A DNA stretch of 61,769 nt, counting the filler, from Hemiscyllium ocellatum (taxonomy: Eukaryota): NCBI RefSeq assembly GCF_020745735.1. It is 4 parts of 4 records of this genome, joined end to end, with 100 filler letters (N's around TTAATTAATTAA, not from the genome) between each part and the next. Parts side by side here need not be neighbours in the genome. Positions count along the whole stretch, not along the records: positions 21,784 to 49,298 come from NW_026867487.1; 3 more parts are not named here. One strand, written 5' to 3'. The position numbers and the translations under genes were made by a program. Of this stretch, positions 1 through 61,769 are shown piece by piece. Under the pieces are notes generated by a model. It made no database searches. It saw nothing but the letters and a program-made list of their open reading frames with translations, and was not told the origin of the DNA. Within the stretch, counting starts at the first letter, position 1; every line of letters begins with the position of its first letter.

Positions 1-406
1 CAGGATGGCCCGAAACGTCAAATTTGCTAATCCCTGTTTTACTCTGGTAACAGTGAGTTAAAGCCCAGTAGAGTTCACCCTTCCTCTCCATCATATCTCA
101 GGGCCTAAGGTTGGTCAGCACTGTCTGGCTCCAGCACATCCCACCACTTCTCGCAATTTTCTCTCTTTCCTATCTTTACTGAACACCTTGTTTCCAGGAA
201 TCCCCAAGGTCAAAAATCATACGACACCAGATTATAGTCCAGCAGGTTTATTATAAGACACAAGCCTCGCCCCTTCTTCAGATGATCAGAGAAGCAAACA
301 AGGTGAATTCAATCATCAGAGAAAACAAACTCTGTTGTTCGTTTCCTTCTCGGTTGACTCCGTTCTCCCAAATGACATGAACAAGAGACAAGGCAAGAAT
401 AATTGT

Positions 407-717
407 GGGCGGCACGGTGGCACAGTGGTTAGCACTGCTGCCTCACAGCGCCTGTAGACCCGGGTTCAATTCCCGACTCAGGCGACTGACTGTGTGGAGT
501 TTGCACGTTCTCCCCGTGTCTGCGTGGGTTTCCTCCGGGTGCTCCAGTTTCCTCCCACAGTCACAAAGATGTGCGGGTCAGGTGAATTGGTCAAGCTAAA
601 TTGCCCGTAGTGTTAGGTAGATGTAGGGGTATGGGTGGGTTGCGCTTCGGCGGGTCGGTGTGGACTTGTTGGGCCGAAGGGCCTGTTTCCACACTGTAAG
701 TCTAATCTAATCTAATC
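407..717 (+). mobile_element. tRNA-derived shark SINE (HE1-like), near full length
   Basis: Head GGCGGCACGGTGGCACAGTGGTTAGCACTGCTGCCTCACAGCGCC with A/B-box-like motifs (GGTTCAATTCC) and a (TCTAA)n tail; related copies recur through the window. Confidence 0.85.
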
Positions 718-1229
718 AGATGTAGAAGTGCAGAGAAAAAAAAATAAAGAATATAAGGACACCACCAGTGACCTCCTGAAATTCATAAGAAACCTCATCC
801 AGCACTTTGATGAATAGAAAGAGTATGTGAACAATAGTTGCTGGCAATATTTTCCTGCTTTTTCCTGCTAAAAAGCATTGATTCAAAGCAGAAAGAGTCT
901 TTCTTTCTCCTTCCCTCCTTGAAACTGTTACTGAGATGATCAAACCCAGCAACAGTTCATGTGACAGGTTGAGAGGATTGTCTCATGATTGAGAGGGGGA
1001 CTGGGTGAGGAACGGGATTTATCCTCAGATTCTCTGGGAAGCCAGGAGGAGATTGCAGGTCTCATCCCTGGAATTTAGAAGGTTGGGAGGAGATTTCACT
1101 GAAACATGTCAAATTCTCCAGGGACCTGACAGGGTAGATTTTGGGAGGATCTGCCCCTACTTGGGAATTCTAAAGCAGAGACCCAGTCTGGGAATAAGGG
1201 GTTAGACGTTTCGATCTCCGATGTGGAAT

Positions 1230-1495
1230 GGGTGTCACAGTAGCTAGCACCACTGCCTGACAACACCAGGGACCTGGATTCGATTCCACCCTCAGGCAAC
1301 TGTCTGTGTGGAATTTGCATGTTCTCCCCATGTCTGTGGGGGGTTCCACTCTCAGTCCAAAGATGTGCAGGCTAGGTGGATCAGCCATGGGATGTGTAAG
1401 GCTCCAAGGATAGGAGAGGGAGGTGGCTGCGGATGAGATGCTGCTTTGCCTTGATGGGCTGAACAGCCTTCTTCCACACAGTAAGGATTTGATGC
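1230..1495 (+). mobile_element. Diverged SINE of the same family
   Basis: Homologous to 407-717 (TAGCACCACTGCCTGACAACACCAGGGACCTGGATTCGATTCC...GAATTTGCATGTTCTCCCC); ends approximate. Confidence 0.7.
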
Positions 1496-1859
1496 TTCTT
1501 CATTGCTGTGGTCTGGAGTGATATGTCAGTTAGTATGACACCAGGACAGCAGTGTAAAGGACATTAGTGGGTTCGATGGGACTCTCCCCAAACAATTGTC
1601 ATCATTAGAATCTTAATTTGAGATGTTAAAATTTGAATTCCACTCAGTGCCTTTGCCAGGATTTGAACCCAGGTCCCCCAGAACATGACTTGGCTCGCTG
1701 GATTAACAACCTCATGATGATACCACTAGGCCACTGCCTCCCCACATGCAGGTGATCTCTATCTTGAATTTATTCAAATTACTAAGTATCGACTAAGTAT
1801 CTGGAGATGAGTATTCCAAAGATTCACAATCCACTGAGTGAAAAAATCAATGGAATCCC

Positions 1860-2125
1860 TACAACGTGGAAACAGGCCATTCAGCCCATACCGTCTCTCC
1901 AAAGAGCATCCCACCCAGACCCATTCCCCTATAACCTTGCATTTTCCATGGCCATTCCAACAATCCCATACATTTTTGAACAGTGGGGGAAAACCAGATC
2001 ACCTGGAGGGAACCCAGGCAGACACAGGGAGGATGTGTAAATGCCACAATATCAGCTGCCTGAGGGTGGAATCGAACTCAGGTCCCTACGCTGTGAGGCA
2101 ACAGTGCTAGTCTCTGTGCCACCCC
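1860..2125 (-). mobile_element. Diverged SINE of the same family
   Basis: Reverse complement matches the SINE head and body; ends approximate. Confidence 0.7.
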
Positions 2126-2662
2126 ACTTGATTCTGGGCAAAAAATGCTGGCATACCATGTCATGCCCAATCCTGTAAATAAATTAAGAAAAGATCAGTC
2201 AAGCTTTGGATAGGAGTGTGATGGGTTACTCCCCAAATGCCTGGATGGTCGCAGCTCCGAAAACAGTCAAGAAGCTTGATATCATCCAGTACAAAGCAGC
2301 CTGCTTGATTGGCACCACATCTACAAACATTCACTCCCTCCACCACTGATACTCAGTAGCAGCCGTGTGCACCATCGACAAGATGCTCTGCAGAAATCCA
2401 CCAAGTCTCCTGAGACAGCACCTTCCAAACCCAAGGCCATTTCCATTTGAAGGACAAGGGCGGAAGATACACAGAATACCACCACCTTCAAGTTCCACCC
2501 TAATCTACATAGCATCCTGATTTGAAAATATATTACTGTTCCTTCAGTGTCGCTGGGTCAAAATCCTGGACTACCCTCCCTTAGGGCATTGTGGGTTTAT
2601 CTACAGCACATGGACTGCAGCGATTCAAGAAGACAGCTCACCACCACCTTGCAAAGGGCAGC

Positions 2663-2985
2663 ATTGTGGGTCAGTGGTTAGTGCTGCTCCCTCGCAGCGC
2701 CAGGAACCTGGTTTCAATTCCACCCTGGGATGACTGTCTGGCTGGAGTTTGCACATTTTCCCCATGTCTGAGTGAGTTTCCTCCACACAATCCATAGATA
2801 TGTAGGTTTGGTTGATTAGCCATGCTAAATTGCACGTAGTGTCCAGGGATGTGCAGGCAGGGTGGATTAGCCATGGGAAATGCAGAATTACAAGGATGGG
2901 GCTGATCTAGACGGGTTGCTGTTTGGGGGGTTGGTGTGAACTTGATGGGCTGAATGGCCTGCTTCCACACCATATAATGATTCTA
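2663..2985 (+). mobile_element. SINE of the same family
   Basis: CAGTGGTTAGTGCTGCTCCCTCGCAGCGCCAGGAACCTGGTTTCAATTCC...GGCCTGCTTCCACAC with an ATGATTCT-type tail. Confidence 0.75.
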
Positions 2986-5649
2986 TGATTCTCAAGGGCA
3001 ACTAGGAATCTGGCCCAGACAGCAATACCCATGTCCTCCAAGTAAGTTTTAAACAAAAACATCATCTGCACTGCTTACTATTCCATCAGTCTTTGTGTCA
3101 ATGTGGAACTATGATCCTCATTATTACATATAGTAAGTAGTTAAGGCCTCACCACAGAATCCTTGTGGAACACCACTCGTCACTTTCTTTCTCTGTTGTC
3201 TGTCACTAAACCAGCCTCTGAACCAAGTCAAACATTCATCTTCAATCCTATGGGTTTTAATATTGGTCAGCAGACTGTCTTGTGGTAAATGATCGAGTAC
3301 TTCTGAAAGTTGATAAGCCTATACATCCGATCAACTATTTTATTTAATGCATTTGGTTTGTTAGTTAGAACCTACCCATCACAAATCTATGTGGGCTATT
3401 TCCAATTCTCTACATGTTCATTCTCTCGGCTGTTAATTATAGATTCCACTGAAGCCCCTAAAAGAGATGTTAGATTGACCAGGATATAATTTCCTCAGTT
3501 CCCTCGCTCATCTTTCTTCAACCCGTGGAGTTACAGCAAGACATTTTCCAAACTAAAGGAATCGTTACTGCTTTGGAACCTGATGGGAAAAGACTCTGAA
3601 ACTTCTTCCCCCCCCCCCCACCCCACCACCCCCGCCGCCGCACACCTTCCTTTAAACCCCTGAGGTCCTGGAGATCTGTCAGCCTTTAGAGCTGCTCACT
3701 CTCCAATGCTGTTTTCTGACAAGTATCAAGTTTCGTGAATTCCAGTCTTCCATTCATTACTAACCTCCCTGGAATGGAAGCTGCATTATCCAGTTCCTTG
3801 ACTGTGAAGACTGACACAACTAATTATTGTACACGTCGGCCATTCCCTTAGTCTCATTCATGGAATTCCCAGTTTGTTTTTAAAGAGCTCAAATTGCACT
3901 GGAGCCTCCTTGGTTTTCTAATTTTCCTGTAAAACATTTGTGTTATTCTTGTGACCCCTTGCAGGTCTCTTTCTCAATCACTTTTTTTGTAACTCTTGCT
4001 TCCTTTGCAGTTCTTCATATCTTCCTTCAGTTGCCTGAATTCTCACTGATATTCGCACATTTGAGTGTTCTCACCTTTAGTTTTCTGCTTTCTCTCACTT
4101 ATTTTATCAGCGACGATGTGCTAACAAGTGGGGACCTGTTCCATACTGAGCTGAATACATCTTTAACCATCTCCCCATCTCATTGGGAGTCTGATCTGAC
4201 AATTTCGGCTGACACCAATCTCTGTTGCATTCTGTTTTCTGGGAGGTGGGTGTCACTGGTATAGATCAGCATTTGTTACCCAAGACTAATTGCCCTTAGA
4301 ACTGATGGCCTTGCTGTAGCCTCTCAGAAGGCAAATAAGAGTTAACCAGATTGCTGTGGGGCTGGAGTCACATGAAGTCCAGGCTGGGGAAGGCTGAGGT
4401 GGGACAGCATTCAGGGATCATTATCGTGGTCACCATTAATGAGGCTTGCTTTGTGATTTGAATTCAAATTCCAGCATTTGTCACTGGGGGAGATAGTACA
4501 GTTCGATAGATTGTGGCAGGACCTCTGTTTTGTATCTCATCTGAAAGACAACAGCTCCCTCAGTTTTGCAGTGTCAGCCTTGACTGTGTGCTCAACATAG
4601 GAATTAGAAGCGGGAGGAGGCAATTCAGCCCTTCGAGCCCGCTCCGCCATTTAACAGGACCGTGGCTGATCTTATCCTGGTCTCAACTCCACTCTCCTGC
4701 CTGCTCCCCATCGCTCTTTCTCTCACTTTTCATCTGAAACATCTTTCTTGAATCTGTTGATTGATTCTGCCTCCACTGCACTCTGGGGCATTGCGTTTCA
4801 CAGATTCACAACCCTCTGGGAGAAGTAGTTTCTCCTCATCTCAGTTTTGAACCGACCGCCTCTCACTCCATATCGATGACCTCTTGTTCCAGACTGTCCC
4901 ACAAGGGGAGCATCTATTCAACATCCACCTTATCAATCCCCTTTCACATTTTCTATCCCTCTACCAGATCCCTCCTCATTCTTTTGAACTCCAGTGAGTC
5001 CAAGCCCAAGCTCTTTAACTGCTCCTCGTAGGACAGCCCTTTCATTTGAGATCAGTCTGGGGAACATTCTCTGAACAGCCTCCAGTGCTGAAGGACTCTA
5101 TGATCAAAATAGACTCCCCAAAGCTTCTGAGACAGAGGTGACAGTGCTCCCACTGACCAGGTTCCAGTTTGTACAGGGCTCCGCTCTCAGCTGGATGGTT
5201 GGGAGTTTGAGCTGATTTTAAGCTGTATATTGGAGAGGGGTAAGCAGTCTTTCTGATCAAAGCCTCCAGAAATGTGAAGGTGACATTTATGAGCAATTCA
5301 GAGCAATGATCCATCAGTTATTTTGCCTCCTGGGGCCTGCTGAGTACTAAACCTCAGCATTTAGGGATTGCTGAGAAATATCTTCATTGACTTGGACATT
5401 AATTGTACTTTTCAGGTTCCACAGTTTAATGAAGAGCCCAGAAGATTATAGCTTTGGGTTATTTCCCGATCTCATTGTTGCTGTCTACAAGGCTGTGAAG
5501 GACACAGAGTGGAAGGAGTACTTTCCAAAAGAATAGAGGCTTCTCTTGTCTTCAAAGGGCTGCCATCTCTTGAGTGGATATGAGACAGAACCACATGCAT
5601 GCTTCAGGGCTAGAATGGAAAGAAGGAAATTACATTTCTATCACAGAAT

Positions 5650-5945
5650 CCCGATAGTGTTGAAGTAGGCCATTCAGCCCATTGAGTCCACACTGTCCTT
5701 TGAAGGTCATTCTACCTAGACCCCTATCCTTTCTCTGTATGTTTCAATGGCTACTCCACCGAGCCTGCACATCCCCATATACTCTGGGCAATTTAGCACA
5801 GCTAATTTACCAGCCTGCAGATCTTTGGACTGTGGGAGGAAACCCACACAGACAGAGGGAGAATGTGCAGACTCCACACAGACCTGCCTGAGGTGGGTCC
5901 CTGTTGCTGTGAGGCAGTTGTGTTAATTACTGAGGCTTTGTGTTG
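5650..5945 (-). mobile_element. Diverged SINE of the same family
   Basis: Reverse complement matches the SINE (GGGAGAATGTGCAGACTCCACACAGAC...GCTGTGAGGCAG); ends approximate. Confidence 0.7.
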
Positions 5946-8892
5946 CCCATTATTGCTTGCTGTAATGTTTGTTTCATGACTTTATTGTTTTAAATAAACC
6001 AACTCAGAGAGTAATGGATTGATTATAGGACCAGTACCTTTAACATGTCATGGTGAATGGCTGGAGAAAACACTGTGCAGATGTGGCCGATTACACAAGC
6101 AGCTTCATCTGCAGGTAGAAAATACGAACGACAATCTCCGATTGTGTGAAGGTGTATGAGGCAACATATGGGCAAAGAAAAAAAGTAGTCCACTTGGCCC
6201 TTTGAACCTGCTCCCCCATTCAATAAGATTGTGGTTGATCTGATTTTAACCTCAACTCTACATTCTCCGATAATGTTCCATCCCTTCAGCCATCAAGAAT
6301 CTATTTCCCTCGGCCTTAAAAATATCTAAAGATTCTGCATCCACTGCCTTTTAAGGAAGGGAATTTCAAAGACTGACAACTCTGAGAGTAAAATCATGTT
6401 TCTGAATCTCTGTTTTGAATGGACTCTCCCTTAATTTTAAACTGTGATCCCTAGTTCTGGATTCTCCCACAAGAGGAAACATCCTTTCCACATCCACCCG
6501 GTCAAGGCCCCTCAGGATCTTGCATGTTGCAATGAAGCCTTGCGTTCAGTTTCCCCTCACAATACACCAGAATGTTCTATGAGTTTTCCTGATGACTTGC
6601 TGTACCTACACACTAACCTTCTGTGATTAATGCACAGAGACCCAGATATGGTTCCGGGGACCCAGGTTCAAATCCCACCATGGCAGATGGGGGGAATTTA
6701 AATTCAAGAACAAAAAAAAATCTGCAATTAAAAGTCCAATGATGACCATGAATCCATGTCGATTGTCAGGAAAACCCATCTGGTTTACTAACGTCCTTTA
6801 GGGAAGTAACTGCCATCCTTCCCTTCTCTGGCCTACATGGGAATCCAATCCCACAGCAGTGTAGATGACTGTTAACTGCCCTCTGAGGCAATTAGGGGTG
6901 GGTAATACATGATGTCCTAGTCAGTGATGTCCTCATCCCGTGAATGAATTAAAAAGAAAATTCTGACTATAAATAATCAACATGACAATTAATTGTAATT
7001 AATCATTTGTAATTAATGAGCAGCTTTTGTTACAGGCCCTCATTATCTCCTGACTTATTCTCTTTCCCACCATAAAGCTACTGTTAGGAAGCATGGAGAC
7101 TATTCCCACCAGCTCTTGGATCTCTTCCCTATTTATGCTGCTTTCCAGAACACAAGCATCTTCCTGCTCCAGCCTCCATTCCTCACCCTCACACTGTTCT
7201 CCCTCTCTCCACTCCTGACCTCTCACACTGTTCTGCAGCCTCCGCTCCTCACCCAGACCTGTTTAAGACCAGGGGTCATAAGATTAAGGTGAAAGTATTT
7301 TTTGACCCAGCTTGTGGTAGCTATGTGGAACATGCTGCCTGAGAGGGTGGTGCAGGCTGAAAATCTCACAACCTTTAAAATACATTTGGATGAGCGCTTT
7401 TAATTCCAGGAGACAGTCGGCTCCAGACAACTGTGAGTAAATGGGATTAGTGTAGTTTAGTGGGTGGTGGTTAGCATAGACGTGGTGGGCCGAAGGGCCT
7501 ATTTCTGTGCTGTATGACTCTCGAACCTGGCTCCCTGGCTCTGTGAGGCAGCAGTGCTGTGTCGCCCATATTGAGGGAGGCACACAACAAAATCAGCGCA
7601 ATGGGCGAAAAGAATTCAGCGCTTTCTGTTTTTGAAAACCCCACCGCCACATCACCCAGTTAGCAAATTAAAACAAACGATGGGTTATAAGCACAGCTCC
7701 CTGCCGGGGCGGTGAAGGGGAGGTGTGGTCACTGGTCAGATAACAAAGACATAGGAAGAGAGGGAGTGGACCCAATTAAAATGGAAGGGGAGTGGTGTGG
7801 GGGGAATCTGTGAATGGATACTTACCCATCTGACAGTGTGCCCTCCACCTGGCAATCTATTTTACGCAATGTAGAAACATAGAGGATAGGAGCAGGAGTA
7901 GGCCATCGGCCCCTCCAGCCTGCTCTGCCTCTCAATATGATTGTGGCTGATCATGGAGCAGATTACTGTAATCCCTCCCTACCCCGTATGCCTTGGTTCC
8001 TTCGCCACAAGAGCTATCTCTACCTCCTTCTTGAAAACCAGTTCCTGTGACAGAGAATTCCACAGACTCACCACTCTCTGGGTCAAGACAGTTTTTCCTC
8101 ATTTCTGTCCTATAGAGTTTACCCCTTAACCTTAAACTATGAGCCTGGTTCTGGACTTCCCCACCATTGGGAACATCCTTCGTCCATTTGACTTGTCTCG
8201 TCCTGGTCCAATTTTACAGCTTTCTCCAAGGTTCACTTCCTTCATTCTTCTAACCTCCAGTGAACACAATCCTCACCAACTCAACCTCTCCTTATACATC
8301 AGTCCTGCTATCACAGAAATCAAATGGCATTCAGTAATTAATATTACTCAGCCCATTGTGGAATGTCGTGGAAATTAAATTGACTCGACTTAGCTATTAG
8401 CAAGATCAACCAAAAAGAGCTTTATTATTATTTTTTTTTAACCTCTGCATTGCAGGGGAACCACATGTACTTGACAAAAATGCCTTGTGCAAGGGCCCTG
8501 AGCATAATTCAGATATTCGTCTTATCCTGTTTCTTATCATACTCTCAAAGACAAAGACTGTGAAGATTTGTGTTGTTATTCTTTTCATTCCCTTGTTGTG
8601 GACTGACTGTTCTGATATTTTTCTCTTGTTGAATGTTTACAAAGTTCCTCAGGGAGAAGCTGTCCCTCGACTGCAATCTTCAGTAAAGTGTCAGAAAGTT
8701 TTAATTTTAGTCAAGTACTGTCTTTCAGATTTCAGAGTAAATGTTAATTTTGTTAATTTTCCATTACATGGAACACAGACTTTGTAGGTCAGGGCTAGAA
8801 GACAATCATTGCCGGTTCTAAAATTCAGGCTTCGGGTGCAGTAATCTCAATGGAATCATTGGATACAATCTTACAACAGCAGAAAGATGGGA

Positions 8893-9078
8893 GGTGTAGA
8901 TGGAGGGTGCAGACAGCGGTGTAGACAGTGGGTGTAGATGGTGGGTGCAAACAGAGGGGCTAGACAGTGACTGGATACTGGGTGCAGACAGTGGGTACAG
9001 ACAGTGGGAGCAGATGGTGTTGTAGACAGAAGGTCCAGACGGTAGTTTCAGATGGTGGTGTAGACAGTAGTGTAGACA
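8893..9078. repeat. Degenerate ~12-bp G-rich minisatellite (GTAGACAGTGGG-like)
   Basis: Repeated GTAGACAG/GCAGACAG/GTAGATGG units at roughly 12-nt period, about 15 copies. Confidence 0.75.
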
Positions 9079-9714
9079 AGAGCCAGATCTTGCGTGGTGA
9101 CCACATGGGTGGCTATGTGAAATCACACAGAGAGCAGTCAGTGAGCCTGACACAGTCAGGGACACCCCCTGGTGCTGAAGGTCATGCTATTGCTGGCAAA
9201 GGTCGCATTTCAACTGGAACTGCACTTCCTCCCTACACACTCCCCTCTTGTCCCCACATGCCTCACTACAACCCCTGGAGATGCCAGGCAGCACCCAGTG
9301 CTCTCGTTCAGTCTCCATTGACCTTGTCTCCATTAGCCTTGACCCTCCTCCCAAGCACTTATTTGGGCCTTCACTGAAGCTTGAGTCATTTCCTCTGACC
9401 CTTGATCATTGATTTGCCATCTTGGAACTGTCTAACCTCGTCACCATTAACCTGTACTGCCCTCTCAGCATGGAGTGTAGATTGATACAGCACAGAAAAG
9501 GCCCTTTGGCCCACTGGGTCTGCACTGGCATAACCACCGCTAAAGGCACTCTAATCCCAATTTCCTGCACTTATCACAAATCCTTGCATGTTATGATATT
9601 TAAATGTTGTAAGGTTTCCAGCCTCCACTACCTTCCCTGACAGAGGGTTGTGTGTTTATAATTCATTTCATGTCAGGCTCATGGAGTTTAATAAAAGCTC
9701 AACTATTCTTTAAT

Positions 9715-10045
9715 GTGCAATATGTTGGCTCAGTGGTTTGCACTGCTGCCTCACAGCACCAGGGACCTGGGTTCGATTCCAGCCCGAGATGACTGTCTTT
9801 GTGGAGTTTGCACACTCCCCCTGTGTCTGTGTGGGTTTCCTCCGTGTGCTCCAGTTCCCTCCCACAATCTAAAGATGTGCAGGTTATGTGAATTGGCCAT
9901 TCTAAAATTGCCACAGTGGTCAAGAATCTGTCAGTCAGGGGAAATGTTGAGTAAAAAGGGAGGGAAATGTGTCTCAGGGAGTCTGTCTTCAGAGGGTTGG
10001 TGTTGGCTTGTTGGACCAAATGGCCTGTTTCCTCACTGTGACAGT
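9715..10045 (+). mobile_element. SINE of the same family
   Basis: GGCTCAGTGGTTTGCACTGCTGCCTCACAGCACCAGGGACCTGGGTTCGATTCC...GGCCTGTTTCCTCACTGT. Confidence 0.75.
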
Positions 10046-11254
10046 CTGTGAATTCTGTGACAGTCCATTCCAGATTCCCATCACCCAGCATGAAAATCTT
10101 ATTTCCCAAATCTCATTTGTGATGTTCGTAATGAAACCATTCATTTTGTCTTGTCTCGTTTAGCTCTTGTGCTCCTTGTTCGATAAATGTTTTTTTTCCC
10201 AATAAAATATAAGTTCCTTGATGGGCTGTTAACCTTGTCCAGTCAGGGAGCCCCGGCTGACAGATAAAAAGGGGAGTGTCAGAAGGACTGATACTCTGGG
10301 ACCTGACTCTGAATAACAACCTACCGACCAACCCCCTCCTTCTGTCACCCTCAATCTCCCCATGCTTACTCTTGATGCCCTTTTGATCCAGCCTGTTGCT
10401 GCCTTTGGGAGAGGTTGGCCTTCCTTCCATTCCTAATGAAGAGCTTATGCCCAAACCATTGATTATCCTGCTCCTTGGTTGCTGCCTGACCAGCTGCGGT
10501 TTCCCAGCAACACACTCTTGACTCTGATCTCCACCATCTGCAGTCTTCACTTTCTCCTTCACTCCAGCACCTAGGAAAGTGGACATCATCCCAGAGGAGC
10601 ATAGTCCCACTCGCTCATTACAGACAGAGATGACTGGTGGTGTGTTTAACCTGAGGGTCTCGACAGCTGAGGAAGGGGGAGTGAAGGTGGCACCTTCATG
10701 GTGGTAGCACCCTTCATTAATCCACTGCAATCCCTCTTGGAGCTGCAAGAATTCAACCTCACTCACTGCTCTCCTCCCTGTAAGGTAATAATACTGCATC
10801 TAGTTTAGAGCTAATTGACCATTGAAATACGACTATGGCTAGTCAGCATAGGCTGAGCAGACAGCCACTACTGCAATGATCCCGGCTCCAGAAAGTCCCC
10901 TTGTAATTGGGGAGCACATTAGGGAGCACAGTACGCACTGCCTCTGAAATCCCTCTCTTCCTAAGAATACACTCTCAGTATTCACCTTTCTCAGCTGCCA
11001 TCTCAATTTCACTGTAAATTCTGTGAACTATGATCCTGCCCCACTAGCTGCCTGATGAAGGAGCAGTGGTCCGAAAGCTGGAACTTCCAATTAAACCTGT
11101 TGGACTATAACCTGGTGTTGTGTGATTTTTAACCTTGGCCACCTCAATGAGCTGCCATCTCAGACTGAGTTGTTTTTCTTCCGAGATTTGACAACATTAA
11201 AGCCTAATCTTCAATCCCCATCACAAAACCTATTCTCTACCCATCACTCAGAAA

Positions 11255-11760
11255 CAAATACCTCAGAGACACCGACAGGCAGCACAGAGTAACACATTCA
11301 CACTCATTGAGATACAAAGTTAAAAATCACACAGCACCAGGTTATAGTCCCACAGGTTTAATTGGAAGCACACTAGCTTTCGGAGCGCCACTCCATCATC
11401 AAGGGAGTGTCCTCCACAACCACCTGATGAAGGAGCGGCACTCCGAAAGCTAATGTACTTCCAATTAAACCTGTTGGATTATAACTTGCTGTTGTGTGAT
11501 TTTTAACGTTGTACACCCCAGAGCAACACCGGCATCTCCAAATCATTGCACTGCCTGCAGCCAGTGCAGAATAACACACACACACACACACACACACCCC
11601 TACAGGCAACACTGAGTAACACACACACTCAGAGAGTCAAGCAGCACTGAGTAACATGCTCACACTCCATTCTGCCTGTCCGTTTCTCTCTGAATAACAC
11701 TCCCACACTCAGAGTGACACCTACAGGCAGCATTATGTAGTACATTCACACGCAGCCTGC
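11255..11760. repeat. CA-rich ~40-bp degenerate minisatellite interrupted by a palindromic repeat
   Basis: Units like ACAGGCAGCACTGAGTAACACACACACTCAGAGAG recur near 11275, 11600, 11640 and 11720; (CA)n at ~11575-11598. Confidence 0.6.
11315..11530. mobile_element. Palindromic Penelope-associated/MITE-like repeat
   Basis: AAAAATCACACAGCACCAGGTTATAGTCC...CTAGCTTTCGGAG and its inverse CTCCGAAAGCTA...GGATTATAAC...GTGTGATTTTT; another copy at ~57355-57555 and a half copy at ~11030-11140. Family assignment is uncertain. Confidence 0.6.
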
Positions 11761-12040
11761 AGTGCCAGTGATTGGCCTGAGATCACTTCAGGTACAACAC
11801 AGCATGCAGCAAAGGATAGGCATTGGATAGGCATATGGAGGAAAGTGGGCTAGTGTAGGTTAGGTGGGCTTAGATCGGCGCAACATCGAGGGCCGAAGGG
11901 CCTGTACAGCGCTTTATGTTTCTATGTTCTATGTTCTAAAGAGTGCAGAGTGCAATCCCAGCACCTGAGCCTGGATCACAGAGTGAAGAGGGAATGCTGA
12001 AGATTGTAATTATTGAGTCCTGACAGCTTTCTGTTTCTAG

Positions 12041-13325
12041 GTAAAAACAAGGACTGCAGATGCTGGAAACCAGAGGCTAGATCAGAGTGGTGCTGGAAAA
12101 GTACAGCAGGTCAGGCAGCATCCGAGTAGCAGGAAAATCAATGTTTCGGGCAAAATCCCTTCATCAGGAATAGACATAGGGTGCCTGCAGAGTGGAGAGA
12201 TAAATGTGAGGGGGTTGGGGAGAAAGTAGCATAGAGTATAATAGGTGAATGGGGGTGAGGATGGAGGTGATAGGTCAGAGAGGAGGGTGGAGTGGATAGG
12301 TGGAAAGGAAGATAAGCAGGTAGGACAAGTCATGAGGATGGTGCTGAGGCTGGAACGTTGAAGCTGGGCTGAGGTGGGGGAAGGGAAAATGAGGAAGCTG
12401 GTGAAATCCACATTGATGCCATGGGATTGAAGTGTTCCGAGGCGGAAGATGAGGCATTCTTCCTCCAGGCGTCAGGTGGTGAGGGAGCAGCAGTGGAGGA
12501 GGCCAAGGACTTGCATGTCCTCGGCAAAGTGGGAGGGGGAGTTGAAATATTGGGCCACAGGGCAGTGGGGTTGATTGGTGTGCTTGTCCCAGAGTGCTCT
12601 GCAAGGAGGCGTCCAGTCTCCCAATATAGAGGAGACTGCATCGGGTGCAACGGATACAGTAAATGATATTGGAGGATGTGCTGATAAAAATTTGATGGAT
12701 GTGGAAGGCTCTTTTGGGGCCTTAGATGGAGGTGAGGGAGGAGGTGTGGGCAGAGGTTTTACAATTCCTGTGGTGGCAGGGGAGGGTGCCAGGAAGGGAG
12801 GGTGGGTGAACCTGACCAGGTAGTCATGAAGGGAACGGTCTTTGCGGAAGCAGGAATGGGTGGGGAGCAAAATATATCCCTCGTGGTGGAGTCCGTTAGG
12901 AGGTGGCGGAAATGTTGTCGGATGATGTGGGTTATGTGAAGGTTGTTAGGGTGGAAGGTGAGCACCAGGGGGATTCTGTCCTTGTTACAGTTGGAGGGGT
13001 GTGGTTTGAGGGCAGAGGGGTGGGATGCGGACGAGATGCGTTGGAGCGCATCTTTGACCACGTGGGAAGGGAAATTGTGGTCTCTAAAGAAGGAGGCCAT
13101 CTGGTGTGTTCTGTGGTGGAACTGGTCCTCCTGGGAGCAAAAATGGCGGAGTAGGAGGAATTGGGAATATGGGATGGCATTTTTGCAGGAGGTAGGTTGG
13201 GAAGAGGTGGAATCCTCGGTGTCGGTAGATTTGTATAAAATGTCAGTGTCAAGTGGGTCATCATTAATGGAGATGGAGTGGTCCAGGAAGGGGAGGGTGG
13301 TGTCAGAGATGGTCCAGGTGGTCAT
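12041..13325 (-). mobile_element. Penelope-like retroelement, 3' part (RT C-terminus and GIY-YIG endonuclease, decayed)
   Basis: ORF 12759-13325 reads LPFLDHSISI...IPYSQFLLLR..CSQEDQFHHRTHQMASFF, typical of PLE RT C-termini; downstream sequence carries decayed CxxC/YIGET-type GIY-YIG residues; frameshifted. Confidence 0.75.
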
Positions 13326-14084
13326 TAATGGAAATCTGTTTGGAATCTTGTAACCTCCAATGATTCCAGATCAAAGGGATCATTTGAAAGTGATTGATGA
13401 TTGGCTGTCAGTATCCTCTGCAACGATGTATCATTGATTGACAGGCCAATTAGCCAATTGTGACAATGCCATGCTGAAATGTAGCCAATCAGCTGAATGG
13501 AGTGGTCAATCTCCAAAGCACACACAGAGACAGAGACTGAATCTTCTTCATCTTTATTCCCTTTTCCAGATTGACATTGACAGAAAACAGTCAGCAATTA
13601 ACAGCCCAGACAGAGGAAGCTGCACAAATTCACAGCCACAATGGAGCTTGAGGAAAACACTTGTGGAGGTTTTCTCAATAGCACGAGAATCCTGTTCCTT
13701 CAAACAGTGATAAAACCTTAAATTGGAACTGGCGGCTGAGCAGGAAGGAGATCTGGTTTACTGAAGCAGAGACTTCTGAGGTTCACATTGTTTTGTACAG
13801 TTGACAGTCTTCAGCAACTTCAAGAGATTTTACTTGGCATCACAAGTCAACCTTGTCCCCATCAAACACTCCCAGAACAGGGACAGCATGGGGTTTGACA
13901 CAGCGTAAAGTTCTATCTACAGTGTCCCAATGAACTGCCATAACCCCTGAACCTCAGAAATGTCTCTGAGCTGGTCCTGAGAAGGAAGAGAGTTGAAATT
14001 CAGTGCTGACAATGACCTTTGACCTGCCAGCTCAGCCCTGTTCTATTTAAAGTTGTGTCTCCTCTGTGGACTGTCTTGAACACT

Positions 14085-14413
14085 CTACACACATTCTGAT
14101 CTCCTGATGCTCTTGCTGAGGGGAGAGGGGAGGGTCACATGGGTGAGGGCACAGGAGAAGCGAGCGTTAGACTCCCAATCAGACCCAGAGAGGGTCAGCA
14201 GGCTGCTGACACTGTAGGTGCTGTCCGAAGCTCGCAGGTAGTTGCTGGTCTGAACCCCGTCCGAAATGACTGCACCGTCCTTCTTCCACTGCACCTCCAG
14301 CTCATCGGGATAGAAGTGATTGGCAAGGCACACCAGGGTGGCAGTGCCCTTGGCATTGACCTGCTCTGGAGAGGGAGGCAGCAGGGACAGCTTGGGCTGG
14401 GAGTTGTCACGGC
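14085..14413 (-). CDS. IGKC: Immunoglobulin light-chain constant exon, kappa type (shark NS4/type III), intact
   Basis: Acceptor TTTTGTCTTTCAG at 14415/14414; phase-1 start, then RDNSQPKLSLLPPSPEQVNAKGTATLVCLANHFYPDELEVQWKKDGAVISDGVQTSNYLRASDSTYSVSSLLTLSGSDWESNARFSCALTHVTLPSPLSKSIRRSECV*. C1-set Cys/Trp/Cys and the penultimate inter-chain Cys are present. Confidence 0.95.
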
Positions 14414-14989
14414 CTGAAAGACAAAAGAAACACTTTTAATCCCTGTTATTCGAAGGGATTTTAACTCTCTGAACATTCACTGGCAAAATAATCCGTTTAA
14501 ACATTTGTAGCCAATACCTAACAAACCCCAGTAAAGAACAGGCATTGTTCAAATTGCTTCTTGGGATGTGAGTGTCACTGCTAGGATCAGCATTTATTGC
14601 CCATCCCTAATCACCCAGAGGGCAGTTTAGAATCAACCACATTGCTGTGGGTCTGGAGTCACATGGTAAGGATGGCAGTTTCCTTCCCTAAAGGGCATCA
14701 GGGAATCAAATGGCTTTTTTCCTGACAATCAATAATTGTTTCATGGTCATCATTAGACTCTTAATTGCAGATTTTAAAAATTGAATTCACATTCCACCAT
14801 CTGCTGCTGCAGGATTATAACCCTGGCCCCCAGAACATTAATCTGGATCTCTGGATGAACAGCTCAGCAATAGTACCATTAAATCATCACCTCCTTTATC
14901 TTATTTTTAGTTGCGAGTGAAAGCAAGAAGTTTGTTTCGGAACAGGGTGATTAGAAATAGCACAACTGAAAGACTCCCAGTTCATCCCA

Positions 14990-15680
14990 AAAAAGGTGAG
15001 TTCCTTGAAAGTGGAGTTGCAGGTAGGTAGGGGGGTGACAAAGTCATTTGGCATGCTTTCCTTTATTGGGCAGTGCATTGAGTATTGGAGTTGGGAGCTG
15101 TTGCACCTGTACAGGACATTAGTTTGGCCCCTTTTGGAATACTGTGTGGAATTCTGGCCTCCCTGCTTTAGGAAAATTGTTGGGAAAATTAAAATGGTTC
15201 AGAAAAGATTTCCAAGGATGTTGCCAAGTTGGATGGTTTGTGCGATCAGGAGAGGCTGAATAGGCTGAGGCTATTTTCCCTGGATCACTGGAGGCTGAGG
15301 GATGACCATATCGAGGTTTCTAACATCATGAGGGACATTGATCAAATGAAACAAGAAGATATTTTGGTCAGAGTGAAGGAGTCCAGAACTAGAGGGCATA
15401 GGTGGAAAGTATCAGGAGAACGATTTAAGTGGGAACTAAGGCATAACTTATTCCTGCCGAGGATGGTACATTTTTGGAATGAGCTGCCAGAGGAAGTGGT
15501 GGAGGCTGGTATGATAACATTTAAAAGGCACTTTGGTGAGTATATGAATAGGAAGGGTTTAGAAGGATATGGGCCAAATGCTGACAAATGGGATTAGATT
15601 AATTTAGTTTATCTGGTCGGCATAGATGAGTTGGACAGAAGGATCTGTTTCTGTGCAGTACAACTCTCTGACTCTATGTC
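14990..15680 (+). mobile_element. CR1 LINE 3' fragment
   Basis: ORFs 14996-15259 and 15229-15597 encode decayed CR1 ORF2 C-terminus (LYRTLVWPLLEYCVEFW, RTRGHRWK, FWNELPEEVVEA). Confidence 0.85.
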
Positions 15681-16049
15681 TCTGTGGCTGCCATGGATGA
15701 GTCAGATCGAAGATTCTGTTTCTAATTGGGACCCTAATTGTGTTTCAGTCAAGCCCTCAGCACCTCAGACTCTCCCAAAACATTCACATTTTATTTGAAA
15801 ACCAGTCAATTTTGCAATTTCAGGAAAGGGGCTGCCAATTTCTACACAGCAAGATCCCACTGGAAGCAATGAGATCAAAGAGCATTCTTCATGATTTTGG
15901 TTCAAGGATAAATATTGTCCTGAACTCAACCCAAAGAGAAAGTAATTTGGTTCAGTTGGATGGAAATTGAGAAAACGGAAGGGAATGGAGAAGGTAGGAT
16001 TGTGGTTAGTGATGGGATTGATTGTTACCAGAAAATAAAAGGAAGGGAC

Positions 16050-18480
16050 TGGAGTTTTGAATATCAAAGGGATCAGAAAAATGCAGGGAAATCGATAATA
16101 GATCAAACTTAAAGACTTTGGATCTAAATGCACGAAGCATTCTGAGTAAGGGAGAAAAATGATGCCACAAATTGAGGTAAATTGAGATTCCAAGGAATTT
16201 AAACCAGTTAAAGTGGAGGAGGGCTCAGGAGAGATTATTCAAGATTCTAGAAGATGTAAAAGGACAGAGAGTGTGGAAAGGATCAGGTATCGAATGTAAA
16301 GCACAGCAGATAAGACGACAATGATGGGAAGGAGGGCAGTCAATGCAGGACTGAGGGTGTTGTACTTAAATGCACACAATATACACAATGAGCTTGTAGT
16401 GCAGATTGAAACTGGCAGGTACAATGTTGTGGGTATCACAGAGACATGGCTGTAAGGGGATCCGGGCTGGGAACTAAATATCCAAGGATCCATGTCCTAT
16501 CAAAAGGACAGGCAGATGGGCAGAAGGGCAAGAGTTGTGTTGTTAGTAAGAAATTTCTTTAAATCAATAGCAAGAAGTGATACAGTCAGAAGGTGTAGAA
16601 TCTGTGTGGGCAGAGTTGAGGAACCCAAGAAATAAAGAATCTGATGCAAGTTATGTTCAGGTCTCCAAGCAGTAGCCAGGGTGTGGGGAAGAAAATCAAT
16701 CAGGAGACAGAAAAGGGTAAAAACAATGACTGCAGATGCTGGAAACCAGATTCTAGATTAGAGTGGTGCTGGAAAAGTACAGCAGTTCAGGTAGCATCCG
16801 ACGAGTAGTAAAATCAACGTTTCGGGTAAAAGCCCTTCATCAGGAATAGAGGCAGACAGCCTGAAGGTTGGAGAGAAAAGTGAGAGGAGGGTGGGGCTGC
16901 GGACAAAGTAGCATAGAGTACAATAGTTAAGTACAATAGGGGGTGGGAGGGTGGAGTGGATAGGTGGAAAAGAAGATAGGCAGGTAGGACAAGTTATGGA
17001 GACATTGCTGAGCTGGAAGCTTGGAACTGGAGACAAAAAAGCCAAATACAAAATGTTATGGCAGACTTCAATGGATAGATGGACTGGGTAGCGCATCTCA
17101 ACAAAAGGATTTCATGGAATGTCTATGAGATGATTTTTGAAACAGCTTGTGCTTGATCATTTGGAACAGGCAGTTCTGGATTCAGTGATGTGTAATGAGG
17201 CAAACTTGGTTAGTGAGCTGAAAATGAAAGTATCCCTCCGGATAAGTGACCATAATACGATAGAATTCCCCCTGTAGTTTGAGAGGGAGAAGCTGAAATC
17301 AGATGGAACAGGATTTCAATTGAGTAAAGGGAACGACAAAGACGTGAGGAAGGAGTTGACCAGAGTTGGTTGGAAGGGGAGCCGAGCAGATAAGATGGTG
17401 GGGCAGCAAACAGCAGAGTTTCTGGGGGTAATTGAGGAAGCAGAGTAGGAATTCCTCCTGAAAAAGACGAAACAGATGAAGCGGAGGACAATGTAACCAT
17501 GGCTGATGAGGGAGATCAAGGACAGCATAAAAGCAAAAGGAAAAGGCATACAATGTGGTGGACAATAGTGGGAAGCCAGAGGATTAGGAAGTCTTTAAAA
17601 ACCTGTAGAGGATAACTAAAAAAACATTCAGGGGACAGAAGGTGAAATGTGGGGGAAAGCGAGCCAGTAATATAAAAGAAGATTGCAAGAGTTTCATCAG
17701 ATATATAAAAAGGAAGAGGGATGCGGAAATAGACATTGGAAAAAGAATAATAGGAAAATGAAGAAAACGCCGAGGAATTGAATACATTACATCAGTCTGC
17801 ACAATGGAAAACACCAGCAATGTCCTAGTACTTCAAGAATGTCAGGGGGCCGAGGTGAGTGTAGTGGCCATCACTAAGGAGGAGGTACTGGGGAGGCTGA
17901 AAGGTCTGAATGTGGATGACTCACCCAGACTGGATGAACTACACCCATGTGTTCTGAAGGAGATCACTGAGGAGGTGATGGGGACATTGGTGATGATCTT
18001 TCAGGAATCAATGGAGTCAGGGTATGGAGGTATTTTCTAAATAAGGAAAGCCTTTGGAGATCTAAAGTACAAACCTCATTCAGGTTTCTCTTCAGGTTAA
18101 CAGGCAGGTCCAGTTTGTGCTTGGGAAGGCAAATGAAATGTTCACAATCATTTCAATAGGGCCAGAATACAAGAGCAGAGATGTACTGCTGAGGCTGTGT
18201 AAGGCTCTGGTCAGACTGAATTTGGAATATTTTGAGCAGATTTGGGACCCATATTCTAAGAAACAATGTGTTGGCATTGGAGGGGTTTACAAGAATGATC
18301 CTGGGGATGAAAGGCTTGTCATATGAGGCATGGTTGAGGATTCTGGGTCTGTACTCAATGGAGTTTAGAAGGATGAGGAGGGACCTTATTAAAATTTGCA
18401 GAATATAGATAGGCCTGGATAGAGTGGATACAGAGAAAATGTTTCCAAAAACAGGAGAGACTCGGTAACCAAGGCACAGC
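16050..18480 (+). mobile_element. Decayed CR1 LINE ORF2 pieces with a nested Penelope fragment (~16720-17030)
   Basis: Endonuclease-like sequence (LYLNAHNI, VVGITETWL) and RT pieces (EEVLGRLKGLNVD..P..D.LHP.VLKEI); AAAACAATGACTGCAGATGCTGGAAACCAG marks the PLE insertion. Ends approximate. Confidence 0.65.
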
Positions 18481-19294
18481 CTCAGAATGAAGGGCCGACC
18501 CTTTCGAGCTGAGATGAGGAGGAATTTCTTCAGCCAGAAGGTGGTGAATCTGTGGAACTCATTGTTACAGAGGGCAGGGGAGGCCAAGTCACTGAGTGTA
18601 TTTAAGACAGAGATAGATAGGTTCATGATTGTTAAGGGGATGGAAAGTTCCTGTGGAGTAGGCAGGAGAATGGGGGTGAGAAGCATATCTGCCAAGGTCA
18701 AATGGCAGAGCAGATTCAATGGGCTGATTTCTGCTCCTATTTCTTAAAGTCATCTGGAGAGTTTCCCCAAAACCCTAGAACACTGAACCCACTGGACTGT
18801 GAGCCCTGCTGTAGCTGTTTGTCATCAGAACTCTGCAAAGAGATAATCCAAGAGTGGAAAGAGTGTGCATCCATGTGGGAATTTCAGAATGTTTCCAAGT
18901 TCCTGGAATACCATGAGTACAGGAAGTGAGGTCAGTGATAGCAGTTGGAGCTCCAGGTTTCGGAGCTTGAGCAGCAGCTGGTGTCAGTGAGAAATGTCCG
19001 TGAGGCTGAGAGCTCCGTGGAGAACACGTTTCTAGATGTGGTCACTCTGCAGCTTCAGAGTATGCAGGGAGAGAGGTATAGGGGGAGCAGCAGACAGTCC
19101 AAAAGTCCCCTGAGTGCATCGCACTCTCCACCCAAGCTTCAGTTCAGAATCATGATGAGAATGGGAGTCTTTAGTTTCTGAATATAGTTTGGGGTAGCAG
19201 CTGTGTAATTGGCAGAGAGAGGCTAGACTTGCGAGAGTGTGTTCAGGTGAATTTTCAGGAGGCATCAGTGACTCAGTGGTGGCTCCGGTGGTGC

Positions 19295-19600
19295 ACCACG
19301 GTGGCTCAGTGGTTAGCACTGCAGCCTCATAGTACCAGGGTCCCAGGTTCGATTCCAGCCTTGGGTGAGTGGAGTTTGCACATTCTCCCTATGTCTGCGT
19401 GGGTTTCCTCCGGGTGCTCTGGTTTCCTCCCATGGTCCAAAGATGTGCAGGTCAGGTGAATTGTCCATGCTAAATTGACCATAGTGTTAGATGCATTACA
19501 GAGAGGGAAATGGTTCCGGGTGGGTTACTCTTCGGAGGATCGGTGTGGACTTGTTGGGCCGAAGGGCCTGTTTCCTCACTGTAGAGAATCTAATCTAATT
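19295..19600 (+). mobile_element. SINE of the same family
   Basis: CACGGTGGCTCAGTGGTTAGCACTGCAGCC...GGGCCGAAGGGCCTGTTTCC...AATCTAATCTAA. Confidence 0.8.
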
Positions 19601-20004
19601 AGTGGCAGCGAAGAAGGCTGTCTAAGAATACAATGGAATCTTGACCAACTGGGCCAGTGGGCTGAGGAATGGCAGATGGAGTTTAATTCAGATAAATGTG
19701 AGTGCTATATTTGGGTAAGACACAAGGGATGGGTGAGATCCCAAACAAATATTTCAGTTCATTATTTGTTATGGAGAAAGCTAGGGAATTTGTAAAAATA
19801 GTGATGACTTGAAAAGAGACCACACACAAATGAGGAGACGCAAAAGATCTTAAAAGACATAAAGGTAGATAAACCCTAGGACCTGATCATGTGCATCTCA
19901 GAACATTGTGGGAAACTAAGGAAGAGATTGCTGGGCCCCTTGCTGACATATGTGTATTACTGACAACCATGGGTAAGGGGCTAGAGAACCAGAGAGGTTG
20001 GCTA

Positions 20005-20280
20005 ATTAGATTAGATTAGATTAGATTAGATTAGATTACTTACAGTGTGGAAACAGGCCCTTCGGCCCAACAAGTCCACACTGACCCGCCGAAGCGCACC
20101 CACCCAGACCCATTCCCCTACACTTACCTCTGCACCTAACACTACAGGCAATTTAGCGTGGCCAATTCACCTAACCTGCACATTACGACTGTGGGAGGAA
20201 ACCGGAGAACCCGGAGGAACCCCACGCAGACATGGGGAGAATGTGCAAACTCCACACAGTCAGTTGCCTAAGGCGGGAAT
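20005..20280 (-). mobile_element. SINE of the same family with (TTAGA)n tail
   Basis: AGATT repeats at ~20005-20036 followed by the reverse-complement SINE body. Confidence 0.8.
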
Positions 20281-20284
20281 AATG

Positions 20285-21683
20285 TTATGCCATTATTTGA
20301 GAAAGACTGTAAGGAAAAGCCAGGGAACTATAGACAAGTGAGCCTGATGTCAGTGCTGGGTAAGATGTTGGAGTGGATTCTGTGGGTTAGGATTTACATT
20401 CTTTGGATAATCAATGTGGTTTTATGCATAGAAAATCATGTCTCCTGAATTTGATTGAGGAGGTGACAAAGAAGATTGATGAAGACAGAGCAGTAAACAT
20501 TGTCTATATGGACTTTAGCAAAGTGTTTGACAAGGTTCCACATGATAGATTAGTTCATAAGGTTAGACCACAAGGAATCCAGTGGGAGTGAGCCATTGGG
20601 GTAAAAAAATTGGATTGAAGATAGGAGACAGAGAGTGTTGGTAAAGGGTTGTTTTTCAGACTGGAAATCTGTCTATAGCTGTGTGCCACAAGCATTGGTG
20701 CTGGGTTCACTACTTTTGTCATTTAAGAAATGATTTGGATGTGAATATAGGAGTTACAGTAAGTTTGTAGATGACATCAAAATTGGCGGGATAGTGGATA
20801 GTGAAGTAATTCATCTCAAGGTACAGCGGGACCTTGATCAGATGGGGCAATGGGCAGAGGTGTGGCAAATGGAATTCAGTTTAGTTAAATGCGAGATGAC
20901 GCATTTTGGAAAGGCAAACCAGGGCAGGATTTATACAGTTAATGGGAGGGCCCTGTGGAGTGTTGCTAAACAAAGAGACCTAGGGGTGAAGATGCAGGTG
21001 GATTATTCCTTGAAAGTGGGGTCACAGGTAGACAGGGTGATGAAAAGGTGTTGGGTATGCTTGCCTTTATTAGTCACAGCATTGAGTACAGGAGTTGGGA
21101 CATCATGGTGCAGCTGTACAGGAGATTGGTGAGGCCACTTTGAGAATGATGTGAAAAATTCTGATCATTCTGCGATAGGAAGGATGTTGTTAAACTTAAA
21201 AAGCTGCAGGAAAGATTTACAAGGACATGGCCAGGAATTTGAGGTTTTGATCTACAGGGAAAGGCTGACGAAACTGGGCTATTTTTCCCGCAGCATTCAA
21301 GGCTGAGGGATGGCCTTATAGATGTGTATAAAACCATGAGGGACATGGACAAGTTGCATATCCAAGGTCTTTTCCTTGGAAAGGGAGTCCAAAACAAGAT
21401 GGCATTGGTTTAAGGCGAGAGGCAAAAGATTCAAAAGGGACCTGAGAGGTAACTGTCACACAGAGGGTGGTGCGTGTCTGGATCGAGCTGCCAGAGAAAG
21501 CGTTGGACGCGGAAAAAATTACAACATTTAAAAGACATTGGGATGGGAACATGGATAGGAAGGGTTTAGAGGGATGTAAGCCAAATGCTGGCAAATGGGA
21601 TGAGGTTATTTAGGATATCTGGTTATCATGGACAAGTTGGACTGAAAGGTCTGTTTCCACGCTGTATAACTCCATGACTATAA
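20285..21683 (+). mobile_element. CR1 LINE 3' part (RT), decayed
   Basis: ORF pieces IVYMDFSKVFDKVPHDRL and LKVQRDLDQMGQWAEVWQMEF, ending in a CR1 3' tail just before the gap. Confidence 0.85.
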
Positions 21684-21783
21684 NNNNNNNNNNNNNNNNN
21701 NNNNNNNNNNNNNNNNNNNNNNNNNNNTTAATTAATTAANNNNNNNNNNNNNNNNNNNNNNNNNNNNNNNNNNNNNNNNNNNN
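21684..21783. other. Placeholder gap with six-frame-stop linker
   Basis: 44 N + TTAATTAATTAA (21728-21739) + 44 N. Confidence 0.98.
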
Positions 21784-21959
21784 ATTTTGAATGGCATTAA
21801 AAGAGGCAAATATCAGTCAAAAAGTTCAAGATATATCTGCATGTTGTTTTCCGAAATAACTATACTAGAATGTCGAAATTCAAATTAAAGAGTTGACACA
21901 AACAATGAACTCGTTATTTCTGATCCTGGAGAGTGAGTTCTGTATTCTACCAATCTGAA

Positions 21960-24900
21960 TTAACGATTATGCAGTTTGATGTACTGTTGAAAGAATCGAG
22001 TGATCGTATTCAGTGGCCAAATCAGCACCTTCTTCACCTCCTCTCTAAATTTTTTCTGAGCTATTGCATATATGAAGACATTATTGCAGGAACTCAGCAA
22101 CTGCAGCATGTTTGTTGTTTCTTGAAAGATATACTGAGGATCATTGAAATCCACGCTGGTGACATAGCCATGACCTGTAACTTGACCGTAGAGGAAATAC
22201 ACAATATAAGTGGCCCACAAGAGGAGGAAGCTGAGTGATATTGCGAAGAGAAGAACAATGGATCTCTTGCGGTTAGCCACCTCCTGATCTTCACGATTCT
22301 CAGCACCCCGGAGCCTCTGGCGAGCTCTGCTGGCCGCCAAAATGTGTTTAACGGTCAGGACATTGAGCAGAAGAATGAGGAAGAAAGGCAAAAACGGGGC
22401 AAGAATGTGATCCAGCCAGTCATACACCTGCCAAATAAGTGAAGTGTAGAAATTTGACTTGATCACACAGAACCAAGGCACCCTGTTCACCATGTACAAA
22501 GGCTTGAAGACGAAGTAGAATGGGACATTCTTGATCCAGCTCAGGAAGCAGACTATTCCTATAACTAGCAATGCAGTTTTCTGATTGCAGTATCTGGTCT
22601 TGAGGCTTGGGCAGCAGATGGCTACAGAACGGTCAATGGTAAAGGCAACAGTCAGCCAGACTGAGCCATCTCTCGTTGCATAGGCCAGCACAGCGCTGGG
22701 CCTGCAAAAAGGAGTTGTGGAGAGTACACTGTTCCGGAAATATATGCTTCCAATTCGGTTCAGGATGACAACAGTGATGATAATAAGCAAATCAGTTGCC
22801 GCTATTGCAACAAGGTAGTAGGTAATGCACCGGGAGAGACCACAGCGACCTCGGGCAAGGATTATGATCGCCACAAAATTCGCTGTGAATCGAAAGAAAG
22901 GCATGGGATATGAATGATTCCAAAAAGCAACTGGAGTTTTCTCCATTTCGTTTTGGAAGACCCTTAATCTTGTTCGTTTTCCATCTACACACTAACTGTC
23001 ATAAATCCCATGGTTATTCATTTAATTTCTAATGTTGATTTTTGCATTTGCCAATAGAAAACTTATTCATTCAATCCCTCTTCTCCAATCTACTCTGCAG
23101 TGTGATGGTAGCCTGTCATCGTACAAGCCCTACTGTGTAAAAGCAGCCCAACAGTTCATTTGGCGCAACAAGTCCACGCCAAACCTCCAAAGAATATACC
23201 AACATGTCACACCACACAAACGTATCTTTCTAACCCTGCATTTCCCATGGTTTATCCATCTCAGCCACACATACCTGTACATTACATGCAATTTAGCATC
23301 GCCAATCTATCGTGAACCTTCACATCCTTGAATAGTGGGAGGAAAACCAGAGCACTGGAGTAAACCACGCAGATATTAGGAGAATGTGCAAACTACACAA
23401 AGACATTCACCCAAGAGTGCGTTTGAACCTGGGTATCTGGAGCTACCAGGTAGCAGTCCTAACTATTGAGCCACCATGCTTTCTTGAAGGGAGACTTGTT
23501 CAGAGCTATTTCTCTTTAGTGGCTGGCATTGCTACAATAGGGCAATGTGGTGGTTGAGAAATAGTGGGCAAATACCTTCGATTTTCTTGACTGCATTTGT
23601 TAAATTACGCGAAAGAAGCATGAGTGGCTGAAGTCAGACTCGCAGAGACCTCGAATTTCAGTTTTGCTTTCAGTTGGAGTTTGGAGTTGGCTGTTGATGC
23701 TGGTGCATACCGTTCTCTCTCTCTCTCTCTCTCTGCACCTCGCTGTCAGCCGTAGGGAAAGGCTTCGTCGCTCTATTTCTCTCTCTCTCACTCTCTTGGA
23801 AGCCATCTCTTTTCTCTGCAAGATTAATTATTTCAGTGCTCCTTTCTCCTGGACTGGAGATAGCACGTGAGGAATGTTTGTTCTGCTGCATTTGCCTTTG
23901 CCTCGTTTGTTTTTATGGCATACTGCTGCATTTGACCAGTTGACGATTAAAAAAAAATAAATTATTTTATTAAGTTTGCCCATAGAGTTAAAGCTGTGAC
24001 AATCCTTACTTTCCTGTTTCACTTTTCGTATGTATTAAGAATAAAGTGTGTTTTGCTCAAGCCTAGTGTTGGAGCAATCGAAAGACATCTGAAACACAAC
24101 GTCCTACACTTGCCTTTAATTAAATAAAAAAGTTAGGCTAAAGGCCTTTTTCCTTAAAATAATTTGAAGGGGTTTGGCCGGGTCCACAACCCTGGTCACT
24201 GAGTCAATCTATCCAGGTTATTATCAACCAAAGCATTTCTCTTTATATATCTGCTTAATCCACGAACGGTTTGCCCACCTCGTCTCCAGTAATGGAAATA
24301 TTTCAATTTAAATAACTCTTATTCTTATAATGATTCAAACAGCTCCATAGTTTCAGCAACTGTACAAACTTCTGGGATCAGAATGAACATCCAATCATAG
24401 ACTTCTGTATAGGCCTCACATGAATCATTCTAACAACATTTTTTTTTCTCTTTCCCTTTAGCTGTGGAGATCCTGCTCTTTAATACCTTAAGGTATTCTG
24501 TACCACAATGACTTCATTTCTCCATATGTCTTCACCACGTTCTTTCTGACCAAACTCCTTGTTCAAACCTTTGCTCACCTGCCCTAATACCTCCTTGTTT
24601 CATCTGGTATCAAACGGTCTTGTTAAATCTGCCATCAAACAGTCTGACCATATATAATAAACCATTTGAGGAAACAAATGTGCCTTTAACCTTTAAAAGT
24701 TCTAATGAGGAATGAACAAAATAACATTGAGTTGCCAGCGACAATCACATACCACTCAACATTAAGAACTGCAATCAGTAAATGTAAAATCCAGCTGTAA
24801 AAGACGTACCATCACAGAACACCATGCATAATTGATTTAATGTATTGCACCTTTGTTCGATTTGTTCAAATGTGCCGCAATTATCTCTGAAGATTGCATT

Positions 24901-25546
24901 AACAACAAGGACTGGTCAATGGGAATTCGATCTAAAGCAACACTTACATCCACCTAAATGTCTCATTCGAGATTTCTGTAACAATTACTGTATTTTTATT
25001 CTACAATACATCGAAAATAATGATTTTGCAAAAAAATCATTTTACAAAATGAGTATAAAAGCAGTGATTGAAAATGCAATTTTACTACATTGTGATATGT
25101 CATAATGCTAAATAGTACAAAAACTAAAGAACATTTCAAGAAATTAGAATAAAGCTTAAAGTTCAGTAATATGACAAATTAAAATTCATGTAATGTATTA
25201 TATTACAATATGTACTTCATCAAAGTAAGAAATGTGCAGAATGATAAGTTTGTAACATGCATTAATACTCCATGATGCAAGTGCAAAGGTTGCACTCCCG
25301 TACATCAAGTAATGCATAATGTGCTATTGTCTGTTTCAAGAAATGATAACACGGTAAAAGTTCATAATGCTCGTACAGCTCTGATTATTCACAATATTCA
25401 GCCCATTCTGCAAAGGAATGTCCAAATTATCTGGATGTTAAGAAAAGCAATAGAACTTACTTTGGTCATGACTTACCAGGAACACCAATAGAAGCGAGAA
25501 TGGGATAGCAAACGGCAAATACTGGGCCATTCGCTGGGCCATGCAT
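21960..25546 (-). CDS. Two-exon class A GPCR, GPR139/GPR142-like, 330 aa (exon 1 25546-25477, exon 2 22882-21960)
   Basis: Exon 1 MHGPANGPVFAVCYPILASIGVP ends at G|GTAAGT; exon 2 starts after TTTCTTTCGATTCACAG and continues (A)NFVAIIILARGRCGLS...ATDLL...FTIDRSVAIC...SCNNVFIY...KKFREEV*. Phases are compatible and seven hydrophobic segments are visible. Confidence 0.88.
23546..24188 (+). mobile_element. Probable solo LTR in the GPCR intron
   Basis: Bounded by TGTGG...CCACA inverted ends, with an internal CT tract and an AATAAA near 24040; no target-site duplication found. Confidence 0.45.
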
Positions 25547-27124
25547 TGTCTTTCTGAAAATAAGGGAATTACTGTTACTTTAGGAATTAACTCAGACAAC
25601 CTCTCAAACCCTCCTTCATTTATTTCAAGTGAGATTCTCCAGAGGCACAATTGAGGCATCATCCGCTTCTTTGATGCAGTTCATTAAACAAATAGATTAA
25701 CTCATGGTTTCATGGCATCTATTTGAAACATTGACGCAACAAATGATTATATTATGCACTAGCTATCTAGCCTCACACTCTGTGGATACCCCGACCCAAC
25801 AGGCAAAGATATTTCTGTACTCATCATGTGATGTCCCCAGTGGCATATACTAAGCTGAGTTCCTTTTGTAACCTAAAATGAGACCTGCTCTTCATTCCTG
25901 TTATTCCTCAATTATTTCGTGCATTTAAGTATTATATTTACTTTTGGATTTTGCTTGGTACTGAGCGTTTTCATGCCAATTAATTTCATGTCATGTATTT
26001 TTCAAAACACATATCACACAGAAATTGCTGACCTCACTATGAGCTTAAATGGAAGGCTACCTGAGAGGGGAGCATTACGTGAAAATTATTTGTTGTGTGG
26101 ATACTGTAGATCTCTTAATTTTTTCAGCTGAACTCAACATGCACGACAGACGTCCAATATTCCAATGCAAAATGTTTTCATAGTTGAAGTTAATGTAGTT
26201 TAAAATGCAAAGTGTCGAATGGTTCATTTCCATCAGAGGGGAGAATAAAGACTTCTAGGGTATTGTATGCATGCGCTTTGAAGTCGACAGTTGGCTGTCT
26301 TAAATTTCAATCACATTGTCATATGCTGTACTGAGAAACGCTGTCATCCTGAGGCATCTTCTTTCTGAACAAACGCTGAATTTGTGTCCTGTCAACTCAT
26401 TCAAGCAGATGTTAAGAAACTTCCAGCATTATTTGAAGAAGTACAAGGGGCGGGACACCGAGCGTGGAGTTGTGGGTGAGTGATTCCAGTGGTGTTGTGG
26501 ACCCGTGTTACAAAGTCATATGATACTAAATAGAAGCGCATTGGCTGACTTTCTAATTAAATGTTTTACTCATAATGACAGCAGCTACAACTGCAAACTG
26601 GGCACGCCTTCAACCAATCTCCTGTCTTAGACGTCAAATTTAAAAAAAGGAGCGATTTTGACTCCAGTCTCACTGAACCTATCAAAAGGCAGCTACTTCT
26701 TTTTCCCTCCACTTTATTCAGAGAATATATAACTACAGTAAGGCTCTGTGCAGCTCATAAATTAGTGAAAGGGAGGACTGCAGATGCTGGAGATCAGAGT
26801 CAAACCGTGGTGCTGGAAAAACACAGCACGACAGGCAGCTTCTGAGGAGCAGGAGAACCGATATTTGGAGCATCAGGAATGAGGCTTGTTGAAAGGTTCA
26901 GATCTGGAAATCCTCAAATCCCCATTCAGGGAACACTCATAACCAAACAAAAAGTTGTGAATCCTCCTTCTTTTTATCGTTGCTGTCAGTTTACTGTATG
27001 AGTTTGGACAAATGTGCAGAGACGTTGTGAATTTAATGCGAAATAGCCCGATTCTAATCAGTCCCTTTTTTTTTAATTTAGCCATTCTATTCACTTCATG
27101 TCTTCATGGAAACCATTAAGCACC

Positions 27125-27157
<33 letters not shown>

Positions 27158-27169
27158 CTCTCTCCTCTC

Positions 27170-27437
27170 GTGAGAAAGAGAGAGAGAGAGAAAGAAATTG
27201 ACCTTCCTTCCTGTTAACTGCTTCCGGGCTCTGTGTCACTGACGAACCAAAAGAAGCTCGAAATTCAACAGAGAGATGTGCGAAGTGGGAGAGAGATAGA
27301 GAGAGAAAGAAGGGCTAGAGGGATATATATATCCCCTTCCCTCCAATCTCTGTTGAATTTCGAGATTCCTTTGGTTCGTCAGTGACACAGAGCCAAGCAG
27401 CAGTTAACAGGAAGGAAGTTCAATCTCTCGCTCTCAC
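27170..27437. repeat. Fold-back inverted repeat (~90-100-nt arms)
   Basis: CTTCCTTCCTGTTAACTGC...GGCTCTGTGTCACTGACGAACCAAA.GAA.CTCGAAATTCAACAGAGA (~27200-27277) is mirrored at ~27346-27437; the loop contains the perfect palindrome GGGATATATATATCCC (27320-27335). Confidence 0.9.
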
Positions 27438-27484
27438 CTGCGTTCTCTCTGGAACTATATTTTATTTCTTTCAAAGTGAATATT

Positions 27485-27630
27485 TCTTCAGCCAAACAGT
27501 GACCAGTCCAGTGTAGCAGTGTAATTTGAGATATAAAAGTTGAAGACACCGCCACCTACTACGATGCAGCGAACTGCACGTATAAATGTCTCACAGGCCT
27601 GAGCATTTGCCTTCACACAATTGAAAAATA
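27485..27630 (+). pseudogene. Possible 3' remnant of an IgNAR-like/NAR-TCR V exon with degenerate 23-RSS
   Basis: FSQTV (TTCAGCCAAACAGTG) then, after a frameshift, DIKVEDTATYYDAA (Cys codon replaced); CACAGGC (27592-27598)-23 nt-TGAAAAATA (27622-27630). Short and highly decayed. Confidence 0.35.
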
Positions 27631-28283
27631 TATGCAGCAGACAGCACGAAGAAGTTTTGATGCCAGTATCCCTTTATACCCATTTAATTTTGAGGTAATT
27701 TGATATTCACTGTCATAGTTCTGCAACATTTTTCTCAGCTTTTATGACCTGCCCAATTCTATCTGGCATTCATGTAGGACCTCATTAGTAGCAACCAATG
27801 TCAAAGAGAACAGTTTGGGTGAATGAAAACTGTGAATCAACGAATATTGGTTGTTTATCTAAACCTGTTGAAATAGCTGTAAAGAGTCAAGCTTGAAGCC
27901 TTGCTTCCACATTGCATTGAGGAATAATTTAAAAATGCAGCACTATAGTTGTTTCATAAACATGTGTCTGGATCTGCAATAGTGGAGACAGTCACAGACG
28001 ATGAGTATCTTCATATCTCACCATGGTGTGCATCTTCCTGTTAACCACCATAGCCTATTAATTATTGAGATAAGAAGCATCTCTTCAGTAGGGTCATTCT
28101 GCATAATAAGTCTCTCCTGCAATTCAATTCCATTATGTCCGATCTGATAATTCTCAAATCCCCTATCTTGCCTTCTTCACATAACCTGTAATTCTGTTAC
28201 TGACTCGAAATTGTCTATCTCAGCTCAGAACATATTTATTGATGTGGTCTCTCTATGATAAAGTTTTTCACTCCAATTGACTA

Positions 28284-29000
28284 TGTTATGAAGGTGTAGG
28301 TGTGTAGTGTACCTTTAAGATAGAGTGGTAGCTAGCAAGGACTGACTGAAAGCATAGAAAGCGCTGAAGAACTTAAGAATATAACTCTTGGTTGAAACAA
28401 ATATCTGGAGTTGCACGACCATGGAACAAAAACAAACTCAGTTTCTTCCAATCAGGTTAAATTATGCCCCAGATAACAAAATCAATCAAATTTCGACGTT
28501 GTATTTTGATAACATGAAACCAATGAAATGAACAATGTTTTGGGGTAGTAAACCGAACATTTTGAACACTCTGGGCAAAACTGCCAAGAAAACCAGCAGG
28601 TTTAGACAGATAGCCAAACAGCTCTCTGCAAGGTAACTGTCGATAACAAATTTGTGCATCTGAACACCAAAATTAACATCGACGAATCTACAGAAAAAAA
28701 TCGACATCCGAAGACTATACCTGGATTTGAAATTGTTTTTGCTGTAAAGTTAAGAGGAAATTTATTGGTCGAGTATTGTACAGTGGGATATAAATATCGG
28801 TTTAAGAGAAATGAGTTCTAAATAATGATTTTAATGGCCTCTGTTGTACTTACAGAATAAAATTGTTTTTTTTTACATTTAATAGTCAAATCTGGGATTG
28901 TTCTTTGCCTACCAAAATTTAACAGATTATGGTGCGAGGTGAGCTTCTTTGTGTTTTGGTTTTAAATTAGCAGACGGGTTGTCCCCATATCGCATTATCT
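28284..29000 (+). mobile_element. Possible LTR-like element
   Basis: Starts TGTTATGAAGGTGTAGGTGTGTAGTGTACCTTTAAGA, resembling shark LTR 5' ends as recalled; right end uncertain. Confidence 0.3.
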
Positions 29001-31376
29001 ATCCAATAAGGAAAGAAATTCCATACCACTTCTGTGATACACAACCGACTGCTTGTTCTGTGTTTATTAGAACTCTTGCCCAAGCCTGTCTTACAAGAGG
29101 AAACATCCAATCCTGTCAAATTATGGGTTATGCTATTCATTTATATTTCTTACATATGAATCTTTTGCATTTCAGTAAGGTCCCTTCTCATTTTTTGAAA
29201 GCAATGAGCACAGAATCGATCTATATGACGTCTCCTCATATGAGCGTCGCCCCAAACCTTACATCAACCTCAGTAACTTTCTCTGGATATCTTCAAATGT
29301 AAATATATATCTCCTTTGATGAAAAAGAATCAAAACTGTTTGCTGTCTTTCATGCTGGATTGAATCAACTTTTTTTTCAAGCCAGTCCTAAATTGTTTGA
29401 AGGTTCAAGTTGATTTTGACAAATTGAGCGAATAGTCAAAAAGATGACATATGCAGTACAACGTCCCAATTTGTAACTTATGCATTTCAACTCAATTAGA
29501 ATGTGAGTAACATTTTGTTCTAGTGAGAAGGTTGGATGCGCAAAGGGATCGATGTTCCCTTATACACCAATCAATGAAAGTCTAAAGGCAAGTGTAGCAA
29601 GCAATTTAGGAAGGTAAATGAGATATTAACCTTCATTTCAAGACGACTTGAGTTCAGAAGTAAAGATCTCCTATTGCAGTTATACAGAGCTTTCGTGAGA
29701 CCATACATGCTATGCTGTGTGCAGTTTTAGTGTCCATGATCTTAAGTGATTTATGCTTTACAGAAAAGGTTTGCAGAAAGTGTTTGCAGCAAAGTTCAGT
29801 AGAATGATCTAATGATTATAGTACTGTGCAACAAGTTTTGATGAAACCTGTATTCACTCGAGTTGAGAGAGATGAGAAACAATCTGATTGCAACAAAATA
29901 TATGAACAGGAATGGATAGAATGAATACAGGAAGATGTTCTCCCTGGTTTGGAAATCCATAACAAGGGGAAAGAGTCCCGGGAAAAGTGATGAGCCTTTT
30001 CGCTCTGAGATGAGGACAACTATGCCACCAAATTATTATGATTTCCACCTCGAAAGACAGGAAACAGTTTTGACCATTTTCCACTATCACTGAAAGTTTT
30101 GGAGGCAAAGTCACGAAACAGATTCAACATAGGCCATTTCTTAAAAATGCTTTGAAATCCCCATGGAATCTGTGATAAGAGGGATAAGAGCATTGAAATA
30201 GACAATCCTCTGTAATAATATGGAATGTCCAAACAAGCGAAGAGCGATAAATGGTATATTCCTGCTCCTAATTTCAGCATATATATTTGTTTAATGGTTT
30301 TTTAATGGTATGGGTGTACAATTCGCAGTCTATTCCTGTGAAAACAAGGAAGAACGAAGAGCCGAAGCTTATGTAGTTTACATTATGAAATGGTTTACAA
30401 ATTAACATGTTTGGGAGCTTACTTGGCTTGAGACGTTTGAAACAAATCGTGATTATAGGAAAATTGCCGAATTTCCATCAGGGTAAGTAACATCCTGGAA
30501 TTTTGAGAGGCGGAGCAGCTCTCATTGATGCATTCCTGGTCAGCTTTGGCAAATCGAAAAGAGAGAAAGCAGCAGATAAGCACAAGGGTCTAGGTGGAAG
30601 CTGCTTACTAGTATTTACCACTATTTGCACGGATGGAGTCGAGCGTGGTGCTCAAACACTGCCAAGGACATGCTCGACCAAACGTCTTGCCAAGCAATTT
30701 ATGGTCAACTTCAAACTGATTGAAAACTCTGGTGATACATCTCCAGAGAGAATCTATAATTAAAGTGGGAATATTGAAATAATCCAAATGTTGGAAGAAA
30801 CAGTAAGTAACAGGAAAACAATTGCGACAACTGATTGGAATGATTTCAACTGTCAACTGCAAAAAAATCTTGTTTTTCATGAACGGAATGCAACATCTTA
30901 AAGGAGAATGTCGACACTCGCCACTCACTGTCTTTGAGTCCAATAATCCTATTCACAATCTGGAATTAAAGTGCTTCATGTCTACGAGCCCACAATTTGT
31001 AATGGAACAGATGAAACCCCCTTAAAAGAGATAAAACAGATCGCCGAAACCCGTATTTGCTATTTTGTTAAAGTCAATTATAATGTGCTGCGTTCTGGAT
31101 ATGATTCAATTGGTCAAACTGCTGGGTTTTAGGCAAAATGCAGTATAATATTTCACAGAAGTTAAAGTAAAAACAGAGTGCAAAGAAAATGCATAACTTA
31201 AATTTATCAAAATACTGTCAAAATACTATAGTATGTAACATCAACTGTTCCAATATAATAGAATGTCATAAACACAACCTTGCAAAGACAAATTCAGAAG
31301 AACGGATTTGCTCACCTGTCATGCCTACTACTGAGGAAGAAAGGGAAAGAAAGGATAGAGACAATATAGCATGATT

Positions 31377-31421
<45 letters not shown>

Positions 31422-31969
31422 ATGTCAATTCCAAAACACCGATTTCAACAGCTGAGACCAAAATAAAGCCGTGGGTCTCTGTGAGCCTGATTTAACCTAC
31501 CCATTTTAAAAATAAAAATAAACTTACTCAACTATTCGAGGAGCAGTCATCTAAGCACAAGGTTTAAATCATCCCCTTTAAAATGATGAAAAAGTGAACA
31601 GAAAAAAATCCTATTAAAGGCATATTTAGTTGGACGCCATCCTTTCAATAAGTTATCATATAAGCAAAAATGAAATTAAACCGACTGAAAAGATTTCATT
31701 CTAAAGTGAACTTCAGAGTAATAAGGATATTCAAGCAAGAAATTAAGTACGTAAATGAAAGAAAAGTGATTCACAGACGTCCATAGACAGTGTGAAAAAT
31801 CCCAAAGGATTTGCATTTCGCCATCGATATTTCACTGTGAGGCAAATAGAAAATTGCTGATAAATTGCATTGTTAACTGTTGACTCTTATTCTGTGAAAC
31901 AAATTAACACAACCACATTTCTCCTCCCCATCGATTTTTTTGTACAATGATCTTGTGTTCCTTGTCCAG

Positions 31970-32333
31970 CACATTCAAGTTCTCTGGTGTCCATGTGTTC
32001 ACTTTTAAAATCATCTGCTGCTGGTGACATCATTAATTTAAGCTGTGAATATTCAGCATTCTGTCAATATTCATCGTTCTGTCAATACACGATTTAATGG
32101 GACCATCAGTTCCCAGGACACGCTCTGACATACCTGCTTCACAGACGCACTTCAGCAGAGTAGAATAAGTATAGTACTGATGGAAGACGAAGTTCTGCTG
32201 TTGTCGAATTCTGACCAGTTTCCAGTTCTCGCTCGTCCCAGTGTTCACTATAATGCTCTCTGTTTGTTAAAAGTCTCCAGCACAGAACTGAGAAACTTAG
32301 ATCTGTACGACTCTGCATTTAGTTTACGTTCAG
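31970..32333 (+). pseudogene. NAR-TCR supporting V-delta (leaderless V) pseudogene
   Basis: Acceptor TTGTGTTCCTTGTCCAG, then (P)HSSSLVSMCSLLKSSAAGDIINLSCEYSAFCQYSSFCQYTI*WDHQFPGHALTYLLHRRTSAE*NKYSTDGRRSSAV...CSLFVKSLQ...DSA. Has the B-strand Cys, a CDR1 FCQY Cys and the C-strand Trp, with several stops. Matches the recalled nurse-shark supporting V-delta pattern (SSLVSM...CEYSGFCQYTIYWYRQ.PG). Confidence 0.72.
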
Positions 32334-32372
32334 CACAATGCTACAGCGTACGGTGAGAGATGGAAAAGCATC
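32334..32372 (+). other. Degenerate 23-RSS of the supporting V-delta
   Basis: CACAATG + CTACAGCGTACGGTGAGAGATGG (23 nt) + AAAAGCATC (5/9 nonamer match). Confidence 0.45.
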
Positions 32373-35300
32373 TAAACATTGTAGGGATAGCAGATACACA
32401 GCGATAGAGAACGCGGAGAAAACTGCCCAAATAAAACTTAACGTTGTGCGGTGGCAGATGCGTGATTGAGGCACGGAAAGAGATGAAAAAAACTGAACAT
32501 GGCAGTACTTATTTCTTTTAATTCCATGAGGGAGATAAGCGTCTTTAGATAGTTACCATTTATTGCATTGGAAAGGTGAAGGTGAGCTGCCTTCTTGAAC
32601 CGCTCCAGTCCCCGTTCTGCTGCTAGATTCATGATGCATGTGAGCAAGGACTTCCAATAATTTAAAACAGAAACATCGATATGTTACAAACTCAGCATAA
32701 CGGTGACCTTGCTCGGGAAATTAAAGGTGATGCTATTCCAAGCTACCTGATGCATTTGTGCTTCGAGATGGAAGTTTATTTGTTTGCAAATTGCTACTAA
32801 GGATCATTTATGAACTTCTGCAGTGAATCATACAGGGAGCATACACTGCTGTAACTTAGCATCGTGGTAATGTCACTGACCGAGCAATCAAAAACAGCAG
32901 ATTAATCTTCGGGGTCATGGATTCCACCATCGCAATTGAATGATATGGAAAGCAGTGCTAAACAATCTGGAATTAAATCTCCGTTTCTGGAAATGGCCAT
33001 GGAAGTCTTCGCTGGTGAGGTATCAACAATGTCCTCTAAAATTGCAGTGATGCTGTTGCTCCTTTCCTCAAGTCTTGTTGTAATGAAAGAAAATTTGGAA
33101 GTATTGCAGTGAATTCGCTTCTGTGAGCGGATGATATGACTGTGAATAGCTGGGTCTGGCTGATTGCTGAATGACCAATCTATTAAATATTTTATTATGC
33201 TTAAAGCCTGAAAAAGACAGATGTTTGATCAGTAAAGGAATCATGAAAGTGTAGTCGGAAATCTTCAATGATCTAGCTGGATGCTGTAGCAGACTCGATG
33301 GATAGAATGGCCAACCTTTGGTGCTACACCTTATATTCTAATGCATTTGCATTCATGTTTGAAGTTTTTTTTTCCTTGGCGCCCAAGTGATTGCTCTGTG
33401 TTCATCAGATTACTGTGATAGGTGCTAAAGTTCTGCTGGAGAAACTTTAACATATCAACTTTGATTCAATGGTGATCTCGCCCTGTAGGCCACTGAGCCT
33501 AAAAGGAAGACTGGGCAATCTACCAGAATCCTGTGCTTAAACATATCAGGATGGAAAAATGACTATTCATGAACAAATATTGATCATAGTGATGTCTTCC
33601 AGATCTATCTAACTCGAAAACAATCTATTTTCTTCAAGTTGCCCGCCTGATTTCTTTTTTGCAAATCTTGCTTGTTCTGAAATATCAGTTACATTTTTAA
33701 ATTTCTGATTAATAAATATACGTAGCATACTAAGGACATTACAATAATTAGAATCAGAAAATAAAAAGGCCTTCTGTTCTCAGTTTGCTCTTCTTCATTG
33801 TCTGCGCCATGCCATATCACCTTGTTCAAGCTTTTTAACAACTGAATGGGGGACTGTGGAATTTGGTGATGAATTATTGCATGTTGAGTGAAGTTCTGTT
33901 TTCTCATTTGATTCGACAACAGTAGCCTGAATGAAACAGAAAAGTTGAGTGGAGAACAGTCCTGATGGAGGGGAGAACGACCAGTAACGGTGTTTCCTTT
34001 GTGAATTTCACATCCATTCTCATGTACCAGATGAGAACATTGAGCTATCTTGTGGGATTTAGTTGTGGAACATCTAATTGTTACTAATGTCACTGAATGT
34101 ATTAAGAATTCTTTCGCTTAAAAATACGAGATAATTAAGAATGCAACGCAAATGAGAAGGGGCAGGCTTAGGTTAGTGGGAGAACTTCAGCTCAGCAGCT
34201 ATCATTAGAAGGAACATTGCTGCTTGGTGAGGGTTTGTGTTGAGGAGCCAGAGGGTTCTTAGCTATTCCCTCACCAACAAACATGATGTTATTGCTCATC
34301 TTCAATGATGTGGAAGGTGTGAAACTGTTTTTTTTTTGCTTCGGTTTATTAAGTGAAATGTACGTGAAATGTTTCTTGTAGCTTAGTTTCCCTCTAGACA
34401 TTCTGCTACAGGATAACTTGGTCACATTTTGAGCCCGTCACCGAATTTCCATTCCTGATTTACAGTCTTCCATTCTGTTCTAAAAGCTCGCAAAACCCAG
34501 TGAATGGCCCCTCTGTGCAAATTATTGCCCATTCTCTCTGTTATTGTCGTTACAGGATGTGCGGCCGTCATGAAATCACGAAAGCATTGTGTGAAGACGT
34601 GTTGTCCGCCCTTCCTTTATTCATTCCTTCCTTCCTTCCTTCCCTACCTTATGTCCTCCTTTCATCCTTTATTCCTCATTCTACGTTAATTTCTGCTTTT
34701 ACATTTTTTTTGTTTCATCCCTTTACTTTGTTACTTGCTTTCTTTATTTTGATTACTCCTTTTCATTAATATGAAGATAATTTGACTTACTAATCGGGTA
34801 TTCCCAGGCCATTACATCGGCAATTGCATTAATTAAACCTGTATTTATAAGTCATCCTTTGATATGGTCATATTTTGTGGTGTTATAAGAATGTTGTCTT
34901 AGTGACATCCCTATTCTTGAAATGTGGGCATTAATAAACAATGAGTGGTTTCATGAATCAAGATGAGTATCTACTACACGATTGGTGTGTAGGTTATCAG
35001 AGAAATATTGCATGCACTAATCAAAAATGTGCATCAAGCAGCACATATGTTGGCGCAACATCACGAAAATTCCCTCTTCTTTGCTCTGTCAAACACCATC
35101 TGGAAAACAACAACGTGGGCATGCTGCAGAGCAACCCGCCATCCATATTGCCAAGCAAGTCATTTCGTTAGTTAATGTTGCACCTCCGAGATGGAGTGTA
35201 ATATTTGCTCAGAGCTGTCAAATAAAATCGTTAAAAGCTCTATCAGAATCTCAATATATTGAACTCTCCGTCACCAAAATCAGAACGAAGTTTATCAAGC

Positions 35301-36721
35301 TTACCAATTGAGGTAATGTAATGTCCATAATCCAGCACAAGCAGCATCCTATTTTCAGAACTGAGGGAATTCTGAATCAGCATAGGATTCGTTTATCTTT
35401 GTCTGACGCCCGAGATAGATTTTTAAACATTCCTGAAAATGTCTTACTTTCTCTCTCAGGGTCAAATGCCGACATTTCAAACCGCTTTGATACATTCTGT
35501 TTGTTTGTTTCGTCACATTTCCAGAATCTCGTGATATACAGATTCATAGGTGGCCTTCTTTTCAGAAAGCTGGAAATTAAGGACTGAGCTTTAGATATTA
35601 TAATTCAGAATAAGTATAAGTAATTATATAATTTCCTTCTCTCAGATTACCACCCCCCCCCACCCACCTCCCTTCCTTTCTTATGGACCCACATACTTAC
35701 TTGCTTACAAGGACATGCAGGGATCATTGCACTTCAGCCTTGTGAAATCCATGCCCATGTATAAGAATGGTGCATTTCAAAATTAATGCAAATCTCAGTA
35801 TGTTGTTCAACATCCTCGGTATTGAGTTTGCAGAGTAGAAATGCGACATTATTCAATCACAATTTAGTGACATGTCGAGTTACAATAGTACTCCAATGCA
35901 TTTCGGAGTTGAATAATTAATTGTCTTATTTATAACTCTGCGAACCTACTTGCATGATAATGGAATAATGAACCAGAATCATTTAATCTGCAAGACAAAT
36001 GCATGTATTAATCTGACATAAATACCAGGAAAAGACAGGTAAAGTAGCACATATGTTAATTTTAGATCAGGGTTCAAATCTCAGCTCACCATCCATTTCA
36101 GCGATTTTTCTTAGTAGAGCAGTCAAGATATGCTTTGAGAGACATAGGCATTGTACCGAATGGAAGGTGTTCACGAGCTTCTGCACTATAGTGATACATG
36201 AACGAGTTCAGCAGCAATTAATGTCATCCAGGTGTTTAAGTCTGTCAGCATTCGTTATTTGGTTGCCTTCTTCAACAACTCCAGAAGAGGATGGTATCCA
36301 ATTTTATGGACAGATTGCTCAAATTACCAATTAAATGTGTTTTGTGAGATTTTCTCATGCTTCAAGAACTCACACCAGGATCAGGATTGCAAAAGGCTGA
36401 ATGAGCTCCAATTCTTTGTCCCTGGAACGCTAAAGGCCTGGAGAGGCCACGTAGGTTTTGATAGATCCGTGTGCAGCACCGATTTGGTGAATAGTCAAGG
36501 GTTTTTGTTTCCCAAAAGTATTGAAGTCCAAAACTAAATTGGATAGATTTAAAGAGAAAGAGCCAGGATGTTAAAACGACATGGCAGGCAACCTGTGGTG
36601 CGTGCATGGAACATGATGGCAGAGGATATCGTCGAAATATTATTATTGTAACACTTAAGGATCAACGTGGTGGGTGCAAACATCGTAAAGGTTTCGCGGG
36701 GTAAGAGGTAAACGCAGAAAA

Positions 36722-37275
36722 ACGGAACTACTTTCGTTCAGGATATTTGGTTGGTGTGGACCAGTTGCACCAAATGGTTTGTTCCCAAGCCCTATCACTT
36801 CATAGCCCCTAAATCTAGCTGTAATTATAACCGAGTTTTGAGGGATTATCTGAAAAACATTTGGAACTTTAGATTAAATCAGATTAGATTAGACTACTTA
36901 CAGTGTGGAAACAGGCCCTTCGGCCCGACAAGTCCACACTGACCCACATCTTTGGACTGTGTGCGGGTCAGGTGAATTGGCCACGCGAAATTGCCCTAGT
37001 GTTAGATAAAGGGTAAATGTAGGTGTATGGGTGGTTGCACTTCGGCGGGTTGGTGTGGACTTGTTGGGCCGAAGGGCCTGTTTACACACTGTAAGTAATC
37101 TAATTTAATCTAATCTAATCTAATCTAAAGATCCAAATGATATTCAGATAATGCCTCGAAACTCGGTTATAATTACAGCTAGAGTTAGGAGTTATGAAGT
37201 GATAGGGCATGGGAACAAACTCTTTGGTCCAATTCGTCCACACCAACCAAATACCCTAAACGAATGTAGTTCCAT
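36722..37275. repeat. Large inverted duplication (~230-nt arms) incorporating SINE 3' ends
   Basis: 36722-36952 is the reverse complement of ~37048-37275 (for example CCCTATCACTTCATA...CTAGCTGTAATTATAACCGAGTTT versus AAACTCGGTTATAATTACAGCTAG...TATGAAGTGATAGGG). Confidence 0.9.
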
Positions 37276-38827
37276 TTCCTAAAACGTCGTTTGAACTCTA
37301 CCTTCTGGCTCTCTCCTTCTTGCCTTACAAGAATACATTTAATAATCCCGAGTTTTCAGATTTTGGATTTGCGGTGATTGAGAAAAGACAGTGTGCTATC
37401 GATACTTATCCATCATTTACCATCCCTTTCTTCACTCTCCCTGGGAACAGAGCAATGGAAGAAGATTAAAATATCCCACGATGGTGTGTGTACAGTTCCC
37501 ACTAACAGGAGTTCAATATCACCAAAGAATGAAGAACACTCTGTACCCCGTCCTTGCAGTGTGAACCAACCAGGGCTTTGTACAAGTGAAGCAAAGTTTC
37601 CCTCATGAGTGCAGCAGGCTCTGTCGCAGGCTGTATAGCAGGGGGAATGTAACTGTAAATATACACTCTAAATTAGGTGGATAAGTTTCAAAATTATTTT
37701 GAAGAAATGTCAACGTAAAATCAGTTTCCAATATTAATAAAATCGTGAAAGAACTGCGAATGCTGTAAATTAAATACAACAGTAAAAATTGCTAGGGAAG
37801 TTCACCGTAACTGGCAGGAAATGTGGAGTGAAATTATTGTTAACGTTTCGAGTCGACTGGCCATTCCTCGCAACTAATTCTCAGGAAGGGCTACTCGACC
37901 CGCGGTATTAAATCTTAATTCCCAAATTAAGATTTTTGTTATAAAGCGCTTCTTTTAGTGAATTTGGTCCCTAACCTTTGATTACACGAACTAACTGTGT
38001 GTTTGTGATATTTGCGTGAGTGTCAGTGAACGTATTTATACAGTTCTATGCGATTCACTCCCGTTCGTCATCAATCTATAAGTGATCATAATTCTGAATA
38101 TTAATGTTACTTACGTTGACGTTATCTCTCACCTTCTCTTTATGTTTCTCTGCACTCAATGTCACGACATTTACTTAATAAAATAAGGAAGCAAATGCGG
38201 GTAACCATAGGCTGTGTAGATCGACTTCTGTAATTGTGGCAAAATAGTAGAGTCTATCATAATGGACACTACATCAGATCATTCAGAAATCAATAACAAT
38301 AAAGCAGAGTCAGTAAGCCTTCATTGGGAGATGGGTAGGCATGAAAAGGCGTCTGTCAATTATTGAGGAATCCCCGTAATAGGTAGGAAGCAGGATAGAT
38401 TAAACGAAATGAGACGGTGCGACATATGTGTATTTCTTGAAGTTGTTTGTCACATGCTGAATAAAACAAATCCGTGGTAGCGGAGGTATATATCAGAGGA
38501 CTGGCTAACGAACATCATACGTTAAACTAATTACAGAAGGTAGCATTACATGCTGAAGGCATAGCCAAATAAATGAGAATGAAGCAGAATGCCATGAGAA
38601 TCAAAACGTTGCTCTTAAAAAAAAACCCAAGAGGAGTCCTCAAATAAAGGTGCATTGACGCTGTTCGAAGTTTAGCACTCATACAGTCATGACACACAAG
38701 GAAGAGAAGCAAAGTAAATTACAATGGAAAACAAAACCCTCTGGCGATCAATGAGAACAGTAGGTGTTAACTGTCTGCTCGGTATTGGAGCGTCCTCTGG
38801 TGTGCACAAACTGAAACTCTCAAGGTG

Positions 38828-38867
38828 GGTTTTTGTACAGGATCCACTATATCTCTGTGTCAATGTG
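38828..38867 (-). other. RSS of V copy 1 (CACATTG-24-ACAAAAACC)
   Basis: Heptamer 38867-38861, spacer 38860-38837 (24 nt), consensus nonamer 38836-38828. Confidence 0.9.
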
Positions 38868-39345
38868 AGCTGCATGGCACAGAGATACACGGCGCTGTCA
38901 GAGATGAGGATATTGCGAATAAATAGTTCAGTGATCTTGCCAGTTCTATTTGAAGAAAATCGATCACTGATGCCAGTGTTCCTGTGCAGATTCATCCCAA
39001 TAATTCGAAACATGAACTCTGGAGGCTGCATGTGTCGCTGAATGTACCAGTATGCATAAGGGTTAGAATCACTTGTCTTCAAATTGCAGGTGAGGGCGAT
39101 GTCATTTCCCTCTTCAACCGTCATTTCAGCAACCGATTGTTCCACTGTATCCTGCTGGCTCCATTCTAACACGTGAAACGAAGTAAAAATGACAATCAAT
39201 ATCATAGTCATATTGATCAACATAATCGTCACCAATCGTTAAACAATAACATTCTTTTTGGAATATTTTACCCTTTTCTGAGAAAGAGATACTTACTGAG
39301 GTTAGACACGATTATGAGGATTGGTATGAGATATTTTCCAATCAT
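38868..39345 (-). CDS. TCR alpha/delta-type V segment, copy 1, intact (leader 39345-39297, V exon 39165-38868)
   Basis: Leader MIGKYLIPILIIVSNL|GTAAGT; 131-nt intron; V exon (K)WSQQDTVEQSVAEMTVEEGNDIALTCNLKTSDSNPYAYWYIQRHMQPPEFMFRIIGMNLHRNTGISDRFSSNRTGKITELFIRNILISDSAVYLCAMQ with C23, W41, DSAVYLC; followed by an RSS. The alpha/delta assignment is by motif. Confidence 0.88.
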
Positions 39346-39349
39346 GTTT

Positions 39350-39530
39350 GCCGACTCTGCAACTCGAACAGAGCAGAATTATAGATCCTTGACGAACTGC
39401 TTTGCTGATCCTTTCAATAACATAGATGGTGCAGCAGAAGCAATCTCTTCAAAAGCACAATTGCGGCAGAGTAAATGTGAGGATTTGGGGGCGGGGTAAG
39501 AACAGGAAACTGAAGCTATGGGCGGGGAGA
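39350..39530 (-). promoter_or_regulatory. Putative V promoter, conserved upstream of copies 1, 3 and 4
   Basis: TATAATT about 35-40 nt upstream of the ATG, two GC boxes (39487-39496, 39520-39527) and an ETS-like TTTCCTG. Copy 3 also has a CRE-like TGACGCAA. Confidence 0.5.
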
Positions 39531-42279
39531 CAGTTAATTCTAAACTTGACAATTTGTCTCGTGACTCTCAGCGACCTTCAGAGCTGAGAGTGGTTTAAAA
39601 AAAACATGACATTTCCATCACCGATCTGTGATCTGTTTTCAAAACTTGGAAAATGCTACTTACCATATTTCAATACATCTTTTATAACAGATACGAGTAT
39701 TTTAATTTTATCCCAATAGAATTTCAACAGCATAAATAGCATTTCTGAACATCAGCGACGTTCTTTTACTTCTGGTTTGAGGAATGACAAATGATGTAGC
39801 TGGGACATTGCATTTAGCAATATAACCTCCGACCGATCCACTGCTCTTTCTTCTCAAATGGGTGATTTTAATTACAGGCAAACTCCGTTTCTGTGGATCT
39901 GGTTTCCATAGCTTCAGTTTCCCACGGTTTACTGCAGCTCAAATATATTGCAGGGAGCCTTCCAGAACCAGGGGCTATCAGTAATGCACATTTCCATTTA
40001 GATGAATGGGTTCGCTACTATGCACGATTTCAGGCTTCTGTAATAGGTCTTGGAATGTATCCCCCGTAGGTGTGGGGGGGTTACTGCATTTAGCATTTAA
40101 ATCAAGGAGAAACAAAAGTAAGTCGTGTCACTTGAATTTGAATATGGTAGATTTTCTTTGTTAATTTTAATGTTCAAAACGTAAACCATGAAAAAAAGCA
40201 AGGGAAAACATTCATTCTATGTTTATTTTGCAATGGCGTGTAATGGCATCGTAGTGGTATTACTGCGTAAGTAATTGAGAGGCTCAGGCAAGTGCTCTGT
40301 GGGGAGATCGACTAATGGAATGTAAATTCAGTTATGAAATAATCTATAATTAATTAGTACCTGGAAGGATATTTGTGACATTGTAATCGATTGGTGTACA
40401 ATTTAAAAAAAAACAAAAGAACAGTACTCAAATAAAGATGTTTTGATGCCGTTCGAAGTTTAGCACTCGTGTAGTCGCATCCATTTAACACCAGTTGGAA
40501 TCATAATATCATTTTAATCACAAGAGCGAGCAGCGGGGCCAGGGACTTTAACACTTTAATTCTGTCAACATTCAGCCAAACTACCTCTCATTGTTCATCG
40601 ATCCGAGCTCACGAGAGCAGAGGAAAAGATAGTTGTTTCCGCAGACATGACACACAAGTAAGAGAAGCAAAGTACATTTCAACTGAAAACAAAAACTTCC
40701 AGCGATCACAGCGGGTCAGGCGGCATCCAAGGAATGAAGCAAAACGCCAATGTTTCGCCTCTAGGTTACTCTTTTTTGGAGCTTGTTGAAGAATCATTGA
40801 GACCCAAAATGTTAGAATGCTCGCTCTCGATGGATGGTGCCTTATCCGCCGTGGTTTTCAGCATGTATTGCTTTGAAAATTGATTCAGTCACCTACAGGA
40901 ATTTGCTTCTAAACAGGAAATCAGAGAAGCATTTAATGACGTATGAGCAATAAAGAGTGTTTAAAGAGGCGTAGGGCTGATCAGAGAATAAGACAAAGGG
41001 GCCGTACACATGACCACAGGAAAAATGGCTGAGTTGTACACTCAATACTTCGCACCAGATTATTCTGTTTGTTATAGATTCACGAAATTTTAACAATCTC
41101 CCTGCTGTCTGGTGAATCTGTTTACAATAACAAGGGAATCGTGCTAGGATTGCATTCAATAACCCAATTTTGGGAGACTTTCTTCTGTATTCCAGAAACA
41201 ATTTTAAGAGAGGAGGAAATTGATATGAATTGGTGAGTATTCCTAGGGATTAAGACCTGGGCAGACTTTTCGTAAGTCCAGAAAAAGGACACATAAGGAC
41301 TTTGAGGGGAAAAAGGGTAGAAATCTTGGGACCACTGGCAATTGGGGGAGGAGACAAATTCGCTTTTAGTCTTCCTTGGGTGAGGGGAAGTGCCAGAAAA
41401 CTTGAAACATTGAATTTTTGTACCGTTCAATAAATGGAGCCAGACCACTCCAGTTTCCTCAGCACAACCTGTTCATATTTCCAAATAATCATTGCTTTTA
41501 GCGGTATGAGCGCACCATCTGATCGACATGAGTTGGAAATTTCAGCGTTTTAGTGTTTGTCCTCGCCATCTCTGCAGGAATGTGGGATGCATGGCAGACA
41601 GACTAACTGCGCTGCAGCGGAGAAGGAGGCCATCGATATTTTAAACAGTCATTTTGTTTAACGTGTGCAATTTAACAGAGAGCCATCCCAGTAATTCTGG
41701 AGACCTCACTTCTCCTCCCTGCCTTCCCCACCTCCCCATCATATAACCCAACTCATTCACCCATCAGGCCATAAATATTCAGTAAATATGTCGGACCATC
41801 CCGCATTGTCTGGATGCACCAGACGATTATTGGAATGCACCAAGTCATCAAGTAAGCTCATTGCAAATTTACCATTTATCTCGCGAATCAATAATTTGGG
41901 TTGGATTTGTAAGGCAGACTCTTTGCCATTTGTTTTTGCTTTACAGAAGAAAGTCTGTCAAAATTGCGACAATACACGCATTCCCTGGACGATTCCCATA
42001 TTATTATTAAACAGATTCACCAGACAGTACGATGTTTGTTATCGGTACCGAACTTCGAGAGTACATTGTGTCTGGTTTACATTCGACAGAAATTGACAGA
42101 ATTTTCTGAGGAACATGCTGCACAGCATAGGAAACATGTTTATTTTTCCCATGAGTTAAGATTGTCTGCTCTATCATAGCTGATGACAGCTACACAGCAA
42201 TTAATGCGAACAGTAGGTGTTAACTGTCTGCTCGTGCTTGAGCGCAATCTGGTGTGCACAAACTGATACGCTCAAGGTG

Positions 42280-42579
42280 GGTTTTTGTACAGTATCCACA
42301 ATATCTCCGTATCAATGTAAGCTGCATGGCACAGAGATACACGGCGCTGTCAGAGATGAGGATATTGCGAATAAATAGGTCAGTGATCTTTCCAGTTTTA
42401 TTTGAAGAAAATCGATCACTGATACCAGTGTTCCTGTGCAGATTTATCCCAATAAATCGAAACATGAACTCTGGAGGCTGCATGTGTCGCTGACTGTACC
42501 AGTATGCATTAGGGTTAGGAGGGCGATGTCCTTTCCCTCTTCAACCGTCATTTCAGCAATCGATTGTTCAACTGTATCC
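42280..42579 (-). pseudogene. TCR V copy 2, pseudogene
   Basis: Leader, intron and promoter are deleted (junction at 42579/42580 to sequence equivalent to ~40857); 25-nt deletion at 42518/42519 removes C23; heptamer is TACATTG (42319-42313); spacer 24 nt; consensus nonamer. Confidence 0.9.
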
Positions 42580-44083
42580 GATTTATAGATTTTCAGCATG
42601 TATTGCTTTGAAAACAGAATCAGTCACCTGCAGGAATTTGCTTCTAAACAGGAAACCTGAGCAGCATTTCATGGCATATGAGCAATGAAAGAGTGTTTAA
42701 AGAGGCGTAGGGCTGATCAGAGAATAGAGGGCAGAATTATAGAGGGCTGATCAGAGAATAAACCAAACGGGCCGTACACATGACGACAGGAGAAATGGCT
42801 GAGTTGTACACTCAATACTTCGCACCTGTATATTGTGTCCCATTTAGATTCATGAAATTTTAACAATCTCCCTGCTGTCTAGTGAATCTGTTTACAATAA
42901 TAAGGGAATCGTCCAGCGATTGCATTCACTAACCCAATTTTGGGAGACTTTCTTCTATATTCCAGAAACAATTTTAAGAGAGAAGGAAATTGATGTAAGT
43001 TGGTGAGTATTCCGAGGGATGAAGACCTGCACAGACCTTTCGTAAGTCCAGAAAAAGCACATATAAGGACTTTGAGGTAAAAAAAGGGTAGAAATCTTGG
43101 GAACACTGGCAAATGGGGGAGGAGACAAATTCACTTTTAGTCTTCCTTGGGTGAGGGGAAGTGTCAGAAAACTCGGAACATTGAATTTTCGTGCCTTTCA
43201 ATAAATGGAGTGAGACCACTCCAGTTTCCTCAGCACATCTTGTCCATATTTCTAAATAATCGTTGCTTTTAGCGGTATGAGCGCACCAACTGATCGACAT
43301 GAGGAGGAAATTTCAGCTTTTTAGTGTGCGTCCTCGCCATCTCTGCAGGAATGTGGGATACATGGCAGAGAGACAAACTGCGTTGCGGCGGAGAAGGAAG
43401 ACATTAATATTTAAAACAGTCATTTTGTTTAACGTGTGCAATTTAACAGAGAGCCATCCCAGCAAATCTGGAGACCTCACTTCACCTCCCTGCATTCCCC
43501 ACCTCCCTTTCACATAACCCAACTCTCTCACCCACCAGGCCATAAATATTCTGTAAATACCTCGGACCGTCCCGTAGTTTCTGGATGTACCAGACGATTG
43601 TAGGAATGCACTAACTCGTCAAGTAAGCTGATTGTAAATTTATGCCGTTTATCTCGAGAATCAAGAATTCGGGTTGGATTTGTAAGGCAGACTCTTTGCC
43701 ATTAGTTTTTGTTTTACAGAAGAAAGTCTCTCAAAATTGCGACAATACACGCACTCCCTGGACGATTCTCACGTTATTTTAAAACAGATTCACCAGACAG
43801 CAGGGTTTTTCTTTCGGTACCGAACTTCGAGAGTACATTGTGTCTGGATTACATTCAACATAAATTGACAGAATGTTCTTTCTGTGTCTGATTTCAAAAT
43901 GTAATTTAGATGAGGAACATGCTGCACATAATAAGAAAAAGTGTTTTTTGTTTCTCTGAGGTAAGATCGGCTGCTCTATCATAGCTGATGACAGCTAAAC
44001 ATCAATCAATGAGAATTGTAGTTGTTAACTGTCTGCTCGGTGCTGATCGCCCTCTAGTGTGCCCAAAATGAAACTCTCAAGGT

Positions 44084-44605
44084 GGGTTTTGTACAGGATC
44101 CACTATATCTCTGTATCAATGGGATCTGCATGACACAGAGATACACGGCGCTGTCGGAGATGAGGATATTGCGAATAAATAGTTCAGTGATCTTGCCAGT
44201 TCTATTTGAAGAAAATCGATCACTGATGCCAGTGATCCTGTGCAGATTCATCCCAATAAATCGAAACATGAACTCTGGAGGCTGCATGTGTCGCTGACTG
44301 TACCAGTATGAATTATGATTAGAATAACTTGTCTTCAAATTGCAGGTGAGGGCGATGTCCTTTCCCTCTTCAACCGTCATTTCAGCAATCGATTGTTCCA
44401 CTGTATCCTGCTGGCTCCATTCTAACACGTGAAACGAAATAAAAATGTCAATCAATATCATACTCATATTGATCAACATAATCGTCACCATCTCATTGAT
44501 AAACAATAACATTCTTTTTGTAATATTTTGCCCTTTTCTAAGGAACAGTTACTTACTGAGACTAAACAGAATTATGCAGATTGTTATGAGATATTTCCCA
44601 ATCAT
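44084..44605 (-). CDS. TCR V copy 3, open reading frame with defective RSS (leader 44605-44557, V exon 44421-44124)
   Basis: Leader MIGKYLITICIILFSL; V ...TCNLKTSYSNHNSYWYSQ...DSAVYLCVMQ; RSS CCCATTG-24-ACAAAACCC lacks the essential CAC. Confidence 0.85.
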
Positions 44606-47593
44606 GTTTGCCGACTCTGCAACTCGAACAGAGCAGAACTACAGATCCTTGACGAACTGCTTTGCTGATCTTGTCAATAATATAGATGGTGCAGCAGACG
44701 CAATCTCTTCAAAAGCACAATTGCGTCAGAGTGAATGTGAGGGTTTGGGGGCGGGGTAACTGCAGGAAACTGAAGCTTTGGGCGGGAAGACGGTCGATTC
44801 TAAACTTGACAATTTGTCTAGTGACTCTCAGCGACCTTCAGAGCTGAGAGTTGATTAAAAAAACATGTCATTTCCATCACCGATCTGTGATCTGTTTTCA
44901 AAATTTGGAAAATGCTACTTACCATATTTCAATACGCGACATCTTTTATAAAAGATAAGAGTATTTTAATTTTATCCGCATAGAATTTCAAAAGCATAAA
45001 TAACATTTCTGAACATCAGCGACAGTCTTATAACACTGCTTTGAGGAATGACAAATGATGTAGCTGGGACACTGCCTTTGACAATATAATTTCCGACCTA
45101 TCCACTGTTCTTTCTTGACTAATGGGTGATTTCAACTGCAGGGCGAACTCTGTTTCTGTGGGCCTGGTTTCCGTAGTTTCAGTTTCCCCCGGTTTACTGC
45201 AGCACAAATATATATTATAGGGAGCCTTCCAGAACCAGGGACCAGGGACTGCCAGGAATGCACATTTCCATTTAGATGAATGGGATCGCTACTATCCACG
45301 ATTTCAGGCTTCTGTAATATGTCTTGGAATGTATCCCTCATAGGTGTGTGTGTGGGGGGGGTGGGGGGGTGTGGCTACTTCATTGTACATTTAAATCAAG
45401 GAGAAACAAGAGTAAGTCGTGTCACTTGAATTTGAATATGGTAGAGTTACTTTGTTAATTTTAATGTTCAAAACGTAAAACGTGAAAAAAAGCACGGGAA
45501 AGCATTTATGCTATGATTAATTTGCAATGGCGTGTAATGGCATTGTAGTGGAATTACTGTGTAAGTAATTCAGAGGCTCAGGCAAGTGCTCTGTGGGGAG
45601 GTCGACTAATGGAATGCAAATTTTATTATGAAATAATCCATAATTAATTAGTACCTGGAAGGATATTTGTGACATTGTAATCGATTGTAAAACACAAGAG
45701 GAGTATTCAGATATAAATATTTTGATGCCATTCGAAGTTTAGCACTCATGCAGTCGCATCCATTTAACACCAGGTGGAATCATTATATCACTTTAATTAC
45801 AAGAGCGAGAAATGGGGTGAGGGACTTTGACACTTTCATTCGATCAACATTCAGCCAAAATATCTCTCATTGTTCATCGATACGAGCACACGAGAGCACA
45901 GGAGAAGATGGTTGTTTCCGCAGACATGACAGACAAGTAAGAGAAACAAAGTCAATTGCAACTCAAAACAAAAACTGCTGGCGATCACAGCGGGTCAGGC
46001 AGAATCCAAGCAATCAATCAGAAAACCAATGTTTCGCATCTAGGTTACTCCTTTTTGGAGCCTGTTGAAGAATCATTGAGACCCAAAGAGTTAGAATGCT
46101 CGCCCTCGATGGATGGTGCTTGATCCGCCGCGCTTTTCAGCATGTATTGCTTTGAAAACAGATTCAGTCACCTGCAGGAATTTTGCTTCTAAACAGGAAA
46201 TCTGAGAAGCATTTAATGACCTATGAGCAATGAAAGAGTGTTTAAAGAGGCGTAGGGCTGATCAGAGAATAAACCAAAGGGGCCGTACACATGACCACAT
46301 GAGAAATGACTGAGTTGTACACTCAATACTTCGCACCTGTATATTGTGTCCAGTGTAGATTCATGAAATTTGAACAATCTCCCTGCTGTCTGGTGAATCT
46401 GTTTACAATAATAAGGGAATCGTCCAGGGATAGCATTCATTGTCTCACTTTTGGGAGTCTTTCTTCTGTATTCCAGAAAAAAATTTAAGAGAGGAGGAAA
46501 TTGATATGAATTGGTGAGTATTTTTAGTGATGAAGACCTGGACAGACTTTTCTTAAGTCCAGAAAAAGCACATATAAGGACTTTGAAGGAAAAAAAAGGT
46601 TAGAAATCTTGTGACCACTGGTATTTGTGGGAGGAGACAAATTCGCTTTTAGTCTTCCTTGGGTGATGGAAAGTGTCAGAAAACTTGAAACATTGAATTT
46701 TCGTGCCTTTCACAAAATGGAGACAGACCACTCCAGTGTCCTCAGCACATTTTGTTCATATTTCCAAACAATCGTTGCTTTTAGAGGTATGAGCACACCA
46801 TCTGATCGACATGAGTTGGAAAATTCAGCATTTTAGTGTGTGTCCTCGCCATCTCTGCAGGAATGTGGGATACATGGTAGGGAGACTAACTGCGCTGCAG
46901 CGGAAAGGAAGCCATCGATATTTAAAACAGTCATTTTCTTTAACGTGTGCAATTTAACAGAGAGCCATCCCAGTAAATCTGGAGACCTCACTTCACATCC
47001 CTGCATCCCCTACCTTCCCCTCACATAACCCAACTCACTCACCCGCCAGGCCATAAATACTCAGTAAATATCTCGGACCTTCCCGCAGTTTCTGGATATG
47101 CCAGAAGAGTATTGTAATGCACTAAGTCGTCAAGTAAAGTCATTGTAAATTTATGCCATTTATCTCGAGAATCAATAATTCGGGTTAGATTTGTTGGGCA
47201 GACTCTTTGCCACTTGTTTTTGTTTTACAGAAGAAAGTCTCTCAAAATTGCGACAATACACGCAATCCCTGGACGATTCCCATCAAATTTTAAAACAGAT
47301 TCATCAGACAGCAGGGTGTTTGTTATTGGTATCGAACTTCGAGAGTACATTGTGTCTGGTTTACATTCAGCAGAAATTGACAGAATGTTCTGCCTGTGTC
47401 TAACTTCAAAATGTAATTCAGATGACTAACATGCAGCGCATAATAAGGAAACTATTTTTTTCCCTGAGGTAAGATTGGCTGCTCTATCATAGTTGAAGAC
47501 AGCTACACAGCAATCAATGAGAACAGGAGGTGTGAACTGTCTGGTCGGTGTTGGAGCGCCCTCTGGTGTGCACAAACTGAAACTCTCAAGGTG

Positions 47594-47633
47594 GGTTTTT
47601 GTACAGGATCCACTATATCTCTGTATCAATGTG
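47594..47633 (-). other. RSS of V copy 4 (CACATTG-24-ACAAAAACC)
   Basis: Heptamer 47633-47627, spacer 47626-47603 (24 nt), nonamer 47602-47594. Confidence 0.9.
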
Positions 47634-48115
47634 AGCTGCATGGCACAGAGATACACGGCGCTGTCGGAGATGAGGATATTGCGAATAAATAGTTCAGTGG
47701 TCTTGCCAGTTCCATTTGAAGAAAATCGATCACTGATGCCAGTGCTCCTGTGCAGATTCATCCCAATCAATCGAAACATGAACTCTGGAGGATGCATGTG
47801 TCGCTGACTGTACCAGTGTGCATGAGGGTTAGAATCACTTGTCTTCAAATTGCAGGTGAGGGCGGTGTCCTTTCCGTCTTCAACCGTCATTTCAGCAATC
47901 GATTGTTCCACTGTATCCTGCTGGCTCCATTCTAACACGCGAAAGGAAGTAAAAATGACAATCAATATCGTACTCATATTGATCAACATAATCGTCACCA
48001 TCTCGTCAATAAACAATAACACTCTTTTTGAAATATTTAGCCCTTTTCTGAGAAAGAGATACTTACTGATAATGGACACGATTATGAGGATTGGTATGAG
48101 ATATTTCCCAATCAT
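47634..48115 (-). CDS. TCR V copy 4, intact (leader 48115-48067, V exon 47931-47634)
   Basis: Leader MIGKYLIPILIIVSII|GTAAGT; 135-nt intron; V ...TALTCNLKTSDSNPHAHWYSQRHMHPPEFMFRLIG...DSAVYLCAMQ; followed by an RSS. Confidence 0.88.
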
Positions 48116-49298
48116 GTTTGCCGACTCTGCAACTCGAACAGAGTAGAATTACAGATCCTTGATGAACTGCTTTGCTGATCTTGTCAATAACATAGATGGT
48201 GCAGCAGAAGCAATCTCTTCAAAAGCATAATTGCGTCTGAGTGAATGTGAGGGTTTGGGGGCGGGGTAAGTGCAGGAAACTGAAGCTTTGGACGGGGAGA
48301 CGGTCGATTCTAAACTTGACTATTTGTCTCGTGACTCTCAGCGACCTTCAGAGCCGAGAGTGGTTTAAATAAACATAACATTTCCATCACCGATCTGTGA
48401 TCTGTTTTCAAAACTTGGAAAATGCTTCCTACCATATTTCAATACTCGACATCTTTTATCATAGATATGAGTATTTTAATTTTATCTCCATAGAATTTCA
48501 ACAGCATAAATAACATTTCTGAACTTCAGCGACGTTCTTATAGTCCTGATTTGTGGAATAGCAAATCATGTAGCTGGGACACTGCATTTGACAATATAAT
48601 CTCCGACCTATCCACTGTTCTTTCTTCACTCGTGGGTGATTTCAACTACAGGGCGAACTCCGTTTCTGTGGACCTGGTTTCCATAGCTTCAGTTTCCCGA
48701 GGTTTACAGTCCCACAAATATATTATCACGGAGCGTTCCAGAATCTAGTACCGGGGGTTGCTCTTAATTCACATTTCCATTTACTTGAATGGGTTCGCTA
48801 CTGTCCACGATTTCAGGTTTCTGTAATACGTCTTGGAATGCATCCCCCATCCGTGTGGGGGAACTACTGAATTGAACATTTAAATCAAGGAGAAACAAAA
48901 GTAAGTCGTGTCACTTGAATTTGAATATGGTAGAATTTCTTTGTTAAATTTAATGTTCAAAACGTAAACCAAGATAAAAAGCACGGGAAAACATTTATGC
49001 TATGTTTATTTTGCAATGGCGTGTAATGGCATCGTAGTGCTATTACTGCATAAGTAATTCAGAGGCTCAGGCAAGTGCTCTGTCTGGAGGTCGAGTAATG
49101 GAATGTAAATTCAGTTATGAAGTAATCTGTAAATAATTAGTACCTGGAAGGATATTTGTGACATTGTAATCGATTGGTGTACAAATTTAAAAACACACAA
49201 GAGGAGTCCTCAAATAAAGATGCTTTGACGCCGTTCGAAATTTTGCACTCATGCAGTCTCATCGATTTAACATCAGATGGAATCATTATATCACTTTA

Positions 49299-49398
49299 NN
49301 NNNNNNNNNNNNNNNNNNNNNNNNNNNNNNNNNNNNNNNNNNTTAATTAATTAANNNNNNNNNNNNNNNNNNNNNNNNNNNNNNNNNNNNNNNNNNNN
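49299..49398. other. Placeholder gap with six-frame-stop linker
   Basis: 44 N + TTAATTAATTAA (49343-49354) + 44 N. Confidence 0.98.
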
Positions 49399-51757
49399 AA
49401 AGAGGGACAGTTCTCCACTGCTACTGGCAGGGCATTCCATGAACTCACAACCCGCTGAGTAAAGAATCTACCCCTCACATCTGTCCTATACCTACCACCC
49501 CTTAATTTAAAACTGTCCCCTAGTAACAGCTGACTCCATTAACAGAAAAAGGTTCTCAGTGTCTACCCTATCTAAACCCCTAATCATCTTGTACACCTCT
49601 ATAAATCTCCCCTAAACCTTCTTTTCTCCAATAAGAACAGCCCCGAGTGCCTCAGCCTTTCCTCATGATCTTCCTACCATGCCAGGCAACATCCTGGTAA
49701 ACCTCCTCTGCACTCGTTCCAATGCCTCCACATCCTTCCTATAGTATGGCGACCAAAACTGCACACAATACTCCAGATGAGGCCGCACCAGAGTCTTATA
49801 CAACTGCAACATGACCTCAGGACTCTGGAACTCAATTCCTCTTCCAATAAAGTCCAGTACACCATATGCCTTCTTCACAACTCTATTTACCTGGGTGGCA
49901 ACTTTCAGAGATCTGTGTACATGGACACCAAGATCCCTCTGCTCATCCACACTACCAAGTCGCCTACCATTAGCCCAGTAATCCATCTTCTTGTTACTCC
50001 TACCAAAGTGAATTACTTCACACTTAGCTACATTGAACTCCATTTGCCACCTTTCTGCCCAGCTCTGCAACTTATCTATATCCCGCTGTAACCTGCCACA
50101 TCCTTCTTCGCTGTCCACAACTCCACCGAATTTCGTGTCATCCGCAAACTTGCTCACCCAGCTTTCAAGCCCCTCCTCGAGATCATTTATAAAGATGACA
50201 AATATCAATGGTCCCAAAACAGATCCTTGTGGAACACCGCTAGTAACTGCACTCCAAAATGAACCTATTCCATCAACTACTACCCTCTGTCTCCTTCCAG
50301 CCAGCCAATTCCTAATCCAAACCTCTAATGCACCCTCAATGCCATACCTCTGTAGTTTTTGCTTTAGCCTACCATGGGATACTTTATTGAATGCCTTGCT
50401 AAAATCCATATACACCACATCTACCGCTTTACCCTCGTCCACCTCCTTAGTCACCTTCTCAAAGAACTCAATAAGATTTGTGAGGCATGACCTTCCCTTC
50501 ACGAAACCATGCTGACTATCCTTGATCACATTATTGCTATCCAGATGTTCATAAATCCTATCCCTTACAATTCTCTCTAAGACTTTGCCCACAACAGAAG
50601 TGAGACTCACTGGCCTATAGTTACTCGGGCTATCCCTACTCCCCTTCTTGAACAAGGGGACCACATTCGCTATCCTCCAGTCTTCTGGCACTATTCCCGT
50701 AGACAATGGTGACATAAAAATCAAGGCCAATGGCTCTGCTATCTCCTCCCTAGCTTCCCAGAGGATCCTAGGATAAATGCCATCAGGCCCAGGGGACTTA
50801 TCTATTTTCATCCTTTCCAGTATTCCCCAGACTTCTTCCCTACATACCTCAAGGCCATCCATTCTAATCACTTGTGACTCACTATTCACATCAGCAATAG
50901 TGTCCTGTTCCTGAGTGAATACTGACGAAAAGTATTGATTTAGTGTCTCTCCAATCTCCTCCGCCTCCACGCACAACTTCCCACTACTATCCTTGACTGG
51001 ACCGATACCTACCCTAGTCATCCTTTTATTCATGACATACCTATCGAAAGCCTTTGGGTTTTCCCTAATCCTACCAACTAAGGACTTTTCATGTCCCCTT
51101 CTCGCTGCTCTTAGCTCTCTCTTTAGATCCTTCCTGGCTACCTTATAACTCTCAATCGCCCCAACTGAACCTCACGCCTCATCTTTACATAGGCCGCCTC
51201 TTCCCTTTCACAAGGGATTCCAATTCCTTATTAAACCACGGCTCCCTCACAAGAACCTTTACTCCCTGCCTGACTGGTACATACTTATCAAGGACACCCA
51301 ATAGCTGTTCCTTGAACAATCTCCACATATCATTTGTGTTCTTCTCTTGAAGCCTATTTTTCCAATCCACGCATCCTAAGTCATGCCTCACCGCATCATA
51401 ATTTCCCTGCCCCCAGCTATAACTCTTGCCCTGCAGTGCACACTTATCCCTCTCCATCACTAACGTAAAAGTCACTGAGTTGTGGTCACTGTCCCCGAAG
51501 TGTTCACCTACGTCTAAGTCTAACACCTGGCCTGGTTCATTACCTAGAACCAAATCCAGTATGGCCTCACCTCTTGTTGGCCTGTCCACATATTGTGTCA
51601 GGAAACCCTCCTGCACACATTGGACAAACACCGACCCATCTAACGAACTCAAGCTATAGCTTTCCCAGTCAATCCCTGGGATGTTAAAGTCCCCCATAAC
51701 AACCACCCTGCTACTTTCACTCTTCTCCTGAATCATCCTCGCAATACTTTCCTCTAC
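49399..51757 (-). mobile_element. Young CR1 LINE, 5'-truncated (endonuclease C-terminal part and RT)
   Basis: ORF 51185-51781 (VVVMGDFN, ILDLVL, GDSDHN) and ORF 49663-51033, 456 aa (YRPVSLTS, QHGF, YMDFSKAF, GVPQGSVLGP, FADD); broken by small frameshifts. Confidence 0.95.
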
Positions 51758-53634
51758 TGTTATTCGAATACCTGATATCATTTTGTTTCACATACAGAAC
51801 ACAAGTAGACATTTTCTAATAAACATATTCAGAAATGTTATCTCTGGGGCAGTGGGGATTTGAACTCACGCCTTTTCTCTCAGAGACAGAAATTCTATCA
51901 CTGCAACAGAAGAGTTGCTCATAAAACGCTTATCTCTCCACGATGATGGGAAATGTTTCCTACAACACCAAGGTCAAATCTAATTATGGGCAATCCATTA
52001 AAATTAGAACAATAAATTAGAATAATAAAAATTGCAGTCTGGTATAAGAACAGATACAGAGAGATGATCGCAAATACACACGTAATGACACATATATGGG
52101 CTCTCACCTAAAGACACATATTTATGTGCACACTCAAATGTGCATATAGATAAGATGTCACACACGCATACTCGCACAGAGCCACACATGCAAGTGGTAC
52201 TTGAACACTCACCTAAGCTCATACAAAAACTCACATACACCGAAAGAAAATTATTTGCACAAATGAACAGGGGTACTCACACATAACCATGAGAAATATA
52301 GACACACGGTAACACACAAATGGGCATGAATACATATACGTTCATACAGCACAATGCGTACAGACATACACGCATGAACACACAGATACAAATTCCGAAA
52401 AATGTCCTCCCACATGTCAACTCATACAGGCACGTAAGTGCACAGAGATAAATATTAATATCATTATTTCCCCATTTTCAGAATCACAAACATACAATGA
52501 CAGAGGCAGCTTAATTAGTTATTTTTAAACCACATTGATCAGCATGTATACAATGTCACACGTACACACAAATTCAGAGTCTCACATGCAGACACACAAG
52601 TGCATAGATCAACAAATAGAGGGGCGTTTATTAAATAAGGAGAATGGGCACAAGCATCAGCAAGCATCCACACACAGTAACACAAACAAGCTTCTCAGGA
52701 GATGGTTTGGGAAAGATTGCCACACAAGCAAACATCATCATATAAATATAAACATCCATCAAAACATAACATTGCATGCTAACATTTATTAAGCATAAAC
52801 ATTAAGGACCTGAAACAGACACATAAGCACACATTTTAGATAGCACTAATGAAAAGTGAACACTCACAAAGACATTACAAGATAAGCATAGGCAGCAACA
52901 AAATGGCATATTAGCATGATGATGCTTACACAATGTGAACAGACCAAAATTTCGGTGCACAACCACATGAGCACACCAGCAGTAAAGGAACAGGAATATG
53001 TTTATTCATGCACAGACACCAACATGGGCAAGAGTGAAGGAAGAGACTCTCATAACCACATACACAAACATTAAAGGGAAACCAAACACACCAAGCAGTA
53101 GGTCAAATAAATTAAGGGACACATGTACAAAAACTTATTCCTAAATATACAGATCCTACAAACAAAAATGTGAAGCAATGTCCTGACTGTGATGTCACTT
53201 ATATTCACGATTTGCCAAGCAATTGGTCACCAATACATAAAGGTGAGAATCACATTTGAACTTTTATTCAGTGATGGCCACAATTTTCAACTAAAGTGCT
53301 GTCACAGCCTATATTTAAAATATAATGATATAATTAAAATAATCATTCTAATAAGTATTCCTCAAATAATAGCATCCTGAAATAATAGATTAAAAGAAAA
53401 ATAATTTAAAACGTTCTGACATGGACAATGAAGAAAGAACATGTGCAGTTCGTATTTGTAATTTCTTGCTGAGAGTCAATAATGCACTGATGGATACAGA
53501 TAAGAGTCACACTTGAGAAATACCTGACTGCTTTATGAAGATGTAATGGTCTCTAATTACATGACTTGGATGCACATAGATCGATCTGGATCAATAAACG
53601 ATCTAAATGCGTTCTCTCGGCTTTATATTCATAG

Positions 53635-53910
53635 ATTCAATAAATCGCACTTGGATTGAAGACTATGAGGATGATAACAGCAACATCTGGACAACTGCTT
53701 CCACGTTCATCACCTTGTTCTTCCTGAGTATTTTCTACAGCGCTGCCGTCACTCTGGTGAAGGTGAGAATAATCACATCTTTCTCACGCCAAGCAGCCCA
53801 ATATGTTTTGTGAAATCTCTAAGTGTGCCATTGAATAAACATTAAATCTGAAAGTCCCTGATCATAAATATCTGCGTCATTGCTTTATCTTTCTTTTCCA
53901 GGTTAAGTGA
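53635..53910 (+). CDS. Ig heavy-chain membrane exons TM1 (53635-53762) and TM2 (53902-53910); isotype (IgM, IgW or IgNAR) undetermined
   Basis: Acceptor TATATTCATAG, then (D)SINRTWIEDYEDDNSNIWTTASTFITLFFLSIFYSAAVTLVK|GTGAGA; acceptor TTCTTTTCCAG then GTT AAG TGA (VK*), giving a KVK tail; CART-type TM motif; candidate AATAAA at 54339-54344. Confidence 0.93.
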
Positions 53911-54633
53911 ATGAATTGTGGACCCCTTTGATTTTCCTGATCTGCTTATCAAGGTCTCTGAATTCCCAATCTACAATCTGTCCTGTTGCTGACTCTAACA
54001 GTGAGATCACTTCAGTTTATCAGTGTGTAACTGAGACAATTATTGATGGATTTTTGTTTTTACTTTGATATCTTTGAGATGGTTGTGGTTGGAAGAATTT
54101 GTAGCTTCCCTGTTGTTTGAAGCCCATTTGTTTTGTTTTTATTTGTTCCTTACTCAAATGGTTGCCTACCCTTTCTGATGAGCCTTTGTATTCCCTTTCT
54201 TGTGACTGTTACTGATGTACAGAAAATTCCCACCTCACAGCGCTGTGTTCTCGTCTCAATGTGGCAACCAGCCATTTATATTCACTTCTGTTAGCATTAA
54301 CATCAATTTTTTGGATAAAAATGCTTTCTGAAATGGTTAATAAATCTCGAATGAATATGCAGTAACCTTGAGTTTGCATCATTCTTTCTTCAAGGCAGTC
54401 AGTATCATACTTTTCCACAACCTACTCCTTCCCATCCAATACTTCACTTGTTCTGTTTGGTTGTGTTTCATCCATCATTTAGTTAAATTTACGCTTGCCA
54501 TGCCGCCCCTAATGTAAATACATCTTTCACACGATATGCCTGATGGAACACTCCAGAGGCAGAATGATTAGAGAACATTTCCTCTTATGCACCAAGGGTC
54601 ACGGCCTCGGTCACGTAATGATACAAATTAGGA

Positions 54634-54733
54634 NNNNNNNNNNNNNNNNNNNNNNNNNNNNNNNNNNNNNNNNNNNNTTAATTAATTAANNNNNNNNNNN
54701 NNNNNNNNNNNNNNNNNNNNNNNNNNNNNNNNN
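54634..54733. other. Placeholder gap with six-frame-stop linker
   Basis: 44 N + TTAATTAATTAA (54678-54689) + 44 N. Confidence 0.98.
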
Positions 54734-55272
54734 TTGACCACCCTCTGAGTGAAGAAATGTTTCCTCATCTCAGTCCTAAATGGTCTACCCTGTATCCCCC
54801 TGAGCCTGTGTCCCCTGGTTCCAGACTCCCCAACCAGGGGAAACCTCCTCCCTGCCCAGCCCTGTTACAATTTTATATGTTTCAATCAGATCCCCTCTCA
54901 TCGTTCTGAACACGAGTGAGTCCATGGCCAGGCGAGTTGGAGAATTGGAGAGTGAGAGGAGAGTTGAGAAGAAATGTTTTCACCCAGAGGGTGGTGGGAG
55001 TCTGGAACTCACTGCCTGAAAGGCTGGTTGAGTCACAAACTCTCGTGACATTGGAGCAGTGTTTAGATATTCCCTTGTGTTGCTGTAACCCCAGGGTAAT
55101 GGGCCAAGAGCTGGAGGATGGGATTAGTGTCATCAGATCTTTGTTTACCAGCACAGACACAATGGGCCAAATGGCCTCATTCAGTGCTGTTCACATCAAT
55201 GACTCTGAGACAAAGAGAGTGAGATCGAGAGAGAGAGAGAGGTACAGTGGCGAGAGAGAGAGAGAGAGAGAA

Positions 55273-55370
55273 GAGGAAGTGTGAGGGGCTGACGTGGCTC
55301 TCTCTGCCTGATGCCATTTACATACTGAGGAACACCCAGTCAGACTCTCACAGGCTGCAGCTTTATAAAG
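55273..55370 (+). promoter_or_regulatory. V-kappa promoter
   Basis: PU.1/ETS GAGGAAGT 55273-55280, TGACGTGG 55290-55297, octamer variant ATTTACAT 55316-55323, TATA-like TTTATAAA ~55362-55369; ATG at 55430. Confidence 0.65.
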
Positions 55371-55429
55371 CAGAGCCCAGTGAAGGGAGAGTTTATCAGG
55401 AACCAGGCACAGGGACAGGAGCACACACC

Positions 55430-55965
55430 ATGATTTCACACATCCAGCTGATCTGGCCCCTGGCATTCTGTGTCGCAGGTACAAATCTCTCTCCTTCCAC
55501 CTTGAATCTTTAGCTGCTCTCCATTTCACTCCAATTCCACTGACTTGTGATTGAAGGGAAAATGCTGAAACCAGAGGAATGCTCAGTGTCTCCAACAATC
55601 TCTCATTTGACCGGCTCTTTCTGTGACAGTTCTGACTTCACTGTGTTTCTCTCTGACCCCTCAGGTATCAATGGGGACATCATCATGACCCAGTCTCCCC
55701 CGGTGCTGTCAGGGGGACAGGGCCAGACCGCAACCATCACCTGTACGGCCAGTCAGTGAATCTGTTAGCAAGTGGGTTGCTGGTACCAGCAGCGAGAAGG
55801 TCAGAAACCCTCTCTCCTGATCTATGCTGCAACAACTCGATTCACAGGAGTCTCCGATCGATTCACCGGCAGTGGATCAGGGACCAGTTTCACCCTGACA
55901 ATCAGCAACGTTCAGAATGAGGATGTCGCTGACTATTACTGTCAGCAGGTTACAGCAACCCTCGA
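55430..55965 (+). pseudogene. IGKV: Ig kappa-type V segment with two in-frame stops in CDR1 (leader 55430-55478, V exon 55665-55965)
   Basis: Leader MISHIQLIWPLAFCVA|GT; V (G)[92 protein letters not shown]; stops TGA 55757-55759 and TAG 55766-55768. Confidence 0.88.
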
Positions 55966-55993
55966 CACAGTGACACAGAGCTGTACAAAAACC
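55966..55993 (+). other. 12-RSS of V-kappa
   Basis: CACAGTG + ACACAGAGCTGT (12 nt) + ACAAAAACC; consensus heptamer and nonamer. Confidence 0.97.
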
Positions 55994-56429
55994 TCAATAT
56001 ATAAAGCACTACCTCCTGTACTGACACATCCCACAGTTACATAAAATGTATAATAATGGACACACAGTCCCACCGCCTGAAGTGATATACCACAGTTCGA
56101 TCCAAATGAAACTGATCAAATTACCCCAAACTGGGATTGCCACTGTCCACGACACACTCCAATCCCTGTGGTGTCTCAACGCTCACTGAAGGCCTCAAGT
56201 TTCCCTCTTACACTCCATGGCCATATGTGAAGAGCTGCTGCAAGATTTAACATCGAAAAATAAATTTCACAAACCTCCCGAGCCCAGCTGGAAACACCCA
56301 GAGAGACAGAGAGAGAAAGACACATGAATGAGGGAGAGACAGAGAGGGGCAGGGAGAGGGTGAGAGTGAGTGAGAGACAGACAGAGACAGAGAGAGGTTG
56401 ACAGTGATAAGAGGGAAGCAGAGAGCTGA

Positions 56430-56468
56430 GGTTTTTGTACAGCCTCTGCACTGGGAGCTCTCACTGTG
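56430..56468 (+). other. 23-RSS of J-kappa
   Basis: GGTTTTTGT + 23 nt + CACTGTG; consensus. Confidence 0.97.
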
Positions 56469-56501
56469 GTACGTTCGGTAAAGGAACCAAGCTCAGACTG
56501 A
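56469..56501 (+). CDS. IGKJ: Ig kappa-type J segment
   Basis: GT ACG TTC GGT AAA GGA ACC AAG CTC AGA CTG A|GTAAGT = TFGKGTKLRL with FGXG; the phase-1 donor matches the phase of the C exon at 14413 (A+GC = Ser). Confidence 0.95.
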   Translation, partial: VRSVKEPSSD

Positions 56502-57779
56502 GTAAGTAAACCTCAATCCTCTGTTATTAACCCTGTCAATACTGAAACACACTTTCTAAAATACAGTTACTGATTTGTTGAAGGTGTTAGTGGGAGCTGC
56601 AGTGAATGAAATGGTTGATTGAGGAGCACTGTGTCTAACAGGGTGTCCAGCTGTATTTCTTTACTTTCATGCCCTCTTTAAAAAAAGCAAGATATAAGTC
56701 AGTAAGTTTTACTCACCGTGTGGAGGAGCTCTGTCCATTTGCAGCCTGTGGTCCCATTCCTGCAGCATGGAGTGAAATCAGTGAGTAGCCTCCTGCCAGT
56801 CTCAGTGTGACGGACACGGGGCAGAGTTTGATGTGAGCTCTGGCTCCCTGTCCCAGTCTCTGATCTCACTGACCTCAGCAGCAGCAGCAGCAGCAGCAGC
56901 ACAGTGAGACACCGAGCTCCCACCTCCCCCAGCTTTAACTCTGCTCAATCGCACAATCACAGAATTGTTACAGTGCACAAGGAGGCCATTCTTCCATCCT
57001 GTCTGGACTAGCTCTCCGAATGAGCAATTCACTGAGTGTCATTCTCCTGCCTTCTCCCTGTCACCCTGCACATTGTTCCTTTTCAAATAACAGTCTCATT
57101 CCCTTCGGAATGTTTCAATTGAAGCTGCCTCCACCACACTCTCAGGCAGTGCATTCCACACCTTAACCACCCACTGGCTGAAAATGTTTTCCCTCATCTC
57201 ACTTTTCTTACTTTTCCAATTACTTTCAATCTGTGGCCTCTCGGTCTCAATCCTTTCACAAGTGGAATCATTTTCTCCCTATTTACTCTGTTCCAGGCCC
57301 TCCTGATTTTGAATTTCTGGAACAATTCTCCTCGCTGCCTTCTCCAAAGACTTGAAGGTGCCGGTGTTGGACTGGGGTGGACAAAGTTAAAAATCACACA
57401 ACACCAGGTTATAGTCCAACAGGGGGTTTATTTGGAAGCACTAGCTTTCGGAGCGCCCCTCCTTCATCAAATGGTTGTCAGCGGCGCTCCAAAAGCTAGT
57501 GCTTCCACATTAACCTGTTGGACTATAACCTGATGTTGTGTGATCTGTAACTTTCTCCAAAGAAGACAGTTCCAAATTCTCCAATCTATCTTCATAACTG
57601 ATATTCCTCATCCCTGGAATGATCTTTGTGCATATGTTTGCCAGCTCTACAAAACATCACCTCCTTCCTGCATTATTCACATTATTTATGTCCCTCATGA
57701 TTTTATAAACCTCTGTAAGGTCACTCCTCAGCCTCCGGCACTTCAGGGTAAAAGATCTCAGCTTTTCCAGCCTCTAATG

Positions 57780-59700
57780 GTCACGGAGTCAGACAGCGTG
57801 GAAACAGATCTTTCAGTCTAACTTCTCCATGCTAACTAGATATCCAAAACTGACCTCATCCCATTTGCCAGCATTTAGCCCACATCCCTCTAAACCCTTC
57901 CTATTCATGTACCCATCCAAACATCTTTTAAATGCTGTAATTGTATCCGTCTCCAGCACTTTCTCTGACAGCTCGATCCATACACGCACCACCCTCTGTG
58001 TGACAAGTTACCCCTCAGGTCCCTTTTGGATCTTTTGCCTCTCATCTTAAACCTATACCCTCTAGTTTTGGATTCCCTTTCCCAAGGCAAAGACCTGGGA
58101 TGTACACCCTGTCCATGCCCGTCATGATTTTATAAACATCTATAAGGCCACCCCTCAGTCTCCGATCCTGCAGGAAAAAATAACCCGTCTATTGAGTCTC
58201 TTCCGACAGCTCAAACCCTCCAGTTCCAGGCAACATCCATGTAAATCTTTTCTGCAGAATTTTAAGTTTAACAGCATCCTTCCTTTCACAGGATGATCAG
58301 AATTGTTCACATTATTCCCAAAGTAGCCTCACCAATTTCCTGTACAGCTGCAAATGATGTCCCAACTCTGATACTTAGTGCAGTGATCAATAAAGGCAAG
58401 TGTACCCAACACCTTCTTCATCTCCCTGTCTCCCTGTGACTTCACTGTCAAGGAATAATGCCCCTGCNNNNNNNNNNNNNNNNNNNNNNNNNNNNNNNNN
58501 NNNNNNNNNNNNNNNNNNNNNNNNNNNNNNNNNNNNNNNNNNNNNNNNNNNNNNNNNNNNNNNNNNNNNNNNNNNNNNNNNNNNNNNNNNNNNNNNNNNN
58601 NNNNNNGTTGAGCAACACTCCACAGGGCCCCACCATTAACAGTATAAGTCCTGCCCTGGTTTGACTTTCCAAAATGCAACATCTCACATTTATCTAAATT
58701 GAACTCCATTTGTCACACATTTAGATCAGAGTGGTGCTGGAAAAGCACAGCAGGTCAGGCAACATCCAAAGAGCAGGAAAATCGACGTTTCAGGCAAAAG
58801 TCCTTCATCAGGATTCCTCTAGCCGAAAAGTCGATTTTTCTGCTCCTCGGATGCTGCCTGACATGCTGTGCTTTTCCAGCACCACTCTGATCTAAACTCT
58901 GGTTTCCAGCATCTGCAGTCTGCACTTTTGTCCATTTGCCACACCTCTGCCCATTTCCCCAAATGATCAAGGTCCCACTGTACTCTCAGATAAGCTTCTT
59001 CACTATCCACTGTACCACCAATTTTGGTGTCATTTACAAACTCGCCATAATTCCTATATTCACATCCAAATCATTTATTTAAATGATGAAAAGCCATGGA
59101 CCCAGCACCAATCCTTGTGGCACACAGCTGACATCTGATCTCCAGTCTGAAAAGCAACCCCTTACCACCACTCTCTGTCTCCTATCTTGAAGTCATTTTT
59201 TTACCCAAATGGCTAGCTCCCCTGGATCCCATGTGGCCTAACCTTACTAATCAGTCTATCATGTGGAACCTTGTCAAATGCTGAAGTCTATATAGACAGT
59301 GTGTACTGTTCTGCCTACCCCAATCTTCTCTTCAAACAACCTCAATCACGTTAGTGAGACACGATTACCATGCACAAAACTGCATTGATTGTCCAAATGC
59401 ATGTAAATCCTGTTCCTCAGAATTCACTCCAATAACTTACCCAGCAATGACATCAGTCCCACTGGTTTATAGTTCCCTGGCTTTTCCTTAAACAATGGCT
59501 AACATTAGCCAACCTCTCTGTTCTCCAGAACCTCACTCATGGCTGTCAATCAGAAACATACCTCAGCAAGGGGTCCAGCAATCTCTTTCCTAGCTTTCCA
59601 CAATGTCCTGGGATACACCTGATCAGGTCCTGGAGATTTATCTACCGTCTTGCACTTTAAGAAATCCTCTTCTGTAATGTCTTTCTCCATGATAAATACT
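57780..59700 (-). mobile_element. Decayed CR1 LINE with nested Penelope fragment (~58710-58930) and a 139-N gap (58468-58606)
   Basis: ORF pieces MEFNLDKCEMLHFGKSNQGRTYTVNG and RGYRFKMRGKR; collinear with 20285-21683. Confidence 0.8.
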
Positions 59701-61769
59701 GACCTGGAATATTCATTTAAGACCTAAACCATTTCCTGTGGATCCACCCAGAGGTACATTGTTCATCTTCATGGGGCCCTATTCTCTCTCTAGTTACTCT
59801 TTTGCCCTTTTCTTATTTACCATAATTCTACCACTTTTGCCCTTGAGTAAGTTCAGGAATTGTTTGCCCTCCTTCAAATGTATCTCGAATATACCTGGTC
59901 CACATCCTCTACTATTCTTTTCAGGACTTTCTTGCCAACCTTTGATCCCACTTTATTTGGATCCGTTACATCCATATCCTACAGAAGCTGGCATTTTCCC
60001 CAGTGAAGATGTTTGACCCTGAAAAGGCCTTTGTTCTTTTCTACCATCACCTTCAACTTTGTGATACAATGATCACTCTTCCTTAAGTGTCCTCTCACTG
60101 ACACATGATCCACTTGGGCCTCCTCATTCCCAAGATCCAGATCTAGCAGAGCATCCTTTCTGGACTGGAAACATGCAGCTGGAGAAAATTCACATGGACA
60201 CACTCTCACGACCCTGGCCCTTCTCTGTCCTTCACACTGCTACTACCCCAGTCTATATTCAGAAATTAAAGACTCCCCCCCCACCCACCCCATTTATAAT
60301 GACTATTTATTTGCAGGTCACTGTAAATTCCTTGCAAATGTATTCCTCTAAATCTTTCCCACTGGCTGGTGACTTATTGACTGCACTGATGATTCTGTAG
60401 ATTTGTGTTCCTCTCTGACAGTCCCTCCTGACTCCCACAGCCCTGCCAAGTTAGTTTAAACCCTCTCCAACAGCACGAGTAGATCACCTCAAAGGAGCTC
60501 AGTGCCAGCTCTGTTCAGGAGCAACGCTGTCTGGTCTATCAGGTCCCATCTCCCCCAGACCCAGTCCCGATGTCACAAGAATCTAAAACCCTCCCTCCTG
60601 GATCCTCTTTCCAGCCCCACAGTCACTTGTGTTATCCTCCTGCTCCTCTTGTCACTTGCCTGGGGCACTGGGAGTAATCTGAAGATTCCTACTTTTGAGT
60701 TCCTGATGTTAATTCCCTTCTGAGCTCCCTAAATTTCTGACTGCAGGACTACATCCCCTTTCTCCCTCTGTCACTGGGACCGATGTGGACCACGACTGCT
60801 GCCTGTTCCCCCTCTCCCCTCAGGGTGCTCTGCAGTCGCTCAGTGACATCCTTGACCCTGGCACCAGGGAGACAACACACCATCCTGGATCTCCCATCTG
60901 CAGCTGCAGAACACCTATCGATGCCCTCACTCTCGAATCTCCTTTCACGATCAGTCTTCCAGTCTTACATTATACCCCCCTCCCCCAATACAGCTGAGCC
61001 ACCAGTGGTGCCATGGTTTGGCTCTGGATGCACTCCCAAGATGAACCATCATTCTCATCAGGATTCCAAACTGAATCCTGGTTGGAGAGTGGGATACATT
61101 CAGGGGGATTCCTGTACTAGCTGCCTGGTCCTTTTGGACTGGCTGCTGCTCCCCATTCCCTCTCTCCCTGCATACTCTGAAGCTGCAGAGTGAACATCTA
61201 GAAACGTGCTCTCCACGGAGCTCTCAGCCTCACGACGCTCCTCACTGACACCAGCTGCTGCTCAAGCTCCGAAAATCCGGAGCTCAACTGCTGTCACTGA
61301 CACACTTCCTGCACTCATGGTATTCCAGGAACTGGGAAGCATTCTGAAATTCCCACATGGATGCACACTTTCTCCACTCTTTGTTTGTCTCTGGGCAAAG
61401 TTCTAATGACAAACAGCTCCAGCAGGGCTCACAGTCCAGTGGGTTCAGTGTTCCAGGGTTTTGGGAAAAACTCTCCAGAAGTCTTTAAGAAACAGGAGCA
61501 GAAATCAGCCAATCAGCCCATTGAATTGCTCTGCCATTTGATCTTGGCAGATATGCTTCTCACCCCATTCTCCTGCCTGCTCCACAGGAACGTTCGATCC
61601 CCTTAACAATCACAAACCTATCTATCTCTGTCTTTAATACACTCAGTGACTTGGCCTCCCCTGCCCTCTGTAACAATGAGTTCCACAGATTCACCACCTT
61701 CTGGCTGAAGAAAGTCCTCCTCATCTCAGCTGAAAGGGTCGGCCCTTCATTCTGAGGCTGCACCTTGGT

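Follow-up and report, generated by a model that had tools for sequence, protein, structure and literature searches.

The NAR V segment of a working NAR-TcR cassette bears a leader and is joined by rearrangement to a D and a J of its own (Criscitiello 2006, as described in PMC1845163 and PMC5931798). Splicing then attaches the NAR J exon, in phase 1, to a supporting V-delta that has no leader, and the latter separately rearranges, by way of its 23-RSS, to the D and J segments of TCR delta, the product being a three-domain delta chain (PMC1845163, PMC5931798). A two-V architecture, with an antibody-like outer domain and a supporting inner one, is also that of TCR mu of marsupials and monotremes (PMC3457774).

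The window analysed here is a stretch of 61,769 nucleotides, filler included, from Hemiscyllium ocellatum (GCF_020745735.1). Its plus strand between 27186 and 32520 very probably holds a pseudogenised NAR-TcR cassette of a shark, an assignment made by sequence comparison (Table 1). The initial annotation had expected a NAR V followed on the same strand by a supporting V-delta, and order, strand and spacing do fit those of intact cassettes: the distance from the start of the NAR V to the end of the supporting V is ~4.97 kb, and gene models in three shark genomes span 3.3-4.85 kb. Both V segments are recognisable, in the right order and with their RSSs at homologous positions, and a likely J segment accompanies them.

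Table 1. Features assigned to the putative NAR-TcR fossil, in window coordinates
Feature	Position	Strand	Basis
Left arm of a 250-nt palindrome: 5' end of the NAR-TcR V exon, duplicated in inverted orientation	27186-27288	-	repeat search, self-blastn, tblastn
NAR-TcR V pseudo-exon	27365-27591	+	tblastn, 77 NAR-TcR proteins
Decayed 23-RSS of the NAR V	27592-27630	+	CACAGGC (27592-98), 23-nt spacer, TGAAAAATA (27622-30)
Probable NAR-TcR J remnant	27949-28007 (J remnant proper 27949-28000)	+	J score matrix
Former J-to-supporting-V intron, repeat-laden	28008-31969	+	contig word depth
Supporting (NAR-TcR-associated) V-delta pseudo-exon	31970-32333	+	tblastn, L001 DNA alignment
Decayed 23-RSS of the supporting V	32334-32372	+	CACAATG (32334-40), 23-nt spacer, AAAAGCATC (32364-72)
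Two more decayed RSS-like units	32397-32520	+	alignment to the L001 61-nt array

The reference set was built outward from the window. The first 41 codons of the supporting V exon (31972-32094), submitted to a HMMER scan of 1.84 billion representatives, found a single match, a two-V protein of Heterodontus, and this protein as seed yielded 77 elasmobranch proteins of NAR-TcR type (leader, NAR V, J, supporting V-delta). (These proteins bear misleading automatic names in databases.) Several of their gene models run on into TCR J and constant regions, and in P0003, a member of the set, the whole length of the N-terminal domain can be matched to solved VNAR structures (E 4e-22). The family marks checked in the set, namely the a-b loop cysteine, a framework 2 devoid of tryptophan and the CDR1 cysteine, are those of PMC1845163; the first is present in 68 of the 77 proteins, as is FF[KR]Q, and the tested form G.W[YF][RK][QK]T occurs in 0/77. 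References for the NAR V and J were proteins only, intact cassettes being compared by the spans of gene models; for the supporting V, an independent copy on a shark contig (L001) was used for DNA alignment. In a control with reversed tblastn queries, the best of the 77 over the whole piece scored 25.4 bits. A metagenome scan with a NAR-TcR protein returned V genes at 26-44% best-segment identity and one 18-residue fragment, and nothing else.

The downstream exon is matched through the second V domain by 74 of the 77 proteins over 31957-32208 (best 71.6 bits, E 2e-17, ~50% identity). Against these proteins the window's ordinary V genes reach no more than 30-45 bits, and a tblastn comparison of the window's leader-bearing V genes with the exon gave no match at E up to 10. 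The best match of the exon is the leaderless second V, not a leader-bearing V, and it is, as annotated, a member of the NAR-TcR-associated V-delta group rather than an ordinary V-delta/alpha. The DNA alignment to L001 shows 65.6% identity, with 18, 1 and 36 additional nucleotides in the window. The exon starts with DSSSLVS, a start homologous to that of L001 and to that of the 69 of 77 models whose J continues straight into the supporting V. Translation from 31975 reads SSSLVSMCSLLKSSAAGDIINLSCEYSAFCQY[SSFCQY]TI, a stop (32095), WDHQFPGHALTYLLHRRTSAE, a second stop (32161) and NKYSTDGRRSSAVVEF, thereafter shifting by +1 near 32207 to ...LKVSSTELRNLDLYDSAFSLRSAQ, with a 36-nt insertion at ~32219-32254. 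Cys23 is in place (32044); the second canonical cysteine has become serine (32312). The CEYS.FCQYT..W pattern by which the exon had been noticed is genuine, being found with both cysteines in 58 of the 77 homologues and in a looser form in 72, and the conserved CDR1 cysteine (CEYSAFCQY) is kept. What has to be added is that the motif is doubled by an 18-bp tandem duplication (32043-32087), placing a CDR1 cysteine at 32062 and at 32080. The phase-1 acceptor AG previously proposed does exist at 31968-69, but the site homologous to that of L001 is 31971-72, where AC is now read, so that the AG sits one codon upstream.

The upstream remnant is matched through the first V domain by 68 of the 77 proteins over 27367-27504 (best 53.9 bits, E 2e-11, 54-59% identity), and a second, colinear segment, 27470-27562, can be aligned with the end of framework 3 in NAR-TcR V. 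On this alignment it is best read as a NAR-TcR V exon, with a possible acceptor AG at 27363-64. Framework 1, CDR1 and framework 2 (SFGSSVTQSQAAVNRKEVQSLALTCVLSGTIFYFFQSEYFFSQTVTSPV) continue as far as a stop (27514); the C'-D strands have lost ~17 codons, and the frame is shifted ahead of the framework 3 end (SSVI, a stop, DIKVEDTATYYDAANCTYKCL). The VEDTATYY element of the initial annotation is real (27539-27562) and the region around it, 27485-27570, is not without alignment to the family, the segment at 27470-27562 continuing the stronger match upstream; the start at 27485 was nevertheless set too late, since framework 1-2 lies at 27365-27513 in another frame. YFFSQT of framework 2 occupies the position of the family's HFF[RK]QT and has no tryptophan. 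The second canonical cysteine has been replaced by aspartate. The a-b loop cysteine is also lost, RKEVQS standing for RKECQS (Val GTT at 27418-20, GGT in the inverted copy and in both related species).

That inverted copy is separated by 44 nt from the 103-nt arm that it mirrors, the arms being 85% complementary. It matches NAR-TcR proteins in tblastn with up to 34.7 bits, and reads SVEFRASFGSSVTQSPEAVNRKEGQF before entering a (CT)n microsatellite at 27125-27169. The inverted duplication and the (CT)n repeat together occupy the place where the leader exon would be expected. A leader score matrix found nothing above shuffles, and no leader-like open reading frame lies upstream of the supporting V.

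The initial annotation had found neither D nor J. This stands for D (none, and no D- or J-RSS, above chance between the NAR V and the supporting V), but a probable J remnant is seen 317 nt behind the NAR V RSS. It reads LFHKHVSGSAIVETVTD, then G and ATGAGTA, the family pattern being ..YVDGSGTVVTVTA, then G and a splice donor. The candidate is in phase 1, as is required for joining the supporting V, and its expected donor GT (28001-02) reads AT, which leaves ATGAGTA one base from GTGAGTA. An RSS consensus scan of the plus strand, 27632-31969, gave only one weak 12-spacer site (28567-28594), which lies inside a repeat; the same scan did find the RSSs of minus-strand V genes. CACTGTC at 27708-27714 had been considered as a D-flanking heptamer or D core and was dropped, ~0.5 such sites being expected by chance on our own estimate. 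D regions of the family encode ..SL[WC]...

The J candidate may also be a fortuitous match, in which case the cassette keeps only its two V remnants. No recognisable RSS precedes it, only 7 of its 13 residues match the consensus, and its score of 5.9 bits is reached in 3 of 20 plain shuffles of the whole piece. On the other hand, it is the top match of the 13-column J score matrix in all six frames of the piece, it lies in the sole interval and on the sole strand where a J is expected, and the G and ATGAGTA follow it in the right phase. Of 1000 dinucleotide shuffles of 27632-31969, 9 reach the J score alone and 0 do so with a donor within one mismatch (a criterion set after seeing the sequence). 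Chance is a somewhat unlikely, though by no means negligible, source of this stretch.

A decayed 23-RSS had been claimed behind each V remnant, and both are present, at homologous places. That of the NAR V retains 5/7 heptamer and 5/9 nonamer matches to consensus and occupies the place at which, in homologous gene models reading past the end of the V (...THSD... tails), a heptamer is in frame. That of the supporting V aligns base for base with CACAGTG-23-CCAAAAACC of L001: the heptamer CACAATG and the 23-nt spacer are kept, and the nonamer AAAAGCATC matches at only 5/9 positions. It is predicted to be non-functional, a matter of decay and not of absence. Two further units follow, CACAGCG-23-CCAAATAAA at 32397-32435 and a third with the nonamer-like GAAAAAAAC near 32485; judged by their alignment to L001, they appear to be the remains of a tandem RSS array of the kind found behind supporting V genes. 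In L001 itself the array comprises five units of 61 nt whose consensus, CACAGTG-23-ACAAAAACC, is perfect; the window has three decayed ones, which Tandem Repeats Finder did not call. Repeated RSS-derived peptides are encoded in the read-through tails of gene models of Hemiscyllium, Rhincodon, Stegostoma and Pristis. That supporting V-delta genes throughout the family carry a tandem array of complete 23-RSS units in place of a single RSS is nonetheless a doubtful generalisation. No description of such an array was found in the literature searched. Were the array under selection, one possible role would be in repeated or secondary RAG cleavage at supporting V segments.

The likeness to NAR-TcR might be superficial, and the remnants two unrelated, ordinary leader-bearing TCR/Ig V pseudogenes 4.4 kb apart. 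Framework 3 ends of EDTATYY type are common to many V families, and single pieces of both remnants match nothing in Pfam and give only non-significant framework 1 matches in the PDB (the pieces being too short and too decayed). This is most improbable, because each remnant is 50-59% identical to the corresponding NAR-TcR domain, general V similarity being only 25-35%; moreover, the family marks are there (the CDR1 Cys motif, FF.QT without Trp, a DSSSLVS start right behind the acceptor), and order, strand and spacing are those of intact cassettes. Comparably improbable is that the upstream remnant came from a V of an IgNAR cluster, or from some other Ig-type V, that had inserted in the vicinity of a TCR V. 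Kinship does exist between the V segments of NAR-TcR and IgNAR (as the match of P0003 to solved VNARs illustrates), and cartilaginous fish have Ig clusters near TCR alpha/delta (PMC12227049). Against this, YFFSQT takes the FF[KR]QT position without the Trp that IgNAR keeps (a mark given in PMC1845163), no VNAR is found among PDB chains at E up to 10, yet 68 NAR-TcR proteins match, and a supporting V-delta follows the remnant directly, with a phase-1 J-like stretch in the interval. That the cassette is intact in the animal, its lesions being assembly or sequencing errors, is scarcely credible: assemblies do often fail at palindromes and repeats, and no contig of run X1 covers 27400-27999 (neither point is specific), whereas 31431-32602 recurs without difference in contigs of two distinct samples and studies, the X5 contig reproduces 27206-28730, and the lesions are many, of different kinds and accompanied by ~35% DNA divergence from the family.

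The agreement with the X1 contig (different sample and study, 0 differences over 31431-32602) means in particular that the lesions of the supporting V are not assembly errors. The pseudogenised NAR-TcR cassette cannot work. No leader was found, the 5' end of the NAR V is caught in an inverted duplication, and ~17 codons of that V are deleted. Stops and frameshifts interrupt both V segments, which have lost both second canonical cysteines and the a-b loop cysteine of the NAR V. Transposon insertions add to the damage. Mutations affect the candidate J donor and the homologous V acceptor, the nonamers have decayed, and repeats load the intron. These high-copy elements are located at ~28000-29000, 29600-29800 and 30800-31400, where, in all four runs, the bins reach 800-12000 in summed contig word depth, single copy being ~35; a very high-copy SINE interrupts the region from ~32568, with depth up to 77000. 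The NAR-TcR remnants themselves are single copy by word depth. The piece contains no constant-region exon. Carrying no open reading frames, the fossil is missed by gene finders.

Divergence from species B is 7.2% in the supporting V, 6.7% in the NAR V and 7.3% in the former intron between them, and in comparison with two related species the cassette diverges at the rate of flanking DNA. The picture that we infer is of a cassette that died long ago and has drifted neutrally since. Position 27419 is G in both relatives, giving a Gly codon as in the inverted copy, which puts the loss of the a-b loop Cys before the divergence of the three species (the shared lesion is one codon only); death of the cassette probably also preceded the split from the two related species. 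(In species B and C, contigs join 31935 to 32734, which may reflect either a paralogue or a structural variant.)

Four ordinary V genes lie on the minus strand at 38.7-48.1 kb, with V-set domains and 23/24-spacer RSSs. Word-based protein searches found no named relatives of these neighbours, the first query ORF being overlong and so excluding V-segment-sized entries. The fossil identifies the stretch, otherwise unannotated, as antigen-receptor territory, most likely the V region of TCR alpha/delta, the choice of locus resting on the literature. NAR-TcR cassettes, like other V units, are seen to be born and to die within the locus, and dead copies are raw data for counting cassettes per genome or dating their turnover. 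The fossil is a known kind of pseudogene, helpful for locus annotation and not surprising, and knowledge of the NAR-TcR mechanism is unchanged by it. New here are the probable J remnant with its dead phase-1 donor and the 250-nt inverted duplication of the NAR V 5' end.

Compared with described NAR-TcR genes (Criscitiello, Saltis and Flajnik 2006; elephant shark copies in PMC1845163), the fossil agrees in its two V types, in their order and in their lying on one strand. The supporting V is leaderless, behind a phase-1 acceptor, and has the CDR1 cysteine; framework 2 of the NAR V is tryptophan-less; a 23-RSS stands behind both V segments; and the length is comparable with that of intact gene models. 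It differs in being non-functional (no leader or D found, stops, frameshifts, an internal deletion, lost cysteines), and in its mutated candidate J donor and V acceptor, its inverted and duplicated 5' end and its repeat-filled intron. The NAR V is of the same single-domain lineage as the V segments (VNAR) of IgNAR clusters, but has no framework 2 Trp and no PDB VNAR match, and is followed by a TCR-type V rather than by IgNAR constant exons. TCR mu is of independent origin, uses VH-related V genes and is absent from cartilaginous fish, sequence kinship with NAR-TcR being confined to the V fold. Ordinary TRAV/TRDV pseudogenes are likewise decayed V exons with degraded 23-RSSs inside a V cluster; what sets the present fossil apart from them is that its supporting V falls in the leaderless clade and is tied to an upstream V(D)J unit.

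Judged by its sequence, the + strand unit at 27186-32520 is a NAR-TcR cassette that has decayed to a pseudogene. The first 41 codons of the supporting V exon (31972-32094; the supporting V is the leaderless second V, joined to NAR J in phase 1) served as seed query for one exhaustive HMMER scan, whose sole match is a 299-residue Heterodontus francisci protein (residues 197-229, E 4e-4) with two V domains linked via a J-like stretch. A word-based search seeded by this protein yields 77 elasmobranch proteins with this architecture, spanning 11 named shark genera and 3 genera of rays and sawfish. Typically, a leader (MGILLVFTLCVCLPRSFSQ) is followed by a first V (SVTQTPAAVTRKECQSLTITCVF...FFRQTQTGTERERISSGGRFVVSVNKAEKTFSLEIRDVRVEDTATYYCKA), a J (..DGSGTVVTVTAD) and a second V (SSSLVS..PPLQTSAAGDTVTLSCEYSGFCQYTVHWYRQSPGQAPKYLLQRHTSGE.NKENAAGGRISASID...LSDSAVYYCALSRRTAQ); TCR J and constant regions are present downstream in some models. 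The a-b loop cysteine is found in 68 of the 77, as is framework 2 of the form FF[KR]Q (the tested W-containing form is found in 0 of 77); the CDR1 cysteine pattern of the second V occurs in 58 (strict) or 72 (loose), and J is directly continuous with the second V in 69. These are marks given for NAR-TcR in PMC1845163, and the proteins are assigned to NAR-TcR chains. In one of them (P0003) the first domain aligns along its entire length with solved VNAR structures (E 4e-22). Automatic NCBI names are misleading: DSCAM ("Down syndrome cell adhesion molecule-like"), "lachesin-like", "immunoglobulin gamma-1 heavy chain-like", Ig kappa light chain-like, TCR alpha chain MC.7.G5-like. In several models the V end includes a heptamer read in frame (..THSD..), and the NAR-TcR gene models appear to have been assembled from separate germline segments.

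The 77 proteins were compared by tblastn with the piece that contains the unit (21784-49298, from NW_026867487.1). Reversed queries, over the whole piece, score at best 25.4 bits, and the minus-strand ordinary V genes reach only 30-45 bits with the same proteins; the window's ordinary V genes, in turn, do not detect 31970-32333 by tblastn. Because of these scores, and because ordinary V genes fail on 31970-32333, both remnants are assigned specifically to the two NAR-TcR V types. (Single reading-frame pieces of the remnants, too short and too decayed, give nothing usable in Pfam/PDB searches.) The NAR-TCR reading of the initial annotation is thus supported, and translation confirms the V exons, motifs and decayed RSSs that it listed. 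NAR V lies upstream of the supporting V on one strand, the order that it expected; the two V remnants and the DNA between them take up about 4.97 kb, comparable with intact gene models (Heterodontus 4.85 kb, Cetorhinus 4.70 kb, Mustelus 3.30 kb).

Features of the piece, in window coordinates, with their closest matches
Feature	Position	Strand	Match
Supporting V	31957-32208	+	second V of 74/77 proteins; best 71.6 bits, E 2e-17, about 50% identity
NAR V	27367-27504	+	first V of 68/77 proteins; best 53.9 bits, E 2e-11, 54-59% identity
NAR V, second colinear segment (VEDTATYY)	27470-27562	+	P0001 NAR V, E 0.009
Probable J, top matrix match	27961-27999	+	HVSGSAIVETVTD vs consensus YVDGSGTVVTVTA
V family, 4 copies	38690-39238; 42223-42540 (partial); 44057-44548; 47429-48148	-	V-set (Pfam)
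Intronless rhodopsin-type GPCR ORF, intact, 343 codons	21963-22991	-	nearest solved relative GPR139, E 3.5e-12

Translated from 31975, the supporting V reads SSSLVSMCSLLKSSAAGDIINLSCEYSAFCQYSSFCQYTI, stop (32095), WDHQFPGHALTYLLHRRTSAE, stop (32161), NKYSTDGRRSSAVVEF, and continues in the next frame as ...LKVSSTELRNLDLYDSAFSLRSAQ up to the heptamer CACAATG (32334-40), a 23-nt spacer and AAAAGCATC. L001, a 1007-bp ENA contig with an independent supporting V, is the sole reference with DNA and is 65.6% identical to the window across exon and RSS. Polypyrimidine tract and acceptor align, but where L001 has CAG|AT the window reads CAC|AT (31971-72), which leaves the homologous acceptor dead. The phase-1 acceptor originally proposed, AG at 31968-69, is real and of the same phase, but the homologous one lies one codon downstream and reads AC. 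An 18-nt tandem duplication that L001 lacks doubles the CDR1 motif in the window, and insertions, again relative to L001, of 1 nt near 32207 and 36 nt at about 32219-32254 account for the frame change; the second canonical Cys is Ser (32312). The decayed 23-RSS is borne out by base-for-base alignment (L001 CACAGTG-23-CCAAAAACC, window CACAATG-23-AAAAGCATC). The CDR1 cysteine codon of L001 is itself TGA (L001:309-317; exon SGI*QYT), where the database protein P0073 shows W; either the L001 supporting V is also disabled or this is a base error.

Further downstream, L001:534-837 consists of 5.0 tandem copies of a 61-nt unit, with a perfect 23-RSS (CACAGTG-23-ACAAAAACC) plus 22 nt as its consensus. 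Three decayed units occupy window 32334-32520 (at 32334, 32397 and about 32459), and repeated RSS-derived peptides appear in read-through tails of Hemiscyllium, Rhincodon, Stegostoma and Pristis models (several orders). That supporting V-delta genes carry a downstream tandem array of complete 23-RSS units is a lead only, because the literature searched, which contains no mention of such arrays, leaves out the key papers.

The IgNAR-like VEDTATYY remnant with its decayed 23-RSS is present (DIKVEDTATYYDAA, then CACAGGC at 27592-98, 23 nt and TGAAAAATA), but is more extensive than first noted. From a possible acceptor AG (27363-64), preceded by a pyrimidine-rich tract, the frame reads (D)SFGSSVTQSQAAVNRKEVQSLALTCVLSGTIFYFFQSEYFFSQTVTSPV to a stop at 27514. 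Cys23 (27439) and a tryptophan-less FF.QT are retained; the a-b loop Cys has become Val, the C'-D strands have lost about 17 codons with a shift of frame, and the end of framework 3 contains two stops, with Asp in place of the second Cys. The decayed RSS occupies the position of the in-frame heptamer behind the V end in read-through models (...THSD... tails). A search for the leader exon of NAR V found none. That the remnant is instead an IgNAR V is rejected because its framework 2 lacks Trp, it has no VNAR match of its own among PDB chains and it is followed downstream by a supporting V. An inverted copy of the initial 103 nt of the NAR V unit, acceptor region included (27333-27435), lies at 27186-27288, and the two form a 250-nt palindrome (27186-27435; 103-nt arms, 85% complementary, 44-nt loop) at which contigs of all runs break (27332-27333). 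The left arm, which is the inverted copy and reads SVEFRASFGSSVTQSPEAVNRKEGQF, has become a (CT)n microsatellite at its outer end (27125-27169).

The initial annotation had located neither D nor J. A score matrix built on 72 J stretches (13 columns) and applied to all six frames of the piece now provides a J candidate 317 nt downstream of the NAR V nonamer. Directly behind it, G plus ATGAGTA makes up the phase-1 junction needed there, and a single base separates ATGAGTA from the classic donor GTGAGTA. Its score is attained in 9 of 1000 dinucleotide shuffles of 27632-31969, and score plus donor within one mismatch in 0 of 1000 (the donor criterion, derived from NAR-TcR family architecture, was set after the sequence was read). 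The RSS scan recognises no RSS upstream of it. This segment is quite probably the NAR-TcR J remnant; a D is still lacking, with none above chance between NAR V and supporting V.

In contigs of four runs, compared with window 27000-32999, each V remnant is present as a single copy. High-copy repeats occupy parts of the former intron (about 28000-29000, 29600-29800 and 30800-31400), and a SINE-like element directly behind the RSS units (32568-32730), common to all three species, reaches a summed contig depth of up to 77000 versus about 35 for single copy. A contig from a second individual is identical across 31431-32602. Orthologous contigs exist in two related species. Divergence from one of them (B) is 6.7% (27332-28315), 7.3% (28701-31368) and 7.2% (31879-32723); V remnants and intervening intron change at equal rates, as expected for neutral DNA. 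Position 27419 is G in both relatives, encoding Gly as in the inverted copy, and loss of the a-b loop Cys therefore predates the split of these species. With its palindrome arms differing by 15% and a DNA distance of 35% from L001, the cassette appears to have died long ago. In both relatives, one contig joins 31935 to 32734 via AAAATG, without supporting V, RSS units and SINE, and another of similar depth contains them; the junction may reflect a paralogue or a structural variant, or it may be a graph artefact.

The piece is vertebrate DNA (G+C about 40%) in which the + strand remnants are flanked by the GPCR ORF, 4 kb away, and the minus-strand V family. The V copies are embedded in repeats, 2-4 kb apart, and the RSS scan finds CACATTG-24-ACAAAAACC behind 2 of the 4. 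Three have a hydrophobic leader-like MLINM.{1,2}IL.{4}F.SF.VLEW, which runs on in frame into the V exon without a break; the family either has no leader intron or has an open intron before an acceptor at ...GTGTTAG. About 280 nt past the first RSS lies another, CACAATG-24-ACAAACACC (47315-47354), with similar copies at 43803-43842 and 42031-42070, and weak V-like matches of a second family occur between copies (e.g. 43554-43610, 47062-47121). Word-based database searches found no relatives of the minus-strand family. By the literature and the neighbouring V genes, the dead cassette probably lies in the TCR alpha/delta locus; the piece has no constant-region exon.

The NAR-TcR cassette was reportedly described by Criscitiello and colleagues (2006). 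It is present in all cartilaginous fish (PMC1845163, PMC3149040). Set against IgNAR V, the window remnant differs in its Trp-less framework 2. Set against NAR-TcR, the window unit is without the features that presuppose function (leader, a-b loop Cys, intact nonamers), whereas it has the sequence-based features of membership.

Follow-up and report, generated by a model that had tools for sequence, protein, structure and literature searches.

Does a 24-nt spacer in the recombination signal (RSS) of a V gene mark a special class of segment, or is it ordinary variation among 23-class signals? The question is raised by a 61,769-nt stretch of the Hemiscyllium ocellatum genome (the window, filler included), in which a sequence-only reading had noted four V segments, each with a 24-nt spacer and a heptamer ending in ATTG. 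We conclude that the locus is likely to be an array of germline TCR alpha/delta-type V segments with a heritable 24-nt spacer of the 23-class; the V genes are unannotated and of a known kind, and their +1 spacer is typical of the family.

Four V segments and their signals

Direct reading, a motif script and an alignment of the four copies placed the 24-nt spacers exactly where the sequence-only reading had put them (Table 1). As direct reading and the alignment also showed, all four V segments lie on the minus strand in tandem repeat, with a repeat unit of about 3.51 kb and with V genes spaced 1.8-3.5 kb apart in a single orientation. Because copies 1-4 are tandem duplicates of one such unit, the 24-nt spacer represents one inherited state and not four independent events. 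The motif script and a reading of the 27.5-kb piece that holds the array detected no J exon, C exon or 12-class signal between the V copies, and the sole other gene in this piece is a GPR139-like GPCR (21960-22946). Every repeat unit also holds relics of another decayed V gene.

Table 1. Coordinates of the gene parts and recombination signals of the four V copies, in window positions.
Copy	Feature	Position	Strand	Description
1	Leader exon	39297..39345	-	ATG..CTCA, 49 nt, then GTAAGT donor
1	Intron	39296-39166	-	Phase-1
1	V exon	38868..39165	-	Open frame; Cys23/Trp41/Cys104; ends ..DSAVYLCAMQ + 2 nt; Pfam V-set 1.2e-12
1	RSS	38828..38867	-	CACATTG 38867-38861; spacer 38860-38837 (24 nt); ACAAAAACC 38836-38828
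2	V-exon remnant, pseudogene	42320..42596	-	25-bp deletion takes out first Cys region
2	RSS	42280..42319	-	TACATTG 42319-42313 (CAC lost); spacer 42312-42289 (24 nt); ACAAAAACC 42288-42280
3	Leader exon	44557..44605	-	
3	V exon	44124..44421	-	Open frame, ..DSAVYLCVMQ
3	RSS	44084..44123	-	CCCATTG 44123-44117 (CAC lost); spacer 44116-44093 (24 nt); ACAAAACCC 44092-44084
4	Leader exon	48067..48115	-	
4	V exon	47634..47931	-	Open frame, ..DSAVYLCAMQ; Pfam V-set match
4	RSS	47594..47633	-	CACATTG 47633-47627; spacer 47626-47603 (24 nt); ACAAAAACC 47602-47594

Copies 1, 3 and 4 each have a leader exon, a phase-1 intron and an open V-set exon with the conserved Cys/Trp/Cys residues. Copy 2 is a truncated pseudogene, and the alignment showed that its leader and upstream homology are gone as well. 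The leader and V exon of copy 3, on which the earlier reading had not remarked, are also intact, the defect being confined to the RSS. Copy 3 is a segment with an intact coding part and a dead signal, which RAG would probably not cleave.

We defined a 23-class signal by a CAC heptamer at the coding end, a spacer of 23±1 nt and an A-rich nonamer with at least three consecutive A's. PMC2896083 gives 23±1 nt as the accepted spacer range; recombination falls severely only upon spacer changes of more than 1 nt, and the A-tract is the most important part of the nonamer (PMC2212273). The spacer length of 24 nt, found in 4/4 copies, falls within this range, at its edge. A heptamer beginning with CAC abuts the coding end in copies 1 and 4, but not in copy 2 (TAC) or copy 3 (CCC), and CACATTG differs from the consensus heptamer at position 5. 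In copies 1, 2 and 4 the nonamer agrees with the consensus at 9/9 positions, and that of copy 3 has four A's, one fewer. What the sequence-only reading had said of copies 1 and 4 was thus borne out: both have retained CAC, a nonamer of consensus type, and undamaged frames and splice sites. They have all the sequence features that would make a V segment usable.

The array resembles the TRAV/TRDV genes of jawed vertebrates in its leader exon, phase-1 intron and V-set exon with Cys23/Trp41/Cys104, in its short germline CDR3 (CAMQ), its heptamer touching the coding end and its A-rich nonamer, and in the presence of many tandem copies in one orientation. It differs from the typical TRAV/TRDV 23-class RSS in having a spacer of 24 rather than 23 nt and the heptamer CACATTG rather than CACAGTG, and, unlike TRAV/TRDV genes in a TRA/TRD locus, it is seen within a 27.5-kb piece without J or C genes. 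The shark TCR alpha/delta V repertoire is poorly described, and these putative genes would extend it by unannotated germline V segments for which the exact coordinates of exons and signals are given here.

Spacer length in related V genes

The spacers of related V genes can be aligned with those of the shark array, and in other cartilaginous fishes they are 24, 23 or 22 nt long, as judged from a small comparison set of seven loci of the V family outside the window, plus bowfin. At the DNA level, two loci in ENA contigs of cartilaginous fish (L002 and L003) have the heptamer CACACTG, a 24-nt spacer and the nonamer ACAAAAACC. The spacer is 23 nt in L001 and L004 and also in L006, which has the CACATTG heptamer, and L005 has spacers of 22 and 24 nt. 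In the bowfin locus (L007), consensus signals with 24, 23 and 22 nt occur together. A 24-nt spacer was further deduced, from read-through translation only, in Heterodontus francisci XP_067869992 (model P0016; 'PTL + 8 codons + TKT'); this way of inferring spacer length was cross-checked on DNA in bowfin. The spacer lengths of the relatives differ by 1-2-nt indels at varying positions, and 23-nt relatives have lost one base beside the A-tract (GT-CAAAAACC versus GTACAAAAACC).

Elasmobranch relatives with 53-56% amino-acid identity (H. francisci XP_067869992 and XP_067869829, Scyliorhinus torazame XP_072357374, and Chiloscyllium punctatum GCC20494) have the framework WSxQDTVEQ..DSAVYFCAM in common with the array, and their RSS spacers align with those of the array (..CAGAGATATAG..CNGT). 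Unlike the array, C. punctatum GCC20494 has a 23-nt spacer and the nonamer TCAAAAACC, and the relatives mostly carry CACACTG in place of CACATTG.

In Atlantic cod (PMC13149839) and salmonids (PMC8559430), 22 bp is the usual TRAV spacer, and the genes are expressed. In these teleosts, as in the array, an off-by-one spacer length is inherited within a V subgroup. The teleost offset is -1 (22 nt) and that of the array is +1 (24 nt), and expression is documented for the teleost genes, whereas the array is known from sequence alone. Human V segments whose spacers measure 22 or 24 bp are reported to be in use (PMC2212390), and a natural 24-bp spacer is compatible with rearrangement, although the array differs from these segments in locus and species.

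Since the one-base offset recurs in related fish V genes and falls within the 23±1 tolerance, we conclude that the 24-nt spacer is not special and that the offset is ordinary variation. Spacer length (22, 23 or 24 nt) behaves as a heritable V-subfamily trait in fishes, and the alignments indicate that 24 nt was inherited within the V family and not generated in the shark genome under study. The sequence-only reading had treated the spacer as noteworthy unless 24 nt proved already common in shark TCR V genes, and this is largely the case, with 22, 23 and 24 nt all frequent in related fish TRAV-like genes; a literature search did not find a paper tabulating shark TRAV/TRDV spacer lengths. Its further proposal, that the copy 1 spacer corresponds to a 12-spacer of V-kappa enlarged by 12 nt, found nothing in its favor except that spacer ends are conserved in general, a point which that reading had itself allowed. 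The 12/23 rule is unchallenged by the 24-nt spacer, which reveals no new mechanism. Annotation pipelines requiring exactly 23 nt would miscall copies 1 and 4 as pseudogenes.

Use, selection and decay

It is plausible that a 24-spacer subfamily is in actual use. The signals of copies 1 and 4 would most likely be cleaved by RAG as ordinary 23-class signals, and D-delta or J-alpha segments lying further along the minus strand would supply their 12-class partners. Because a 1-nt change of the spacer is tolerated, any loss of efficiency may be modest. Conservation between the copies is 95% in the V exon versus about 89-90% in the intron and flanks. There are 10-13 nonsynonymous changes against 1-2 synonymous ones, with several of the nonsynonymous changes in the CDR1 region (codons 32-38), a substitution pattern that fits V genes under selection.

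An alternative is that the array is an amplified dead lineage, composed of recently duplicated V pseudogenes or never-rearranged ORFs, in which decay would also account for the 24-nt spacer and the ATTG heptamer. The signals of two copies out of four (2 and 3) are dead, indicating that the array is partly decaying, and the absence of CAC in both heptamers, the truncation of copy 2 and the V-gene relics in each unit are all in keeping with such a lineage, as is the restriction of 24-bp spacers to pseudogenes among human IGHV genes (PMC2212390). Expression and rearrangement were also sought in runs, contigs and proteins, and none was found. The sequencing-run searches gave only DNA-like runs and no RNA run containing the V exon, for which suitable RNA data possibly do not exist; two runs guessed to be RNA contained no V-exon words; Logan contigs of the four DNA-like runs had no joints or loose ends at the V coding end; and protein searches yielded no rearranged cDNA-type (V-J-C) protein of the DSAVYLCAMQ family, for which, again, suitable data may not exist. 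However, copies 1 and 4 retain CAC and a perfect nonamer together with the leader, splice sites and open frame, and conservation is higher in the V exon and RSS than in the flanks. Moreover, the 24-nt arrangement occurs with canonical motifs in related V genes of other species, which would be unexpected for a signal that abolishes function. We therefore regard a dead lineage as unlikely.

It is also doubtful, to a greater degree, that selection has conserved the 24-nt spacer in one elasmobranch V family as a trait that tunes recombination. If it had, the family would recombine at a lower frequency or be biased in its choice of D-delta versus J-alpha partners, and the spacer would mirror, with its +1 offset, the 22-nt spacers that are specific to teleost V subgroups and would amount to a natural form of 'beyond 12/23' control exerted through spacer length.

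Signal register, receptor type and assembly

The spacer would measure 23 nt if RAG used a 23-nt register for the signal, with the shifted TACAAAAAC as the functional nonamer and the extra base reduced to a choice of annotation. Given that the A-tract matters most in the nonamer (PMC2212273), it is relevant that a one-base shift still leaves five A's and that the 23-nt relatives differ only by the base lost beside this tract. Nevertheless, the match to the consensus nonamer is 9/9 in the 24 register versus 5/9 in the 23 register, and from heptamer to A-tract the array truly has one base more than the 23-nt relatives. We consider the shifted register very improbable.

The assignment of the segments to the TRAV/TRDV type, made in the earlier reading, probably holds. 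The nearest proteins are elasmobranch V genes, one of them named T cell receptor alpha chain-like by NCBI, and the top protein matches are unnamed or TCR-alpha-like V genes of elasmobranchs and other vertebrates. Sequence matches in PDB were a mixture of TCR alpha, TCR delta and Ig light chain with similar scores. The germline CDR3 of copies 1 and 4 consists of C-A-M-Q plus 2 nt, short as in TRAV/TRDV. No close annotated or expressed relative was found in a word-indexed protein collection, either with the V exon alone or with a longer frame admitting V-J-C chains. In sharks, light-chain genes are organised as V-J-C clusters. One could envisage that the array consists of Ig light-chain (lambda-type) V genes, given that the best multi-domain PDB matches include light-chain V domains, that the FR3 motif DRFSS resembles the light-chain DRFSGS and that lambda V genes, too, have 23-class signals. 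Yet the layout of the array, in which V genes of the same orientation follow one another with neither J/C exons nor 12-class signals between them, is unlike a light-chain cluster, the germline CDR3 has just four codons, and the nearest named relatives are TCR-alpha-like. A light-chain origin is barely credible on these grounds, and the segments appear to fit TCR alpha/delta-type (TRAV/TRDV-like) V genes.

Four DNA-like runs, drawn from two studies, supplied Logan contigs for an alignment over 37800-40000; the alignment is fragmented, with loose ends at 38747 and 38781 that match copies 3 and 2 and represent paralogue cross-mapping, and the RSS bins are covered. An assembly or sequencing artefact concealing a true spacer of 23 nt was rejected as having next to no probability, in agreement with the earlier judgement that a sequencing error is unlikely. 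Nothing spoke in favor of such an artefact: 4/4 copies agree, the contigs have no inserted or deleted letter in 38828-38867, and 24 nt is also found in relatives of other species.

A tandem array of probable TCR-type V segments

The four V copies are tandemly repeated, the units measuring about 3.51 kb except that of copy 2, which is shortened to about 1.8 kb. Copies 1, 3 and 4 are built alike: the leader exon, 49 nt from its ATG to a GTAAGT donor, is separated by a phase-1 intron (131-135 nt, AG acceptor) from a 298-nt V exon, the open frame of which encodes both V-domain cysteines and the tryptophan; the V exon matched Pfam V-set at 1e-12. Copy 2 has no leader, and a 25-bp deletion takes out its first-cysteine region. 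Exhaustive searching with HMMER yielded 995 relatives, the nearest (53-56% identity) being elasmobranch proteins of Heterodontus francisci, Scyliorhinus torazame, Chiloscyllium punctatum and Mobula; NCBI calls the S. torazame protein T cell receptor alpha chain-like. The germline CDR3 consists of just C-A-M-Q and two bases, the V genes succeed one another in a single orientation, and neither J nor C exons nor 12-class signals were found between the V copies, all of which is more in keeping with a TCR alpha/delta V array than with the light-chain clusters of sharks. TCR V and light-chain V were not distinguished by a PDB sequence search, and the TCR assignment is therefore based on the named relatives and the anatomy. 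We conclude that the segments are unannotated shark V genes, probably of the TRAV/TRDV type, with a family-typical +1 spacer within the known 23±1 range.

Contig depth summed over the V exon and RSS (38836-39205; runs X1, X25, X26 and X5) was several-fold higher than over the unique flanks, and the contigs fragment in this interval. Both observations are in keeping with additional, nearly identical members of the family elsewhere in the genome besides the window's four, contig depth not being equivalent to copy number.

Features of the V array and recombination signals of related loci
Feature	Position	Strand	Signal or description	Basis
Copy 1 RSS	38867-38861; 38860-38837; 38836-38828	minus	CACATTG / 24 / ACAAAAACC	reading, motif script, alignment
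Copy 2 RSS	42319-42313; 42312-42289; 42288-42280	minus	TACATTG / 24 / ACAAAAACC	reading, motif script, alignment
Copy 3 RSS	44123-44117; 44116-44093; 44092-44084	minus	CCCATTG / 24 / ACAAAACCC	reading, motif script, alignment
Copy 4 RSS	47633-47627; 47626-47603; 47602-47594	minus	CACATTG / 24 / ACAAAAACC	reading, motif script, alignment
V exons, copies 1, 3, 4	38868-39165; 44124-44421; 47634-47931	minus
Relic RSS	47354-47315	minus	CACAATG / 24 / ACAAACACC
Relic RSS	43842-43804	minus	CACAATG / 23 / AGAAAAACC
Relic RSS	42070-42031	minus	CACAATG / 24 / ACAAACATC
Leader, FR1, FR2 relics	47310-47050; 43706-43542; 41827-41771	minus	GCC19782-like (..LFWHIQKLREGPRYLL..), stop-riddled
Rhodopsin-family GPCR	21960-22946	minus	intact, 328 aa	Pfam 7tm_1
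L002/L003, ENA contigs			CACACTG / 24 / ACAAAAACC	DNA
L004, Logan contig			CACACTG / 23 / ACAAAAACC	DNA
L001, C. punctatum			CACACTG / 23 / TCAAAAACC	DNA
L006, C. punctatum			CACATTG / 23 / GCAAAAACC	DNA
L005, C. punctatum			CACATTA / 22 / ACAAAAACT; TACAGTG / 24 / ACAAAACAC	DNA

Spacer length in the array and in its relatives

The sequence-only reading had counted 24 nt in all four spacers, which site-by-site reading, a motif script and a four-copy alignment showed to be exact. It had also held a sequencing error to be unlikely, and the data bear this out: the agreement of the copies argues against a sequencing slip, and contigs from four DNA-like runs (two studies), aligned to 37800-40000 and covering the copy 1 signal, carried no inserted or deleted base at 38828-38867, the only listed indels being near 39592-39597. 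Since the copies are tandem repeat units, their common length represents one inherited state, not four independent events.

Spacers of relatives were inferred from proteins whose gene models run through the signal, an approach validated against DNA in a bowfin locus (Amia calva JAAWVP010009446.1); the DNA-level comparison was confined to loci with retrievable DNA. CAMQ-LTL-(8 codons)-TKT in the window, CAMD-PTL-(8 codons)-TKT in Heterodontus XP_067869992 and CAMK-PTL-(8 codons)-TKT in one ENA contig each imply a 24-nt spacer and an in-frame nonamer. The bowfin locus holds three TRAV-like V genes with consensus signals at 10312, 19960 and 45366, the spacers of which are 24, 22 and 23 nt, respectively; the 24-nt signal is CACAGTG/24/ACAAAAACC. 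Spacers of the family are mutually alignable (..CAGAGATATAG..CNGT), and those of 23 and 22 nt are set apart by small deletions at differing positions; therefore, the 24-nt state is recurrent in the V family, for which it is possibly ancestral. Teleost gene models mostly have 22 nt, in agreement with published annotations of cod TRA/D V genes (mainly 22 bp, with subgroup-specific lengths; PMC13149839) and of expressed salmonid TRAV, where 22 bp is the "expected length" (PMC8559430).

The definition of signals given for RSSsite admits spacers of 12±1 or 23±1 (PMC2896083). The interpretation of the segments as TRAV/TRDV-type is supported by named relatives and anatomy; the 24-nt spacer, recurring in relatives and lying within 23±1, is not unusual in this family. 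Nothing points to the suggested origin of the spacer from a V-kappa 12-spacer by insertion of 12 nt, and the likeness of the ends, conserved also in the family alignment, is accounted for by the fact that spacer sequences are in general moderately conserved, an observation that Nadel et al. credit to Ramsden et al. (PMC2212273).

Are the copies usable?

Every sequence feature needed for use is present in copies 1 and 4. As summarized by Nadel et al., a severe drop occurs only when spacer length changes by more than one nucleotide, and the first three heptamer positions are less tolerant than positions 4-7 (PMC2212273). Copies 1 and 4 would be cleaved as ordinary 23-class signals, perhaps slightly less efficiently. 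Having lost CAC from their heptamers, copies 2 and 3 should be inert; in copy 3, the frame of which is open, the nonamer is also one A short.

The V exon is 95% conserved between copies, compared with about 89-90% for the intron and upstream flank, and the RSSs of copies 1 and 4 are identical at 39 of 40 positions. Among copies 1, 3 and 4, V exon differences are nonsynonymous in 10-13 codons and synonymous in 1-2, several of the former falling in the CDR1 region (codons 32-38); the pattern is that expected of V genes under selection, and the excess suggests diversifying selection, although the counts are small. No RNA run among the sequencing runs searched contained the V exon, contigs of the four DNA-like runs at 37800-40000 had no joints or loose ends at the V coding end, and protein searches found no V-J-C protein of this family; therefore, a dead, amplified V lineage remains as a rival explanation, though we regard it as improbable. 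The predicted use of copies 1 and 4 has indirect support from the conserved V exon and RSS, the amino-acid-changing differences, and the retention of 24-nt spacers between canonical motifs in other species. Selection on spacer length as a means of tuning this V family appears very doubtful.

Relic V gene and receptor gene

In units 2-4, the V signal is followed on the minus strand, some 250-280 bp further downstream, by a second RSS, in front of which stands a decayed V 3' end (..SVNFC*). This second RSS is similar to the read-through signal of the C. punctatum protein model GCC19782 (P0078), and is a relic of another V subfamily, likewise with 23-24-nt spacers. The leader, FR1 and FR2 relics are downstream, not upstream, of the relic RSS, so the pieces are out of order in each repeat unit.

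The GPCR gene shows up to 72% identity to "GPR139-like" receptors, which have expanded very greatly in sharks and rays; this match favors a shark origin of the sequence. In Heterodontus and S. torazame, relatives of the GPCR share chromosomes with the related V genes. Its position is reminiscent of mammals, in which receptor genes are found among the 5' TRAV.
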